The translations under genes were made by a program, and so were the position numbers. 52,399 nucleotides of DNA from an uncultured Gammaproteobacteria bacterium (GTDB lineage Bacteria; Pseudomonadota; Gammaproteobacteria; Ga0077554; Ga007554), in NCBI GenBank assembly GCA_947085925.1, contig CAMTYI010000043.1:1-52399 (forward strand), given 5' to 3'. Each line of letters begins with the position of its first letter. The first letter of the stretch is position 1. This document shows positions 1-52,399 of this stretch, one piece after another. Below the pieces are notes generated by a model. It did not search any database. It was not told where the DNA came from and saw nothing but the letters and a program-made list of their open reading frames with translations.

Positions 1-1
1 T

Positions 2-280
2 ATATGTGCTTCAGATCGCACGGTCACCAAGGACGGCGCGCGCGTCGATCTTTCTCCAAAGGAATTCGACTTGGCGTTGCTATTCTTCCGCAACCTGAAT
101 ACCACGCTTTCGCGTGTCAATCTGCTCGACAGCATCTGGGGCTATAACACCCACGTCAATACCCGTACACTCGAAACACACGTCAGCCGATTGCGCAGCA
201 AGCTCGGCCTCGTCCCGGAGAACGGCTGGCGCCTATCCCCCGTTTATCAGCACGGTTACCGCCTGGAAAAAGTAAGCTAA
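2..280 (+). CDS. OmpR/PhoB-family response regulator, C-terminal winged-helix domain (5' end lies outside the window)
   Basis: The frame is open from the window edge. The translation ...DLSPKEFDLALLFFRN...RTLETHVSRLRSKL...HGYRL carries the trans_reg_C signature. Stop TAA at 278-280. Confidence 0.75.
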   Translation: MCASDRTVTKDGARVDLSPKEFDLALLFFRNLNTTLSRVNLLDSIWGYNTHVNTRTLETHVSRLRSKLGLVPENGWRLSPVYQHGYRLEKVS

Positions 281-310
281 CGCTGTGGTAATTCGCATCG
301 CGCTGCCGAC

Positions 311-1201
311 TTATTCATGAGCACAAGTTGCTTGTGAGTCAGGTGGTCGATTTAAGGGCTTGCCTGTAAGCAGTGGGTCGAGATAGGCAATGAGTGCCCT
401 GCGATATTCCACGCGTTTGAAAGCCTCGATATGGCCGCCTCCTGGAGCGACCCAGAGGGTTTTGGGTTCGGCCGCAGCATCGTAGAGCCGTTCACCGTGC
501 GCAAGCGGCACGATGCGATCCCGGTCACCATGGACGAGAAGTAGCGGGATCGGTGAGACGCACGCTACTGACCTCGCCGGGCTGTAATCGTCGTTTACCG
601 TCCATGACAAAGGGTATTGCAAGGGCCATGTCAGCCAGAAGCTTGCCAGTTTTTCGCGGGCAATGTCGCGGTAACTGGAGAAGGCGCTCTCGACGATCAG
701 CGCCTTGATGCGTGAACGGTGGCGGCTGTGTGACACAGTGTAGGTGGCTATTGCCCCGCCCAGACTTTGTCCAAATACGATAAGAGGGGTGTCGCGGGCG
801 CCGGGCATATCCGCCACGGTGTCGAGGGCGCTCTCCGCGTCTGCGTGCAGCCCGTTGATTTCCGGTGTTCCCCGCGATGCTCCATAGCCCCTGTAATCGG
901 GAAGGAAGACATTAAAACCCTCTTTGGGTAGCCAGTGTACGGCGCCGATGTGGGTGCTGATGTTCTCGGCGTTGCCATGAAAAAAGACTACCGTGCCGCG
1001 CGCTGTGCCTTGCGCGGGAAGCCACCAGCCGTGCAGGGGCGTGTTGTCGCGGGAGGTGAAGAATACCTCGCGGTACTGGAGGCCAATTTGATCCGGGGTG
1101 CGCACATGTTGTGACATCGGATGAAAAAACAACCCCGTGCATCCGGCAAGGGGGGTGAGTAGAAGAAAAAATAACGCTCGCCATGTATTCAGAGAAACCA
1201 T
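311..1201 (-). CDS. alpha/beta-fold serine hydrolase, probable lipoprotein
   Basis: 296-aa ORF. Signal peptide with lipobox LAGC, nucleophile elbow GQSLGG, and later HGDRDRIVP and GGGH motifs. The start overlaps the stop of the upstream gene by 13 nt. Confidence 0.8.
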   Translation of the reverse strand: MVSLNTWRALFFLLLTPLAGCTGLFFHPMSQHVRTPDQIGLQYREVFFTSRDNTPLHGWWLPAQGTARGTVVFFHGNAENISTHIGAVHWLPKEGFNVFLPDYRGYGASRGTPEINGLHADAESALDTVADMPGARDTPLIVFGQSLGGAIATYTVSHSRHRSRIKALIVESAFSSYRDIAREKLASFWLTWPLQYPLSWTVNDDYSPARSVACVSPIPLLLVHGDRDRIVPLAHGERLYDAAAEPKTLWVAPGGGHIEAFKRVEYRRALIAYLDPLLTGKPLNRPPDSQATCAHE

Positions 1202-3159
1202 TGCCAGCTCAACACCAAGTGATGATAGCGGTGATCAAAATCGTCAATTGTCGCCCAGCGTAAACGCAAGTCATGCGAAGAGTTTAAGGTGTAGCGCTGC
1301 TCTATCGCCAGTTCCTGTCGGGTATGACGTTCGCCAAGCCCGTAGCGCAACACCCGCCCGCTCGCTTGTAGCTTCCAGCGGGGACTGATGTCAATGAGCG
1401 CGCCCAATCCCAGTCCGCTACCCAGACTATACCCTTGATTCAACGTGTTGTGCAGATCCAGGCCGGCTTCCCAGAGGCCATAGGTAAGCAGCCTCCGGCC
1501 CTTGCTGAAAGTAAGGCCTGCGCCTGCGTTCAGCGTGGCGAGCAAAGGGTCACGGTTGTTTATCCACTTTCGATCCATGCCAAAATTCACTTTCCACGAC
1601 AACGGCCAACCCAACGCCGAAACCGGGCTGAGTGAAACGATGTCCACCGGGATAAAGCGCTGCAACTGCACATCACCGCCGTTATAACGGCGTGCCGCAA
1701 GTTGCAAGAAATTGATTTGTGCTCCACGCACATAACCGTCGTCAGGGTCCAAAAGGTCATGGTAAGCAGGCCGTACATTGATCTCCTGGAAGTTTTGTCC
1801 ATTTTCCCGGCCTGCGGCGAGAGAAATGCGCGCGGTAGCATGTCCTTGATCCGGGCGTACTGCCGGAGTTGGTACCGGCGCCAGACCGGTTTGTGTGGCA
1901 AGCTGGCTGCGCGCGGCTAAAAGGGTATGGCTTGTCTTCGTTTTTGTTTCCTCATTACCGGATTTGGTTTGACGATAATTGGCATATTCATAGCCTAGCT
2001 CCAGGAGCGCGGCTTTTTGTGCAGAGGGCAAGCGATTTAGATACTCGTCATCGGTTGTGATTTTTCCTGTGGCGAGTGCTATTGCTGCTGTTTGTCCGGC
2101 CTCGTCGAGGCTGGCAAGGCCGTTTTCAAGGATTTCGCGCCGCGAAGGCCGGTAGACGGCGTTCTGCACCAAGCCTTTTTGTGCGACAACAGCGCGCACG
2201 GTGTCTGAAGGAATGGCCCACCATCTGAAAGTATCGGTTAAGCGCAGGCCGGGCCGCGCCGTTTCCAATAGCGAAAGAAGATGGTAGGAACAGTTCTCGT
2301 CAAAGAAGAAGTAATCGAACCAGATTCCTCGCAGTTCCCAGGTGTGCCGTAATAGACGATGCACTTCCTCGTTGGTGAGGTTGAGTTGATATTCCCAGAC
2401 ATCACGATTTTCAAGATCGCTGTATTCACGAACTTTCAAGTAATAGGGCAACACCGAAAACAGCCCTGGATAGCCGCCAAACAGCCCTTTGGCCGCAAAT
2501 GCAATGCCATTGTCGTTGCCCGTAATCGCGCCGAAATTCAGCGCATAAGCAAGCAGGCGGGTACGGTCATCCTGTCCGTGCGCATCAATGCGCAACAAGG
2601 TATGACCAAACATCGAGGCCGGACTGTTCATGTAGGCAGTAGGGAAAATCAGCGTTATGCCCGCCGGGTTGAGTGCTTCCAACCACTGGGAATAGCGTGG
2701 GCACACTTGCTCCGCGAGCCGGGCAGCGTCGAAACCTAGTTCCTGCTTCAGCCACTGGTAGCGGGCAACGAAGGCGCATTGCGGATGTTGCGCGTCAGGC
2801 ACTGTTGGCAGTGGATCGAAGAAACGCTCCAGCGTGGCTTCAAGTTCGGCCTGTGGATCATCTTTTCCGCTGGGTGAATTAAAAAACGGGGGTGCGTCAA
2901 CCTGGCTACGAAAACGCCCTGGCAATAACCCTGCCTTGTAATGCAACAAGCGGCGCCACTCATCACGTTCTGCCAGTTGTTTTGCGCGCGCCGAGTTCGT
3001 CAATTCGGCGAGATAGGGTTTATCGTAGGCGTGTGCCGGAAACCCGGCCAGAGTCATTGTGAGAAATAAAGTCAGGCATGTGAATGTGCCTCTGCGGGCA
3101 ACAAATACGGCAAAAATAGCCCCGATTTTTCCATTTGAAGCGCAAGCCGATGGTTTCAT
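1189..3159 (-). CDS. DUF4105-type (Lnb N-terminal periplasmic domain-like) envelope protein with a beta-rich C-terminal half
   Basis: 656-aa ORF with an N-terminal hydrophobic signal-like segment. Motifs MFGHTLLRID and FFFDENCSYHLL resemble DUF4105. The assignment is from memory, not from a search. Confidence 0.55.
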   Translation of the reverse strand: MKPSACASNGKIGAIFAVFVARRGTFTCLTLFLTMTLAGFPAHAYDKPYLAELTNSARAKQLAERDEWRRLLHYKAGLLPGRFRSQVDAPPFFNSPSGKDDPQAELEATLERFFDPLPTVPDAQHPQCAFVARYQWLKQELGFDAARLAEQVCPRYSQWLEALNPAGITLIFPTAYMNSPASMFGHTLLRIDAHGQDDRTRLLAYALNFGAITGNDNGIAFAAKGLFGGYPGLFSVLPYYLKVREYSDLENRDVWEYQLNLTNEEVHRLLRHTWELRGIWFDYFFFDENCSYHLLSLLETARPGLRLTDTFRWWAIPSDTVRAVVAQKGLVQNAVYRPSRREILENGLASLDEAGQTAAIALATGKITTDDEYLNRLPSAQKAALLELGYEYANYRQTKSGNEETKTKTSHTLLAARSQLATQTGLAPVPTPAVRPDQGHATARISLAAGRENGQNFQEINVRPAYHDLLDPDDGYVRGAQINFLQLAARRYNGGDVQLQRFIPVDIVSLSPVSALGWPLSWKVNFGMDRKWINNRDPLLATLNAGAGLTFSKGRRLLTYGLWEAGLDLHNTLNQGYSLGSGLGLGALIDISPRWKLQASGRVLRYGLGERHTRQELAIEQRYTLNSSHDLRLRWATIDDFDHRYHHLVLSWQWFL

Positions 3160-3232
3160 GACGGGGAGGATTTCTTAAAGAAAAGTCTGATGCGCAGACT
3201 GCAAGGCAGGGAGGGGCGTTTTCGTGCGGGTC

Positions 3233-3273
3233 AAAAAAACAACCTTGGCGCGCTTCCACGCACCAAGGTTGTT
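3233..3273 (-). terminator. Rho-independent terminator downstream of the DUF3015 gene
   Basis: On the minus strand a 15-bp stem (AACAACCTTGGTGCG / CGCGCCAAGGTTGTT, one mismatch) with a 6-nt loop runs into a T7 tract, 15 nt after the stop codon. Confidence 0.75.
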
Positions 3274-3287
3274 GCAGGGATCAAGCT

Positions 3288-3791
3288 TTAGATCTTCGCC
3301 GAATACTGGGCGAGAACCGCATCTGCGCTGACCACTTCTTTCAGCGAGGCGCGTATTTCAGCGGCGCTCACTTCCGTGGAGGGGAAGATGCGTGCGAAAT
3401 TGGCCTGGGAAACGCGGGAAAAGTCCGCTTTATGTTTTGCGTCGATACCGATCAGGGCAGCGAGAGCGTCAAGGCTTTCACCCTGGCCGGCGGAGATGGC
3501 CTTGGCCAAGGCTTCTTTGTTGCCATCAATGAACATGGCGGTCTTCCAGGTCGAGCTTACGGTGCCATCCTGTGTGCAACCGGAAGTACCGGAAGTGATG
3601 CCGAAGGTCTGGTTGCCGGAAGTACCATTTGTGGTGACGGCCAACACCTGTTGGAAGATGCCGCTTTGTCCTTCGAACAGCTTGGAACCCCATCCGCAAC
3701 TGCCGATGTTGTTTTCCCCGGCGGCCATGGCGAAGCCAGGGGCTGCGGTGACAATGGAGGCGGCGAACAGCAATCCTAGTGTACGTTTCAT
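3288..3791 (-). CDS. DUF3015-like small secreted protein
   Basis: I chose the internal ATG at 3789-3791 because GGAGA lies 8 nt upstream. MKRTLGLLFAASIVTAAPGFAMA is a signal peptide, followed by the GSCGWGSKLFEG motif. Confidence 0.65.
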   Translation of the reverse strand: MKRTLGLLFAASIVTAAPGFAMAAGENNIGSCGWGSKLFEGQSGIFQQVLAVTTNGTSGNQTFGITSGTSGCTQDGTVSSTWKTAMFIDGNKEALAKAISAGQGESLDALAALIGIDAKHKADFSRVSQANFARIFPSTEVSAAEIRASLKEVVSADAVLAQYSAKI

Positions 3792-4065
3792 TAGATATTC
3801 TCCTGATGATTTGTGGTAGTACTCAAAGTGTCTGGTGTAACTCCCTTTATACGGAGCCGCCAAAAATCCCGACTTTTCAGTTATAGCAATCCCCGCCTGT
3901 ATTCGTCAAGCGTTGTTTCCAATCAATTCTCGTGGCGTCGGGCCACGGATTTTGGGCAGTCAAACAGAATTACCTCTCGTATGTTGAGGGAAAAGATGGA
4001 GGTCGCTCTGGGGGTTAGGGGTGGTATAGGCATACAACGCATGTTTTTTATCCTCCGCACATACG

Positions 4066-4071
4066 TATAAT
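4066..4071 (+). promoter_or_regulatory. candidate -10 box (TATAAT) for bcp
   Basis: A perfect TATAAT lies 30 nt upstream of the bcp ATG. The -35 region is poor (T-rich). Confidence 0.3.
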
Positions 4072-4100
4072 GAGAAGCTTCACTTCAAGGAGATTACATC

Positions 4101-4568
4101 ATGAGCGATATCGCTGTAGGCCAACCTGTGCCGGATTTCGAGCTGCCTGCCACCGGTAACAAAATCATCAGTCTTTCCGGGATCAAGGGCAAAAATGTGG
4201 TGCTGTATTTTTATCCCAAGGACAACACGCCCGGATGTACTCGTGAGGGGCAGGATTTTCGCGATCATTACAATGAATTTGGTGCGTTCGATACCGTCAT
4301 TCTTGGTGTGTCCCGTGACAGCCTGGATTCCCATGAAAAATTCAAAACCGAGCAGAATTTTCAATTCGATCTGCTTGCCGACAAGGATGAGTTGCTCTGC
4401 AAGCTGTTTGATGTCATCAAACTGAAAAATATGTATGGCAAAGAGTCCATGGGTGTGGAGCGCAGCACGTTTCTGATTGACAAGAACGGCATCCTGCGCC
4501 GGGAGTGGCGCAAGGTGAAGGTCGAAGGCCACATTGAAGAAATCTTGCAAGCGCTTTCTGCGTTGTAG
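4101..4568 (+). CDS. bcp: thiol peroxidase / peroxiredoxin Bcp
   Basis: 155 aa. YFYPKDNTPGCTREG is the peroxidatic Cys motif. AAGGAG RBS upstream. Confidence 0.9.
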   Translation: MSDIAVGQPVPDFELPATGNKIISLSGIKGKNVVLYFYPKDNTPGCTREGQDFRDHYNEFGAFDTVILGVSRDSLDSHEKFKTEQNFQFDLLADKDELLCKLFDVIKLKNMYGKESMGVERSTFLIDKNGILRREWRKVKVEGHIEEILQALSAL

Positions 4569-4641
4569 GGGGATGCAACAGAACCTTTTCGTATTTGCGC
4601 ACACTAATTTCAACTACTCGGCCTTGCGAAGGATTTAAAAA

Positions 4642-5730
4642 ATGAAAGAAAGCGGCACGCTGGTCGCAGGGTTATGTTTGGTTGTTGTTCTTGCCGGGTG
4701 CGGCAAAAAGGCTGAAGAAGAAAAATCGGGCAAGCGGCCAATGGGAACCCTCATTACCGTGACCGAGGCAAAAAGCCAGGCAGTGCAGCATGTTCAGGAA
4801 TCAATAGGCTGGATCGAGAGCGAGACGTTGCCCCTGGTGGCTGCCGAGATGGCGGCGCGTGTGGTGCGGCTTGGGGCGGATGTGGGGCAGACGGTGGGCA
4901 AGGGTCAGTTGCTTGCCGAGCTGGATGGCAAGGATGCTCATATTGCACGCGAGGCGGTGCAGGCGGATATGCAACGCATCCAGGCATCGCTTGGCAACCA
5001 GGAGCGTCTGGTGCAGCGTTATGAAAAGCTGGTGCAGGACAAATTTGTTTCCGCTACGCAACTGGATGACGCCAAAGCACAGCTTGCCGTGCTGCGTGAG
5101 CAACTGGCAGGCGCACGGGCGCAGTTGAAGGGTGCCGAAAGTAATATTGCCAAGGCGCGGATTCTTGCCCCGGTGGCAGGGCAGGTGGAGCAGCGCATGG
5201 TTTCCGTGGGGGACTTTGTGGTTATCGGCAAGCCACTGTTCCAGATCACCTCCCAGCAGACTTTGCGGGTGCATTTGCCCTTTCCCGAGGATATGGCGCC
5301 GTCGTTGCGTCCGGGTGGTGTAGTGCGCCTTACCACAGCCACAGCGCCGGGCAAACCGGTTGACAGCCGTATCAAGGAAATCCGCCCGGCGGTGGACGCC
5401 AAGAGCCATTCCGTAGAGGCGATTGTGGAGATTGCCAATCCCGGCGGCTGGAAGCCGGGCGGTAGCGTCAACGGTGTGCTGGTGGTAGCAGAGCATGGTC
5501 AGGCCGTCACCGTACCGGAGCAAAGTGTGGTCATGCGCCCCGCTGGTGAGGTGGTATACACGATCAAGGATGGCAAGGCCGTGCAACAGGTGGTGAAGAC
5601 GGGCTACCGCTCGAATGGCAATGTTGAAATCATTGAAGGCCTCGCGGCGGGTGCCGTGGTGGCGCTGGATGGCGCGGCGTTTCTCACCGACAAGGCCAAA
5701 GTCAATATCAAAAAAGACGAAAAGAAATGA
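4642..5730 (+). CDS. RND efflux periplasmic adaptor (membrane fusion protein), lipoprotein
   Basis: 362 aa. Lipobox LAGC, coiled-coil hairpin region, beta-barrel C-terminus. ATGA overlap with the downstream RND pump gene. Confidence 0.85.
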   Translation: MKESGTLVAGLCLVVVLAGCGKKAEEEKSGKRPMGTLITVTEAKSQAVQHVQESIGWIESETLPLVAAEMAARVVRLGADVGQTVGKGQLLAELDGKDAHIAREAVQADMQRIQASLGNQERLVQRYEKLVQDKFVSATQLDDAKAQLAVLREQLAGARAQLKGAESNIAKARILAPVAGQVEQRMVSVGDFVVIGKPLFQITSQQTLRVHLPFPEDMAPSLRPGGVVRLTTATAPGKPVDSRIKEIRPAVDAKSHSVEAIVEIANPGGWKPGGSVNGVLVVAEHGQAVTVPEQSVVMRPAGEVVYTIKDGKAVQQVVKTGYRSNGNVEIIEGLAAGAVVALDGAAFLTDKAKVNIKKDEKK

Positions 5731-8700
5731 GTCTGCCTGCGCTGTCCATTAAGCGCCACGTGCTGGCGTACATGCTGTCTGCCGTGCTGGTGCTGCTTGG
5801 TGTGATCAGTTATGAGCGGCTGGGCGTCGACCGTTTCCCCCATGTCGAGTTTCCCGTGCTGACGGTGACCACCGTGCTGCGCGGCGCCAACCCCGAGATC
5901 ATCGACTCCAGTGTCACCAATGTCATCGAGTCGCAGGTCAACACCGTGCCCGGCATCGATCACATCCAGTCCGCGTCTTCGCCTGGCGTGTCGGTGGTTA
6001 CCATTACCTTCGATCTGGAAAAGGAAATCAATGTCGCCTTTGACGAGGTGCAGACCAAGGTCAATCAGGTTTTACGGCAACTGCCTAACGATGTCGAAGC
6101 ACCCATCGTATCCAAGGTGGAAACCAACGCGCAGCCTGTCATGTGGCTGGCCTTGCAAGGCGACCGCACCCTGCAACAACTCAATCAATATGCCCGCAGT
6201 GTCATCAAGAAAAGACTTGAGACCATCGACGGTGTGGGCGAGGTGCGTCTGGGCGGCAAACGTGACCGCAATATCCGCGTAAACATCAAGCCGGATCGCA
6301 TGGCGGCGTTGGGTGTGACCACCAAAGACATCGTTGACGCTTTCAACGAGGAGCATGTGCAGGTCCCCGGCGGTTTTCTGGTGGGGAGCACAACCGAGAG
6401 TCTGATCAAGCTTGATCTCGAATTCCACTCGATAAAAGATTTGCAGCGCATGATAGTCGCTTATCGCGACAAGGCGCCGATCCGATTGCAGGATGTGGCG
6501 CTGATCGAAGACGGCATGGAAGATTACCGGCAACTGGCGCATTTCAACGGCAAGCCGTCGGTAGGTCTGGGCATCGTCAAGATCGCCAACACCAATACGG
6601 TCGCAATTATCGACGAGGTGAAAAAACGGCTTGAGACAGAGATTATCCCGCAATTGCCGGCAGGTATGACCATCACGGTGTCCTCCGATGATTCCCGGTT
6701 TATTCTGGAGATGGTCAAGACGCTCAAGGAACATCTGCTGCTGGGCACCTTGCTGGCGGCGCTCATTGTCTGGCTTTTTTTGAAGAGCGTGCGCTCCACG
6801 CTGATCATTACAGTCGCGATACCCGTGTCGCTGATGGGCGCGGTGGCGGCGATTTATTTTTCCGGTTTTACCTTTAATTCGATGACGCTGCTGGCGATGC
6901 TGTTGCTGGTTGGCGTGGTCGTGGACGACGCTATCGTGGTGTTGGAAAACATCTTTCGCCACCGTGAGCAGGGCAATGCCGATCCGGTCGGCGCCGCCAT
7001 CGACGGCTCGCGCCAGGTGCAGTTCGCGGTTTTGGCTTCCTCGCTCACCCTGGTGTCGATTTTTGCGCCGGTAATCTTCATGGGCGGCATCATCGGGCGC
7101 TTTTTCGAATCTTTTGCGGTGGTGGTGACCATCGGTGTAGTGGTGTCGCTGTTTGTTTCACTGACACTCACCCCGATGCTGTGTTCGCGCTATCTCAAAG
7201 TGGCGCAACAGCACGGCATCGTTTATCGCACGCTGGAAGCAGCGTTTGCGGGGCTGGATAAAATCTACCGGCGGTTGCTGGATCTTGCACTGAGATTCCG
7301 CTGGAGCGTGATATTTGCAACGCTGATTATCGTGGCCTCCAGCGCCTGGTTTTTTGCCAACGTAGGCAAAGGATTTGTGCCTGAAGAAGACGAAGGGCGC
7401 TTCATGGTGTTCATCAAAACACCGCTGGGCGCGAACATCGACTACACCAACAGCCGACTCGAAAAAATTGAAAAGGTGTTAGGCAGTCACAAGGAAATCG
7501 TCACCTACTTCACCGCCATTGGCTTGGGTCAGGCAGGGCAGGCCAACCAGGGCATCGCCTTTGTGCGGATGCTGCCGCGCGGGGAGCGCACGCTCAAGCA
7601 ATCCGAGGTGATCGACGCGGTGCGCAAGGAATTGATGCAAATCCCCGGCGTGCGCGCCTTCGCCTCAGGTGTGCCGCCCATCGGCGGGATGCGCGGCGAA
7701 CCCTTGCAGTTTGTAGTGACGGGCCCCAATCTGCAAGAGGTCGGCAGGTTGACCACTGCCATGCAGGACAAGCTCTCCGCCATGCAGGAACTGGGGCGGC
7801 TGGATGTGGATTTGCAGCTTGATTTGCCGCAAATCGAGATGAAACTGGACCGCGCCCGCGCCGCTGACCTTGGGTTGAACTCCAAGGACGTTGCGCAGGC
7901 GGTGAATGTGATGGCAGGCGGCATGGACGTTGCCCGCTACAACGATGTGCCCGGTGATGGCGAGCGTTACGACATCCGTCTCAAGGGTGTCGAAAGCGGT
8001 TTCAGGCAGATCGCGGATTTCAGCAAGATCTATCTGCGCAACCAGGATGGCAAAATGGTGCGCCTGGACACGGTTGCCAAGTTCAATCAGGCACTGGGTC
8101 CGGCGATTATCAGCCGCTATGACATGCAGTACGCCGCGAATTTTGCCGGTTCACCCAGCATCCCCTTGGGCGAGGCCGTGAACAAGGTCAAGGATACTGC
8201 GGCGGAAATCCTGCCTGCCGGTTACACCATCAAATTCACCGGGCAGGCCGAACAGTTCAGCAAAACCGTGGGTTACGCGGTCTTTGCTTTCATACTGGCC
8301 CTGGTGCTGGTGTACATGGTGCTCGCCAGTCAGTTCAACTCGTTCATCCAGCCACTCACCATCATGCTGGCGCAACCACTGGCGATTATCGGCGGCGTTG
8401 CCGCGCTATGGTTGATGGGGCATACGTTGAATATCTACTCGATGATCGGCCTGATTCTTTTGATCGGTCTTGTGGCGAAGAATTCGATACTGCTGGTGGA
8501 TATGACCAATCAAGTACGCGGGGAAGGGAAGGATGTGGACACCGCACTCAGGGAAGCCTGTCCCATCCGCATGCGCCCAGTGCTGATGACCTCGGCAACC
8601 ATCATCCTGGCACTGCTGCCCGCCGCGCTGGGACTCGGTGCCGGCTCTGACACCAACGGCCCACTCGCCGTGGCCGTGATCGGCGGCATGATCAGCTCCA

Positions 8701-8789
8701 CGCTGTTGACGCTGGTAGTGGTGCCGTCGGTGTATTCGCTGGTGGAGAATGCCATGGTGCGTTGGCAGATGAAGCGGCAGGCGGTATGA
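5727..8789 (+). CDS. RND family efflux permease (AcrB/HAE-type)
   Basis: 1020 aa with 12-TM RND architecture and a duplicated TM/periplasmic-loop arrangement. No outer-membrane factor gene is adjacent. Confidence 0.9.
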   Translation: MSLPALSIKRHVLAYMLSAVLVLLGVISYERLGVDRFPHVEFPVLTVTTVLRGANPEIIDSSVTNVIESQVNTVPGIDHIQSASSPGVSVVTITFDLEKEINVAFDEVQTKVNQVLRQLPNDVEAPIVSKVETNAQPVMWLALQGDRTLQQLNQYARSVIKKRLETIDGVGEVRLGGKRDRNIRVNIKPDRMAALGVTTKDIVDAFNEEHVQVPGGFLVGSTTESLIKLDLEFHSIKDLQRMIVAYRDKAPIRLQDVALIEDGMEDYRQLAHFNGKPSVGLGIVKIANTNTVAIIDEVKKRLETEIIPQLPAGMTITVSSDDSRFILEMVKTLKEHLLLGTLLAALIVWLFLKSVRSTLIITVAIPVSLMGAVAAIYFSGFTFNSMTLLAMLLLVGVVVDDAIVVLENIFRHREQGNADPVGAAIDGSRQVQFAVLASSLTLVSIFAPVIFMGGIIGRFFESFAVVVTIGVVVSLFVSLTLTPMLCSRYLKVAQQHGIVYRTLEAAFAGLDKIYRRLLDLALRFRWSVIFATLIIVASSAWFFANVGKGFVPEEDEGRFMVFIKTPLGANIDYTNSRLEKIEKVLGSHKEIVTYFTAIGLGQAGQANQGIAFVRMLPRGERTLKQSEVIDAVRKELMQIPGVRAFASGVPPIGGMRGEPLQFVVTGPNLQEVGRLTTAMQDKLSAMQELGRLDVDLQLDLPQIEMKLDRARAADLGLNSKDVAQAVNVMAGGMDVARYNDVPGDGERYDIRLKGVESGFRQIADFSKIYLRNQDGKMVRLDTVAKFNQALGPAIISRYDMQYAANFAGSPSIPLGEAVNKVKDTAAEILPAGYTIKFTGQAEQFSKTVGYAVFAFILALVLVYMVLASQFNSFIQPLTIMLAQPLAIIGGVAALWLMGHTLNIYSMIGLILLIGLVAKNSILLVDMTNQVRGEGKDVDTALREACPIRMRPVLMTSATIILALLPAALGLGAGSDTNGPLAVAVIGGMISSTLLTLVVVPSVYSLVENAMVRWQMKRQAV

Positions 8790-8805
8790 TCAATAAACTC
8801 CGCGT

Positions 8806-9585
8806 ATGCGAATCGCGCTAGGCATTGAATACGACGGCTCGGCCTTTTCGGGCTGGCAGCTTCAGGACGACGCGCGCACTGTGCAGGGCTGTGTCGAGGT
8901 TGCGCTGTCCAAGGTTGCCGATCACCCGGTGCGCGTAGCGTGCGCCGGCCGTACCGATGCGGGTGTGCATGGCATCGGGCAGGTTGTGCATTTTGACGCG
9001 GAGGCTACACGCAGCATGCGTTCCTGGGTGTGCGGTGCCAATGCCAATCTGCCTAAACAAATCAGTGTCACCTGGGCGCAGCAGGTGGCGGGTGACTTTC
9101 ACGCACGCTTCTGCGCCATGCGGCGGCGTTACCGTTATGTGATTCTCACCCGCTCGGTGCGCCCTACGTTCCTCGCCGGTCGGGTGTCCTGGGACTATCG
9201 CCCTATGGATGAGCGACGCATGGCCGAGGCGGGCGCGTACCTGATCGGCGAACACGATTTTTCCTCTTACCGTGCGCTCGCCTGTCAGGCCAAAAGCCCG
9301 GTGCGCACGGTGTATCGCCTCGACGTAACGCGGCAGGGCGAGCTGATCTTCATCGACATCGAAGCCAATGCCTTTTTGCACCACATGGTGCGCAATATCG
9401 CGGGTGTCCTGATGGCGATTGGCGCGGGCGAGCGCGAGCCAGCATGGGCGCGCGAGGTGCTGGAAATGCGTGACCGTACTTTGGGTGGTGTCACCGCCCC
9501 GCCGCATGGGCTATACCTGATGGAAGTGGGTTATCCCGAACAGTTTGGTATTCCGCGACTTTCGCCGACATCCATGGTCTGGTAA
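8806..9585 (+). CDS. truA: tRNA pseudouridine(38-40) synthase TruA
   Basis: 259 aa. [18 protein letters not shown] and the catalytic GRTDAGVHG motif. Confidence 0.9.
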
Positions 9586-9598
9586 CCTAACTGCCTTT

Positions 9599-10258
9599 AT
9601 GAATCAGCCGCTTTTTACTCAAAATCCCGCCCGTGTGCGTGTTAAAATCTGCGGGATTACCCGTTGCGAGGACGCTCTCGCCGCCATCCGGCTGGGCGCG
9701 GATGCTATCGGCCTGGTGTTTTATGCGCACAGTCCGCGTGCAGTCGTGGTCGCGCAGGCCCGGGAGATTGTCCACATACTGCCGCCGTTTGTAACCGTGG
9801 TTGGACTGTTTGTGGACGCGCCGCCGGAGGAGATTCGATCTGTGCTGGATGGTGTGCGTATCGACCTGTTGCAGTTCCACGGCGATGAGACTCCGGGCGA
9901 TTGCAGTGGATACGGCAAGCCTTATATCAAGGCGGTGCGCATGCGGGAGGGCGTGGACGTGGCGGAAATCGCCCGTTGTTATGCGGACGCGGGTGGTTTG
10001 TTGCTGGACAGCTACCGCGCGGGCGTGGCAGGTGGCACGGGGGAGACGTTTGACTGGGCGCGTGTGCCCCCTGATGTGGATAAACCGATTATTCTGGCCG
10101 GCGGACTCACGCCGGAAAATGTGGCTGATGCGATTGTTCAGGTCCGTCCTTATGCGGTGGACGTGAGCGGCGGGGTGGAATCAGCGAAAGGTATCAAGGA
10201 TGCGGGAAAGATTGCCGCATTCATGCGAGGTGTAAAGAGTGTCAGCGAAAGAAATTAA
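9599..10258 (+). CDS. trpF: phosphoribosylanthranilate isomerase
   Basis: I chose the internal ATG at 9599 to avoid overlapping truA. VKICGIT motif. Sits directly upstream of trpB-trpA. Confidence 0.85.
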
Positions 10259-11453
10259 TACCCACAGTCTGCCCGATGCCAATGGCCATTTCGGCCCTTA
10301 CGGCGGGCGTTTTATTGCCGAAACCCTGATGGGGCCAGTGGAGGAACTGCGGCAGGCCTACGAGGATTTGCGTAATGATCCGGCGTTTCTGGCCGAACTG
10401 GACAGGGATCTTGCCCAGTTTGTGGGCCGTCCTTCGCCGCTTTACCATGCAGAGCGCTGGAGCAAACAATTGGGTGGCGCCCAGATTTACCTGAAGCGAG
10501 AAGACCTCAACCACACTGGCGCGCACAAGATCAACAACACCGTGGGGCAGGCGTTGCTGGCGCGGCATATGGGCAAGACGCGGGTGATCGCCGAGACCGG
10601 CGCGGGCCAGCATGGCGTCGCCTCCGCTACCGTGGCGGCGCGTTTCGGCATGGAATGCGTGGTGTACATGGGTTCCGAGGATATCAAGCGCCAGGCAATC
10701 AATGTCTACCGCATGAAGCTGCTCGGCGCCGAGGTGGTGCCCGTTGAATCCGGCTCCAAGACGCTCAAGGACGCGCTCAATGAGGCGATGCGCGACTGGG
10801 TGACCAACATCGACAACACTTTCTACATCATCGGTACTGTGGCCGGGCCTCATCCCTATCCCATGATGGTGCGTGATTTTCAGGCCATCATCGGCCGTGA
10901 GGCGCGTGTCCAGATTCTGGATCAGGCAGGCAGGTTGCCGGATGCGCTGGTGGCGTGCGTCGGCGGTGGCTCCAACGCCATTGGCCTGTTTCATCCCTTC
11001 CTGAACGATACCGGCGTGGTCATGTATGGCGTCGAGGCGGCGGGCGAGGGACTGGAGACCGAGCATCATGCGGCCACTCTGTGCAAGGGCCGTCCCGGCG
11101 TGCTGCACGGCAACCGCACCTATCTCATTGAGGATGCCGACGGCCAGATTATCGAAACCCACTCCATCTCTGCCGGTCTTGACTACCCCGGCGTCGGTCC
11201 CGAGCATGCCTGGCTCAAGGATAGTGGGCGCGCTACTTACGTCGCCATCACCGACGACGAGGCGCTCGCTGCATTTCATGCGTTGACCCGCACCGAAGGC
11301 ATCATGCCTGCGCTGGAGACCAGCCATGCGCTGGCTTATGCCTCAAAACTCGCGCCTGCCATGGATAAAGACAAGATCATTATCGTCAACTTGTCAGGAC
11401 GTGGCGACAAAGACATTCATACCGTGGCCGCGCTGCAAGGAATCAAAGTATGA
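10239..11453 (+). CDS. trpB: tryptophan synthase beta chain
   Basis: 404 aa, GTG start. [10 protein letters not shown] and HTGAHKINN (PLP lysine) motifs. Confidence 0.95.
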
Positions 11454-12268
11454 GCCGTATCAAAAGCTGTTTCGACGCGTTGCGCGGCGACAAGCGCAAA
11501 GCCCTCATCCCCTATGTCACCGCAGGCGACCCGCAGCCGGATGTCACTGTCCCCTTGATGCACGCAATGGTGGCGGCGGGTGCGGACATCATTGAGTTGG
11601 GCGTGCCGTTTTCCGACCCCATGGCGGAGGGTCCAACCATCCAGCAGGCCTGCGAACGCGCTCTGAAGCATCATGTCAGCCTACGCAATGTGCTGGACAT
11701 GGTGCGGGAGTTCCGCACGCGGAATGACCACACTCCCGTGGTACTCATGGGTTACCTCAACCCGGTTGAGGTGATGGGCTACGCCGAATTCGCCCGTGCG
11801 GCGGATGAGGCGGGCGTGGACGGTGTGTTGACCGTCGATCTGCCACCCGAAGAGGCGGAAGCATTGGTGACAGAACTGCGCCCCCGCAATATCGATACTA
11901 TTTTCCTCATTGCACCGACCAGTTCCGCCGAACGTATTGCCAGGATCTGTGCTATGTCCAGCGGATTCGTCTATTATGTCTCACTCAAGGGCGTGACTGG
12001 CGTGGCGAGCATTGATGTATCGACATTAGCCGCCAAGCTGCAACAGATCCGCGGACTGACTGATCTTCCCATCGGGGTCGGTTTTGGCATCAAGGATGCC
12101 GCATCCGCCGCGCAAGTGGCTGCTGTGGCCGATGCCGTGGTCGTCGGTAGTGCCTTGGTGAAAAAGGTCGGTGAGTTTGCCGGGCAGCCGGAAAAAATTG
12201 AAAAAGTAGTGGCATCGCTCGTCAAGGAAATGCGCATTGCAATGGATGGCGTCCTCTTAGCAAAATGA
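11450..12268 (+). CDS. trpA: tryptophan synthase alpha chain
   Basis: 272 aa. ATGA overlap with trp[18 protein letters not shown] motif. Confidence 0.9.
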
Positions 12269-12295
12269 TAACTATTGAATGATGGCGACGACTAA

Positions 12296-13168
12296 ATGAG
12301 CTGGTTCGGAAAATTAATCCCTTCAAAAATCAGGACTGAGGGGCGCCAAAAAAAATCCATTCCTGAAGGATTGTGGGCCAAATGTCCTGCCTGTAGCGCG
12401 GTACTGTACCGTGCCGAGGTTGAGCGTAATCTTGAGGTGTGTCCCAAGTGTACGCACCACATGCGCGTCAGCGGACGCAAGCGTCTCAACGGCTTTCTGG
12501 ACATCGATTCCCGCGAGGAGATTGGCGGCGATCTTATTGCCGTAGACGAACTCAAGTTCCGCGACAGCAGAAAATACCGTGACCGCCTGACACAAGCCAA
12601 AAAAGAAACCGGCGAAAAAGACGCGCTGATCGTGATAAAAGGTCAGGTTAAGGGATTGCCGCTGGTGGCCTGCGCGTTCGAGTTTGGCTTCATGGGTGGC
12701 TCCATGGGCGCGGTGGTCGGCGAGAAATTTGTACGCGCCGCGAATGCCTGCATGGAACACAACATCCCGCTGGTGTGCTTTTCCGCAAGCGGCGGCGCGC
12801 GCATGCAGGAGGCGCTCTTTTCGCTCATGCAAATGTCAAAAACCAGCGCCGCCCTGGCGCGCCTGAGCAGGCAAGGTGTTCCATACATCTCCGTGCTCAC
12901 CGATCCGACCATGGGCGGTGTATCGGCAAGCTTTGCCATGCTGGGTGACATTAACGTCGCCGAACCCGGCGCCCTGATCGGCTTCGCTGGCCCGCGAGTC
13001 ATTGAGCAGACGGTGCGCCAGACCTTGCCTGAGGGCTTTCAACGCAGCGAATTCCTGTTGGAGCATGGTGCGATAGACATGATCATAGACCGCCGTGAAA
13101 TGCGTGACCGTCTTGCCTCCGTGCTGGCCATTCTTACCCGGCGGCCTGAGCCTGAGAAGGCCGCTTAG
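12296..13168 (+). CDS. accD: acetyl-CoA carboxylase carboxyltransferase beta subunit
   Basis: 290 aa. N-terminal Zn ribbon CPACSAVLY...CPKCTHH and the carboxyltransferase GGSMG motif. Confidence 0.9.
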
Positions 13169-13917
13169 ATGCTATAGCTGTTCCACAATCCGACTGCACT
13201 GATAACCACCAATACTCCGCCGATGACCTGTTTAAACAGCTTGTCGTTGCGCAAGAGCGTGTCGTGAACCTTGAGGCCGATCACGTGTCCGATAGCTGCC
13301 GCAGGCAATAGCAGTAGCGAAGATTGCCAGTGTAGCGGAATACCCAGCGCGACGAAGGTGCTCATCTTCAGGCTGACCAGTACAAACCACAGCACAAAAA
13401 GAGTATTGCGCAACTGCGCGGCCGCGACGTTACGCATATATACCGCGACCATGAGCGGCGCGCCGGTGAGCGAAGTACCTGCCACATAGCCGCCGAGCAC
13501 GAGCAGCAGTTTGTCGCTCCAACCTCCTTTGCTGTTGATGGACAGATTAAACATCCAAATGAGGGCGTAAAATAACGTGATGGCGTAGATAAACGTCACC
13601 AGTATCCGCGTGGGCAGATTGATCAATCCAAATACGCCTACCAGAGCGGCAGGGATGATATAGATGCTGGACGCCTTCAGATAGGCCCAGTCCACGTTAT
13701 TGATGCGCGTGCGTAGCGTCAGCGCGGAGAAAAAAAGCAGGTGGAGGCCAATCACGGGCAGCCAGAACAGCGGCTGGTCGAGTATGAACAGCATCAGCGG
13801 CAGGCCCAGGGCCGCGCCACCAAAGCCCAGACCGCTGCGCACGAAGCCAGCCCAGACAAAGAGCAGTGCAGTGAGCAGTAGTTGAGTGGTGCTGAAATCG
13901 AATAACAGGCTTTTCAT
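13165..13917 (-). CDS. TauE/SafE family anion exporter
   Basis: 250 aa polytopic membrane protein with a [12 protein letters not shown] motif. Confidence 0.8.
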
Positions 13918-13937
13918 GCAAATAATGGATTGGCGTT

Positions 13938-14210
13938 TCAGTGTCCGGTTATTTCATGCGCCAGGCTGGATCGCTCTTCAATGCAGTCGCTTTCGCCCAC
14001 CTGAAATTGCCGGCATATCATCGGTCTGCGTTCGTAGATCCTGCACAGCAAGGTGTTTCTATCCAGGGCCGCGCACCAACCGTCATCAAGACGCGCCATA
14101 GTCCAACTGCCCCATTGATTAGATGTCGTCATTTCGAGCGGAACGTCGTCGCCGTCCATTAGCAATACCTCCAGCCTGCAACAGCACGCCTCACACGAGG
14201 CGCATGATAT
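13938..14210 (-). CDS. YkgJ-family Cys-cluster (zinc/iron-chelating) protein; start codon uncertain
   Basis: The family motif C-x2-C-x2-CC (SCASCEACCC, about 14178-14204) lies upstream of the first ATG/GTG/TTG (14165), in the same open frame. The position expected for the start codon is ATA (14208-14210). Confidence 0.5.
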   Translation of the reverse strand: MSCASCEACCCRLEVLLMDGDDVPLEMTTSNQWGSWTMARLDDGWCAALDRNTLLCRIYERRPMICRQFQVGESDCIEERSSLAHEITGH

Positions 14211-14260
14211 GGCGGGGATTTTGTCCGATTTGGCGTTTTTTGTATTAATATTCAGCTCTC

Positions 14261-16165
14261 TTATTTGCCTTTTTCGTCCAACACTTCCCAGCGCGCATAA
14301 GCCCCTTCAAGCTCTCCCGCAATGTCCGCCGTCTCGTGTTGCAAGGCCTGTACGCTTGCCGGATTGTCACGGTAAATGGCGGGGTCGGCGAGGAGGGCGA
14401 TGATTTCTGTTTGGCGACTTTCCAGTGTTTCGATGCGGCCTGGCAGCTCCGTTAATTCGCGGGTTTCCTTGAATGACAGGCGTGTGCGTTTGGCGGGTTC
14501 GAGGCGAGGGGGTGCGGCAGGCGCGGTTTTGGGGGCGATTGAGACAGGCGTGGCGGCTTTGGGTTGTGGCCGGGCGCGCAGCCAGTCTTCGTAGCCACCG
14601 GGGTATTCGCACAGGTTGCCGTCACCTTCGAAGGCGATGACCTGGGTGACGACGTTATCAAGGAATTCGCGGTCATGACTGACCAGCAACAGCGTGCCGG
14701 GATAATCGGTCAGCAATCCTTCGAGCATCTCGAGGGTTTCCAGATCGAGGTCGTTGGTCGGTTCGTCCATCACCAGTACGTTGGCGGGGCGGGTGAAGAG
14801 GTGGGCCAGCAGCAGGCGGTTGCGCTCGCCGCCGGAGAGGGTTCTTACCTTTGCCAGGGTGAGTTCGGGTGGAAACAGGAAATCGCCGAGATAGCCGATC
14901 ACATGTTTTTTCTTGCCCCCGATCTCGATAAAATCCGCGCCGGGGCTGACGACGTCGCGCAGAGTGGCCTCGGGGTCGAGCTGTTCGCGGAGCTGATCGA
15001 AATAGGCAACCTGTAGCTTGCTGCCGAGCTGCACGCTGCCGCTGTCCGGGGCGAGTTCGCCGAGAATCAGCTTGAGCAGGGTGGTCTTGCCAGCGCCATT
15101 GGGGCCGAGCAGGCCTACGCGGTCACCGTTCATGATGCGGGTGGAAAAGTCGCGGATGATAACCTTGTCGCCGAAGGATTTGCTGACATTCTCAAGTTCT
15201 GCCACGAGCTTGCCGGAGCGCTCGCCGGTGTCGATCTGGAGTGTCACATTGCCGATACGATCACGGCGCGCGGCGCGGTCCCGTCGCAACTGTTCCAGGC
15301 GTCTCACGCGGCCTTCGTTGCGGGTGCGGCGCGCCTGGACACCCTGGCGAATCCATACCTCTTCCTGGGCGAGAAATTTGTCGAATTCCGCGCTCTGCGT
15401 TGCTTCCGCTGCCAGCAGTTCCGCCTTGCGGCGCTGATAATCGGCGAAATTACCGGGGAAGCTGGTCAGTATGCCACGGTCCAGCTCCACAATCCGGGTT
15501 GCTACGCGGTCCAGAAAGCGGCGGTCGTGGCTGATCACAATCAGGCTGCCTTGATACGTCCGCAGAAAATCTTCCAGCCACTCGATGGCGGTGAGGTCGA
15601 GGTGATTGGTCGGCTCGTCCAGTAGCAGGATCTCAGGTTGCATCACCAGCGCCTGGGCCAGTGCGACGCGCTTGCGCCAGCCGCCGGAGAGGGTGGCGAT
15701 CTTCACGTCGGCAGGCAATTCCAGCCGCGTCAGCACCTGTTCCACGCGGTTTTGCGCTGACCATCCGTCCTGGGCTTCGAGCGCGGTCTGGATTTTCTGC
15801 AGGCGTGTCAGCAGCGCATCGGTATCGGTGCCTTCCTGGGCCAGGTCATGGCTTACCGCGTGGTAGTCCAGCAGGATCTGGCTCAGTCCGCCCAATCCCG
15901 CCGCGACGGCTTCGAACACAGTATGCTCCGGGTCGAGCGGTGGCTCTTGCGGCACATAGGCAAGACGCGCCGCGTCATCGCGCCACAGCACGCCCTTGTC
16001 GAGGGCACAGGTTCCGGCCAGGACTTGCAGCAGGGTGGATTTGCCCACACCGTTGCGACCGATGAGCGCGACTTTTTCGCCTGCGTCCAGGGTGAAGCCA
16101 GCCCCGTCGAGCAGTAGCCAGCGGGAGAAGGAGAGGTGGGCATTGTCTAGTGTGATAAGGGGCAT
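14261..16165 (-). CDS. uup: ABC-F family ATPase (Uup-like)
   Basis: 634 aa. Two Walker A motifs (GRNGVGKST, GPNGAGKTT), two LSGG signatures and a C-terminal coiled-coil tail. Confidence 0.85.
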   Translation of the reverse strand: MPLITLDNAHLSFSRWLLLDGAGFTLDAGEKVALIGRNGVGKSTLLQVLAGTCALDKGVLWRDDAARLAYVPQEPPLDPEHTVFEAVAAGLGGLSQILLDYHAVSHDLAQEGTDTDALLTRLQKIQTALEAQDGWSAQNRVEQVLTRLELPADVKIATLSGGWRKRVALAQALVMQPEILLLDEPTNHLDLTAIEWLEDFLRTYQGSLIVISHDRRFLDRVATRIVELDRGILTSFPGNFADYQRRKAELLAAEATQSAEFDKFLAQEEVWIRQGVQARRTRNEGRVRRLEQLRRDRAARRDRIGNVTLQIDTGERSGKLVAELENVSKSFGDKVIIRDFSTRIMNGDRVGLLGPNGAGKTTLLKLILGELAPDSGSVQLGSKLQVAYFDQLREQLDPEATLRDVVSPGADFIEIGGKKKHVIGYLGDFLFPPELTLAKVRTLSGGERNRLLLAHLFTRPANVLVMDEPTNDLDLETLEMLEGLLTDYPGTLLLVSHDREFLDNVVTQVIAFEGDGNLCEYPGGYEDWLRARPQPKAATPVSIAPKTAPAAPPRLEPAKRTRLSFKETRELTELPGRIETLESRQTEIIALLADPAIYRDNPASVQALQHETADIAGELEGAYARWEVLDEKGK

Positions 16166-16431
16166 GGAATAGTGATTCGGGGTTGAGCGAAACTAATAGC
16201 AAGCGGTAGCGTGCGCTGTGCGCACGATCAGGCGATGGTTCGGCGATGGCCCGGTTTCACCGGTATGCTGCCGTCGCTGATTATAGCGTGATTCAGGTAC
16301 ACGGCGCATGTTTTACTGCCAGATGGCGGCAGATTGATGTCGTGATGGTCCGTTCATTTTTGAGGCGCCTTCTCATTGTGGAAATTGATTGGCCGCCATT
16401 TTTGCAGCGCGCGTATTGCTCCTCGCCAAGT

Positions 16432-17022
16432 TCATGCGGCCTCGGCGCGACCAGTGAAGTAGTCTTCGATTGCTTCAAGGATCTCGATGTTGATGAGGGC
16501 GCTGTTGCTGCTGAGGTTCTGGTGCAGGGCGTGAAGGGTAGCGCAGATGTCTTCGGGAGCCATCTTGACCAGCTTTCCCTCGCGTGAGGCCTTGATCAAC
16601 TCCTCGATATCAATCTTTTTTAGAGTCATCTGTTTCAGCAATGGTTCATAGCGCCATAGAGTGCCATCTGCGCCTTCAAAGGTGGCAACGTGGGCAAGGA
16701 TGTCCTTACGAATCGGGAATTCGCGGCGGTTGCCGCTGAGCAGAAAGGCGAATAGTCCCACCACCGTGGCGGGGATCATGAAGATAAAGGCAAATGTGTT
16801 GAGCATGATGGTGTCAATGCTTTCTTGAGTCCAACTGTAATAGGCCAAGCCAAAGCCGACGAGGTAGATGCCCCCCGCAACTATCACTCCCACGGCTTTG
16901 GCCATGTCCTTGGCTGGTTTGCTGCGGCGGCTGTAGTCAAGACGATTGAGGTCGAACTGTCCCTCAAAACGGCGCAGAAGGTTTTTGCGGATGTTGCGTT
17001 TGTTGGGCTGTTTGATGCTCAT
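16432..17022 (-). CDS. hypothetical two-TM membrane protein
   Basis: 196-aa ORF. Basic N-terminus, two hydrophobic helices (VGVIVAGGIYLVGFGLAYY, FAFIFMIPATVVGLFAFLL) and a soluble C-terminal domain. I recognise no family. Confidence 0.5.
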   Translation of the reverse strand: MSIKQPNKRNIRKNLLRRFEGQFDLNRLDYSRRSKPAKDMAKAVGVIVAGGIYLVGFGLAYYSWTQESIDTIMLNTFAFIFMIPATVVGLFAFLLSGNRREFPIRKDILAHVATFEGADGTLWRYEPLLKQMTLKKIDIEELIKASREGKLVKMAPEDICATLHALHQNLSSNSALINIEILEAIEDYFTGRAEAA

Positions 17023-17379
17023 GTTTGCTTATCTTCTGTTGGTGAGGGGGCATTATTCCAGTGCTGCCCAGCAGGGCAGCGCGGAAGCGAAGGGTGACCA
17101 GAATAATAGCAATAAACCAAAAATACGGACAACATAGGCTGGTTTTGATCATGCTGGCAAAATCCTTTTATGCGGGTGGTGTGAAAAATTGATTCCGACT
17201 ATAAGCCGCATTAAAAACCAGTTCAATTCAGCATTGTCCGGTTAGGTAATTGCATGATATGTAGCCCACTGAGAAAAAGCCCACAAACCCCGCGTGGAGG
17301 CCACTTTTTGCTTGATTTTTGAAAACAGTGCCATGGAAAAATTTTCGTTGATTACCTTTAATTGCAAGGAATTACGAAA

Positions 17380-17994
17380 ATGCCCTACACGCTCAACCCG
17401 CTGGACAAGACATTTAAAAAAGCACCGTCATTTTGGCGGCTGCTGGCCCCGCTGAGGGCAATCTTACACGACATAACACCTCTTGAGGCGCGCGGAAACA
17501 GACCGTTGCAAATGGACTTTGAAGATCAACTGAACGCGCTCATCTACTTCCACCTGGAGGAACACACCTCAGGCCGTCATCTTCTGCAGGTGCTTAAAGA
17601 GGAATTCAGCCATCTTGGCGATCTGGTCGCCATTGACGGCTCGCTGATCGATGCCGTCCTGTCCATGGACTGGGCCGACTACCGCCAGGGGGCCAAGAAG
17701 GCCAAGACCCACATGGGTCGCGGCATTCCACAGAAGATATTTTTGACCGACGGCAAAGGCGATGAACGCCCTTTTGTTAGCCAGATACTGGCCCCTGGGA
17801 AGTCGAAGGTGCGTACGCGAGTGGAACATGTGTTTGGCGCGCAGGATGCGATGGGCGGACACTTCGTGCGCACCATCGGATTGCTGCGCGCCCAAGTAAA
17901 AATCGGGATGATGAATCTGGTGTACAACATGATTCGTTTGGTGCAGTTGCTCAGGCGCGATATGAAGATGACAGGAGAGGTACGCCCCCAGTAG
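17380..17994 (+). pseudogene. degraded IS4/IS5-type DDE transposase remnant
   Basis: About 204 aa from the ATG at 17380. It carries transposase-like blocks (LVAIDGSLIDAV...AKKAKTHMG..GIPQKIFLTDGKGDERPF and RTRVEHVFG...MMNLVYNM) but is far shorter than intact enzymes (over 300 aa). The central catalytic region is missing and I could not define terminal inverted repeats. Confidence 0.6.
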
Positions 17995-18156
17995 CGTTGT
18001 GCTGCGAAAAACAGCGTGAAACACTCGACTTAGGGGCTTGAAATCAGCCAACATGATTAGAAGAAAAATTTGGTAGAGAAATTCCGGCGAAAAATCGGAA
18101 TATGGAACAACTGGCGCAATAAAAATTGATTTTTAGAGGCCCCCTAATGGAGTTAT

Positions 18157-19074
18157 ATGAATAACAGGCTTCTCTCGGGATTGGCATGGTTGGTATTTGC
18201 CGCATGGATGCCCGTTGCTGGGGCGCAAGAGACGGCAGTGTATCCGGTGGAGCTGGTGGGTGAGATGTTTGAATACACGGTGCAATCCGGTGATTCCCTG
18301 ACCCGTATCGGCGCCCGCTTTGGTGTCGAGCAGATCGTTCTTGCGCGGACAAATGACATAAAATACAGCGCCATGCTCCAGCCCGGCCAGATGTTGCGGA
18401 TTGATAACCGCCATATTGTCCCGGAGCGGCTGGATGAGGGCATACTGATCAACCTGCCGCAGCGCATGCTGTATTATTTTCAGGCAGGTAAGATGACACT
18501 CCATTATCCAGTAGGGTTAGGGCGCCCAAGCTGGCCGACACCGGACGGGCGCTTCAAGGTTGTCGATCCACAGGAAAACAAGACCTGGCATGTACCCAAG
18601 TCCATCCAGGAGGAGATGCGCCGGGAGGGGAAAGTTGTGCTGACCCATGTGCCGCCGGGCCCGGATAATCCTTTGGGGAAACACTGGATTGGCCTGAGTC
18701 TTCCGGGTATTGGCATTCATGGCACTGTCGCCCCGGCGAGTATCTATCACTTTCAGAGTCATGGTTGTATTCGCTCGCATCCGGATGATATTGCCGCGCT
18801 TTTTCAACGTGTGACCAAAGGCGAATCCGGCAAGATCATATACACCCCCGTGTTGCTGGCGCGCCTTGAGGATGGCCGCATCTTTCTTGAGGTGAACCGG
18901 GATGTTTATAAAAAAGGGATTGAGCCGATAACCATTGTGGAGAACTCAGCCCAGGCCCAGGGGATCTCCAATATGTTAAACTGGGACAAAGTGAAAAACG
19001 TAATTCGACTCAAGGAAGGGCTGGCGCGTGAAGTAGGGTTGCCGGTTCCTGTTTCAAACGGAGGTACACAATGA
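18157..19074 (+). CDS. L,D-transpeptidase with an N-terminal LysM domain
   Basis: 305 aa. Signal peptide, LysM (YTVQSGDSLTRIGARFGV) and YkuD active site HGT...SHGCIR. Confidence 0.85.
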   Translation: MNNRLLSGLAWLVFAAWMPVAGAQETAVYPVELVGEMFEYTVQSGDSLTRIGARFGVEQIVLARTNDIKYSAMLQPGQMLRIDNRHIVPERLDEGILINLPQRMLYYFQAGKMTLHYPVGLGRPSWPTPDGRFKVVDPQENKTWHVPKSIQEEMRREGKVVLTHVPPGPDNPLGKHWIGLSLPGIGIHGTVAPASIYHFQSHGCIRSHPDDIAALFQRVTKGESGKIIYTPVLLARLEDGRIFLEVNRDVYKKGIEPITIVENSAQAQGISNMLNWDKVKNVIRLKEGLAREVGLPVPVSNGGTQ

Positions 19075-19625
19075 AAGATACCAGCCGCCGCCAATTTTTG
19101 AAGCTAGGGATGCTCGTTGCTGCGGCAGGCTTGCTTCCCTTCCCGGCGCGCGCAACACTGCGCGATGTTATGGCGCCGGAGCGGGTTTTGGCCTTGTATA
19201 ACACCCACACCGGAGAAAGCATCAAGACCGTCTATTGGGCGGAGGGTGGTTACATCCCAGAGGGGTTGGCGGACATCAACCATATTTTGCGTGATCACCG
19301 CAATGATGCAATAAAAGACATGTCTCCCGCGTTGCTGGACTTGCTGTACAGCATCAATAATGCCGTGGCTGCCCGCCAGCCCTTCCATATTATTTCCGGT
19401 TATCGCTCGCCCGCCACCAATGCCATGCTCGCCGCGCGCAGCAATGGCGTGGTCAAACACAGCATGCATCTGGATGGCATGGCGACGGATATCCGTGTTC
19501 CAGGGCGTGAGTTGATGCAGGTGCGCCACGCCGCGCTGACGCTGCAAGGCGGTGGCGTTGGTTATTATCCCGGCTCTGATTTTGTCCATGTGGATGTGGG
19601 CAGGGTGCGGCAGTGGCAGGGTTGA
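19071..19625 (+). CDS. mepK: DUF882 / peptidase M15 family murein endopeptidase (YcbK/MepK-like), Tat-exported
   Basis: 184 aa. Tat motif SRRQFLKLG. LAS Zn motifs SMHLDGMATDI and FVHVDVG. ATGA overlap with the L,D-transpeptidase gene. Confidence 0.8.
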   Translation: MKDTSRRQFLKLGMLVAAAGLLPFPARATLRDVMAPERVLALYNTHTGESIKTVYWAEGGYIPEGLADINHILRDHRNDAIKDMSPALLDLLYSINNAVAARQPFHIISGYRSPATNAMLAARSNGVVKHSMHLDGMATDIRVPGRELMQVRHAALTLQGGGVGYYPGSDFVHVDVGRVRQWQG

Positions 19626-19680
19626 ACGCGTTCAATTATGGCATGTGTCAGATTGAACCCGGATTATCCATTACGCTAAA

Positions 19681-19758
19681 GTAGGTTGGGTCTCGGCAAC
19701 CGCTCCATGCGTTGCCCTACCTCCTACGTCCATGTAGTCGAAGCGCAGCGGACCCAAC
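19681..19758. repeat. REP-like compound palindromic element
   Basis: GTAGGTTGGGTC...GGACCCAAC outer stem (8 bp) encloses the GGCAAC/GTTGCC and CTAC/GTAG hairpins. Confidence 0.6.
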
Positions 19759-19779
19759 ATGGTGCTGAAGCAGTGATTT

Positions 19780-19814
19780 TGTTGGGTCCGGAGCTTGTGC
19801 TCCTTGACCCAACA
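19780..19814. repeat. REP-like hairpin
   Basis: TGTTGGGTCCGGAGC-TTGT-GCTCCTTGACCCAACA. A 13-bp stem with a 2x2 internal loop. Confidence 0.65.
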
Positions 19815-19853
19815 CGTTTAACTTGAAGAGATTTTTTGACACAGGAGCCGTTG

Positions 19854-20735
19854 ATGGAAGACAAGGAAAGTAAGGGCTGGAACATTATTGATTTGCTCAA
19901 GGCGTCGGGTGGTTTGCTGACCGCGATAGCGATAGCCCTGGTTGGTTATTACACCAACAATTCATTGGAGAGAATGAAAGCCAATGAAACGCGTTCTCAA
20001 CTCTATGCTGAATTAATGAGCAAGCGCGAAGAGGCGGAAAGCGCACTGCGTAAGGACATGTTTGTATCTATTCTTCAGTCCTTTCTTGATAAGGGCGCTG
20101 ATTCACTCGAAAAAAAGGTGCTCAATCTCGAATTACTCGCCTATAATTTTCATGAAGCACTCAATCTTAAACCGCTATTTCTGCATGTGGCCAAACAGAT
20201 AAATGCCAGCACGGACCCCGAAAAACTGGATTATCGGGAGCGACTGGAGCGCGTGGCCCATGATGTGGCGATGAAGCAGGTTACGGTGCTCGGCGGGGCG
20301 GGCAGCAGCTTTGACAGGGTTGTCGATTTGGAGGATTTACGTGCAAGCGACACAGGTGTTGGTGTCGCTTTGGACGAAGGAACGCTTGATGTGAATGGCA
20401 TCAAACGGACTTTCAGGATTCGCATTATCGAAGAAGACCCCGCAACGCGGGAGATGAAGGCCATGTTGACAGTTGCCACCCCTACAAAGGACGGCAAGGA
20501 AGATACCAGTGTCAGCGAATTCTGGGTGGGTTCGTTTGATTTTCCCATGATAGATAATGTGCGTCTGTTATCCGGACAACGTTGTGCGATAGTGATTAAC
20601 AGATACGATCAGAAAAGCGCCTACATTACCTTGGTCTATTTCCCAGGAAGCTATGCCGGCCTCAAGGAGAAGCCTTACTTTGATGAGGTAATGAGGCAGC
20701 TTCTCGGGAGTCCCCAAAAAAGCGCAGGGGTTTAG
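19854..20735 (+). CDS. hypothetical membrane-anchored protein (orphan)
   Basis: ATG at 19854 with AGGAG 6 nt upstream. One N-terminal TM helix (GGLLTAIAIALVGYY). Visibly more A/T-rich than its neighbours. I recognise no family. Confidence 0.5.
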   Translation: MEDKESKGWNIIDLLKASGGLLTAIAIALVGYYTNNSLERMKANETRSQLYAELMSKREEAESALRKDMFVSILQSFLDKGADSLEKKVLNLELLAYNFHEALNLKPLFLHVAKQINASTDPEKLDYRERLERVAHDVAMKQVTVLGGAGSSFDRVVDLEDLRASDTGVGVALDEGTLDVNGIKRTFRIRIIEEDPATREMKAMLTVATPTKDGKEDTSVSEFWVGSFDFPMIDNVRLLSGQRCAIVINRYDQKSAYITLVYFPGSYAGLKEKPYFDEVMRQLLGSPQKSAGV

Positions 20736-21565
20736 GATTTTTGTTTGTTCCCTTCCGCAAGCAAAAACTCATGCGGGATAATCAACCCTTCTGAACTTGT
20801 AAAGGCTTGCGCCAACGCCGCAACATCCTCCCTGACTTTATCTCTTTCCCCTTCAGCCAAGGCGTCGTATTGCATCTTCATGATGTCTGACTGCTCGACA
20901 ATATCCCAATAATCGTTAAACGATGGGAAGCGGTAATTGAACGTGTGTGCGTGTATCGTGAAATTTGTAAAACCCGCCTGCCGGAGGATATTATCCAGTG
21001 CGCCTGGTGCGCCCAATGAGGTGACCTTGGCGAGGGGAGGGTACTTTTCCGGCGGCACCCTGTCTTTGAAAACCTGATGTGCCCAACACAGTGTGGGCAT
21101 GTTTTCCGGCGTACTCCACACCGCGATACTGAAACGTCCTCCAGGCTTGAGGACGCGGTGCATCTCTCGCAATCCTTGCAGCGAATCCTCAAACAGCATT
21201 ACGCCAAAACGGCACATGATCTTGTCGAAAGCGCTGTCGTCGAAGAGCAGTTTTTCTGCTGCCATATGCTGAAACTGAATATGTGGCAGGTTTTCCTGTG
21301 TCGCTTTTTTTTGAGCTACTTTTACCATCGCTTCTGCGGCATCGGTTCCCGTGATTGTCAGGGTGTTGCCCATGCGTCGCGCTAGGGTCAATGCCGGTTC
21401 GCCAGTGCCGGAAGCAACATCCAGTATGACGTCGCCAGTCTGGGCATTGAGTGCCGCCAATAATGCCTCGCCAACAGGTGCGAGCTGAGGTAGCCATAGA
21501 TCAAACTTTTCGGCGATGCGGCTCCAGTCGGGTTGGTTATCTGCTGAAGGGGTGTCACTGCTCAT
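20732..21565 (-). CDS. class I SAM-dependent methyltransferase
   Basis: 277 aa. Motif I VLDVASGTGEPALTLA; Methyltransf_11-like. Confidence 0.8.
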   Translation of the reverse strand: MSSDTPSADNQPDWSRIAEKFDLWLPQLAPVGEALLAALNAQTGDVILDVASGTGEPALTLARRMGNTLTITGTDAAEAMVKVAQKKATQENLPHIQFQHMAAEKLLFDDSAFDKIMCRFGVMLFEDSLQGLREMHRVLKPGGRFSIAVWSTPENMPTLCWAHQVFKDRVPPEKYPPLAKVTSLGAPGALDNILRQAGFTNFTIHAHTFNYRFPSFNDYWDIVEQSDIMKMQYDALAEGERDKVREDVAALAQAFTSSEGLIIPHEFLLAEGNKQKS

Positions 21566-21941
21566 GCGCGTCTCTCAGTGCAGATAATTCCCGGTTCAGC
21601 AACGCTGTGTCACCCAGATTCAGCTCCACAAAACGCCGCAAATGCGCAATGCTGTCAATATCGATGTGGGTACAACGCAACCCTATTTGTCCTGTTGCCA
21701 CATGAACAGCCACAACCTCCATGTGAATGGCGATATCATTACCTGCGAGGTGAATATGCAGCAAACACGGCTCACCCGTGGTATCTGCCCAGTCTGCTGG
21801 CCGTTGCATCAAGGCCCCATGCAGCGAGAGGTCGATCAATCTGCTGCGCCAACGGCCACTGGAGCTGGATAACTCTGCTTCAGCGTCGAATGGAATGCGT
21901 TTGAAATGACGCCGTTCATCATGGCTATTTTCTTGAGTCAT
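21555..21941 (-). CDS. PilZ domain protein (putative c-di-GMP receptor)
   Basis: I chose the internal ATG at 21941, 4 nt after the dapE stop. RRHFKR and DLSLHGAL match the RxxxR and D/NxSxxG PilZ motifs. Confidence 0.7.
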   Translation of the reverse strand: MTQENSHDERRHFKRIPFDAEAELSSSSGRWRSRLIDLSLHGALMQRPADWADTTGEPCLLHIHLAGNDIAIHMEVVAVHVATGQIGLRCTHIDIDSIAHLRRFVELNLGDTALLNRELSALRDAHEQ

Positions 21942-21945
21942 TGCA

Positions 21946-23817
<1,872 letters not shown>

Positions 23818-24075
23818 ATTTTTTGTCTGCCGCAATGTTAATGCAGCAATTGTATAATATCCGACGATAAAGTGATTTAAAGTCACTACTGTCTGGAGAT
23901 TTCCGGGCTAAGTCGCGGGGTCAAACGCGATTTTGACCCCGCCGTTGCTCGGTTAGACTGTCAGAGAACCCCACTTTGATGATGACAATGCGGTGAGAAT
24001 GGCGCACTATGGCCTACTGTCCCGGCCCATGTTAATGTTAGCTTTCATCAATCATTAAATAGGGAAGATGCCGCC

Positions 24076-24429
24076 ATGGCCGCTATCGAGCTGACGAAGG
24101 AAAACTTTGCGGATGTTGCCGCTGCCAACGACATCGTGATGGTCGATTTTTGGGCGCCCTGGTGTGGACCGTGCCGCTCTTTTGCGCCTGTTTATGAACA
24201 GGTCTCCGCCGAATACCCGAACATTGTCTTCGGCAAAATAAATACCGAGATTGAGCAGGAGCTGTCTGAACATTTCGAGATCCGTTCCATACCCACCTTG
24301 ATGGCGATTCGCGAACAGGTGGTGATTTTTTCGCAGGCGGGTGCTGTGCCCGCCGCCGCGCTGCATGACATCATCGGCAGGGTTCAGGCTTTGGATATGG
24401 CGGAGGTGCATAAGGAAATCACCCGCTAG
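24076..24429 (+). CDS. thioredoxin family protein
   Basis: 117 aa with the WAPWCGPC active site. Confidence 0.85.
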   Translation: MAAIELTKENFADVAAANDIVMVDFWAPWCGPCRSFAPVYEQVSAEYPNIVFGKINTEIEQELSEHFEIRSIPTLMAIREQVVIFSQAGAVPAAALHDIIGRVQALDMAEVHKEITR

Positions 24430-24534
24430 AAGCGCTTGTCCATACTGCCATTCCTCCCCGCCTGAATAGCCTGTCACGCCGTCATTTTGCGCAGCAAAGC
24501 GGCTAAACCAAGAAAAAAATAAAGGAATTCACTC

Positions 24535-25917
24535 ATGGCTGATCCCCGCCGCGACCACGCCACGCTAAAAGATAAACACCTCGCGGCACCGTGGGAGCAT
24601 GTCTTCGAGCGCATCACCACTCCCTTCGAGCGATTTATCCATAATCAAACCAGTGCCGGTCTGCTGCTTATGGTGGTCGCATTGCTCGCGCTCCTGCTGG
24701 CCAATTCGCCCTGGAGCACAGCCTACGAACATCTGCTGCATATGCCCTTGTCTTTGCGTGTGGGGGAGTGGTCGCTCGAATACTCACTGCAACATTGGGT
24801 TAACGATGGACTCATGGCCTTGTTCTTCTTCCTGGTGGGCCTGGAGATCAAGCGTGAGCTGCTTGTTGGCGAGCTTGCATCGGTGCGCAAAGCCGCCTTG
24901 CCTATCGTCGCGGCTGTGGGGGGGATGGTAGTGCCGGCGACGATTTATTTCTTTATTAACCCCGAGGGCGATGCCGCGCGTGGCTGGGGTATTCCCATGG
25001 CTACCGATATCGCCTTTGCCGTGGGCGCATTGGTGCTGCTGGGTAGGCGCATTCCCAGAAATTTGATCATATTCCTCGCGGCGCTGGCCATTGTGGACGA
25101 CCTTGGCGCGGTGGTGGTGATTGCCTTGTTCTATACTGACGATCTCGCGTTGATACCGCTTGCCTGGGCGGGTGCGTTGCTCGCCGTACTGGTAGCCCTC
25201 AATCTGGGTGGCGTGCGTCGGCCGCTGCCCTATTTCCTGGCCGGTATTCTCATGTGGTTCGCCATGTTGCTATCAGGTATACACGCCACCGTCGCGGGCG
25301 TGTTGCTGGCTTTCACCATCCCCACGCGCCCGCAATACCACCCGGAGCACTTTAGCGGCCATGTGCGCAAACTCATGGATCGTTATGACCACGCCAGGCA
25401 GCCCGGCGTGAGTCTCTTGGAGAACCAGGAGCAAGCCGCCATCGTGCAAGCTTTGGAGGCTGGCGTCGAGCGGGTGCAACCCCCGCTTGCGCGGCTGGAG
25501 CGTGCGTTTCACCTGCCCGTGGCGCTGCTGGTCATTCCCGTGTTTGCCCTGTTCAATGCCGGCATTCCTATTGAATTCGCAACCCTGGCGGCTACTTTGA
25601 GCCATCCCGTAACCTTTGGTGTCATGTCCGGTCTGTTGATAGGTAAATTCCTGGGCATCACAGGATTCTCCTACCTGGCCTCGCGCTATTTCGGCGCTGC
25701 ATTGCCCGCAGGTGTGAACATGCGCCATATTATCGGCGTGGGCCTGCTCGGTGGCATCGGTTTTACCATGTCCATATTTATTGGTGAGCTGGCGTTTGCG
25801 GCGCTGCCGGAACATCTGCTGATGGCCAAGACCGGCATTCTTGCAGCCTCACTGGCTGCGGGCACGCTGGGATATGCCTGGTTATTGTGGGCGACACGCC
25901 GCGATGTTTCCCCATGA
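24535..25917 (+). CDS. nhaA: Na+/H+ antiporter NhaA (long form)
   Basis: 460 aa polytopic. WVNDGLMALFFFLVGLEIKRE and IVDDLGAV motifs. Confidence 0.9.
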   Translation: MADPRRDHATLKDKHLAAPWEHVFERITTPFERFIHNQTSAGLLLMVVALLALLLANSPWSTAYEHLLHMPLSLRVGEWSLEYSLQHWVNDGLMALFFFLVGLEIKRELLVGELASVRKAALPIVAAVGGMVVPATIYFFINPEGDAARGWGIPMATDIAFAVGALVLLGRRIPRNLIIFLAALAIVDDLGAVVVIALFYTDDLALIPLAWAGALLAVLVALNLGGVRRPLPYFLAGILMWFAMLLSGIHATVAGVLLAFTIPTRPQYHPEHFSGHVRKLMDRYDHARQPGVSLLENQEQAAIVQALEAGVERVQPPLARLERAFHLPVALLVIPVFALFNAGIPIEFATLAATLSHPVTFGVMSGLLIGKFLGITGFSYLASRYFGAALPAGVNMRHIIGVGLLGGIGFTMSIFIGELAFAALPEHLLMAKTGILAASLAAGTLGYAWLLWATRRDVSP

Positions 25918-25961
25918 GATCGTGCATGATCCGCTGACCAAATACCCAGTCTGCAGGTATA

Positions 25962-26030
25962 CTTTAGGGGCCGTTCCCACCATTCCAAATGTACAGATTA
26001 CAATGAACGACGGTTTAGCCCCACAATAAA
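25962..26030 (+). repeat. intergenic repeat family 2, copy 1 (about 70 nt)
   Basis: The 31-nt core CCATTCCAAATGTACAGATTACAATGAACGA (25980-26010) matches the reverse complement of 52321-52351 exactly. The flanks (AGGGGCCGT..., ...TTAG) are also similar. Confidence 0.7.
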
Positions 26031-26059
26031 CAAACAATCTACAAAACGAGGCGTAGTTA

Positions 26060-27172
26060 ATGACTGTTTATCACGGTGAGATGGAGTATTCCCATGGCAC
26101 TTTGCCGGTCACTGGCATACTGATCACCAATCTTGGCACACCCGATGCGCCCACTGCACAGGCGGTGCGTCGTTATCTGGGTGAGTTTTTGTGGGATCCG
26201 CGCATTGTGGAAATCCCGCGCCCGCTGTGGTGGCTGATCCTGCATGGTGTGATCCTGCGCACCCGCCCTAAACGCTCGGCACATGCTTATCAGAAGGTAT
26301 GGACCGACGAGGGTTCTCCATTGCTTGCGATTTCGCGCAAGCAGGCCGCGGCGCTGCAAAATCTGCTGGAGAAGCAGTTCGGCGGGCCGGTCAAGGTGGC
26401 GCTGGGGATGCGTTATGGCACCCCCTCCATCGCCGATGGTTTGGCGGAGCTGCGCACTGCCAACGCACGCCGCATTCTGGTGTTGCCGCTTTATCCTCAA
26501 TATGCGGCGTCAACCACGGCCTCCACCTTCGATGCCGTGGCCGATGTGCTCAAGACCTGGCGCCGGATACCCGAGGTGCGCATGGTCAACCATTATCATG
26601 ACGATCCTGCTTATATCAACGCCCTGGTGAGCAGCATCCGTGAGAGTTGGGAGAAACATGGCCAGGCCGAACGCCTGTTGTTTTCCTTTCATGGCATACC
26701 TAAACGCTGCTTGCTGGCGGGCGATCCCTATCATTGCGAATGTCACAAGACGGCGCGACGGGTGGCAGAGCAGCTCCAATTGCCCGCCGACCGTTGGCAA
26801 CTGGCGTTTCAATCGCGCTTTGGCCGCGAGGAGTGGTTGAAGCCCTATACCGATAAAACCCTGGAGGCCTGGGGTAAGGCAGGTGTGAAAAGCGTGGACA
26901 TAGTATGCCCCGGCTTTTCCGCCGATTGCCTGGAGACACTGGAAGAAATGGCTATGCTGAATCGCGGCGTATTTCTTGAGGCGGGCGGAGAGAAATACCA
27001 TTACATCCCGGCGTTGAACGACCGTGATGATCACATGCAGGCACTCGCTGATCTGGTGAAGAAACACACCCAAGGCTGGCCTGAGGTTGATGCTGAGTGG
27101 AATGCAACGCACCATGCCGTGGAAGCTGAAGCCAGCCGCCGTCGCGCGTTGGAAATGGGGGCGGCGCGTTAG
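26060..27172 (+). CDS. hemH: ferrochelatase
   Basis: 370 aa. GILITNLGTPDAP, LPLYPQYAASTT and FSFHGIP motifs. Confidence 0.9.
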   Translation: MTVYHGEMEYSHGTLPVTGILITNLGTPDAPTAQAVRRYLGEFLWDPRIVEIPRPLWWLILHGVILRTRPKRSAHAYQKVWTDEGSPLLAISRKQAAALQNLLEKQFGGPVKVALGMRYGTPSIADGLAELRTANARRILVLPLYPQYAASTTASTFDAVADVLKTWRRIPEVRMVNHYHDDPAYINALVSSIRESWEKHGQAERLLFSFHGIPKRCLLAGDPYHCECHKTARRVAEQLQLPADRWQLAFQSRFGREEWLKPYTDKTLEAWGKAGVKSVDIVCPGFSADCLETLEEMAMLNRGVFLEAGGEKYHYIPALNDRDDHMQALADLVKKHTQGWPEVDAEWNATHHAVEAEASRRRALEMGAAR

Positions 27173-27214
27173 ATATGATAAGGGTATAGGTTGGAGGGGT
27201 ATGGAGCGGTGAAG

Positions 27215-27256
27215 TGTTGGGCTTCATAGGTTCAGCGTCAACCTACGAAGCCAACA
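27215..27256. terminator. REP-like hairpin between convergent hemH and the PEP-CTERM gene (possible bidirectional terminator)
   Basis: TGTTGGGCTTCATAGGTT-loop-AACCTACGAAGCCAACA. About 17 bp of imperfect stem. No clear U-tract. Confidence 0.5.
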
Positions 27257-27259
27257 ACT

Positions 27260-28033
27260 TTATTGCGCCTTAGCTTTGCGGCGGGCAAACCCAAGACCAA
27301 CTAGGCCCATGCCCATTAACGCGAGGGTTGCTGGCTCTGGAACTGATTCGCTACGGAAAGCAGAACCCCAAGCATCTACTAGACCTTGACTGCCATAGTT
27401 GACAATAAAACTTCCGGCGCCGGTGGTGGTATCAAGGCCAATGACAGATGTTCCTGTGATACCATAGAGATTAATGTTGTTGTCGGTCGCCAGGCCGTAA
27501 ACAGCAGAATAGCCGATGTTACCGATTAGTGAGCCGAACCCGGTCGAGGTGTTAAGCTCCACCAGCGTGTCACCGACGCTGCTCAAATACAATTTGTTAT
27601 TAATAAAAGCCAAATCGCCCGAGGAGTTGTAGGCAGCGCCACCGTTACCGATCAAGGTGGCAAGGCCAGAGCTTGTGTTGACGCTGTACAATGAGCTGTT
27701 TGCGGCATACAGGGTGCCAGTTGAATCGAACACAAGCGAATTGGCAGAAGTACCCAAGTTGCCGATGAGCGTAGTGGTCGCTGTAGCCTGATTGATAGAG
27801 TACAAGCTGCCAAAAGTGATCCCGTAAAGATTGCCACTTGGATCAAAAGCGATATCGGTCATCGCTTGGCCCATGTTGCCGACGACGTTTACCGTGCCGG
27901 AAGCGACATCAACGGTTCCCAGGTTGCCTTGCGAATCTCCTACCCAGAGGATTGGTGCGGCCGATGCGGTAGCACTCAATGCTGCCGCCAGTGTCAGCGC
28001 CGCGATGTGAAGCGACTTGCTAATGAAGTTCAT
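27260..28033 (-). CDS. PEP-CTERM sorting-domain protein with internal beta-propeller-like repeats
   Basis: 257 aa. Signal peptide, 4-5 repeats of about 45 aa (..G.LY.I/V...TG..T.IGN.G..) and the C-terminal VPEPATLALMGMGLVGLGFARRKA motif. AAGGAG RBS. Confidence 0.85.
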   Translation of the reverse strand: MNFISKSLHIAALTLAAALSATASAAPILWVGDSQGNLGTVDVASGTVNVVGNMGQAMTDIAFDPSGNLYGITFGSLYSINQATATTTLIGNLGTSANSLVFDSTGTLYAANSSLYSVNTSSGLATLIGNGGAAYNSSGDLAFINNKLYLSSVGDTLVELNTSTGFGSLIGNIGYSAVYGLATDNNINLYGITGTSVIGLDTTTGAGSFIVNYGSQGLVDAWGSAFRSESVPEPATLALMGMGLVGLGFARRKAKAQ

Positions 28034-28054
28034 TCAAAATACTCCTTGCTGTTA

Positions 28055-28078
28055 ATTGCGGATCCCATAATCCGCAAT
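28055..28078 (-). promoter_or_regulatory. 5'-UTR stem-loop next to the SD of the PEP-CTERM gene
   Basis: ATTGCGGAT-N6-ATCCGCAAT, a perfect 9-bp stem. It begins about where the sigma-54 transcript is predicted to start and ends 6 nt before AAGGAG. Confidence 0.55.
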
Positions 28079-28085
28079 CCAAGTA

Positions 28086-28101
28086 AGCAAAATTCATGCC
28101 A
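28086..28101 (-). promoter_or_regulatory. sigma-54 (-24/-12) promoter
   Basis: The minus strand reads TGGCATGAATTTTGCT against the consensus TGGCACG-N4-TTGCW (one mismatch). It lies 53 nt upstream of the ATG at 28033. Confidence 0.65.
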
Positions 28102-28301
28102 AATTATTTAATTCTCTTAATAAACATTATGTTATAGAATTTTTCGAATTTTTTATGCTGCTTTTAACCAAAACACCATTTAGATGTGTAAAGTTTGCCG
28201 ACAATTTTGGTAAGAGTTTGACCCGGAAGAAAATGAAAAATGGCGTTATTTACGTATTAAGTTTTTATTTATCAATATATTAATATTTTTGTAGGGAGTG
28301 T

Positions 28302-28387
28302 AAAAAAAACCGACAGCGTGCGGGTAAGAATCGGGAAGGCACTAGCCCCCGCCCCCCCGAACCCGTGCAGGTAGCTCTTCCGCACGC
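28302..28387 (-). terminator. orphan terminator-like structure (long imperfect hairpin with a G-rich loop plus T8)
   Basis: Minus strand: GCGTGCGG...GGAAG..GCAC-[GGGTTCGGGGGGGCGGGGGCTA]-GTGC..CTTCC...CCGCACGC, then TGTCGG and TTTTTTTT (forward A8 at 28302-28309). No annotated minus-strand gene lies upstream of it. Confidence 0.45.
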
Positions 28388-28538
28388 GGCTCTATAGCCC
28401 TGAATTAAATGAAGCCCAATAATTGAGGGCGATGATATTATTGAAGCGCGAATGGTGTTTTTTATTGATGGTGGATCATATACGTAGTGGTGGATATTGG
28501 CTTGATACATTAAGAAGCAAAATTAAATCAGGAAAATA

Positions 28539-29624
28539 ATGTTTTACGAACTTATTAAACCCGCTTTTTTCCGCATTGACCCGGAACAGGCCCATGACCT
28601 TGTTATGGGTTGGATGGAGAAGACCGGCCCTTGCCGTGTAACGCGTGGTATTGCGAAATCCATTTATTATCTGGAAGATTCACTGCTCACCCAAACCCTG
28701 TGGGGGCTGCGCTTTGGCAATCCGGTGGGCATGGCCGCCGGGTTCGATAAAAATGCCCGCGCCATTCAGGGGCTGACGGCACTGGGTTTTGGTTTTATTG
28801 AAATCGGCACGGTTACACCGCGCGCCCAGCCTGGCAACCCCAGGCCGCGCATTTTCCGTCTGCCTGCGGACCATGCCGTAATCAACCGCATGGGTTTTCC
28901 CAACGAGGGCGCCGATGCTGTGGCGACGCGTATGGCGGCGCTGGGTGAGCAGCCTGTTCCGATAGGCATTAATCTCGGCAAGAACAAAGACACCGCGCTG
29001 GAAGATGCCGCTGCCGATTATGTTGCGGCATTGGAAAAACTTTTCCCTTACGGTGACTATTGTGTCGTTAATGTCAGCTCGCCAAATACACCTGGACTAC
29101 GCTTATTGCAGGGCGCCGATTATCTGGAAACATTGATGGCCGAGGTGCAGGCCGCCAACCGGCGCCTCGCCGCGCAGCATGGCCGCCAACCCTTGCCCTG
29201 CCTGCTCAAAATCGCACCCGATCTCGCCCGCGAAGACCTCGAAGCCATAGCCACGCTGGCGCTGGGTCCTACCATCGACGGCCTTATCGCCACCAACACC
29301 ACGCTGAGCCGCGAGGGACTTGCTCAGTCTGTGAATGAAGCCGGAGGGTTAAGTGGTGCGCCGCTGCGTGCACGCAGCACGGAGGTGATTCGCACGTTGT
29401 ATCGCATCACCGGCAAACAGGTGCCCATTATCGGCGTCGGCGGGATAGCCAGCGGTCAGGATGCCTATGAGAAAATCCGCGCCGGGGCCAGCCTGGTACA
29501 AATATACACCGCGTTTATCTATGAGGGGCCAGCGATTGCGCGGCGTATCAAGGCAGAACTCATAGAACTGCTGCGCCGCGATGGGATAGACCATATTAGC
29601 TCGGCGATTGGGAGGGATGTTTAA
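28539..29624 (+). CDS. pyrD: dihydroorotate dehydrogenase (quinone), class 2
   Basis: 361 aa. [10 protein letters not shown] and [11 protein letters not shown] motifs. Confidence 0.9.
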
Positions 29625-29641
29625 ACTTTAAAACCTTTTTT

Positions 29642-29771
29642 GTCCACGAAATTCAATAAAAACACGAAAGAAAACAAAAACATGGATTGTCGCAACAATT
29701 CGCCGGATGGGTAATAAGTAACACGCAATATGCACCTGAATATTTTCGTGAATTTCGTGTCTTTCGTGGAC
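29642..29771 (+). mobile_element. MITE-like repeat family 1 (CACGAAA-heptad element), copy A
   Basis: Terminal inverted repeats GTCCACGAAA / TTTCGTGGAC. CACGAAA at 29645 and 29663; TTTCGTG at 29744, 29753 and 29762 (9-nt phasing). The 23-nt core ATATGCACCTGAATATTTTCGTG equals the reverse complement of 50369-50391. Confidence 0.7.
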
Positions 29772-29809
29772 GGCACGTAATATCAAATCGTTAACCTCAA
29801 GGTACAGTA

Positions 29810-32800
29810 ATGCCCAATGTTTTACCCATTGCCGATGCAGATCAACGCCGCGAGGCGCTCGACCCCTCTCGCTCGTTTATCGTTCAAGCCCCCGCAGGAT
29901 CGGGCAAGACCAGCCTCCTGACGCAACGTTATCTCACGCTGCTGGCGCGCGTGGAATCCCCGGAAGAGATCGTGGCGATCACCTTTACCCGCAAGGCTGC
30001 GGCAGAAATGCGTAATCGCATTCTTGAGGCATTGCACGAGGCGCGCGATGCACCGCCACCCGATGCCGCGTATGAGCGCACTACCTGGAATCTGGCGCGC
30101 GCGGTGCTGGCGTGTAATGAGCGGCTGGAATGGGATGTGTTGTCTCACCCAGCGCGGCTGCGTATCCAGACCATCGACTCGCTGTGCAATTCATTGACGC
30201 GACAAATGCCGGTGTTGTCGCGCTTTGGCGCTGTGCCTGCCACTACCACCGATGCCGCCGATCTCTACCGCGATGCCGCGCGCGCGACGCTGGCGTTGCT
30301 GGAAACGGGAGAGCAATGGTCACCCGCAGTGGAACGGCTGCTGCGCCATCTGGATAACGATCTGGCGCTGGTGGAAGGATTGCTCGCCAACATGCTGGCG
30401 CGACGTGATCAGTGGTTGCGGCATGTAGTGAAAGATTCAGACCGTGAACAGCAACGTGCGAGTCTGGAGGCTGCGTTTAAAAGCGTCATCGAAGAAGCGC
30501 TGGCTGCAACGGCGCGAGCATTGCCTGCGGACGCAGGCGGAAAGATGGTTGAGCTTGCGCGCTTCGCAGCATCGAATCTGGATGATGGAAGTACTTCCGA
30601 TCTCTTATTTTGCTGCGACATGGACACCCTTCCGGGCAGCACTACTGAGGATCTGAAAACGTGGTGCGGCATCGCCACACTGCTGCTGACCAATGATGGG
30701 GGGTGGCGCAAAACAGCCACCAAAAATATTGGTTTTCCCGCCCCCAGTTCCACGAAAGACGCCGGGGAAAAAGCACACTACCAGGCGATGAAAGAGCACT
30801 TCCTGGCATTGCTGGGTGATCTCGCAAAAGAAGACGACGCTTTTCGTGTCCATCTGGATGCTCTGCGTAGCCTCCCGCCGGAGTATTACACCGAAGATCA
30901 ATGGCAGGTGATGCAGGCGTTGTTCGACCTGCTGCCGGTTGCGGTTGCACAATTAAAGATGGTCTTCCGCGAACAGGGGCAAGTGGACTTCAGCGAAGTG
31001 GCGCAGTGTGCGCTGGAGGCATTAGGCGAGCCGGACAATCCCACTGACCTCGCACTGGCGCTCGATTATCGCATGCAGCACATCCTGGTCGACGAATTTC
31101 AGGATACCTCCTTCGGACAATATCAATTACTGGAGCGGCTTACCGCTGGCTGGCAGCACGATGATGGCCGCACACTGTTTGTGGTGGGCGATCCCATGCA
31201 ATCGATCTACCGCTTCCGCGAGGCCGAGGTGGGCCTGTTTCTGCGCGCCCGTCAGCAGGGCGTTGGATCAATTCGGCTCACGCCGCTAACCCTGAGCGTC
31301 AATTTCCGCTCCCAGGCGGGCATTGTTGAGTGGGTCAACCAGAGCTTCGCGCAAGTGTTTCCGGTAACGGAAGATATCTCCAGCGGCGCAGTTGCGTATA
31401 GTCCATCCCAGGCATCGCATGAAATGGGCGAACATCCCGCCGTGGAGGTGCATCCGTTCTTCATCAATGACGCGAACGCCGAAGCATTCAAGGTGGTTGA
31501 TCTGGTACAACAGGCCCGGCGGACCAATCCCAAAGGCACCGTGGCGATTCTGGTGCGTGCGCGCAGCCATCTGGCGCAAATCGCCCCCGCCTTGCAGACG
31601 GCAGGGCTGCGCTACCGCGCCATCGAAATCGAACGTCTGGGGCATCGCCCGGTGATTCAAGATCTGCTTGCGCTCACCCGTGCGCTGCTGCATCCCGCTG
31701 ATCGCATCGCCTGGCTGGCGATACTGCGCGCGCCCTGGTGTGGGCTGACACTCGCCGATTTGCATGCGCTGGCTGCGGGCGACCATCATGCCGCCCTCTG
31801 GGATCTCATGCAGAATCCCGCCATCATTGATCTCCTGAGTGCCGATGGGAAGTGCCGCCTTGAGCGCGTGCGTAACGTCCTGCAAACCGCGTTTGCCCAG
31901 CGCCAGCGCCGCACTTTGCGGCTCTGGACCGAAGGTGTGTGGTTGGCGCTGGGCGGGCCAGCCTGCGTACAAGCAGGGACGGACCTTGAAGATGCGCTGG
32001 TGTTTTTCGAGCTGCTGGAGAACATGCACACGGAGGGTAATCCCAGCGGCTTTATGCGCATTGAGGAGCGTGTCGAAAAACTGTTTGCGTTACCCGACAT
32101 GGAAGCCGATGAATCGCTGCAATTAATGACCATACACAAGGCCAAAGGACTGGAATTCGATACCGTCATCGTGCCCGCCCTGGGGCGACGTATGCCATCC
32201 GACGAAAGCCGCCTACTGATGTGGATGGAGCGGCCCGCGCTGGCGCGCGAAGAGGGCGATCTGCTGCTCGCACCGATCAAGGGGAATGGTCAGAAGGACG
32301 ATCCGATTTATACTTATATCAAAAGCATGGATCAGCAAAAGGGTGTGTACGAGGCAGGGCGGTTGCTCTATGTGGCCGCTACCCGCGCCAGGGAAAAACT
32401 GCACCTGCTGGGCCATACCACGCTTTCAGAAAAAGACGGCGCAGCGAAAAAACCGCAAAGCAGTTCACTGCTGAACCAGTTGTGGGCGGTGGTTGAAAAA
32501 AAATTCGCCATCAATACCGGGGGCGCCCAAGCGACGGGAGATACGGCACCGACTGCCCCCATTCCCGGTCTGCGCCGTCTCAAGTCGGGCTGGCGCTTGC
32601 CCGATGCTCCCGCATCGGTAGCCATCTCTTCTATTGTGTCACGACCCACTCCCAGCAATTCAGCGGAAAACATTGAATTTCTCTGGGCCAGCGACACCGC
32701 GCGGCATGTCGGCACCGTAGTGCATCGCATCCTGCGCAAAATTGCCCAGCAGGGGGCAGACTTCTGGAGCGGCGAATTCATTGCCGCGCAACGGCCTCGT

Positions 32801-33229
32801 TATCGTACCCTCCTGGCGCAGTCAGGCGTACCCTTGCGAGAATTGGATGAAGCCGCACAGCGCGTCGAAATTGCATTGGCGCGCACACTGGAAGACGAGC
32901 GCGGACGCTGGCTGCTCGATCATCTCCACCATGACGCCCAGTGCGAGTATGCGTTGACCGGCATTGTCGATGGCAAACCCGTCAATGTCATCATCGACCG
33001 TACCTTCGTCGATCAACAAGGCGTGCGCTGGATCATCGATTACAAAACCGGCGGTCATGAAGGCACGGATACGGACGCTTTTCTCGACAGCGAACAAACC
33101 CGCTACCGCCCGCAACTACAGCGCTACGCGGAATTGATGAGTAAATTGGACGACAAACACGCCATCCGCCTCGGGCTCTATTTTCCCTTGCTGGGCGGAT
33201 GGCGCGAGTGGTCTTACCACGCAAGTTAA
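29810..33229 (+). CDS. UvrD-type helicase fused to a C-terminal PD-(D/E)xK nuclease (AddA-like)
   Basis: 1139 aa. Walker A APAGSGKTS, motif II DEFQDTS, and C-terminal IIDRTF...WIIDYKTG nuclease motif. Confidence 0.85.
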   Translation: MPNVLPIADADQRREALDPSRSFIVQAPAGSGKTSLLTQRYLTLLARVESPEEIVAITFTRKAAAEMRNRILEALHEARDAPPPDAAYERTTWNLARAVLACNERLEWDVLSHPARLRIQTIDSLCNSLTRQMPVLSRFGAVPATTTDAADLYRDAARATLALLETGEQWSPAVERLLRHLDNDLALVEGLLANMLARRDQWLRHVVKDSDREQQRASLEAAFKSVIEEALAATARALPADAGGKMVELARFAASNLDDGSTSDLLFCCDMDTLPGSTTEDLKTWCGIATLLLTNDGGWRKTATKNIGFPAPSSTKDAGEKAHYQAMKEHFLALLGDLAKEDDAFRVHLDALRSLPPEYYTEDQWQVMQALFDLLPVAVAQLKMVFREQGQVDFSEVAQCALEALGEPDNPTDLALALDYRMQHILVDEFQDTSFGQYQLLERLTAGWQHDDGRTLFVVGDPMQSIYRFREAEVGLFLRARQQGVGSIRLTPLTLSVNFRSQAGIVEWVNQSFAQVFPVTEDISSGAVAYSPSQASHEMGEHPAVEVHPFFINDANAEAFKVVDLVQQARRTNPKGTVAILVRARSHLAQIAPALQTAGLRYRAIEIERLGHRPVIQDLLALTRALLHPADRIAWLAILRAPWCGLTLADLHALAAGDHHAALWDLMQNPAIIDLLSADGKCRLERVRNVLQTAFAQRQRRTLRLWTEGVWLALGGPACVQAGTDLEDALVFFELLENMHTEGNPSGFMRIEERVEKLFALPDMEADESLQLMTIHKAKGLEFDTVIVPALGRRMPSDESRLLMWMERPALAREEGDLLLAPIKGNGQKDDPIYTYIKSMDQQKGVYEAGRLLYVAATRAREKLHLLGHTTLSEKDGAAKKPQSSSLLNQLWAVVEKKFAINTGGAQATGDTAPTAPIPGLRRLKSGWRLPDAPASVAISSIVSRPTPSNSAENIEFLWASDTARHVGTVVHRILRKIAQQGADFWSGEFIAAQRPRYRTLLAQSGVPLRELDEAAQRVEIALARTLEDERGRWLLDHLHHDAQCEYALTGIVDGKPVNVIIDRTFVDQQGVRWIIDYKTGGHEGTDTDAFLDSEQTRYRPQLQRYAELMSKLDDKHAIRLGLYFPLLGGWREWSYHAS

Positions 33230-33336
33230 TCGCCGATAATGCCTTGGATCGGGATCGTACTTATGGGAAGATAGCCCGCAGCACCGGGCCATCCAGTCCG
33301 ACGGCTCTATTATGACAATCATGCAGAGGAATATTT

Positions 33337-34014
33337 ATGAAGATCAAATTTGTACTTGGCGCTTTTGCGGCAGCAGTGTGTGTCAATAGCTATGCCGCAG
33401 ACACCATAGCGCTGAGTACCGACGAGCAAAAATTCAGCTACGTCGTCGGCTATCAATTCGGCATGACCCTTAAACAGGATGGTTTGAAGGTGGATACCAA
33501 GGCCGTCAGCCAGGCCATTCAAGACGCCATGAGCGCCACGCCTCCCAAACTGACGCAGGAGCAGATGCAGGCGGTCATGGAGATTTATCGCAAGAAGCAC
33601 GACCAGGAACGGCTCGCAGTGGCGGACAAGAACCAGAAAGCTGGGCAAGCCTATCTCGCCAACAATAAGAAGCAACCTGAAGTAAAAGAACTCGCTAGCG
33701 GAATACAATACAAAGTACTGAAGGCCGGTACGGGCAAGAAACCCAAGGCATCGGACTCGGTAATGGTCAATTACCGGGGCACCCTCATCAATGGTGAGGA
33801 GTTCGATAGTTCCTACAAGCGCGGACAGCCAGTCAAGTTCCGTGTCGATCAGGTCATCAAAGGTTGGCAGGAAGTGCTGCCACTCATGCCCACTGGCGCC
33901 AAGTGGCAGGCGGTTATCCCTGCTAAATTGGCTTATGGCACGCAGGGCGCTGGTGGCCCCATAGGCCCCAACGAGACCTTGATTTTTGAAATTGAGTTAT
34001 TGGAAATCAAATAG
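33337..34014 (+). CDS. periplasmic FKBP-type peptidyl-prolyl isomerase (Mip/FkpA-like)
   Basis: 225 aa. Signal peptide, N-terminal dimerisation helix, and FKBP domain VNYRGTLINGEEFDSSY...GW. Confidence 0.85.
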   Translation: MKIKFVLGAFAAAVCVNSYAADTIALSTDEQKFSYVVGYQFGMTLKQDGLKVDTKAVSQAIQDAMSATPPKLTQEQMQAVMEIYRKKHDQERLAVADKNQKAGQAYLANNKKQPEVKELASGIQYKVLKAGTGKKPKASDSVMVNYRGTLINGEEFDSSYKRGQPVKFRVDQVIKGWQEVLPLMPTGAKWQAVIPAKLAYGTQGAGGPIGPNETLIFEIELLEIK

Positions 34015-34079
34015 TTAACAATAATATATAAAGTTAATTATCCTTTAAAAGACTGGCAAATAACTGTACCGGAGAACGT

Positions 34080-34409
34080 ATGACCGACAAGATTCCCGGA
34101 TTGAATGAAGCCATCCCCAAGTGGGACGTGGCCCTTGAGGCTCTGGCCCGCAACGAGTACCAGCAAAAGGGTGCGGCGTTGCGCATTGACGACTTTACGC
34201 GGCTTTCCAAAGACCACGTTATCCGCTTCGACGACATCATGGTGACGCTATTCGAGCTGGTGCTACAGGGCGAATGGCGTTACGAGGACGACGAGCGCGT
34301 GATCAAAATACTCACCCGCGACGAGGTGAATCACTTGTACGTCAACGGCCGCCTCAGCGACAATGACGTGCGCGACTATACGGGGTATTGGAGTCCGACC
34401 CATCGCTAA
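34080..34409 (+). CDS. hypothetical protein
   Basis: 109-aa ORF with GGAG 7 nt upstream. I recognise no family. Confidence 0.45.
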   Translation: MTDKIPGLNEAIPKWDVALEALARNEYQQKGAALRIDDFTRLSKDHVIRFDDIMVTLFELVLQGEWRYEDDERVIKILTRDEVNHLYVNGRLSDNDVRDYTGYWSPTHR

Positions 34410-34427
34410 CTACGACGAAACGCTCTG

Positions 34428-34461
34428 CATTGTAGGTCGGGCTAAAGCCCGACCTACAATG
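34428..34461. repeat. REP-like perfect palindrome between convergent genes
   Basis: CATTGTAGGTCGGGC-TAAA-GCCCGACCTACAATG. A 15-bp perfect stem with a 4-nt loop. No strong U-tract on either strand. Confidence 0.75.
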
Positions 34462-34509
34462 GTTTACACATAAATACTGTCAGTGATTTAGTTGGGTGCT
34501 GCTAGAGGT

Positions 34510-34893
34510 TTACAGCATCTTGTCGACTTCCGCTTCCGCCTCCACCCAGTCCATATGAGGGTCACCGGTAAACCCACGTTGTTCTGCCCGGTAATAGGCC
34601 GCTTCGGCAATCATTGCATGACGTTCGCCTGGCATAACGGTCAACTTCTTTGCGCGTGTCGGGGCGGCCTTGGCAGCTTTCGAGGGCTTGACATCCGCCG
34701 CTTTGCCTGGCGCCTCGCCGGTTGTGCGCGCCGATTTCTTGGGCGCAGCCTTTTTAGCCTCAACTGCCAGCACATCCTCCTTCTTTACACGCTTCGTGGC
34801 GCTTAACGGTTTGGCATCCCCGGCCATTTTGTCTGGTGCCTCACCCGTGGTGCGCGCCGACTTCTTTGGTGCGGCCTGTTTAATGTCATTCAT
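34510..34893 (-). CDS. DUF2934-domain protein with a lysine-rich, internally duplicated N-terminal region
   Basis: I chose the internal ATG at 34893 (GAGGAGGA RBS). The C-terminal MIAEAAYYRAEQRGF..GDPHMDWVEAEAEV resembles DUF2934. AAPKKSARTTGEAP occurs twice, 42 aa apart. Confidence 0.7.
   Translation of the reverse strand: MNDIKQAAPKKSARTTGEAPDKMAGDAKPLSATKRVKKEDVLAVEAKKAAPKKSARTTGEAPGKAADVKPSKAAKAAPTRAKKLTVMPGERHAMIAEAAYYRAEQRGFTGDPHMDWVEAEAEVDKML
34706..34877 (-). repeat. 126-nt-period tandem duplication inside the DUF2934 gene
   Basis: 34706-34751 and 34832-34877 are about 80 percent identical 46-mers (…GCGCCTCGCCGGTTGTGCGCGCCGATTTCTTGGGCGCAGCC… vs …GTGCCTCACCCGTGGTGCGCGCCGACTTCTTTGGTGCGGCC…). 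Confidence 0.7.
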
Positions 34894-35119
34894 GGGTACA
34901 TCCTCCTCGCTACAGTAGATATGGATACGCACATTTTAAGAATTTTACACGATGTTTCCTTGATCTATATCAAATCTATCTCAATCAGGGGTGATTCATT
35001 GTGTTGACTTGCTGGTAACATGTGCAGAAACAGCAGGATCCTCTGAATTTACAAACCCGCAATCGCCCCCCGGATTACGCTATCGCTTTATCAGGGCTGC
35101 TCGTTTCATCTGTTTCCTT

Positions 35120-37675
35120 TCATCGGCCAAGCCTCGGTTTCCGGCGCGCCGTAGGTTCAGCGTTCCACGGGTCATCCGGCCAGGGGTGTTTGGGGTAGCG
35201 GCCTTTGAGTTCTTTTTTTACTTCGGCGTAGGTGCGTTCCCAGAAACCGCGCAGGTCTTGTGTTACCTGGATGGGGTTTTGTGCTGGGGAGAGCAGGTGC
35301 AGGGTCACGGGCACGCGTCCCCAGGCCACGCGCGGTGTGTCGGCGAGGCCGAACATTTCTTGCAGTTTCACCGCCAGCACCGGCGATTCGCCGGGGGTAT
35401 ATTGCAGACGCAGGCGCGATCCGCTGGGCACGGTGAGGTGGGTGGGCGCGCCTTCGTCGAGGCGGGTGCGTTGCGTCCAGTCCAGGGTGTTTTGCAAGAT
35501 TGCCGGCAGGTCGAGGCGGGTCAGATGGTCGCGGCGGGTGATGCCGTCGAGGTATGGCTCCAGCCAATCTTCCAGTGTCGCCGCAAGATGCGCATCGCTT
35601 ATATCCGGCCAGTCGTCCTCCGGGCACCAGTGGCGTAGCGAGAGTACGCGCGTTTGCCATTCCCGGGCCTCTCGTGTCCATGGCAATGCCTCCAGCCCGA
35701 GACGGCGCACGCCTTCAAGCATGGCCTTGCGTAATGCTTCTGGTCTGACTTTTGTCAGCGACTGGCTGGCGAGCACGAGTTCCCCAATCCGTTCTTCACG
35801 CCGCGCGATGATGGCTTGCTGCTGGCTGTCCCAGCGCACCACGTCTTGTGTTTGTATTCGTCCCGCCAAGTGTTTGCGCAATGCCTGTGCAGTGACAGGC
35901 GCGGCGAGGTAGATCACGCCTTCTGCATTGCCACCTTCACGGTGTGTTTTTCCCGCATCCATTTGCGCGGCTACCAGGTAGGTGTGCTTGATCAGATGAT
36001 CCTCACACGCCAGGCGCGCGCCACGGCCATTGGCGAGCAGGTAGCGTCCGGTGTTGGCTTCGCGCTGCGCGGCGATGCGGTCTGGATAGGCGAGGGCCAG
36101 GAGCAGGCCAACCTCTTCGTCGCTGGACGGCGCTGCTGGTTGTTTGATATTCAGTAGTCGCCGCCACTGGCTGGCCGCCTGTTCGATGCGTTCACAGGCG
36201 TAAGGGTCTGCCCCATAGGATTGCGCACCGGCCCTGCCGCGCTTGCGGAATGCCATTATCGCTTCGACACGCTCCAACAGGTCACAGGTGCGTTTACGAT
36301 TTTGGTTATCGTTGGTGAGAATGTCGCGCTCGACAAGCAGCGCCGAGATATCGCAGGCCAGCGCGCCGAATCCCAGCTTGTTGCCCTCCAGCAGCAGGTG
36401 AGCGAGGCGTGGGTGTGCGGGCAACGCGGCCATGGCCTGACCGGAGGGGGTGATCAAGCCCTTGTCATCCAGTGCGCCCAGCTCTATGAGCAACTGCCGC
36501 GCCTGAGCCAGCGCGCCGGGCGGGGGTGGGTCCAGCCACGCCAGGTCCACCGCATTACGCACTCCCCATTGAGCAAGATCCAGCGCCAGCGGTGCGAGGT
36601 CGGCGGCGAGGATCTCCGGTATGGTCTGGGCTTGCAAGCCGCGCTGGGTGGATTCGCTCCATAGCCGGTAGCAATGCCCTGGCCCGAGACGCCCGGCGCG
36701 TCCGGCGCGTTGTTCGGCTGACGCGCGCGACACGCGCACCGTGTCGAGTCTTGTCAGGCCACTGTTCGGGTCGAAGCGCGGCACACGCGCGAAACCGCTA
36801 TCCACAACGCTGACGATGCCTTCGATAGTCAGGCTGGTCTCGGCGATGGAGGTGGCCAGTACCACCTTGCGCCGCCCGCTGGAATCAGGCCGGATCGCCC
36901 GGTCTTGCGCCTCTTTCGGCAGGTCGCCATAGAGGGGATGGATACTGATCTCTGCGCAGGCGGGATCAGTCTCCAATAATCGCTGTGCGCGCCGGATCTC
37001 GCCGCCGCCGGGAAGAAAGGCCAGCACGTCGCCTTGTTGTTCGCTTAAGGCGCGGCGCACCGCAGCAGCCACAGTCTCGGGCACTCTGCTTTCCGGGTCG
37101 CGCGGCAGGTAGTTGACGGTTACCGGAAAGCTGCGCCCCATGCTGGTGATGATCGGTGCATTATTCAGCAGTCTGGCGACGCCTTCGGTATCCAGCGTGG
37201 CCGACATCACCAGCACTTTCAAGTCGTCGCGCAGGCCGCGCTGGCTGTCGACGCACAGCGCCAGCGCGAGATCGGCATTGAGGTTACGTTCGTGGAATTC
37301 ATCGAAAATCACCAGCCCTACGCCCTCCAGCGCCGGATCGCTTTGCAAACGGTGGGTGAGGATGCCCTCGGTCAGCACCTCAATGCGTGTCTGGCGCGAA
37401 ATCTGGCTGTCGAAACGGATGCGATAGCCGACTGTCTGTCCCACCTTCTCGCCCAGCAGATCCGCCATGCGCGCCGCCGCCGCCCGCGCCGCAAGACGAC
37501 GCGGCTCCAGCATCACGATCGAGCGGCCTTGCAGCCAGGATTCATGCAGGAGCGCGAGCGGCACCAGTGTGGTTTTGCCCGCGCCGGGAGGCGCTTGCAG
37601 TACTACTGCGGGATGGGCGGCGAGCGCGGCGCGCAGCTCAGGGAGGGTTGATTCGATAGGCAAGGAGGTGGGCAT
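35120..37675 (-). CDS. hrpB: ATP-dependent RNA helicase HrpB
   Basis: 851 aa. GAGKTT Walker A, DEFHER (DEAH-type) box and an HrpB-type C-terminal domain. Confidence 0.9.
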   Translation of the reverse strand: MPTSLPIESTLPELRAALAAHPAVVLQAPPGAGKTTLVPLALLHESWLQGRSIVMLEPRRLAARAAAARMADLLGEKVGQTVGYRIRFDSQISRQTRIEVLTEGILTHRLQSDPALEGVGLVIFDEFHERNLNADLALALCVDSQRGLRDDLKVLVMSATLDTEGVARLLNNAPIITSMGRSFPVTVNYLPRDPESRVPETVAAAVRRALSEQQGDVLAFLPGGGEIRRAQRLLETDPACAEISIHPLYGDLPKEAQDRAIRPDSSGRRKVVLATSIAETSLTIEGIVSVVDSGFARVPRFDPNSGLTRLDTVRVSRASAEQRAGRAGRLGPGHCYRLWSESTQRGLQAQTIPEILAADLAPLALDLAQWGVRNAVDLAWLDPPPPGALAQARQLLIELGALDDKGLITPSGQAMAALPAHPRLAHLLLEGNKLGFGALACDISALLVERDILTNDNQNRKRTCDLLERVEAIMAFRKRGRAGAQSYGADPYACERIEQAASQWRRLLNIKQPAAPSSDEEVGLLLALAYPDRIAAQREANTGRYLLANGRGARLACEDHLIKHTYLVAAQMDAGKTHREGGNAEGVIYLAAPVTAQALRKHLAGRIQTQDVVRWDSQQQAIIARREERIGELVLASQSLTKVRPEALRKAMLEGVRRLGLEALPWTREAREWQTRVLSLRHWCPEDDWPDISDAHLAATLEDWLEPYLDGITRRDHLTRLDLPAILQNTLDWTQRTRLDEGAPTHLTVPSGSRLRLQYTPGESPVLAVKLQEMFGLADTPRVAWGRVPVTLHLLSPAQNPIQVTQDLRGFWERTYAEVKKELKGRYPKHPWPDDPWNAEPTARRKPRLGR

Positions 37676-37782
37676 ACGTGGCTTTTTTTGGTAATGAAAA
37701 GCAAAGGGATGATTTTTAGATTGTCTGAGCGTGGTTGCTCTTCATTCCACACATTTCAAACAGAAAATTAATATACACCCTC

Positions 37783-37798
37783 GCCCCGCTTACGGGGC
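37783..37798 (-). terminator. short GC hairpin after mtgA (weak terminator candidate)
   Basis: GCCCCG-N4-CGGGGC lies 15 nt after the mtgA stop. The downstream T content is modest. Confidence 0.35.
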
Positions 37799-37812
37799 AA
37801 GCATTGCATGGC

Positions 37813-38703
37813 TCAATTGCCTGGTGCTACTGGAGGCGGCGGGGCGCTATTGTCCGGCGGTGGTGCGGCTTGTGGCTCGCTCGTTTCCATATTACCCGTA
37901 GGTGCGGGTGCTGTTTCCGGCTCCACCGATGGCTCTGTTTCCTTAGGCATGTCGAGTTCCGGCGCGGGTTTCGCAGGTGGTGCGATGAGGCGTGGCGCGG
38001 CGTTGAAGTCGCGGCCGTAACGTATTGCCATGCGCGCCAGGATGATCCTGGTCTTGCGCGTTGCGCGACGCGCATCACGGTGAGTGTCGTAATAGCGCGG
38101 ATTGGGTACGATAGCAGCGAGCCACGCGGCTTCGCGGGGTGTCAGCTTCGCGGCAGCCTTGCCGAAATAGTGGTGGGCTGCGGCCTCCGCGCCGAATATG
38201 CCATTGCCCCATTCGATCACGTTCAGGTAGATTTCGAAGATGCGCTGTTTGCTCAGGCTTTTTTCCAGCATCACCGTGATGATAGCCTCTTGCCCCTTGC
38301 GCCACGGGGTGCGCTGGGTGGAGAGGAACAGGTTCTTGGCGAGCTGTTGGGTGATGGTGCTGCCGCCTGCGACGACCTTGCCCTGTTTGATATTCTTTTC
38401 CGCAGCGACCTTGATGCCTTCCCAGTCGAAACCTTCGTGGCTGTAAAAAGTGGCGTCTTCCGAGGCGATGATGGCGCGTTGCAGATAGCGTGAGATGCGC
38501 GGCATCGGCACCCAGCGATAGTCGACGTGGGCTGGTTTTGATTCCGCTTCCATCTCTGCCAGACGTCCGCGCATCAGCGCGGTGTCTTCAGGGTTGTGGG
38601 TGTCGAGACGTGTTACTTGCCAGTAGGTCCAACCTTGGTAAAACAGTGCTGCGAGCATGGCGAGGATAAAGCCGCGCCAGAGCCATTTTGAAAGAACCTT
38701 CAT
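37813..38703 (-). CDS. mtgA: monofunctional peptidoglycan glycosyltransferase with a Pro/Ala/Glu-rich C-terminal tail
   Basis: 296 aa. GT51 motifs RAIIASEDATFYSHEGFD and GGSTITQQLAKN. The last 55 aa or so are low-complexity (APPAKPAPE...PPPPVAPGN). Confidence 0.9.
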   Translation of the reverse strand: MKVLSKWLWRGFILAMLAALFYQGWTYWQVTRLDTHNPEDTALMRGRLAEMEAESKPAHVDYRWVPMPRISRYLQRAIIASEDATFYSHEGFDWEGIKVAAEKNIKQGKVVAGGSTITQQLAKNLFLSTQRTPWRKGQEAIITVMLEKSLSKQRIFEIYLNVIEWGNGIFGAEAAAHHYFGKAAAKLTPREAAWLAAIVPNPRYYDTHRDARRATRKTRIILARMAIRYGRDFNAAPRLIAPPAKPAPELDMPKETEPSVEPETAPAPTGNMETSEPQAAPPPDNSAPPPPVAPGN

Positions 38704-38743
38704 TGAATATTATCTTTGCGTGTTTGCGTCTAAACGTAAAAAC

Positions 38744-39355
38744 TTAAATAACTCTTATACCCTCATGCTCAAGCATCCGCACCAGGCTGATCAATGGCAG
38801 GCCAATGAGTGCGGTAGGATCTTCGCCTTCCAGTTTGTCGAAGAGCGCGATGCCCAAGCCTTCCGATTTGAATGAACCCGCGCAATTATAGGGCTGCTCG
38901 TGCCGCAGATAATTTTCGATCTGCGCCGCGCTCAGTACACGAAACACAACGGCGAAGGGGATGACATCCACCTGCATGCGCCGGGTGGCGCTATTGAGCA
39001 GGCACAATCCAGTCAGAAATTCCACGCGTTTGCCGGAGGCGTTGGCGAGTTGTTTTACTGCATTGTCATGATTACCCGGTTTTCCCAGGGTTTCACCGTC
39101 CAGCACCGCTATCTGATCGGAGCCGATGATCAGCGCATCGGTGTGTTGTTGCGCTATCGCGTGTGCCTTGGCGCCGGCGAGCCGTGCCACAAGACTTTCC
39201 GGTGATTCACCGGGGAGCGGTGTTTCATCGGCTTGCGGTGGGATGGCGTTGAAGGGCAAGCCCAGCCGATGCAGTAACTCTTTTCTAAAAGGGGAGGAAG
39301 ACGCCAGGATCAACTGCTGCCGCTTGTGCCCATTATTATGTTCAGCCGATTTCAA
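38744..39355 (-). CDS. yceF: Maf-family nucleoside-triphosphate pyrophosphatase (YceF-type)
   Basis: 203 aa. LILASSSPFRKELL N-terminus and GAYGIQ-like region. Confidence 0.8.
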   Translation of the reverse strand: MKSAEHNNGHKRQQLILASSSPFRKELLHRLGLPFNAIPPQADETPLPGESPESLVARLAGAKAHAIAQQHTDALIIGSDQIAVLDGETLGKPGNHDNAVKQLANASGKRVEFLTGLCLLNSATRRMQVDVIPFAVVFRVLSAAQIENYLRHEQPYNCAGSFKSEGLGIALFDKLEGEDPTALIGLPLISLVRMLEHEGIRVI

Positions 39356-41162
39356 TCAATGCCTCGTCGGGGTTAACGTTATCACCTTTACTGACATTCA
39401 CGGCGATTACCTTTCCGGCAATCGGCGCCTGCACTTCAGTTTCCATCTTCATGGCCTCGGTCACCAGCACCGGATCGCCCGCCTTCACGGTGTCCCCCAG
39501 CTTCACCAGGACTTCGACAATGGTGCCCGGCATGGACGTGGTGACATGCCCCGGCGCCTGCGCACGCGTCCGCCTGCTGCCTTTGCCTGCGGTTTGTTTT
39601 GTAGGTTCGGTAGTGAGTTCTTGTAGCGTTTCAACAATAATCTCTTCAGGCAAGCCATCCACGGAGACATAGAAGGGCCGCCGGTTCTGCTCCTGGTGGC
39701 CGCTGCCTGTCACATGAATGTGATAGGTTTCGCCATGCAGGGTGACGTTGAATTCCAAAGGTGTTGCGCCCCGTATGGCGGCGCCGTCGCTGGCTACTTC
39801 CAGCGGTTCGGGTACGAGTGTGTCCGTGGCGCGCTGTTCGAGAAACGTGCGGGCGATTTCCGGGAACATGGCGTAACTCAATACGTCTTCTTCGGACGTT
39901 GCAAGAGCGCCGATGTCGCCACGCAACGTTTCCATTTCATCCTTGAGCAGGTCTGCGGGACGGCAATCGATGACTTCTTCATTGCCAATAGCCTGCTGGC
40001 GCACGATGGCGTTTACCACCCCCGGCGTCTTGCCGTAACGGCCCTGCAAATAGAATTTTACCTCATTGGTGATGGTCTTGTAACGCACGCCCGCCAAAAC
40101 ATTGAGCAGGGCTTGCGTGCCGACAATTTGCGACGTGGGTGTGACCAGGGGCGGGAATCCCAGGTCTTCGCGTACCTGCGGGATTTCCGCCAGCACCTCA
40201 TTCATGCGGTCCAATGCGCCTTGTTCGCGCAACTGGTTGGCGAGATTGGAGATCATGCCGCCAGGGATCTGGTTGACCTGAACGCGCGTGTCGATGCCCG
40301 TGTACTCGCTCTCGAAACGCTGGTATTTCTTGCGCACATCGTAAAAATAAAAACCAATCTCTTGCAGTAGTTCGAGATTGAGGCCGGTGTCGTATTGCGT
40401 GCCACGCAGCGCCGCGACCATACTCTCGGTGGGCGGATGGCTGGTACCGCCTGAAAAGCTGGAAATGGCAGTGTCGATGTGACGGCAGCCGTTTTCAACC
40501 GCCTTTAACTGACACATGCTTGCCAGGCCAGAGGTGGCATGGGAATGCAAATGAACAGGGATTTTTACCGCGTTGACCAGGTGGCGCACCAATTCCGCAG
40601 TGACCATCGGCGTGAGCAACCCGGCCATATCCTTGATGGCGATACTGTCGCAGCCCATTGCTTGAAGTTCGCGCGCCATCTCAACGAATTTGGGGGTGCT
40701 GTGCACAGGGCTGGTGGTGTAGCACATCGTGCCTTGGGCGTGTTTGCCGGCGGCCTTAACGGATTCTATGGATACGCGCAGATTGCGGGTGTCGTTGAGC
40801 GCGTCGAAGATGCGGAACACGTCGATGCCATCGGCGGCGGCGCGCTGCACGAAGGCGCGCACCACATCGTCGGAATAATGGCGGTAGCCGAGCAGGTTTT
40901 GTCCGCGCAACAACATTTGCAGCCGGGTGTTGGGCAGCGCCGCCCTGAGCTTTTTCAGGCGCTCCCACGGATCTTCCTTGAGGAAGCGCAGACAGGCATC
41001 AAACGTTGCGCCTCCCCAGACCTCCAGCGACCAGAAATCCGCCTGATCCAGCTTGGCGCAGATCGGCAGCATATCCTCGGTGCGCATCCGGGTGGCAATC
41101 AGGGATTGATGTGCATCGCGCAGTATGGTGTCGGTGATGTAGACGCGGGACATGTCGGGCAC
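39342..41162 (-). CDS. pycB: pyruvate carboxylase subunit B (carboxyltransferase plus biotinyl domain; OadA-like)
   Basis: 606 aa. TLRDAHQS HMGL-like N-terminus and the C-terminal biotinylation motif EAMKMET. Directly downstream of a biotin carboxylase gene. Confidence 0.75.
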   Translation of the reverse strand: MPDMSRVYITDTILRDAHQSLIATRMRTEDMLPICAKLDQADFWSLEVWGGATFDACLRFLKEDPWERLKKLRAALPNTRLQMLLRGQNLLGYRHYSDDVVRAFVQRAAADGIDVFRIFDALNDTRNLRVSIESVKAAGKHAQGTMCYTTSPVHSTPKFVEMARELQAMGCDSIAIKDMAGLLTPMVTAELVRHLVNAVKIPVHLHSHATSGLASMCQLKAVENGCRHIDTAISSFSGGTSHPPTESMVAALRGTQYDTGLNLELLQEIGFYFYDVRKKYQRFESEYTGIDTRVQVNQIPGGMISNLANQLREQGALDRMNEVLAEIPQVREDLGFPPLVTPTSQIVGTQALLNVLAGVRYKTITNEVKFYLQGRYGKTPGVVNAIVRQQAIGNEEVIDCRPADLLKDEMETLRGDIGALATSEEDVLSYAMFPEIARTFLEQRATDTLVPEPLEVASDGAAIRGATPLEFNVTLHGETYHIHVTGSGHQEQNRRPFYVSVDGLPEEIIVETLQELTTEPTKQTAGKGSRRTRAQAPGHVTTSMPGTIVEVLVKLGDTVKAGDPVLVTEAMKMETEVQAPIAGKVIAVNVSKGDNVNPDEALIEIG

Positions 41163-41173
41163 TCGTTGCTGGG

Positions 41174-42607
41174 TTAAGAGTGGGCGTTGGCCGTGGCCAT
41201 GTGCGCGTATATGGCAGCGGCAATCACGGCGGCCAATTCGCGCGGCGGGCGGCGCACGGAATAGTTTATCAGCTCGGGATGGTTTTCCACGAAACTGGTG
41301 TCAAATGTAGCGTTCTGGAATTCTGGCGAGCGAATGATTTCCAGATGGTAAGGGATAGTGGTCTTGATGCCATACACGCCAATGTCCTGCAGGGCGCGGT
41401 TGGCGCGGTCCAGCACCTCATCCCAGGTTAATGCCCACACGGTTAGCTTCACGCACAGTGAATCATAATAGGGCGGTATTTCATAGCCGGTGTATATCGC
41501 GCCATCGGTGCGCACGCCGGGGCCGCCGGGCGCAAAATAGCGGGTAATACGCCCGAAGCTGGGCAGGAAACCGTTTTTTGGGTCTTCCGCATTGATGCGG
41601 AATTCCATCGCGTAGCCGCGGCGCTGCACCTCATCCTGCCGGTAGCGCAAGCGCAGTCCCGCTGCGATGCGGATCTGTTCGCGCACAATATCGATACCGG
41701 TAATCTGTTCCGTGACCGTGTGCTCCACCTGCAAGCGGGTATTCATTTCCATGAAATAGAAATTTCCCCCGGCATCCAGCAAGAATTCCACGGTCCCGGC
41801 ATTCTGATAGCCGACGGCTTGCGCTGCGCGCACGGCAAGCTCGCCCAAAAAGGCGCGTTGCTCATCGGTAAGTTGCGGCGACGGAGCGATCTCTATCAAC
41901 TTCTGGTGGCGACGCTGGATCGAGCAGTCGCGCTCGAACAGGTGAATCACATTGCCGTGGTGGTCGCCCAGCACCTGCATTTCGATGTGGCGCGGATTGA
42001 CGATGCACTTTTCCAGGAATATCTCCGCGCTGCCGAACGCCTTGGTAGCTTCGGAGATCACGCGGTCATAGTTTTTTCTCAGATCCTCGGCGTTTTCGCA
42101 GCGACGGATGCCGCGCCCGCCGCCGCCCGAGGTGGCCTTGAGCATTACCGGATAACCGAATTCAGCGGCACGCGCCAGCGCCTCGTCAATGCCGCTAAGA
42201 TTGCCTTCACTGCCTGGTATGACTGGAATGCCAGCGGCAATCATGGACTGGCGCGCGGCGATTTTGTCGCCCATGTGGCGGATTACGTCGGCGGAGGGGC
42301 CGATAAAGCGGATGTTGCGGCGCGCGCAAATCTCGGCCAGTTCGGGGTTTTCCGACAGAAAGCCATAACCAGGGTGCAGCGCGTCGCAGCCAGTGGCCAC
42401 CGCCAGATTGGCGATGCGGTGGGCATTCAAGTAGCCAGCGACCGACTCGGGGCCGATGTTATAGGCTTCGTCGGCCTTCTTGACATGCAAGGCATGGCGG
42501 TCGGCATCGGTGTATATCGCCACCGATTTGATGCCCATCTCCGCGCATGCGCGCACGATGCGCACGGCGATTTCGCCACGGTTGGCGATCAACACTTTTT
42601 TGATCAA
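41174..42607 (-). CDS. pycA: pyruvate carboxylase subunit A (biotin carboxylase)
   Basis: 477 aa. ATP-grasp biotin carboxylase (KVLIANRGEIAVRI, GGGGRGIR). No adjacent BCCP or accB. Confidence 0.75.
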   Translation of the reverse strand: MIKKVLIANRGEIAVRIVRACAEMGIKSVAIYTDADRHALHVKKADEAYNIGPESVAGYLNAHRIANLAVATGCDALHPGYGFLSENPELAEICARRNIRFIGPSADVIRHMGDKIAARQSMIAAGIPVIPGSEGNLSGIDEALARAAEFGYPVMLKATSGGGGRGIRRCENAEDLRKNYDRVISEATKAFGSAEIFLEKCIVNPRHIEMQVLGDHHGNVIHLFERDCSIQRRHQKLIEIAPSPQLTDEQRAFLGELAVRAAQAVGYQNAGTVEFLLDAGGNFYFMEMNTRLQVEHTVTEQITGIDIVREQIRIAAGLRLRYRQDEVQRRGYAMEFRINAEDPKNGFLPSFGRITRYFAPGGPGVRTDGAIYTGYEIPPYYDSLCVKLTVWALTWDEVLDRANRALQDIGVYGIKTTIPYHLEIIRSPEFQNATFDTSFVENHPELINYSVRRPPRELAAVIAAAIYAHMATANAHS

Positions 42608-42897
42608 GCGGCTGCCTCACGGATTGGTTGTGTCGTATCAGAGAATCGGCCTGCGCCTTGCTTTCTTTAGTTATCGATTTCTACGGGAATCAACTGCGGA
42701 AGTCAAGGCGGTGGCCTTCGAACCGCGACCCGTGTATCGCCGCGAAGGATTGACCTGCTTCCAGGTTCGGCGCTAGTTCATTGAGCATAGGCCAAGACGA
42801 ATCTGACCTGGTCGATTGTCAGGTGCGCCGCTGGCATTGCCACCTCATTGTTACTGAATGATTTGGTGGCTACCATCGGTGCACTATTTTTGAGAAT

Positions 42898-43733
42898 TCA
42901 CAACGCCTTTTTGCCGTATCTGCGTACCATGCCCCATCCAGCCAAGCCCAATACCATCAAGGCAATGCTGGCAGGTTCGGGGACGGTAGCGGCATTGTTC
43001 ACCTGTCCCGAGAAGGTGATCACAGTGGTCGAGCGGGGATCGGTGTCCCGCTGGAGCAGAGCGAGGGAGCCTGTCGAGCGCATGGCTTCCGAAATGAGCA
43101 GATCAATGGTTGCCGTTCCAGAGGGAGCAAGGTTGCCGAGATCGAACCCGAGCGCCAGCGCGACATCGTCCGGGGATCCGGGAGGGAGGGCGTTGGTATT
43201 GTCGAGCGTGCCCGCGAGCAGGTGGTCGACAATGTCCCCGAAGACGAAGCCCGGCTCGTCGATTTCCCATGAAGCACCCGGCCCGGCGACGCCGATCACC
43301 TCGCCGTACTCGTTGAAGAAGGTGTTGGTGGACCCGTCGATCTCCGCATCGAGAAAGACCAGGAACCGCAGGCCATCGAGCGCAACGCCGGTAGTATTGG
43401 AAAAACTGTATTTCAGGCTCAAATCGGCGGCGTCAGGCGACAGGGAGGCCGAAAAGGTATAGGCCAGACCGATTGGCAAGGCATCCACGGACAGCCGCGC
43501 GGCGGTTCCCACCGTAAAGGTGGCAATGCCGGTGCCGGGCCGTTCAGATCCTGCCCCGTGATGACGAGAAAGGCGTCGAATTCGTGCACCACACCGCCGG
43601 TGCTGATGGTGAACGTCTGTCCATGGACGGTGCCGCCCTCACCCTGTGGCCCGAAGGAGGTGATACTGATCGCCCACGCGGGGGCAGGCAGCGCAAGCAG
43701 CAACGTCCAGAGTAATGCAAATATCCGGCGCAT
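42898..43733 (-). pseudogene. PEP-CTERM sorting-domain protein, split by a frameshift
   Basis: ORF 43419-43733 supplies the signal peptide MRRIFALLWTLLLALPAPAWA plus about 50 plausible aa. ORF 42898-43512 (-1 frame) supplies the rest, ending VPEPASIALMVLGLAGWGMVRRYGKK. The join is at minus-strand AAC GGC CCG GCA (forward about 43535-43542). Confidence 0.7.
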
Positions 43734-43737
43734 ATCG

Positions 43738-45656
43738 TTACCGCCTCAGGGGTCCCATCACCGGCGTGGCGCTGACTTCGGCGGACGGGGGCGATATCAA
43801 GCCGCGCTCGCGCAGCCAGCGCACCACGTAGTAATAGGTGATGCCGTTGGTCAGCCCGGCGTCCTCATAGGTTGCATAGCTCGTCACGTGCCCAGCCTTG
43901 ATGAGCTGATACGGTCCGCCCGCAGTCGTGCCGCGGTAGATGTTGTAGCCCGCCGCACCCTCCACCGGCGTCCACACCAGGGCCACCTTGCCTTCCTTGG
44001 CGCGGACCCGCAGATTCTCGACCGGGCCGGGTTCTACGGCCATCACGATCTGGTTCACCTGGCAGTTGTTGGTCTCGTCCAGCTCCGCCACCGCGCCATC
44101 GGCGTCGGCGCAGGCGCCCATATGGTAGGTGCCTTCCACCAGATCGAACGGCAAGGTGAACTGGAAGCGGCTCTTCTCGCTCGACTGTCCCGGCGCCAGC
44201 GGCCCGACCCGCCGCTCGGCGATGGGGCGGTCCTGCCGGGGGTCGATCACATCATCGGGCGACAGGTAATAGCGGGTGACGGAAGGTGCGGCGGCAGTGG
44301 TGCCGGTATTGCCGGTGATCTCGGTAACGGTCACCGAGGCGCCGCCCTTGGTTTTGAGGAGAGGCGGGATGAAGAGTTCGATCACCAGATCCGGCCCGCC
44401 TTGCCAGGTGACTCCAGCTTGCCCGAATTCGGTGCGTACCTCACCCTCCTCGCCCAGCCATATCCGGTCGGTACCCAATGCGGTGCCGGTGTAGCTGAAG
44501 CTGGCTTTTCCGGCCGCATCCGTCACCTTGCGTATTCTCAGTCCGGCGTGAGGCCCATCAATCACCACAAATGACAACGAAAAATTGGGGATCGGTTTGC
44601 CATTGGCGGCATTGATGACGCTGGCGGTGAGGGTATACGTCGCCCCCAGCGACAGGGTTTGCGCCAGGGGCGTGAGGGTTACCTTGGGTTCGAAGGGGAT
44701 GGGGGTGTGCTGGCAATCAGCGCCTGGGTGTTCCAGTACACCAGATCGCGGGCTTCCTGGCGGCGCTCGGAAGACGTGGATTGCGCCAGCGTGGCGAGCA
44801 ACGTTTGCAGGCGCTGCTTGGCCAACGTGCCGTCTCCGGCATCCGCCGCCTGGCGGGCGGAGGCTAATTGATTGATCAACGTGGCAGCAAACGCCTGATC
44901 CGGCACCCAGCCCAGTTGGACGGCCTTGTTGAGATCGTCGCGGAGCTGGTTCCAGTGTTCGTAGGTGCCGGGGTAGACGCCCGAGGGGCCGAGGGTGACG
45001 GTGTGGAATCTGATCTGCTCCTCCACCGCCGCCGCGGCGGCCTCTTCTTCCTCGCTCACATCCTCGACATCGGGAACCACAAGGACCCACTTGGGATCGA
45101 TCACCGCCGCGCGGATCGTGGGGAGGCCGGGGCTGATGAGCGTGTAACCTGAACGTGTCTGGCCCGGCCATATCCGAACGGAGGGACCACTGCTACTAAA
45201 GCTGGCGAATTTACCTGCGACGTTTCCCAGCCAGCCGGAAGGGACTTGCAGGCCGACAGGCACCGGCAGCACCCCCGTCACGGGAGGGGACAATCCGAGG
45301 GAGGAGATCAAGGACCGGCTTTCAGCCACATCCTCTTCGAAGGTGGTGGGGAAGGCGCCTCTGGGCAAAGGCAGGTTGGAGGCATCCATCCAGCTCACAT
45401 CCCCCGAGTGGCCCACGTCGATGGAGAGATCCCATATCTGGCCCGTGTTGCTGGCGGGATTGCTGACGGTGTAGGCATAGGTATACCGGCCCGTAGCCGT
45501 ATCGAAACTGGTCTGCGCTCGCATTTGCACATCCTTGAGCACCGGCACTGGCATCAACCCCACGGCAAGGGCCGGAGTGTACCCCAAGCTGAACCATAGC
45601 CACGCCGCGAGAAGTCCAAGGTATCGCATCACTTTACACTCAGTTGAGATCGACAT
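43738..45656 (-). pseudogene. large secreted multidomain protein (N-terminal unknown domain, helical FIMAH-like region, Ig-like, CARDB-like and FN3 domains), split by a frameshift
   Basis: ORF 44679-45656 carries the signal peptide (..MRYLGLLAAWLWFSLGYTPALA) and about 300 aa. The -1 frame continues from HTPIPFEPKVTLTPLAQ to 43738, with a CARDB-like block (..YYLSPDDVID..ELDETNN) and FN3 (VENLRV..YNIYRG..YYYVV). The join is at forward G5, 44701-44705. Confidence 0.65.
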
Positions 45657-45719
45657 ATTTCCCCGCTCGTTGCTCGTTTGTCTTTTGCTATGGCTCGCAA
45701 CTTTCGATGCACGAGATCA

Positions 45720-46418
45720 TCAGTCAGTGAAATACTCCCACAGGATTTCTTGAACTGCCAGTTTTGGCCCGAGCCGAAACACGATGTTAGCGTGCCAAGC
45801 GAACTCAAATCCATCACCAGGTGCGTATTTGTCCCACGCATATTCGATCTCGCTACCGGGCCGATGCTGTGTTGAATTCGCTGGTTGCCCCAGCGCTTTG
45901 ATGAACTGATCCACTGGCTGACCCACACGCAGGCCGCAGGGCAAGGCAACGGCGGGATCGCGCAGGACGAGCATCTTGACTCGGTAAGGCGGAGAATCTT
46001 CATGATCCCCGCGAACCTGGAATCGGGCGCCGGAGATTTCGACGTAATGGAGAACGACTCCCACTTCTTGCGGATCCGGCGCCGACCAGAAGCGGGTTTT
46101 GGCCGATGCATCGGCCGCGCTCACAGCGCCCGGATCGACTATTCCTTTCGACAGCCCCGGAAGCAGCTTCGTCTTTAGCGGCGCATCGCCGAACGTAAGC
46201 AGGCATTTATTCGCCTTTGGCGGGGCCTCGGTTTTGGCCGGTTCGGTCACCGATTCATGATGCAAGGTAGAAATAACGCCGCGATTGGGCGGGGTATCTG
46301 CCGCTATCGACGCATGGAATGGCATCGCCATTGTGGTGAGGATGAAGAAGAACAGGCCATTCAATTGTGCCGGTCTCCGCAAAGGATGTGCTGCTTCGCA
46401 CTCAATCGAAATCGACAT
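45720..46418 (-). CDS. secreted hypothetical protein
   Basis: 232 aa with a signal-like N-terminus (..RRPAQLNGLFFFILTTMAMPFHASIAA). Its start overlaps the end of the upstream peptidase gene by 17 nt. I recognise no family. Confidence 0.55.
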   Translation of the reverse strand: MSISIECEAAHPLRRPAQLNGLFFFILTTMAMPFHASIAADTPPNRGVISTLHHESVTEPAKTEAPPKANKCLLTFGDAPLKTKLLPGLSKGIVDPGAVSAADASAKTRFWSAPDPQEVGVVLHYVEISGARFQVRGDHEDSPPYRVKMLVLRDPAVALPCGLRVGQPVDQFIKALGQPANSTQHRPGSEIEYAWDKYAPGDGFEFAWHANIVFRLGPKLAVQEILWEYFTD

Positions 46419-47274
46419 GTTTTCTACCCTTACTTTCGCAATAACGCTTCACCGGTGGAAGCTGGCGATGGGCTTCTTTGATCGCCTTATCAAGAGCATC
46501 GTCATCTTCGCAATTCACTGTAACGCCGCCCTCATCCGCCCGGTTGAGATCCATATCGGTGCCGGTGCGGTGCGAGGCGTGCGGCTTGGTCCAGTTGCTG
46601 TCGATATCGAATACCCCACCTTTTGGCAGGCTCAGGTCATTGATGCTGAGCCGTCTCCCTGTAATTTTGAAGTATTCGGAGGCCAGGTAGACCGCCCGAC
46701 CCACGGTATTCAGCGTGCCCCACGTCCCCTCGGGGTGAGAGGCTGTGCCGCCGCGCGCCGTGATGTGGAATGCCGTGCTGGTGGGAAGCCTTGTCAGCCC
46801 CGGTATCCCCACATCAATGGTGTTTTTGCGTTTCTGGGAATTGAATGTGAAACATCCCCCAGCACACCGCCGCCCCGGCGGCGCGGTGAGCGTCTCCTCC
46901 ACGATGATCTTGCCCGCCACTTGCGGCATCGGGTGGGTGATCAGCACTTCGCTATTCTGCGTCTGGCCACCGACACCGAGCGGGCTGGGGTCGGTGTCGG
47001 TGCCGCTGAACTGCAAGACGCCGTTGGCGGGCTGGATGACGGGGTGGGTATCGAAGCCGTGGTTATGTCCACCGTTGTTATCGGGCGACGTCCTGGGATC
47101 CTTGATGCCGATAGCCCGGTATGTCAAGGCACAGTTCAGTAATTGGCGAGTGTCGATGTCATAGCAAGAGATGTAGTTTTTATACTTGACGGGATTCTTG
47201 TTGGGCAACGACGGCGCCTGGATATAGATCCCGTTCATAGACATACCCGAAACCAAAGAAGGGCTGCGCCGCAC
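46402..47274 (-). CDS. LAS-superfamily (peptidase M15/M74-like) Zn-peptidase; N-terminus uncertain, possibly frame-broken from a signal-peptide ORF at 47180-47383
   Basis: INDLSLPKGGVFD...PHASHRTGTDMDL resembles MepA IGDMGMPAGGRF..GHASHQTGLDVDI. The C-terminal KHVDFD matches the HVD third Zn-ligand motif, also seen in the MepK-like protein of this window (FVHVDVG). Confidence 0.55.
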   Translation of the reverse strand: MRRSPSLVSGMSMNGIYIQAPSLPNKNPVKYKNYISCYDIDTRQLLNCALTYRAIGIKDPRTSPDNNGGHNHGFDTHPVIQPANGVLQFSGTDTDPSPLGVGGQTQNSEVLITHPMPQVAGKIIVEETLTAPPGRRCAGGCFTFNSQKRKNTIDVGIPGLTRLPTSTAFHITARGGTASHPEGTWGTLNTVGRAVYLASEYFKITGRRLSINDLSLPKGGVFDIDSNWTKPHASHRTGTDMDLNRADEGGVTVNCEDDDALDKAIKEAHRQLPPVKRYCESKGRKHVDFD

Positions 47275-47455
47275 ACAAGCCGGTCAGGAGCGGGAGAACG
47301 AATCGTAGGCCGACGCCGCGCGCCGCTTTGCGTTTCGGTGTTGCCCCATAGTCATCGGCGATAAAGCCCGGACACCCGGCCATATACTGCCCCCCCCGTG
47401 CGATTCGACGCTATGCCGACGTTTCTTGCCACAACGGATGTGTGCGGTTGAGGTT

Positions 47456-47483
47456 CTTATAGCATGAGCTGGGGGGTAGTCAA
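47456..47483 (-). promoter_or_regulatory. candidate sigma-70 promoter of the 47.4-42.9 kb operon
   Basis: Minus strand TTGACT (47478-47483), a 16-nt spacer containing C6, then TATAAG (47456-47461). It lies about 70 nt upstream of the ATG at 47383. Confidence 0.45.
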
Positions 47484-47501
47484 GCGCAACAGCGCTTGAC
47501 T
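47478..47501. promoter_or_regulatory. perfect 24-bp palindrome (candidate operator) in the divergent region
   Basis: AGTCAAGCGC-AACA-GCGCTTGACT. One arm is the -35 hexamer of the minus-strand promoter candidate. Confidence 0.5.
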
Positions 47502-47541
47502 TTCAAGCTCAATATGGAAGGATTGGATTTGTCAGGCATTT

Positions 47542-47571
47542 TTGACAGGAGGTGTCTGCCGGTTGTAAAAT
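47542..47571 (+). promoter_or_regulatory. candidate sigma-70 promoter of yceD-rpmF
   Basis: TTGACA (47542-47547), 18-nt spacer, TAAAAT (47566-47571). The -10 ends only 9 nt before the yceD ATG. Confidence 0.35.
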
Positions 47572-47580
47572 GTCCGGCTT

Positions 47581-48102
47581 ATGTCCAGCCCGCTGCCCGA
47601 ATATATAGATCCTTTGCGTCTTGCCGATGCCCGTGCGGTATTGCAGGGGCAGGTGGCTGTGTCAGGCATGGCGCGGCTTGCGCCTTCATTGCGTTCGACG
47701 CAAGGTGTGGTCGATTTCGATCTGGCGTTTAGCGTGGATATGGAAGGGATTCGTTGCATCCACGGCTCCCTGAGCACGCAATTGGATGTTATTTGCCAGC
47801 GTTGTATGCAGCCAATGGATCTGCCGCTGGAAGCGCAGGTGGCGCTGGGTGTGGTGGTGTCGATGCAGGAAGCCGAGCGTTTGCCAAGCGCTTATGAGCC
47901 GTTGGTTGTGGGTGCGGAGCCGGTTTCCCTAAAAGAAATGATTGAAGACGAGCTGCTGTTGGTCTTGCCGGTGGCACCAATACACACTGAACAGCAGTGC
48001 CCGGCTTGGCGAGAACGTATTCTCGAAGAAGGGCAAGAGGAATCGACCCAGGAAGACAAGAAAAACCCGTTTGCAGTGCTGGCCCAGTTGAAGAAGACGT
48101 AA
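47581..48102 (+). CDS. yceD: YceD (DUF177) family protein
   Basis: 173 aa. LPEYIDPLRLA N-terminus and CQRC Cys pair. Directly upstream of rpmF. Confidence 0.85.
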   Translation: MSSPLPEYIDPLRLADARAVLQGQVAVSGMARLAPSLRSTQGVVDFDLAFSVDMEGIRCIHGSLSTQLDVICQRCMQPMDLPLEAQVALGVVVSMQEAERLPSAYEPLVVGAEPVSLKEMIEDELLLVLPVAPIHTEQQCPAWRERILEEGQEESTQEDKKNPFAVLAQLKKT

Positions 48103-48169
48103 AGGCGATCTAGTCGATTGCCCGATTGATGATTTATAAACGCTTTAATCTATAGCAGGAGTATGAAAA

Positions 48170-48349
48170 ATGGCCGTACAGCAGAATCGTAAAACCCCCT
48201 CCAAGCGTGGCATGCGCAGATCCCATGACGCGCTTACCTCGGCCACATTGTCGGTTGAGCCTACCACGGGTGAAACCCATTTGCGCCATCACATCAGCCC
48301 GGATGGTTATTATCGCGGCCGCAAGATTCTCAACACCAAGGGCGAGTAA
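48170..48349 (+). CDS. rpmF: 50S ribosomal protein L32
   Basis: My own translation: [59 protein letters not shown] (59 aa). AGGAG RBS. Absent from the ORF track because it is under 60 aa. Confidence 0.9.
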
Positions 48350-48352
48350 GAC

Positions 48353-49375
48353 TTGGGTCTTACTCTCGCGCTGGATGCCATGGGGGGCGATCATGGCCCC
48401 CATGTGGTTGTACCCGCCGCCCTGAGTGTGCTTGCCGAACAGCCTGATCTCACGCTGATCCTGGTGGGCGATCAGGATATCCTTGCCAAGGAGCTGCTGG
48501 TACATCGCGCGCAAACCAGTGACAGGTTGCAGATCCAGCACGCCTCTCAATGTGTTGAAATGCATGAGCCGCCTTCCCAGGCATTGCGTGGGAAGAAAGA
48601 TTCATCGATGCGTGTTGCCATTGATCTGGTCAAGGCTGGCCGCGCCCAGGCCTGTGTCAGCGCGGGCAATACGGGCGCCTTGATGGCCACTGCCCGTTAT
48701 GTGCTGAAAACCTTGCCTGGCATCGACCGGCCCGCCATCATCTCCGCCTTGCCGACCATGACGGGGCACACCCATATGCTCGATCTGGGCGCGAATGTGG
48801 ATTCGACCGCCGAGCATTTATTCCAGTTCGCCGTGATGGGGTCGGTGTTGACCAGCGCGGTCGATAATATCGAGCGCCCGCGGGTCGGCCTTCTCAATAT
48901 CGGCGAGGAAGAGATCAAGGGCAACGAGATAGTCAAGGAAGCCGCGCGCATGCTCGCCGCCAGCGATATCCATTATGTGGGTTTCGTCGAGGGCGATGAC
49001 ATTTATAAAGGCAGCGTCGATGTCGTGGTGTGTGATGGTTTTATTGGTAATGTCGCGCTGAAAACCAGCGAAGGCGTGGCGAAAATGATCAGCCACTACA
49101 TGAAGCAGGAATTCAAGCGTTCTCTCTTTACCCGATCGGTGGCATTGGTGGCGATGCCGGTATTGAAGGCGTTTCGCGCCAAAATTGATCCTCGCCAGTA
49201 TAACGGCGCGAGTTTGGTGGGATTGCAAGGGATCGTCATTAAAAGCCATGGTTGCGCAGATGTATTTTCGTTCGCCAACGCCATCAAGGAGGCGGTGACC
49301 GAAGTCAAAAAGGACGTGCCGCAACGCATCAGAAAGCAACTGGAATCCTTCCTGACAGAGAGGCGTGCAAGTTGA
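48353..49375 (+). CDS. plsX: phosphate acyltransferase PlsX
   Basis: 340 aa, TTG start. [13 protein letters not shown]-terminal motif. Confidence 0.9.
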
Positions 49376-50340
49376 AATATTCGCGCATCATCGGCACCGG
49401 CGGTTACTTGCCTGAAAAGGTATTGACCAACGCCGACATTGAAAAGATCGTCGATACCACGGATCAGTGGATCGTGGAGCGCACCGGCATCCACGAGCGC
49501 CACATCGCGGCTCCCGGTGAAACCACGTGCGATATGAGTGAAGTTGCTGCGCGGCGCGCTATTGAGGCGGCGGGCATCCAGGCCTCCGATATTGATCTCA
49601 TTGTGGTGGCAACCACTACCCCGGATCGGATATTTCCCAGCACTGCCTGCCTGCTCCAGCGACGTCTGGATATCCACGGCCCGGCGGCTTTTGATCTTCA
49701 AGCCGCTTGTACCGGCTTCATCTATGCCTTGGGTGTTGCGGACAAGTTTATCCGTTCCGGCAGCGCGCGCAATGTGTTGGTGGTGGGCGCGGAGACCATG
49801 TCGCGCGTCGTTGACTGGACGGACCGTGGCACCTGCGTGCTGTTCGGCGATGGCGCTGGCGCGGTGGTGCTTGGTGCCAGCGATGAGCCGGGTATCCTGT
49901 CGACACATTTACATTCCGATGGCATCTACGAAAACCTGCTGACCATCCCCTACGGCATATCGCAAGGTTTTGAAAACATTCAACAGGGCAGTCAGTACGT
50001 TAGGATGCAAGGTAACGAGGTTTTCAAGGTCGCCGTGAATACCCTGGGGCGTATTGTGGATGAGACGTTGGCGGCTAATCAGCTCGAAAAGTCCGACGTG
50101 GATTGGCTGGTGCCGCACCAAGCGAATATTCGTATTATCGAAGCCACCGCTAAAAAGCTGAAAATGCCTATGGAACGAGTGGTTGTCACCGTGGGCGAGC
50201 ACGGCAACACCTCGGCGGCCTCGGTGCCACTCGCGCTTGATGTCGCAGTGCGGGATGGCCGTATCCAACGTGGTGATACGCTATTGCTGGAGGCCTTTGG
50301 CGCAGGTTTCACCTGGGGCTCGGCATTGATTAAATATTAA
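49372..50340 (+). CDS. fabH: 3-oxoacyl-ACP synthase III
   Basis: I chose the TTG start at 49372, overlapping the plsX stop (TTGA). [25 protein letters not shown] aligns with the canonical FabH N-terminus. Cys in LQAACTGF. Confidence 0.9.
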
Positions 50341-50357
50341 CCTGAAAAACTCGGTTA

Positions 50358-50456
50358 TTCACGAAAAACACGAAAATATTCAGGTGCATATCGCCCCTAT
50401 CCAGTGAATTGCTAAAGCAATCCATGGTTTTCGTGAGTTTCGTGTTTTTCGTGGAC
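50358..50456 (-). mobile_element. MITE-like repeat family 1 (CACGAAA-heptad element), copy B; core inverted relative to copy A
   Basis: CACGAAA at 50360 and 50369; TTTCGTG at 50429, 50438 and 50447 (9-nt phasing), ending TTTCGTGGAC. The internal segment is the reverse complement of copy A's internal segment. Confidence 0.7.
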
Positions 50457-50509
50457 AAGATATCTCGTAGTGTTTTGTCGAAAATATCAATCTGTTACAG
50501 GGTTCGTCG

Positions 50510-51544
50510 ATGTCGCTTGCTTTTGTCTTTCCCGGTCAAGGTTCGCAATCTGTGGGCATGCTCTCGGAGTTGGCGGTTGCCTATCCCGAGGTGCGCCAGA
50601 CCTTTGGCCAAGCCTCGGAAGTCCTGGGTTATGATCTGTGGGATATGGTCCAGTCTGGCCCGGAAACCGAGTTGAATCAGACTCATAAAACCCAACCCGC
50701 CATGCTTGCCGCAGGGGTTGCCGTATGGCGTGTCTGGCAGGCCCGGCAGGGCGCCATGCCTATGATGATGGCGGGGCATAGTCTGGGCGAGTACACGGCG
50801 CTGGTGTGCGCCGGTGCGCTGGATTTTAACGACGCCGTGCGCCTCGTTGCGGAGCGTGGGCGCTACATGCAGGAGGCCGTGCCGACGGGCGAGGGCGCGA
50901 TGGCGGCGATTCTCGGCCTTGAGGATGCGCAGGTGATCCAGGTGTGCGCGGATGCGGCGGTCGCTCCCGGCATCGTGCCTCCCGCGACACTAGCGCATCC
51001 CTGCGCGTCGGTCCCTCCCGGCGCGTCATTGGTTGAAGTGGTGGCGGCGGTGAATTTCAATTCCCCCGGTCAGGTAGTGGTGGCAGGGTCGGCGGCGGCG
51101 GTGGCGCGTGCTGTTGATCTGGCCAAGCAGGCGGGTGCCAAGCGCGCGCTTCTGCTGCCGGTGAGCGTACCATCGCATTGCCTGTTGATGAAGCCCGCCG
51201 CCGAGCGCCTTGCCGCGCTGCTGCAAACGGTTGTATTGAAGACACCCGAAGTACCCGTCATTAACAATGCCGATGTGGCTGTTTGTGTCGAGGCGGATAA
51301 AATCCGCGATGCGTTGGTCAGGCAGTTATACAATCCGGTGCGCTGGGTGGAAACTATTCGCGCCATGGCAGACGTTGGGGTGACAAATTTGGTAGAATGT
51401 GGTCCCGGCAAAGTACTCGTCGGGCTTAACAAACGCATTGAACGTGACATGACGGCGCTGCCGGTGTTCGATCCGGTTACGCTGGATGAGGCGCTTCAGG
51501 TTTGCTCGTTGCGCCCGCAAGTTGTCTTAGTGGATGGGGTTTAA
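50510..51544 (+). CDS. fabD: malonyl-CoA:ACP transacylase, with an extra loop of about 24 aa
   Basis: 344 aa. FVFPGQGSQ and GHSLGEY active-site motifs. It carries VAPGIVPPATLAHPCASVPPGASL, which is absent from E. coli FabD as I recall that sequence. Confidence 0.9.
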   Translation: MSLAFVFPGQGSQSVGMLSELAVAYPEVRQTFGQASEVLGYDLWDMVQSGPETELNQTHKTQPAMLAAGVAVWRVWQARQGAMPMMMAGHSLGEYTALVCAGALDFNDAVRLVAERGRYMQEAVPTGEGAMAAILGLEDAQVIQVCADAAVAPGIVPPATLAHPCASVPPGASLVEVVAAVNFNSPGQVVVAGSAAAVARAVDLAKQAGAKRALLLPVSVPSHCLLMKPAAERLAALLQTVVLKTPEVPVINNADVAVCVEADKIRDALVRQLYNPVRWVETIRAMADVGVTNLVECGPGKVLVGLNKRIERDMTALPVFDPVTLDEALQVCSLRPQVVLVDGV

Positions 51545-52288
51545 ATGTCTTTGAATAACGAAATAGCTCTCGTGACCGGCGCAAGCCGCGGAATTGGGCG
51601 CGCGATAGCGCTGGAGCTGGGGCGCCAGGGTGCCGTGGTGATAGGCACAGCAACTTCGCTTGATGCCGCAGAAAAAATTTCAAAATATCTGGCGGATAGT
51701 GAGCTAAAGGGTGTTGGGTTGGTGCTGGATGTCACCAATCAGGTGTCTATTGACGCCGCGCTGGAAAAGATCGAGCAGGATTTCGGTGCGCCGGGGATAT
51801 TGGTCAACAACGCGGGTGTCACGCGCGATAACTTGCTGATTCGCATGAAGGACGATGAGTGGGATAGCATCATTAACACCAATCTCACGTCTGTTTACCG
51901 CCTTTCCAAGGCCTGTTTGCGGGCCATGATGAAGGCACGCAAGGGGCGCATCATCAGCATTGCGTCAGTGGTGGGGTGTACTGGCAATGCTGGTCAGACC
52001 AACTATGCCGCTGCCAAGGCGGGGATCATTGGCTTTAGCAAGGCACTGGCACGTGAGGCGGCGGCGCGCAACATCACCGTCAACGTCGTAGCCCCCGGCT
52101 TTATCGATACCGATATGACGCGCGCCTTACCGGAGGATCAGAAAATGGCATTATTGCAGCAAATTCCGCTGACTCGTTTGGGCCGTGTCGAGGATATTGC
52201 GGCGGCGGTGGCCTTTCTGGCATCGCCCTCCGCTTCGTACATTACCGGCGAGACATTGCATGTGAATGGTGGGATGTACATGAATTGA
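51545..52288 (+). CDS. fabG: 3-oxoacyl-ACP reductase
   Basis: 247 aa. TGASRGIG, NNAG and YAAAK SDR motifs. Confidence 0.9.
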   Translation: MSLNNEIALVTGASRGIGRAIALELGRQGAVVIGTATSLDAAEKISKYLADSELKGVGLVLDVTNQVSIDAALEKIEQDFGAPGILVNNAGVTRDNLLIRMKDDEWDSIINTNLTSVYRLSKACLRAMMKARKGRIISIASVVGCTGNAGQTNYAAAKAGIIGFSKALAREAAARNITVNVVAPGFIDTDMTRALPEDQKMALLQQIPLTRLGRVEDIAAAVAFLASPSASYITGETLHVNGGMYMN

Positions 52289-52302
52289 TATGCGATAGCG
52301 CA

Positions 52303-52375
52303 TGGTTTACAACTAAGCCATCGTTCATTGTAATCTGTACATTTGGAATGGCGGAAACGGCATAAGGGGCCGTAA
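52303..52375 (-). repeat. intergenic repeat family 2, copy 2 (inverted core)
   Basis: 52321-52351 is the exact reverse complement of 25980-26010, and the flanks are similar. It lies just after the fabG stop. Confidence 0.7.
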
Positions 52376-52399
52376 TCACCGTAAGGCATTGCGCCCTCA

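Follow-up and report, generated by a model that had tools for sequence, protein, structure and literature searches.

What is a closely packed group of genes for exported proteins doing between pycA and yceD in an uncultured member of the Gammaproteobacteria, and does this copy still work? The window, i.e., the whole 52,399-nt stretch of DNA that was analysed, has the order maf, pycB, pycA, then the gene cluster, then yceD, plsX, fabH and fabD, as described in the initial annotation. That annotation proposed a tightly packed operon of four minus-strand genes for secreted proteins, and four co-oriented genes, all for exported proteins, are present at 42898-47383. The spacings given for them (a 17-nt overlap of g1 and g2 at 46402-46418, a 63-nt gap between g2 and g3 at 45657-45719, and a 4-nt gap between g3 and g4 at 43734-43737) agree exactly with the open reading frame (ORF) coordinates. 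The genes, here called g1 to g4, and the elements around them are as follows.

42710-47506 (no strand assigned): accessory insertion of 4797 bp that the close relative L055 lacks
47456-47483 (-): predicted sigma-70-like promoter of the cassette, with TTGACT at 47483-47478, a 16-nt spacer and TATAAG at 47461-47456
47471-47476 (-): poly-C tract in the promoter spacer
47384-47455 (-): conserved leader of ~70 nt (five-cassette alignment), with a G8 run at 47390-47397 just before the g1 ATG
47180-47383 (-): g1, 5' fragment with the start codon and signal peptide (MAGC...), in a frame that differs from the remainder of the gene
46402-47274 (-): g1, main ORF, with a Cys/His-rich N-domain followed by the predicted MepA-like LAS zinc-peptidase core (HASHRTGTDMD ... 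KHVDFD)
45720-46418 (-): g2, 232-aa exported protein, the only single intact ORF among the four genes
45637-45656 (-): putative remnant of the 3' end of the peptidase gene with its gene junction, now the 5' end of g3
44679-45656 (-): g3, N-terminal part (325 aa, ending at a premature stop), with signal peptide, beta-sandwich N-domain and helical FIMAH-like bundle
43738-44708 (-): g3, C-terminal part, with Ig-like, CARDB and FN3-like domains, in another frame (ORF 43738-45171)
43419-43733 (-): g4, 5' fragment, with the signal peptide and first ~70 residues of a PEP-CTERM protein
42898-43512 (-): g4, main ORF in a second frame, with the C-terminal PEP-CTERM sorting signal

An accessory insertion between pycA and yceD

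The close relative L055 (GCA_021731145.1) aligns to window positions 37810-42709 and 47507-50340 with ~94-95% identity. In this relative, only ~1 nt lies between the two aligned segments, and pycA and yceD are 176 nt apart. Window 42710-47506 is therefore a 4797-bp accessory insertion, and the earlier impression that the block is accessory is borne out by an exact empty site. The GC content is 63-64% at 43-45 kb versus ~57% for the window. The annotators knew of no described system with this gene combination, and likewise no characterised pathway or publication on the cassette was matched in our domain-database and literature searches.

Frame breaks in the window copy

The unusual frame breaks noted earlier in the cluster are real indels with respect to in-frame orthologs, and three of the four genes are interrupted. 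Compared with L001 and L005, g1 carries an extra A at 47223 (+1 nt, within TAT); g3 has a 7-nt deletion at ~44708, between ACACCC direct repeats, when compared with L002-L005; and in g4, the 20 nt at 43511-43530 are missing from L002 and L004. Each of these changes shifts the reading frame, which is unbroken in the orthologs at each of the three sites. In the state found here, g1 has lost its signal peptide, g3 ends after the helical bundle, and g4 is split. About 45 other genes of the window have full-length Pfam coverage, and no break was detected in any other gene of the 52 kb. By our arithmetic, the chance that three random indels would all fall in ~4.4 kb of ~47 kb of coding DNA is near 8e-4. 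Because the three indels are absent from the orthologs while ~45 other genes look intact, the copy in the window is probably a decaying pseudogene cluster and most likely non-functional, on a contig that is apparently MAG-derived and in which indels and homopolymers may be assembly artefacts or minority variants.

The same observations bear on the possibility that the operon is intact and functional here, the breaks being assembly or sequencing errors or programmed frameshifts, which we regard as improbable. The seeming MAG origin of the contig, together with the closest related records all being MAGs, fits such a reading, as does L002, which is also broken in the signal-peptide region of the peptidase; breaks that recur might point to sequence that is error-prone or slippery. 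On the other hand, an insertion within TAT, a deletion between direct repeats and a gain of 20 nt are not typical homopolymer errors, and they lie at three unrelated sites without a shared slippery motif. The uninterrupted orthologs and the unbroken state of all other genes in the window also argue against it.

A conserved gene pair with two clade-specific additions

All four genes occur in the same order in L002/L008 and L004/L014, which are uncultured Gammaproteobacteria with two further genomic contexts, and the four families thus co-occur as a unit elsewhere. The idea of a four-gene operon as the unit nevertheless holds only in part: the arrangement recurs, but its conserved core is smaller and the copy here is broken. 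In 24 of 25 non-redundant loci the large gene follows the peptidase gene on the same strand, directly adjacent except in L034, and the genes either overlap or are no more than ~60 nt apart. Carriers of this pair include Gammaproteobacteria, Nitrospirota, Geobacter, Burkholderiales, Sulfuricella, Gallionella, Mariprofundaceae, Steroidobacteraceae, Acidiferrobacterales and Thermodesulfovibrionales. Among the non-redundant loci compared, the neighbourhoods of the pair show no further recurring gene family, and every homolog found is of metagenome or MAG origin. Judged from gene order across these loci, the evolutionarily conserved unit is the two-gene pair of peptidase and large protein, present across many phyla; this core pair is widespread but unstudied. 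By the same comparison, the genes for the 232-aa protein and the PEP-CTERM protein were added in a small gammaproteobacterial clade only.

The 5' end of g3 points to how the first of these additions may have arisen. Its sequence (ATGTCGATCTCAACTGAGTG) resembles the g1 3' end and g2 start (ATGTCGATTTCGATTGAGTG), and in loci without g2 (L005, L006) the large gene directly follows the peptidase gene. This resemblance and the adjoining genes in the loci that lack g2 indicate that g2 was inserted into the peptidase/large-gene junction with a duplication.

Architecture of the encoded proteins

Most domain assignments of the initial annotation were reproduced. CARDB and PEP-CTERM were recovered above their cut-offs and the FN3-like domain through PDB 3mpc, whereas the matches for the LAS peptidase, the Ig-like domain and the helical region (FIMAH) fell below the Pfam thresholds.

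The g1 product scored 18.8 bits for Peptidase_M74 (PF03411; cut-off 25, E 1.3e-3) and 19.5 bits for NCBIfam PRK09429 (cut-off 272), both below threshold, and a precomputed PF03411 match exists for 6 of 23 homologs. In an hhalign comparison, it matched E. coli MepA with 88% probability over the H-x6-D zinc motif, where H271 and D278 align with H113 and D120 of MepA, the first two zinc ligands (HRTGTDMD vs HQTGLDVD). Residues H268, H271, D276 and D278 are invariant in the 23 homologs, and H322 is nearly invariant in the KH(V/I)DF motif (HYHIRF in L005), a region beyond the end of the hhalign alignment. H322 is thus a candidate at most for the third zinc ligand, which in MepA is H211 of a C-terminal H-x-H motif. 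A PDB profile search gave a match to 1tzp (E 0.009), and an intact protein of 326 aa is encoded in L001 and L060. The best explanation is that g1 encodes a Sec-exported peptidase with a putative C-terminal MepA-like LAS zinc-peptidase domain. Peptidases of this kind cleave peptidoglycan peptides.

Homologs of g2 are few: a search of 5.8 billion proteins yielded only 10, and 36 cluster representatives turned up among 1.8 billion. Its AF2 model has block-mean pLDDT values of at least 90 over residues 70-232, which contain two helix-plus-sheet units. All PDB matches were non-significant (E > 1e-3), the best being the DUF4309 protein 4ygt (E 0.023, target-normalised TM 0.41), the putative BLIP 3d4e in a profile search (E 0.13), and the Bacteroides T6SS immunity protein BtiO, 9uu1 (E 0.14, TM 0.44).

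When rejoined, g3 encodes 639 aa that align end to end with the intact 635-aa proteins of L003/L004 and with the 601-aa called product of L002. The N-terminal part was modelled with a mean pLDDT of 92.4 (AF2), and its beta-sandwich N-domain, which had no PDB match at E < 1e-3, is proposed to be a novel domain. It is followed by a region that scores 21.4 bits for FIMAH, slightly under the Pfam cut-off of 24.8, and is a helical bundle in the AF2 model. The Ig-like region had Big_1 and Big_3_5 matches below threshold only, whereas CARDB (PF07705) reached 42.4 bits against a cut-off of 22.7 (E 8.3e-11). The terminal domain had no Pfam fn3 match; it matched the Fn3-like protein 3mpc (E 4.8e-9) and fibronectin 6mfa (E 1.8e-5) in the PDB. 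An N-domain of the g3 type was also found as a stand-alone paralog.

The g4 product exceeded the cut-offs of both PF07589 (27 bits vs 20.7) and TIGR02595 (24.3 vs 16), and matched the floc-associated PepA family (NF033554) with 39.1 bits (E 7e-10), under the equivalog cut-off of 80 bits. In the L002 and L004 orthologs, signal peptide and PEP-CTERM signal lie on one ORF; here they are parted by the +20-nt frameshift and do not form one polypeptide. PEP-CTERM proteins are cargo of exosortase. Pfam scans of the larger ORFs of the 52-kb window revealed no exosortase. A second, intact PEP-CTERM gene is located in the window at 27260-28033.

Promoter and leader

The cluster had been credited with a promoter of its own, and a predicted sigma-70-like element at 47456-47483 is indeed kept across five cassettes. 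It was read by eye from the sequence, and the scanning tool made no call there. In L001, L060, L002 and L005 the promoter-like element and the leader are kept despite differing upstream contexts. The pattern is TTGACT-A-C(n)-...-TATAAG, with a tract between the -35 and -10 boxes whose length is polymorphic among relatives: 6, 10, 8, 9 and 6 C in the window, L001, L060, L002 and L005, giving assembly-derived spacers of 16-20 nt. The promoter regions of L060 (8 C) and L001 (10 C) are otherwise identical. The G run of the leader has 8, 7, 7, 5 and 4 bases in the same five cassettes, the G8 run being the longest G/C homopolymer in the window, and the leader had no Rfam family match. Comparable G or C tracts stand in or beside promoter-like elements of L004, L020 and L018. 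The variation of the poly-C tract from 6 to 10 among relatives suggests that the cassette promoter may be subject to phase variation.

Possible function of the cassette

With moderate confidence, we propose that 42710-47506 is a horizontally acquired cassette of cell-envelope or matrix proteins, with its own promoter, a core of peptidase and large protein and two clade-specific additions, that has decayed here. Our best guess from the predicted domains is that the cassette is an exported module acting on the cell envelope or extracellular matrix. The core would consist of a Sec-exported peptidase with a C-terminal MepA-like LAS domain and a large exported protein with the apparently novel beta-sandwich N-domain, a helical bundle, Ig-like and CARDB domains and, in this clade, an FN3-like end. 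In the small gammaproteobacterial clade, the pair would have gained g2 at its junction and the PEP-CTERM gene downstream. Once exported, the large protein may bind a surface or matrix polymer and work with, or restrain, the peptidase, and sorting may bring the PEP-CTERM protein to the cell surface or into the extracellular matrix. Changes in poly-C length between the -35 and -10 boxes could switch expression of the cassette. Since neither g2 nor the N-domain of the large protein has a significant structural match, the roles given to them are guesses.

A toxin-immunity system is a rather unlikely alternative, in which the LAS peptidase would be a bacteriolytic weapon against neighbours, the 232-aa protein a periplasmic immunity protein or inhibitor, and the large protein a carrier or targeting subunit. 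Cell-wall degradation is common among exported LAS peptidases (lysostaphin, LasA, T6SS effectors), the 5' end of g2 lies within the peptidase gene, and the cassette is mobile and sporadically distributed, all of which would suit a weapon, as would the weak g2 similarity to 3d4e, 4ygt and 9uu1. However, those structural matches are all non-significant, and g2 cannot be a general immunity partner because most lineages with the pair lack it. The neighbourhood comparison linked no secretion system or delivery domain to the cassette, and PADLOC and PHROG gave no matches to it.

It appears very improbable that the pair has a housekeeping role in peptidoglycan remodelling, as an endopeptidase and its regulatory partner, and none at the surface or in the matrix. 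E. coli has endopeptidases controlled by adaptor proteins, and both the MepA-like catalytic motif and the tight, conserved gene pairing would agree with such an arrangement. Against this, close relatives differ in presence or absence of the pair, its genomic context is variable and its phyletic distribution patchy, and the disrupted copy in the window implies that the organism can do without it. CARDB, Ig-like and FN3, which are adhesin-type domains, and the PEP-CTERM partner also point outward from the periplasm.

We also tentatively raise a further possibility, one we think less likely than not by a wide measure: the pair may be an unrecognised, horizontally mobile two-component module, in which the N-domain partners with or gates the MepA-like peptidase at the cell surface, for surface or matrix remodelling or antibacterial action, and which is phase-variable through the promoter homopolymer in Gammaproteobacteria. 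Such a module would be widespread in uncultured chemolithotrophs, among them Nitrospirota, Gallionella, Sulfuricella, Mariprofundaceae and Acidiferrobacterales.

The pair occurs in many environmentally important, uncultured lineages, seen in MAGs and metagenome contigs only, and its LAS peptidase and large protein with a new N-domain offer structural biology and biochemistry a concrete target. How the pair was built up into a cassette of four genes, with a link to exosortase cargo, becomes visible here. Presence/absence polymorphism, a hypermutable-looking promoter homopolymer and active decay in one lineage are all hallmarks of a costly trait that is exposed at the surface and subject to fluctuating selection. 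For the annotation of this genome, three of the four cassette genes should be marked as pseudogenes.

Comparison with known systems

Homopolymer tracts at the -35/-10 elements are known from phase-variable promoters, for example those of Bordetella fim (poly-C) and Neisseria opc and porA. The cassette resembles these promoters in having a C or G tract between -35-like and -10-like hexamers, with 8 versus 10 bases in otherwise near-identical sequences and a spacer of 16-20 nt. It differs in that its hosts are free-living, uncultured environmental bacteria, its tract lengths come from assemblies and its switching is putative.

The likeness of g4 to the cargo of PEP-CTERM/exosortase (EpsH/XrtA) systems, including floc PepA (Haft et al. 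2006, PMC1569441; PMC9850573), lies in its above-threshold PEP-CTERM signal, its weak similarity to PepA, and carriers that are environmental bacteria from sediment, groundwater or flocs. For the PEP-CTERM genes of flocs, RpoN-dependent promoters have been described, whereas g4 is fourth in a cassette behind a sigma-70-like promoter, without RpoN-dependent promoters. In addition, no exosortase or EPS genes are linked to g4, and its copy in the window is frameshifted.

The modelled g2 protein shares with BLIP-like, DUF4309 and small immunity-protein folds (3d4e, 4ygt, 9uu1) two units of helix plus antiparallel sheet and carries the conserved G-L-R-V-G-Q-P...L-G-x-P motif, but all its matches to these folds are non-significant (E 0.02-0.14; TM ≤0.44 on target).

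For g1, the comparison is with MepA, the penicillin-insensitive murein DD/LD-endopeptidase (MEROPS M74, LAS fold, PDB 1TZP). Both are exported, and HASHRTGTDMD in g1 corresponds to HASHQTGLDVD in MepA, the upstream SINDLSLPKGG to LIGDMGMPAGG, and the C-terminal KH(V/I)DF resembles HMHVRL. However, g1 scores under the M74/MepA family thresholds, and its N-terminal ~150 residues, which contain four conserved Cys and an NNGGHxH motif, are unrelated. The MepA gene stands alone and has a housekeeping role, whereas the g1 peptidase is accessory and always paired with the large protein.

Organization and genomic setting of the cluster

The four co-oriented genes occupy 42898-47383 on the minus strand, with three of them split between reading frames:

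47180-47383, minus strand: g1, N-terminal ORF of 67 codons in a different frame
46402-47274, minus strand: g1, main ORF, peptidase
45720-46418, minus strand: g2, 232-aa exported protein, intact
44679-45656, minus strand: g3, large multi-domain protein, first part
43738-45171, minus strand: g3, ORF in a second frame
43419-43733 and 42898-43512, minus strand: g4, PEP-CTERM protein, split

The ORF coordinates reproduce the spacings proposed in the initial annotation: g1 and g2 overlap by 17 nt, g2 and g3 are 63 nt apart, and g3 and g4 are 4 nt apart. The setting it described was also confirmed, the cluster being bordered by maf, pycB and pycA at one end and by yceD, plsX, fabH and fabD at the other.

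Insertion between pycA and yceD

A close relative (GCA_021731145.1, locus L055), whose YceD belongs to the same 90%-identity cluster as that of the window, has pycA and yceD only 176 nt apart. It aligns to 37810-42709 and 47507-50340 at ~94-95% identity and has ~1 nt in place of 42710-47506, a block (hereafter the cassette) that is, on this alignment, an insertion. Four further contigs with the same pycA-yceD spacing also appear to be empty sites, and L001 (GCA_947085745.1) and L060 carry the cassette at the same site as the window. The GC content reaches 63-64% within the block. No integrase, transposase or tRNA was associated with it; the window contains no tRNA to support tRNA-linked island integration, and searches of PHROG and PADLOC gave no match that would point to an origin as a phage endolysin or a defence system.

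A perfect 10-bp inverted repeat, AGTCAAGCGC-TGTT-GCGCTTGACT (47478-47501), overlaps the -35 box of the cassette promoter in the window; it is only partial in L001 and L060 and missing in the context of L002 and L005. AGTCAAG is found again at the left junction of the insertion (42700-42709) and at the L055 empty site. The motif and the repeat could represent an operator, or microhomology that served in the insertion.

A conserved peptidase and large-protein pair

The cassette is mobile. All four genes occur in the same order at two other sites, between a Sua5/YciO-family gene and trpS-scpAB (L002/L008) and between alr and iscR (L004/L014), while L005/L009, downstream of the same Sua5/YciO-family gene, lack g2. 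These loci are from uncultured Gammaproteobacteria MAGs, and every carrier found was a MAG.

When 185,579 species-representative genomes were scanned with a 12-sequence alignment and the returned loci screened with HMMs, 24 of the 25 non-redundant loci had a peptidase homolog upstream of the large gene and co-oriented with it, directly adjacent except in L034. The peptidase stop and the next start overlap or are at most ~60 nt apart; the two genes form a tightly linked, conserved pair. Pair loci were found in Nitrospirota, Geobacter, Burkholderiales, Sulfuricella, Gallionella, Mariprofundaceae, Steroidobacteraceae, Acidiferrobacterales and Thermodesulfovibrionales, and a partial locus outside the non-redundant set (L028, Nitrospinota) is arranged in the same way. 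When the neighbouring ORFs were clustered all against all, no other recurrent family, for example secretion or regulatory, emerged around the pair. Considering this adjacency and the lack of another recurrent neighbour, the conserved functional unit is the two-gene pair, and g2 and g4 are, judging from their distribution, additions limited to one clade. It is possible that the cassette is a toxin-immunity system, or that the pair has a housekeeping role, but both readings fit the distribution data less well.

Variants of the pair were also observed. The g3 N-domain and helical bundle also occur as a stand-alone paralog, which lies upstream of the pair in L006 (Nitrospiraceae, 5705-6712), L021 (gammaproteobacterial, 5694-6812) and L022 (Sulfuricella, 5783-6760). 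A Geobacter MAG (L013) has the pair twice in tandem (3655-7037 and 7369-10751), with products that score identically.

Proteins encoded by the cassette

The match of g1 to Peptidase_M74/MepA was below threshold (Pfam 18.8 bits versus 25; NCBIfam 19.5 versus 272). However, the profile of a 23-sequence g1 family alignment matched MepA (PDB 1tzp) at E 0.009, and hhalign aligned g1 with E. coli MepA at 88% probability, placing HRTGTDMD on the MepA segment HQTGLDVD, which includes the zinc ligands H113 and D120. Across the family alignment, H268, H271, R272, D276 and D278 are invariant and H322 nearly so; by these comparisons, g1 contains a MepA-type zinc motif. The N-terminal ~150 residues have four conserved cysteines and an NNGGHxH motif, and this half matched no Pfam family at E <= 1. 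A second LAS-type peptidase in the window, unrelated to g1, is a DUF882 Peptidase_M15_2 protein that forms an ordinary pair with a LysM-containing YkuD L,D-transpeptidase (18157-19625, plus strand).

Rejoined, g3 encodes 639 aa with a signal peptide. Its N-terminal 325 residues were modeled with AF2 as a beta-sandwich and a helical bundle (mean pLDDT 92.4), and Foldseek matched this model to nothing in the PDB at E <= 1e-3. The N-domain matched no Pfam family at E <= 1 and no choice-of-anchor or other NCBIfam family, and FIMAH was below its cut-off on the bundle (21.4 bits versus 24.8). An Ig-like segment (Big_1, below threshold), a significant CARDB domain (42.4 bits versus 22.7) and an FN3-like C-terminal domain (PDB 3mpc, E 4.8e-9) follow. 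The wider family comprises 155 matches. Outside the gammaproteobacterial clade, most g3 homologs in our alignments (A3/A4) have another conserved C-terminal domain in place of the FN3-like end, with the consensus ...LWPPNHKL...ITQDEPVNGLGDGDTSPDG...ERSGxGNGRVY..., and some have additional PKD or Big_9 domains.

No Pfam or NCBIfam family was found for g2. Proteins of this type are very rare: a search of 5.8 billion proteins gave 10 homologs, and one of 1.8 billion gave 36 cluster representatives. Its AF2 model is confident for residues 70-232, which form two helix-plus-sheet units, and no Foldseek match to it passed E <= 1e-3; the highest-ranking ones, all non-significant, were DUF4309 (4ygt) and 9uu1, a T6SS immunity protein, and the sequence profile touched a putative BLIP (3d4e) at E 0.13. 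Both g2 and g3 start with MSIS(I/T)EC, because the 5' end of g3 (45637-45656 in the window) retains a copy of the peptidase 3' end/junction, ATGTCGATyTCrAyTGAGTG. This indicates that g2 entered the original junction between peptidase and large gene with a duplication. An additional upstream g2 copy, fused to a peptidase-type MAGC signal peptide, is present at L002 8076-9796 (= L008 5550-7270).

The PEP-CTERM signal of g4 scored above threshold, and the floc protein PepA was weakly matched (39 bits versus a cut-off of 80). The cassette products carry adhesin-type domains and a PEP-CTERM signal. ZepA, a zinc-handling PEP-CTERM exoprotein (PMC10957091), was dropped as an identity for g4, as there was no similarity and no zinc-linked context. 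The window contains a second, intact PEP-CTERM gene (27260-28033, minus strand, 257 aa). The only exact sigma-54 -24/-12 match in the window, TGGCATGAATTTTGCT (28086-28101, minus strand), belongs to this gene, 53 nt before its ATG, and fits the published RpoN-dependent PEP-CTERM genes (PMC9850573); no sigma-54 promoter was found inside the cluster.

Decay of the window copy

DNA alignments to orthologs located one indel in each split gene:

47223, minus-strand gene g1: extra A, compared with L001 and L005
~44708, minus-strand gene g3: 7-nt deletion between ACACCC direct repeats, compared with L002-L005
43511-43530, minus-strand gene g4: 20 extra nt, compared with L002 and L004

All three sites are in frame in the orthologs and share no common motif. 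Programmed frameshifting was rejected, since the indel types differ, the sites are unrelated and the orthologs are in frame. The ~45 other ORFs of the window have full-length Pfam coverage, including proteins of 1020, 1139 and 851 aa; errors are therefore not a general feature of this contig, and an error-prone assembly was rejected as the main cause. Export signals are present on intact orthologs, and in the window g1 and g4 each lose the signal peptide through the breaks; g3 stops after the helical bundle, at the same boundary where the natural stand-alone paralogs end. The integrity of g2 carries little weight, because it makes up ~16% of the cluster and three random hits would spare it ~59% of the time. 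The window copy has decayed, and is probably a decaying pseudogene cluster.

The L002 peptidase gene has its own frame break within the signal-peptide region, where the frame changes after RFLSFFF; either peptidase export would have been disrupted independently for a second time, or the assembly is in error here. The cassette body (45264-47223) is at least 97.5% identical per 200-nt bin to L001 and L060 (at least 99.5% to L001), while 13-20% of positions differ across 47224-47600, which covers the promoter, the leader and the 5' end of g1. The switch coincides with the 1-nt frameshift at 47223 and suggests that recombination had a breakpoint here or that the 5' module is hypervariable.

Promoter and leader

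Cassettes in differing contexts conserve the sequence between the -35 box and the g1 start codon: TTGACT-A-C(n)-(9-10 nt)-TATAAG-like and then a ~70-nt leader that contains a conserved hairpin and, ahead of the ATG, a G run, which lies at 47390-47397 in the window. The C-tract, at 47471-47476 in the window, numbers 6 there, 10 in L001, 8 in L060, 9 in L002 and 6 in L005, with spacers of 16-20 nt, and its length is the sole difference between L060 and L001 in the promoter region. Tracts of G9 (L004) and G7 (L020) lie within comparable promoter-like spacers, and a C7 tract lies just upstream of a -10-like element in L018. Two of the nine G/C runs of at least 6 bases in the window, including the longest, fall within the 200-nt promoter/leader region. 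A consensus promoter scan did not report this promoter, and the leader matched no riboswitch or known RNA in Rfam at E <= 1. Known phase-variable promoters have a similar architecture, with a homopolymer in the spacer. The cassette promoter resembles them, and switching is putative.

Proposed function and comparison with known systems

Based on these features, we propose that the peptidase would cleave peptidoglycan-type peptides, and that the large protein may bind a surface or matrix polymer and partner with or gate the peptidase. The g2 product, whose fold weakly resembles BLIP or immunity proteins, may act as a modulator of the peptidase, and an exosortase encoded elsewhere would deliver g4 to the surface or matrix. 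Transcription might be switched by changes in tract length.

Our literature search found no paper describing the pair, and nothing relevant for FIMAH or for the combination of CARDB and MepA. The parts are of known kinds, namely an LAS peptidase, a PEP-CTERM cargo, and the domains CARDB, Ig-like and FN3. Undescribed are the conservation of the pair, its new N-domain and the organization of the cassette.
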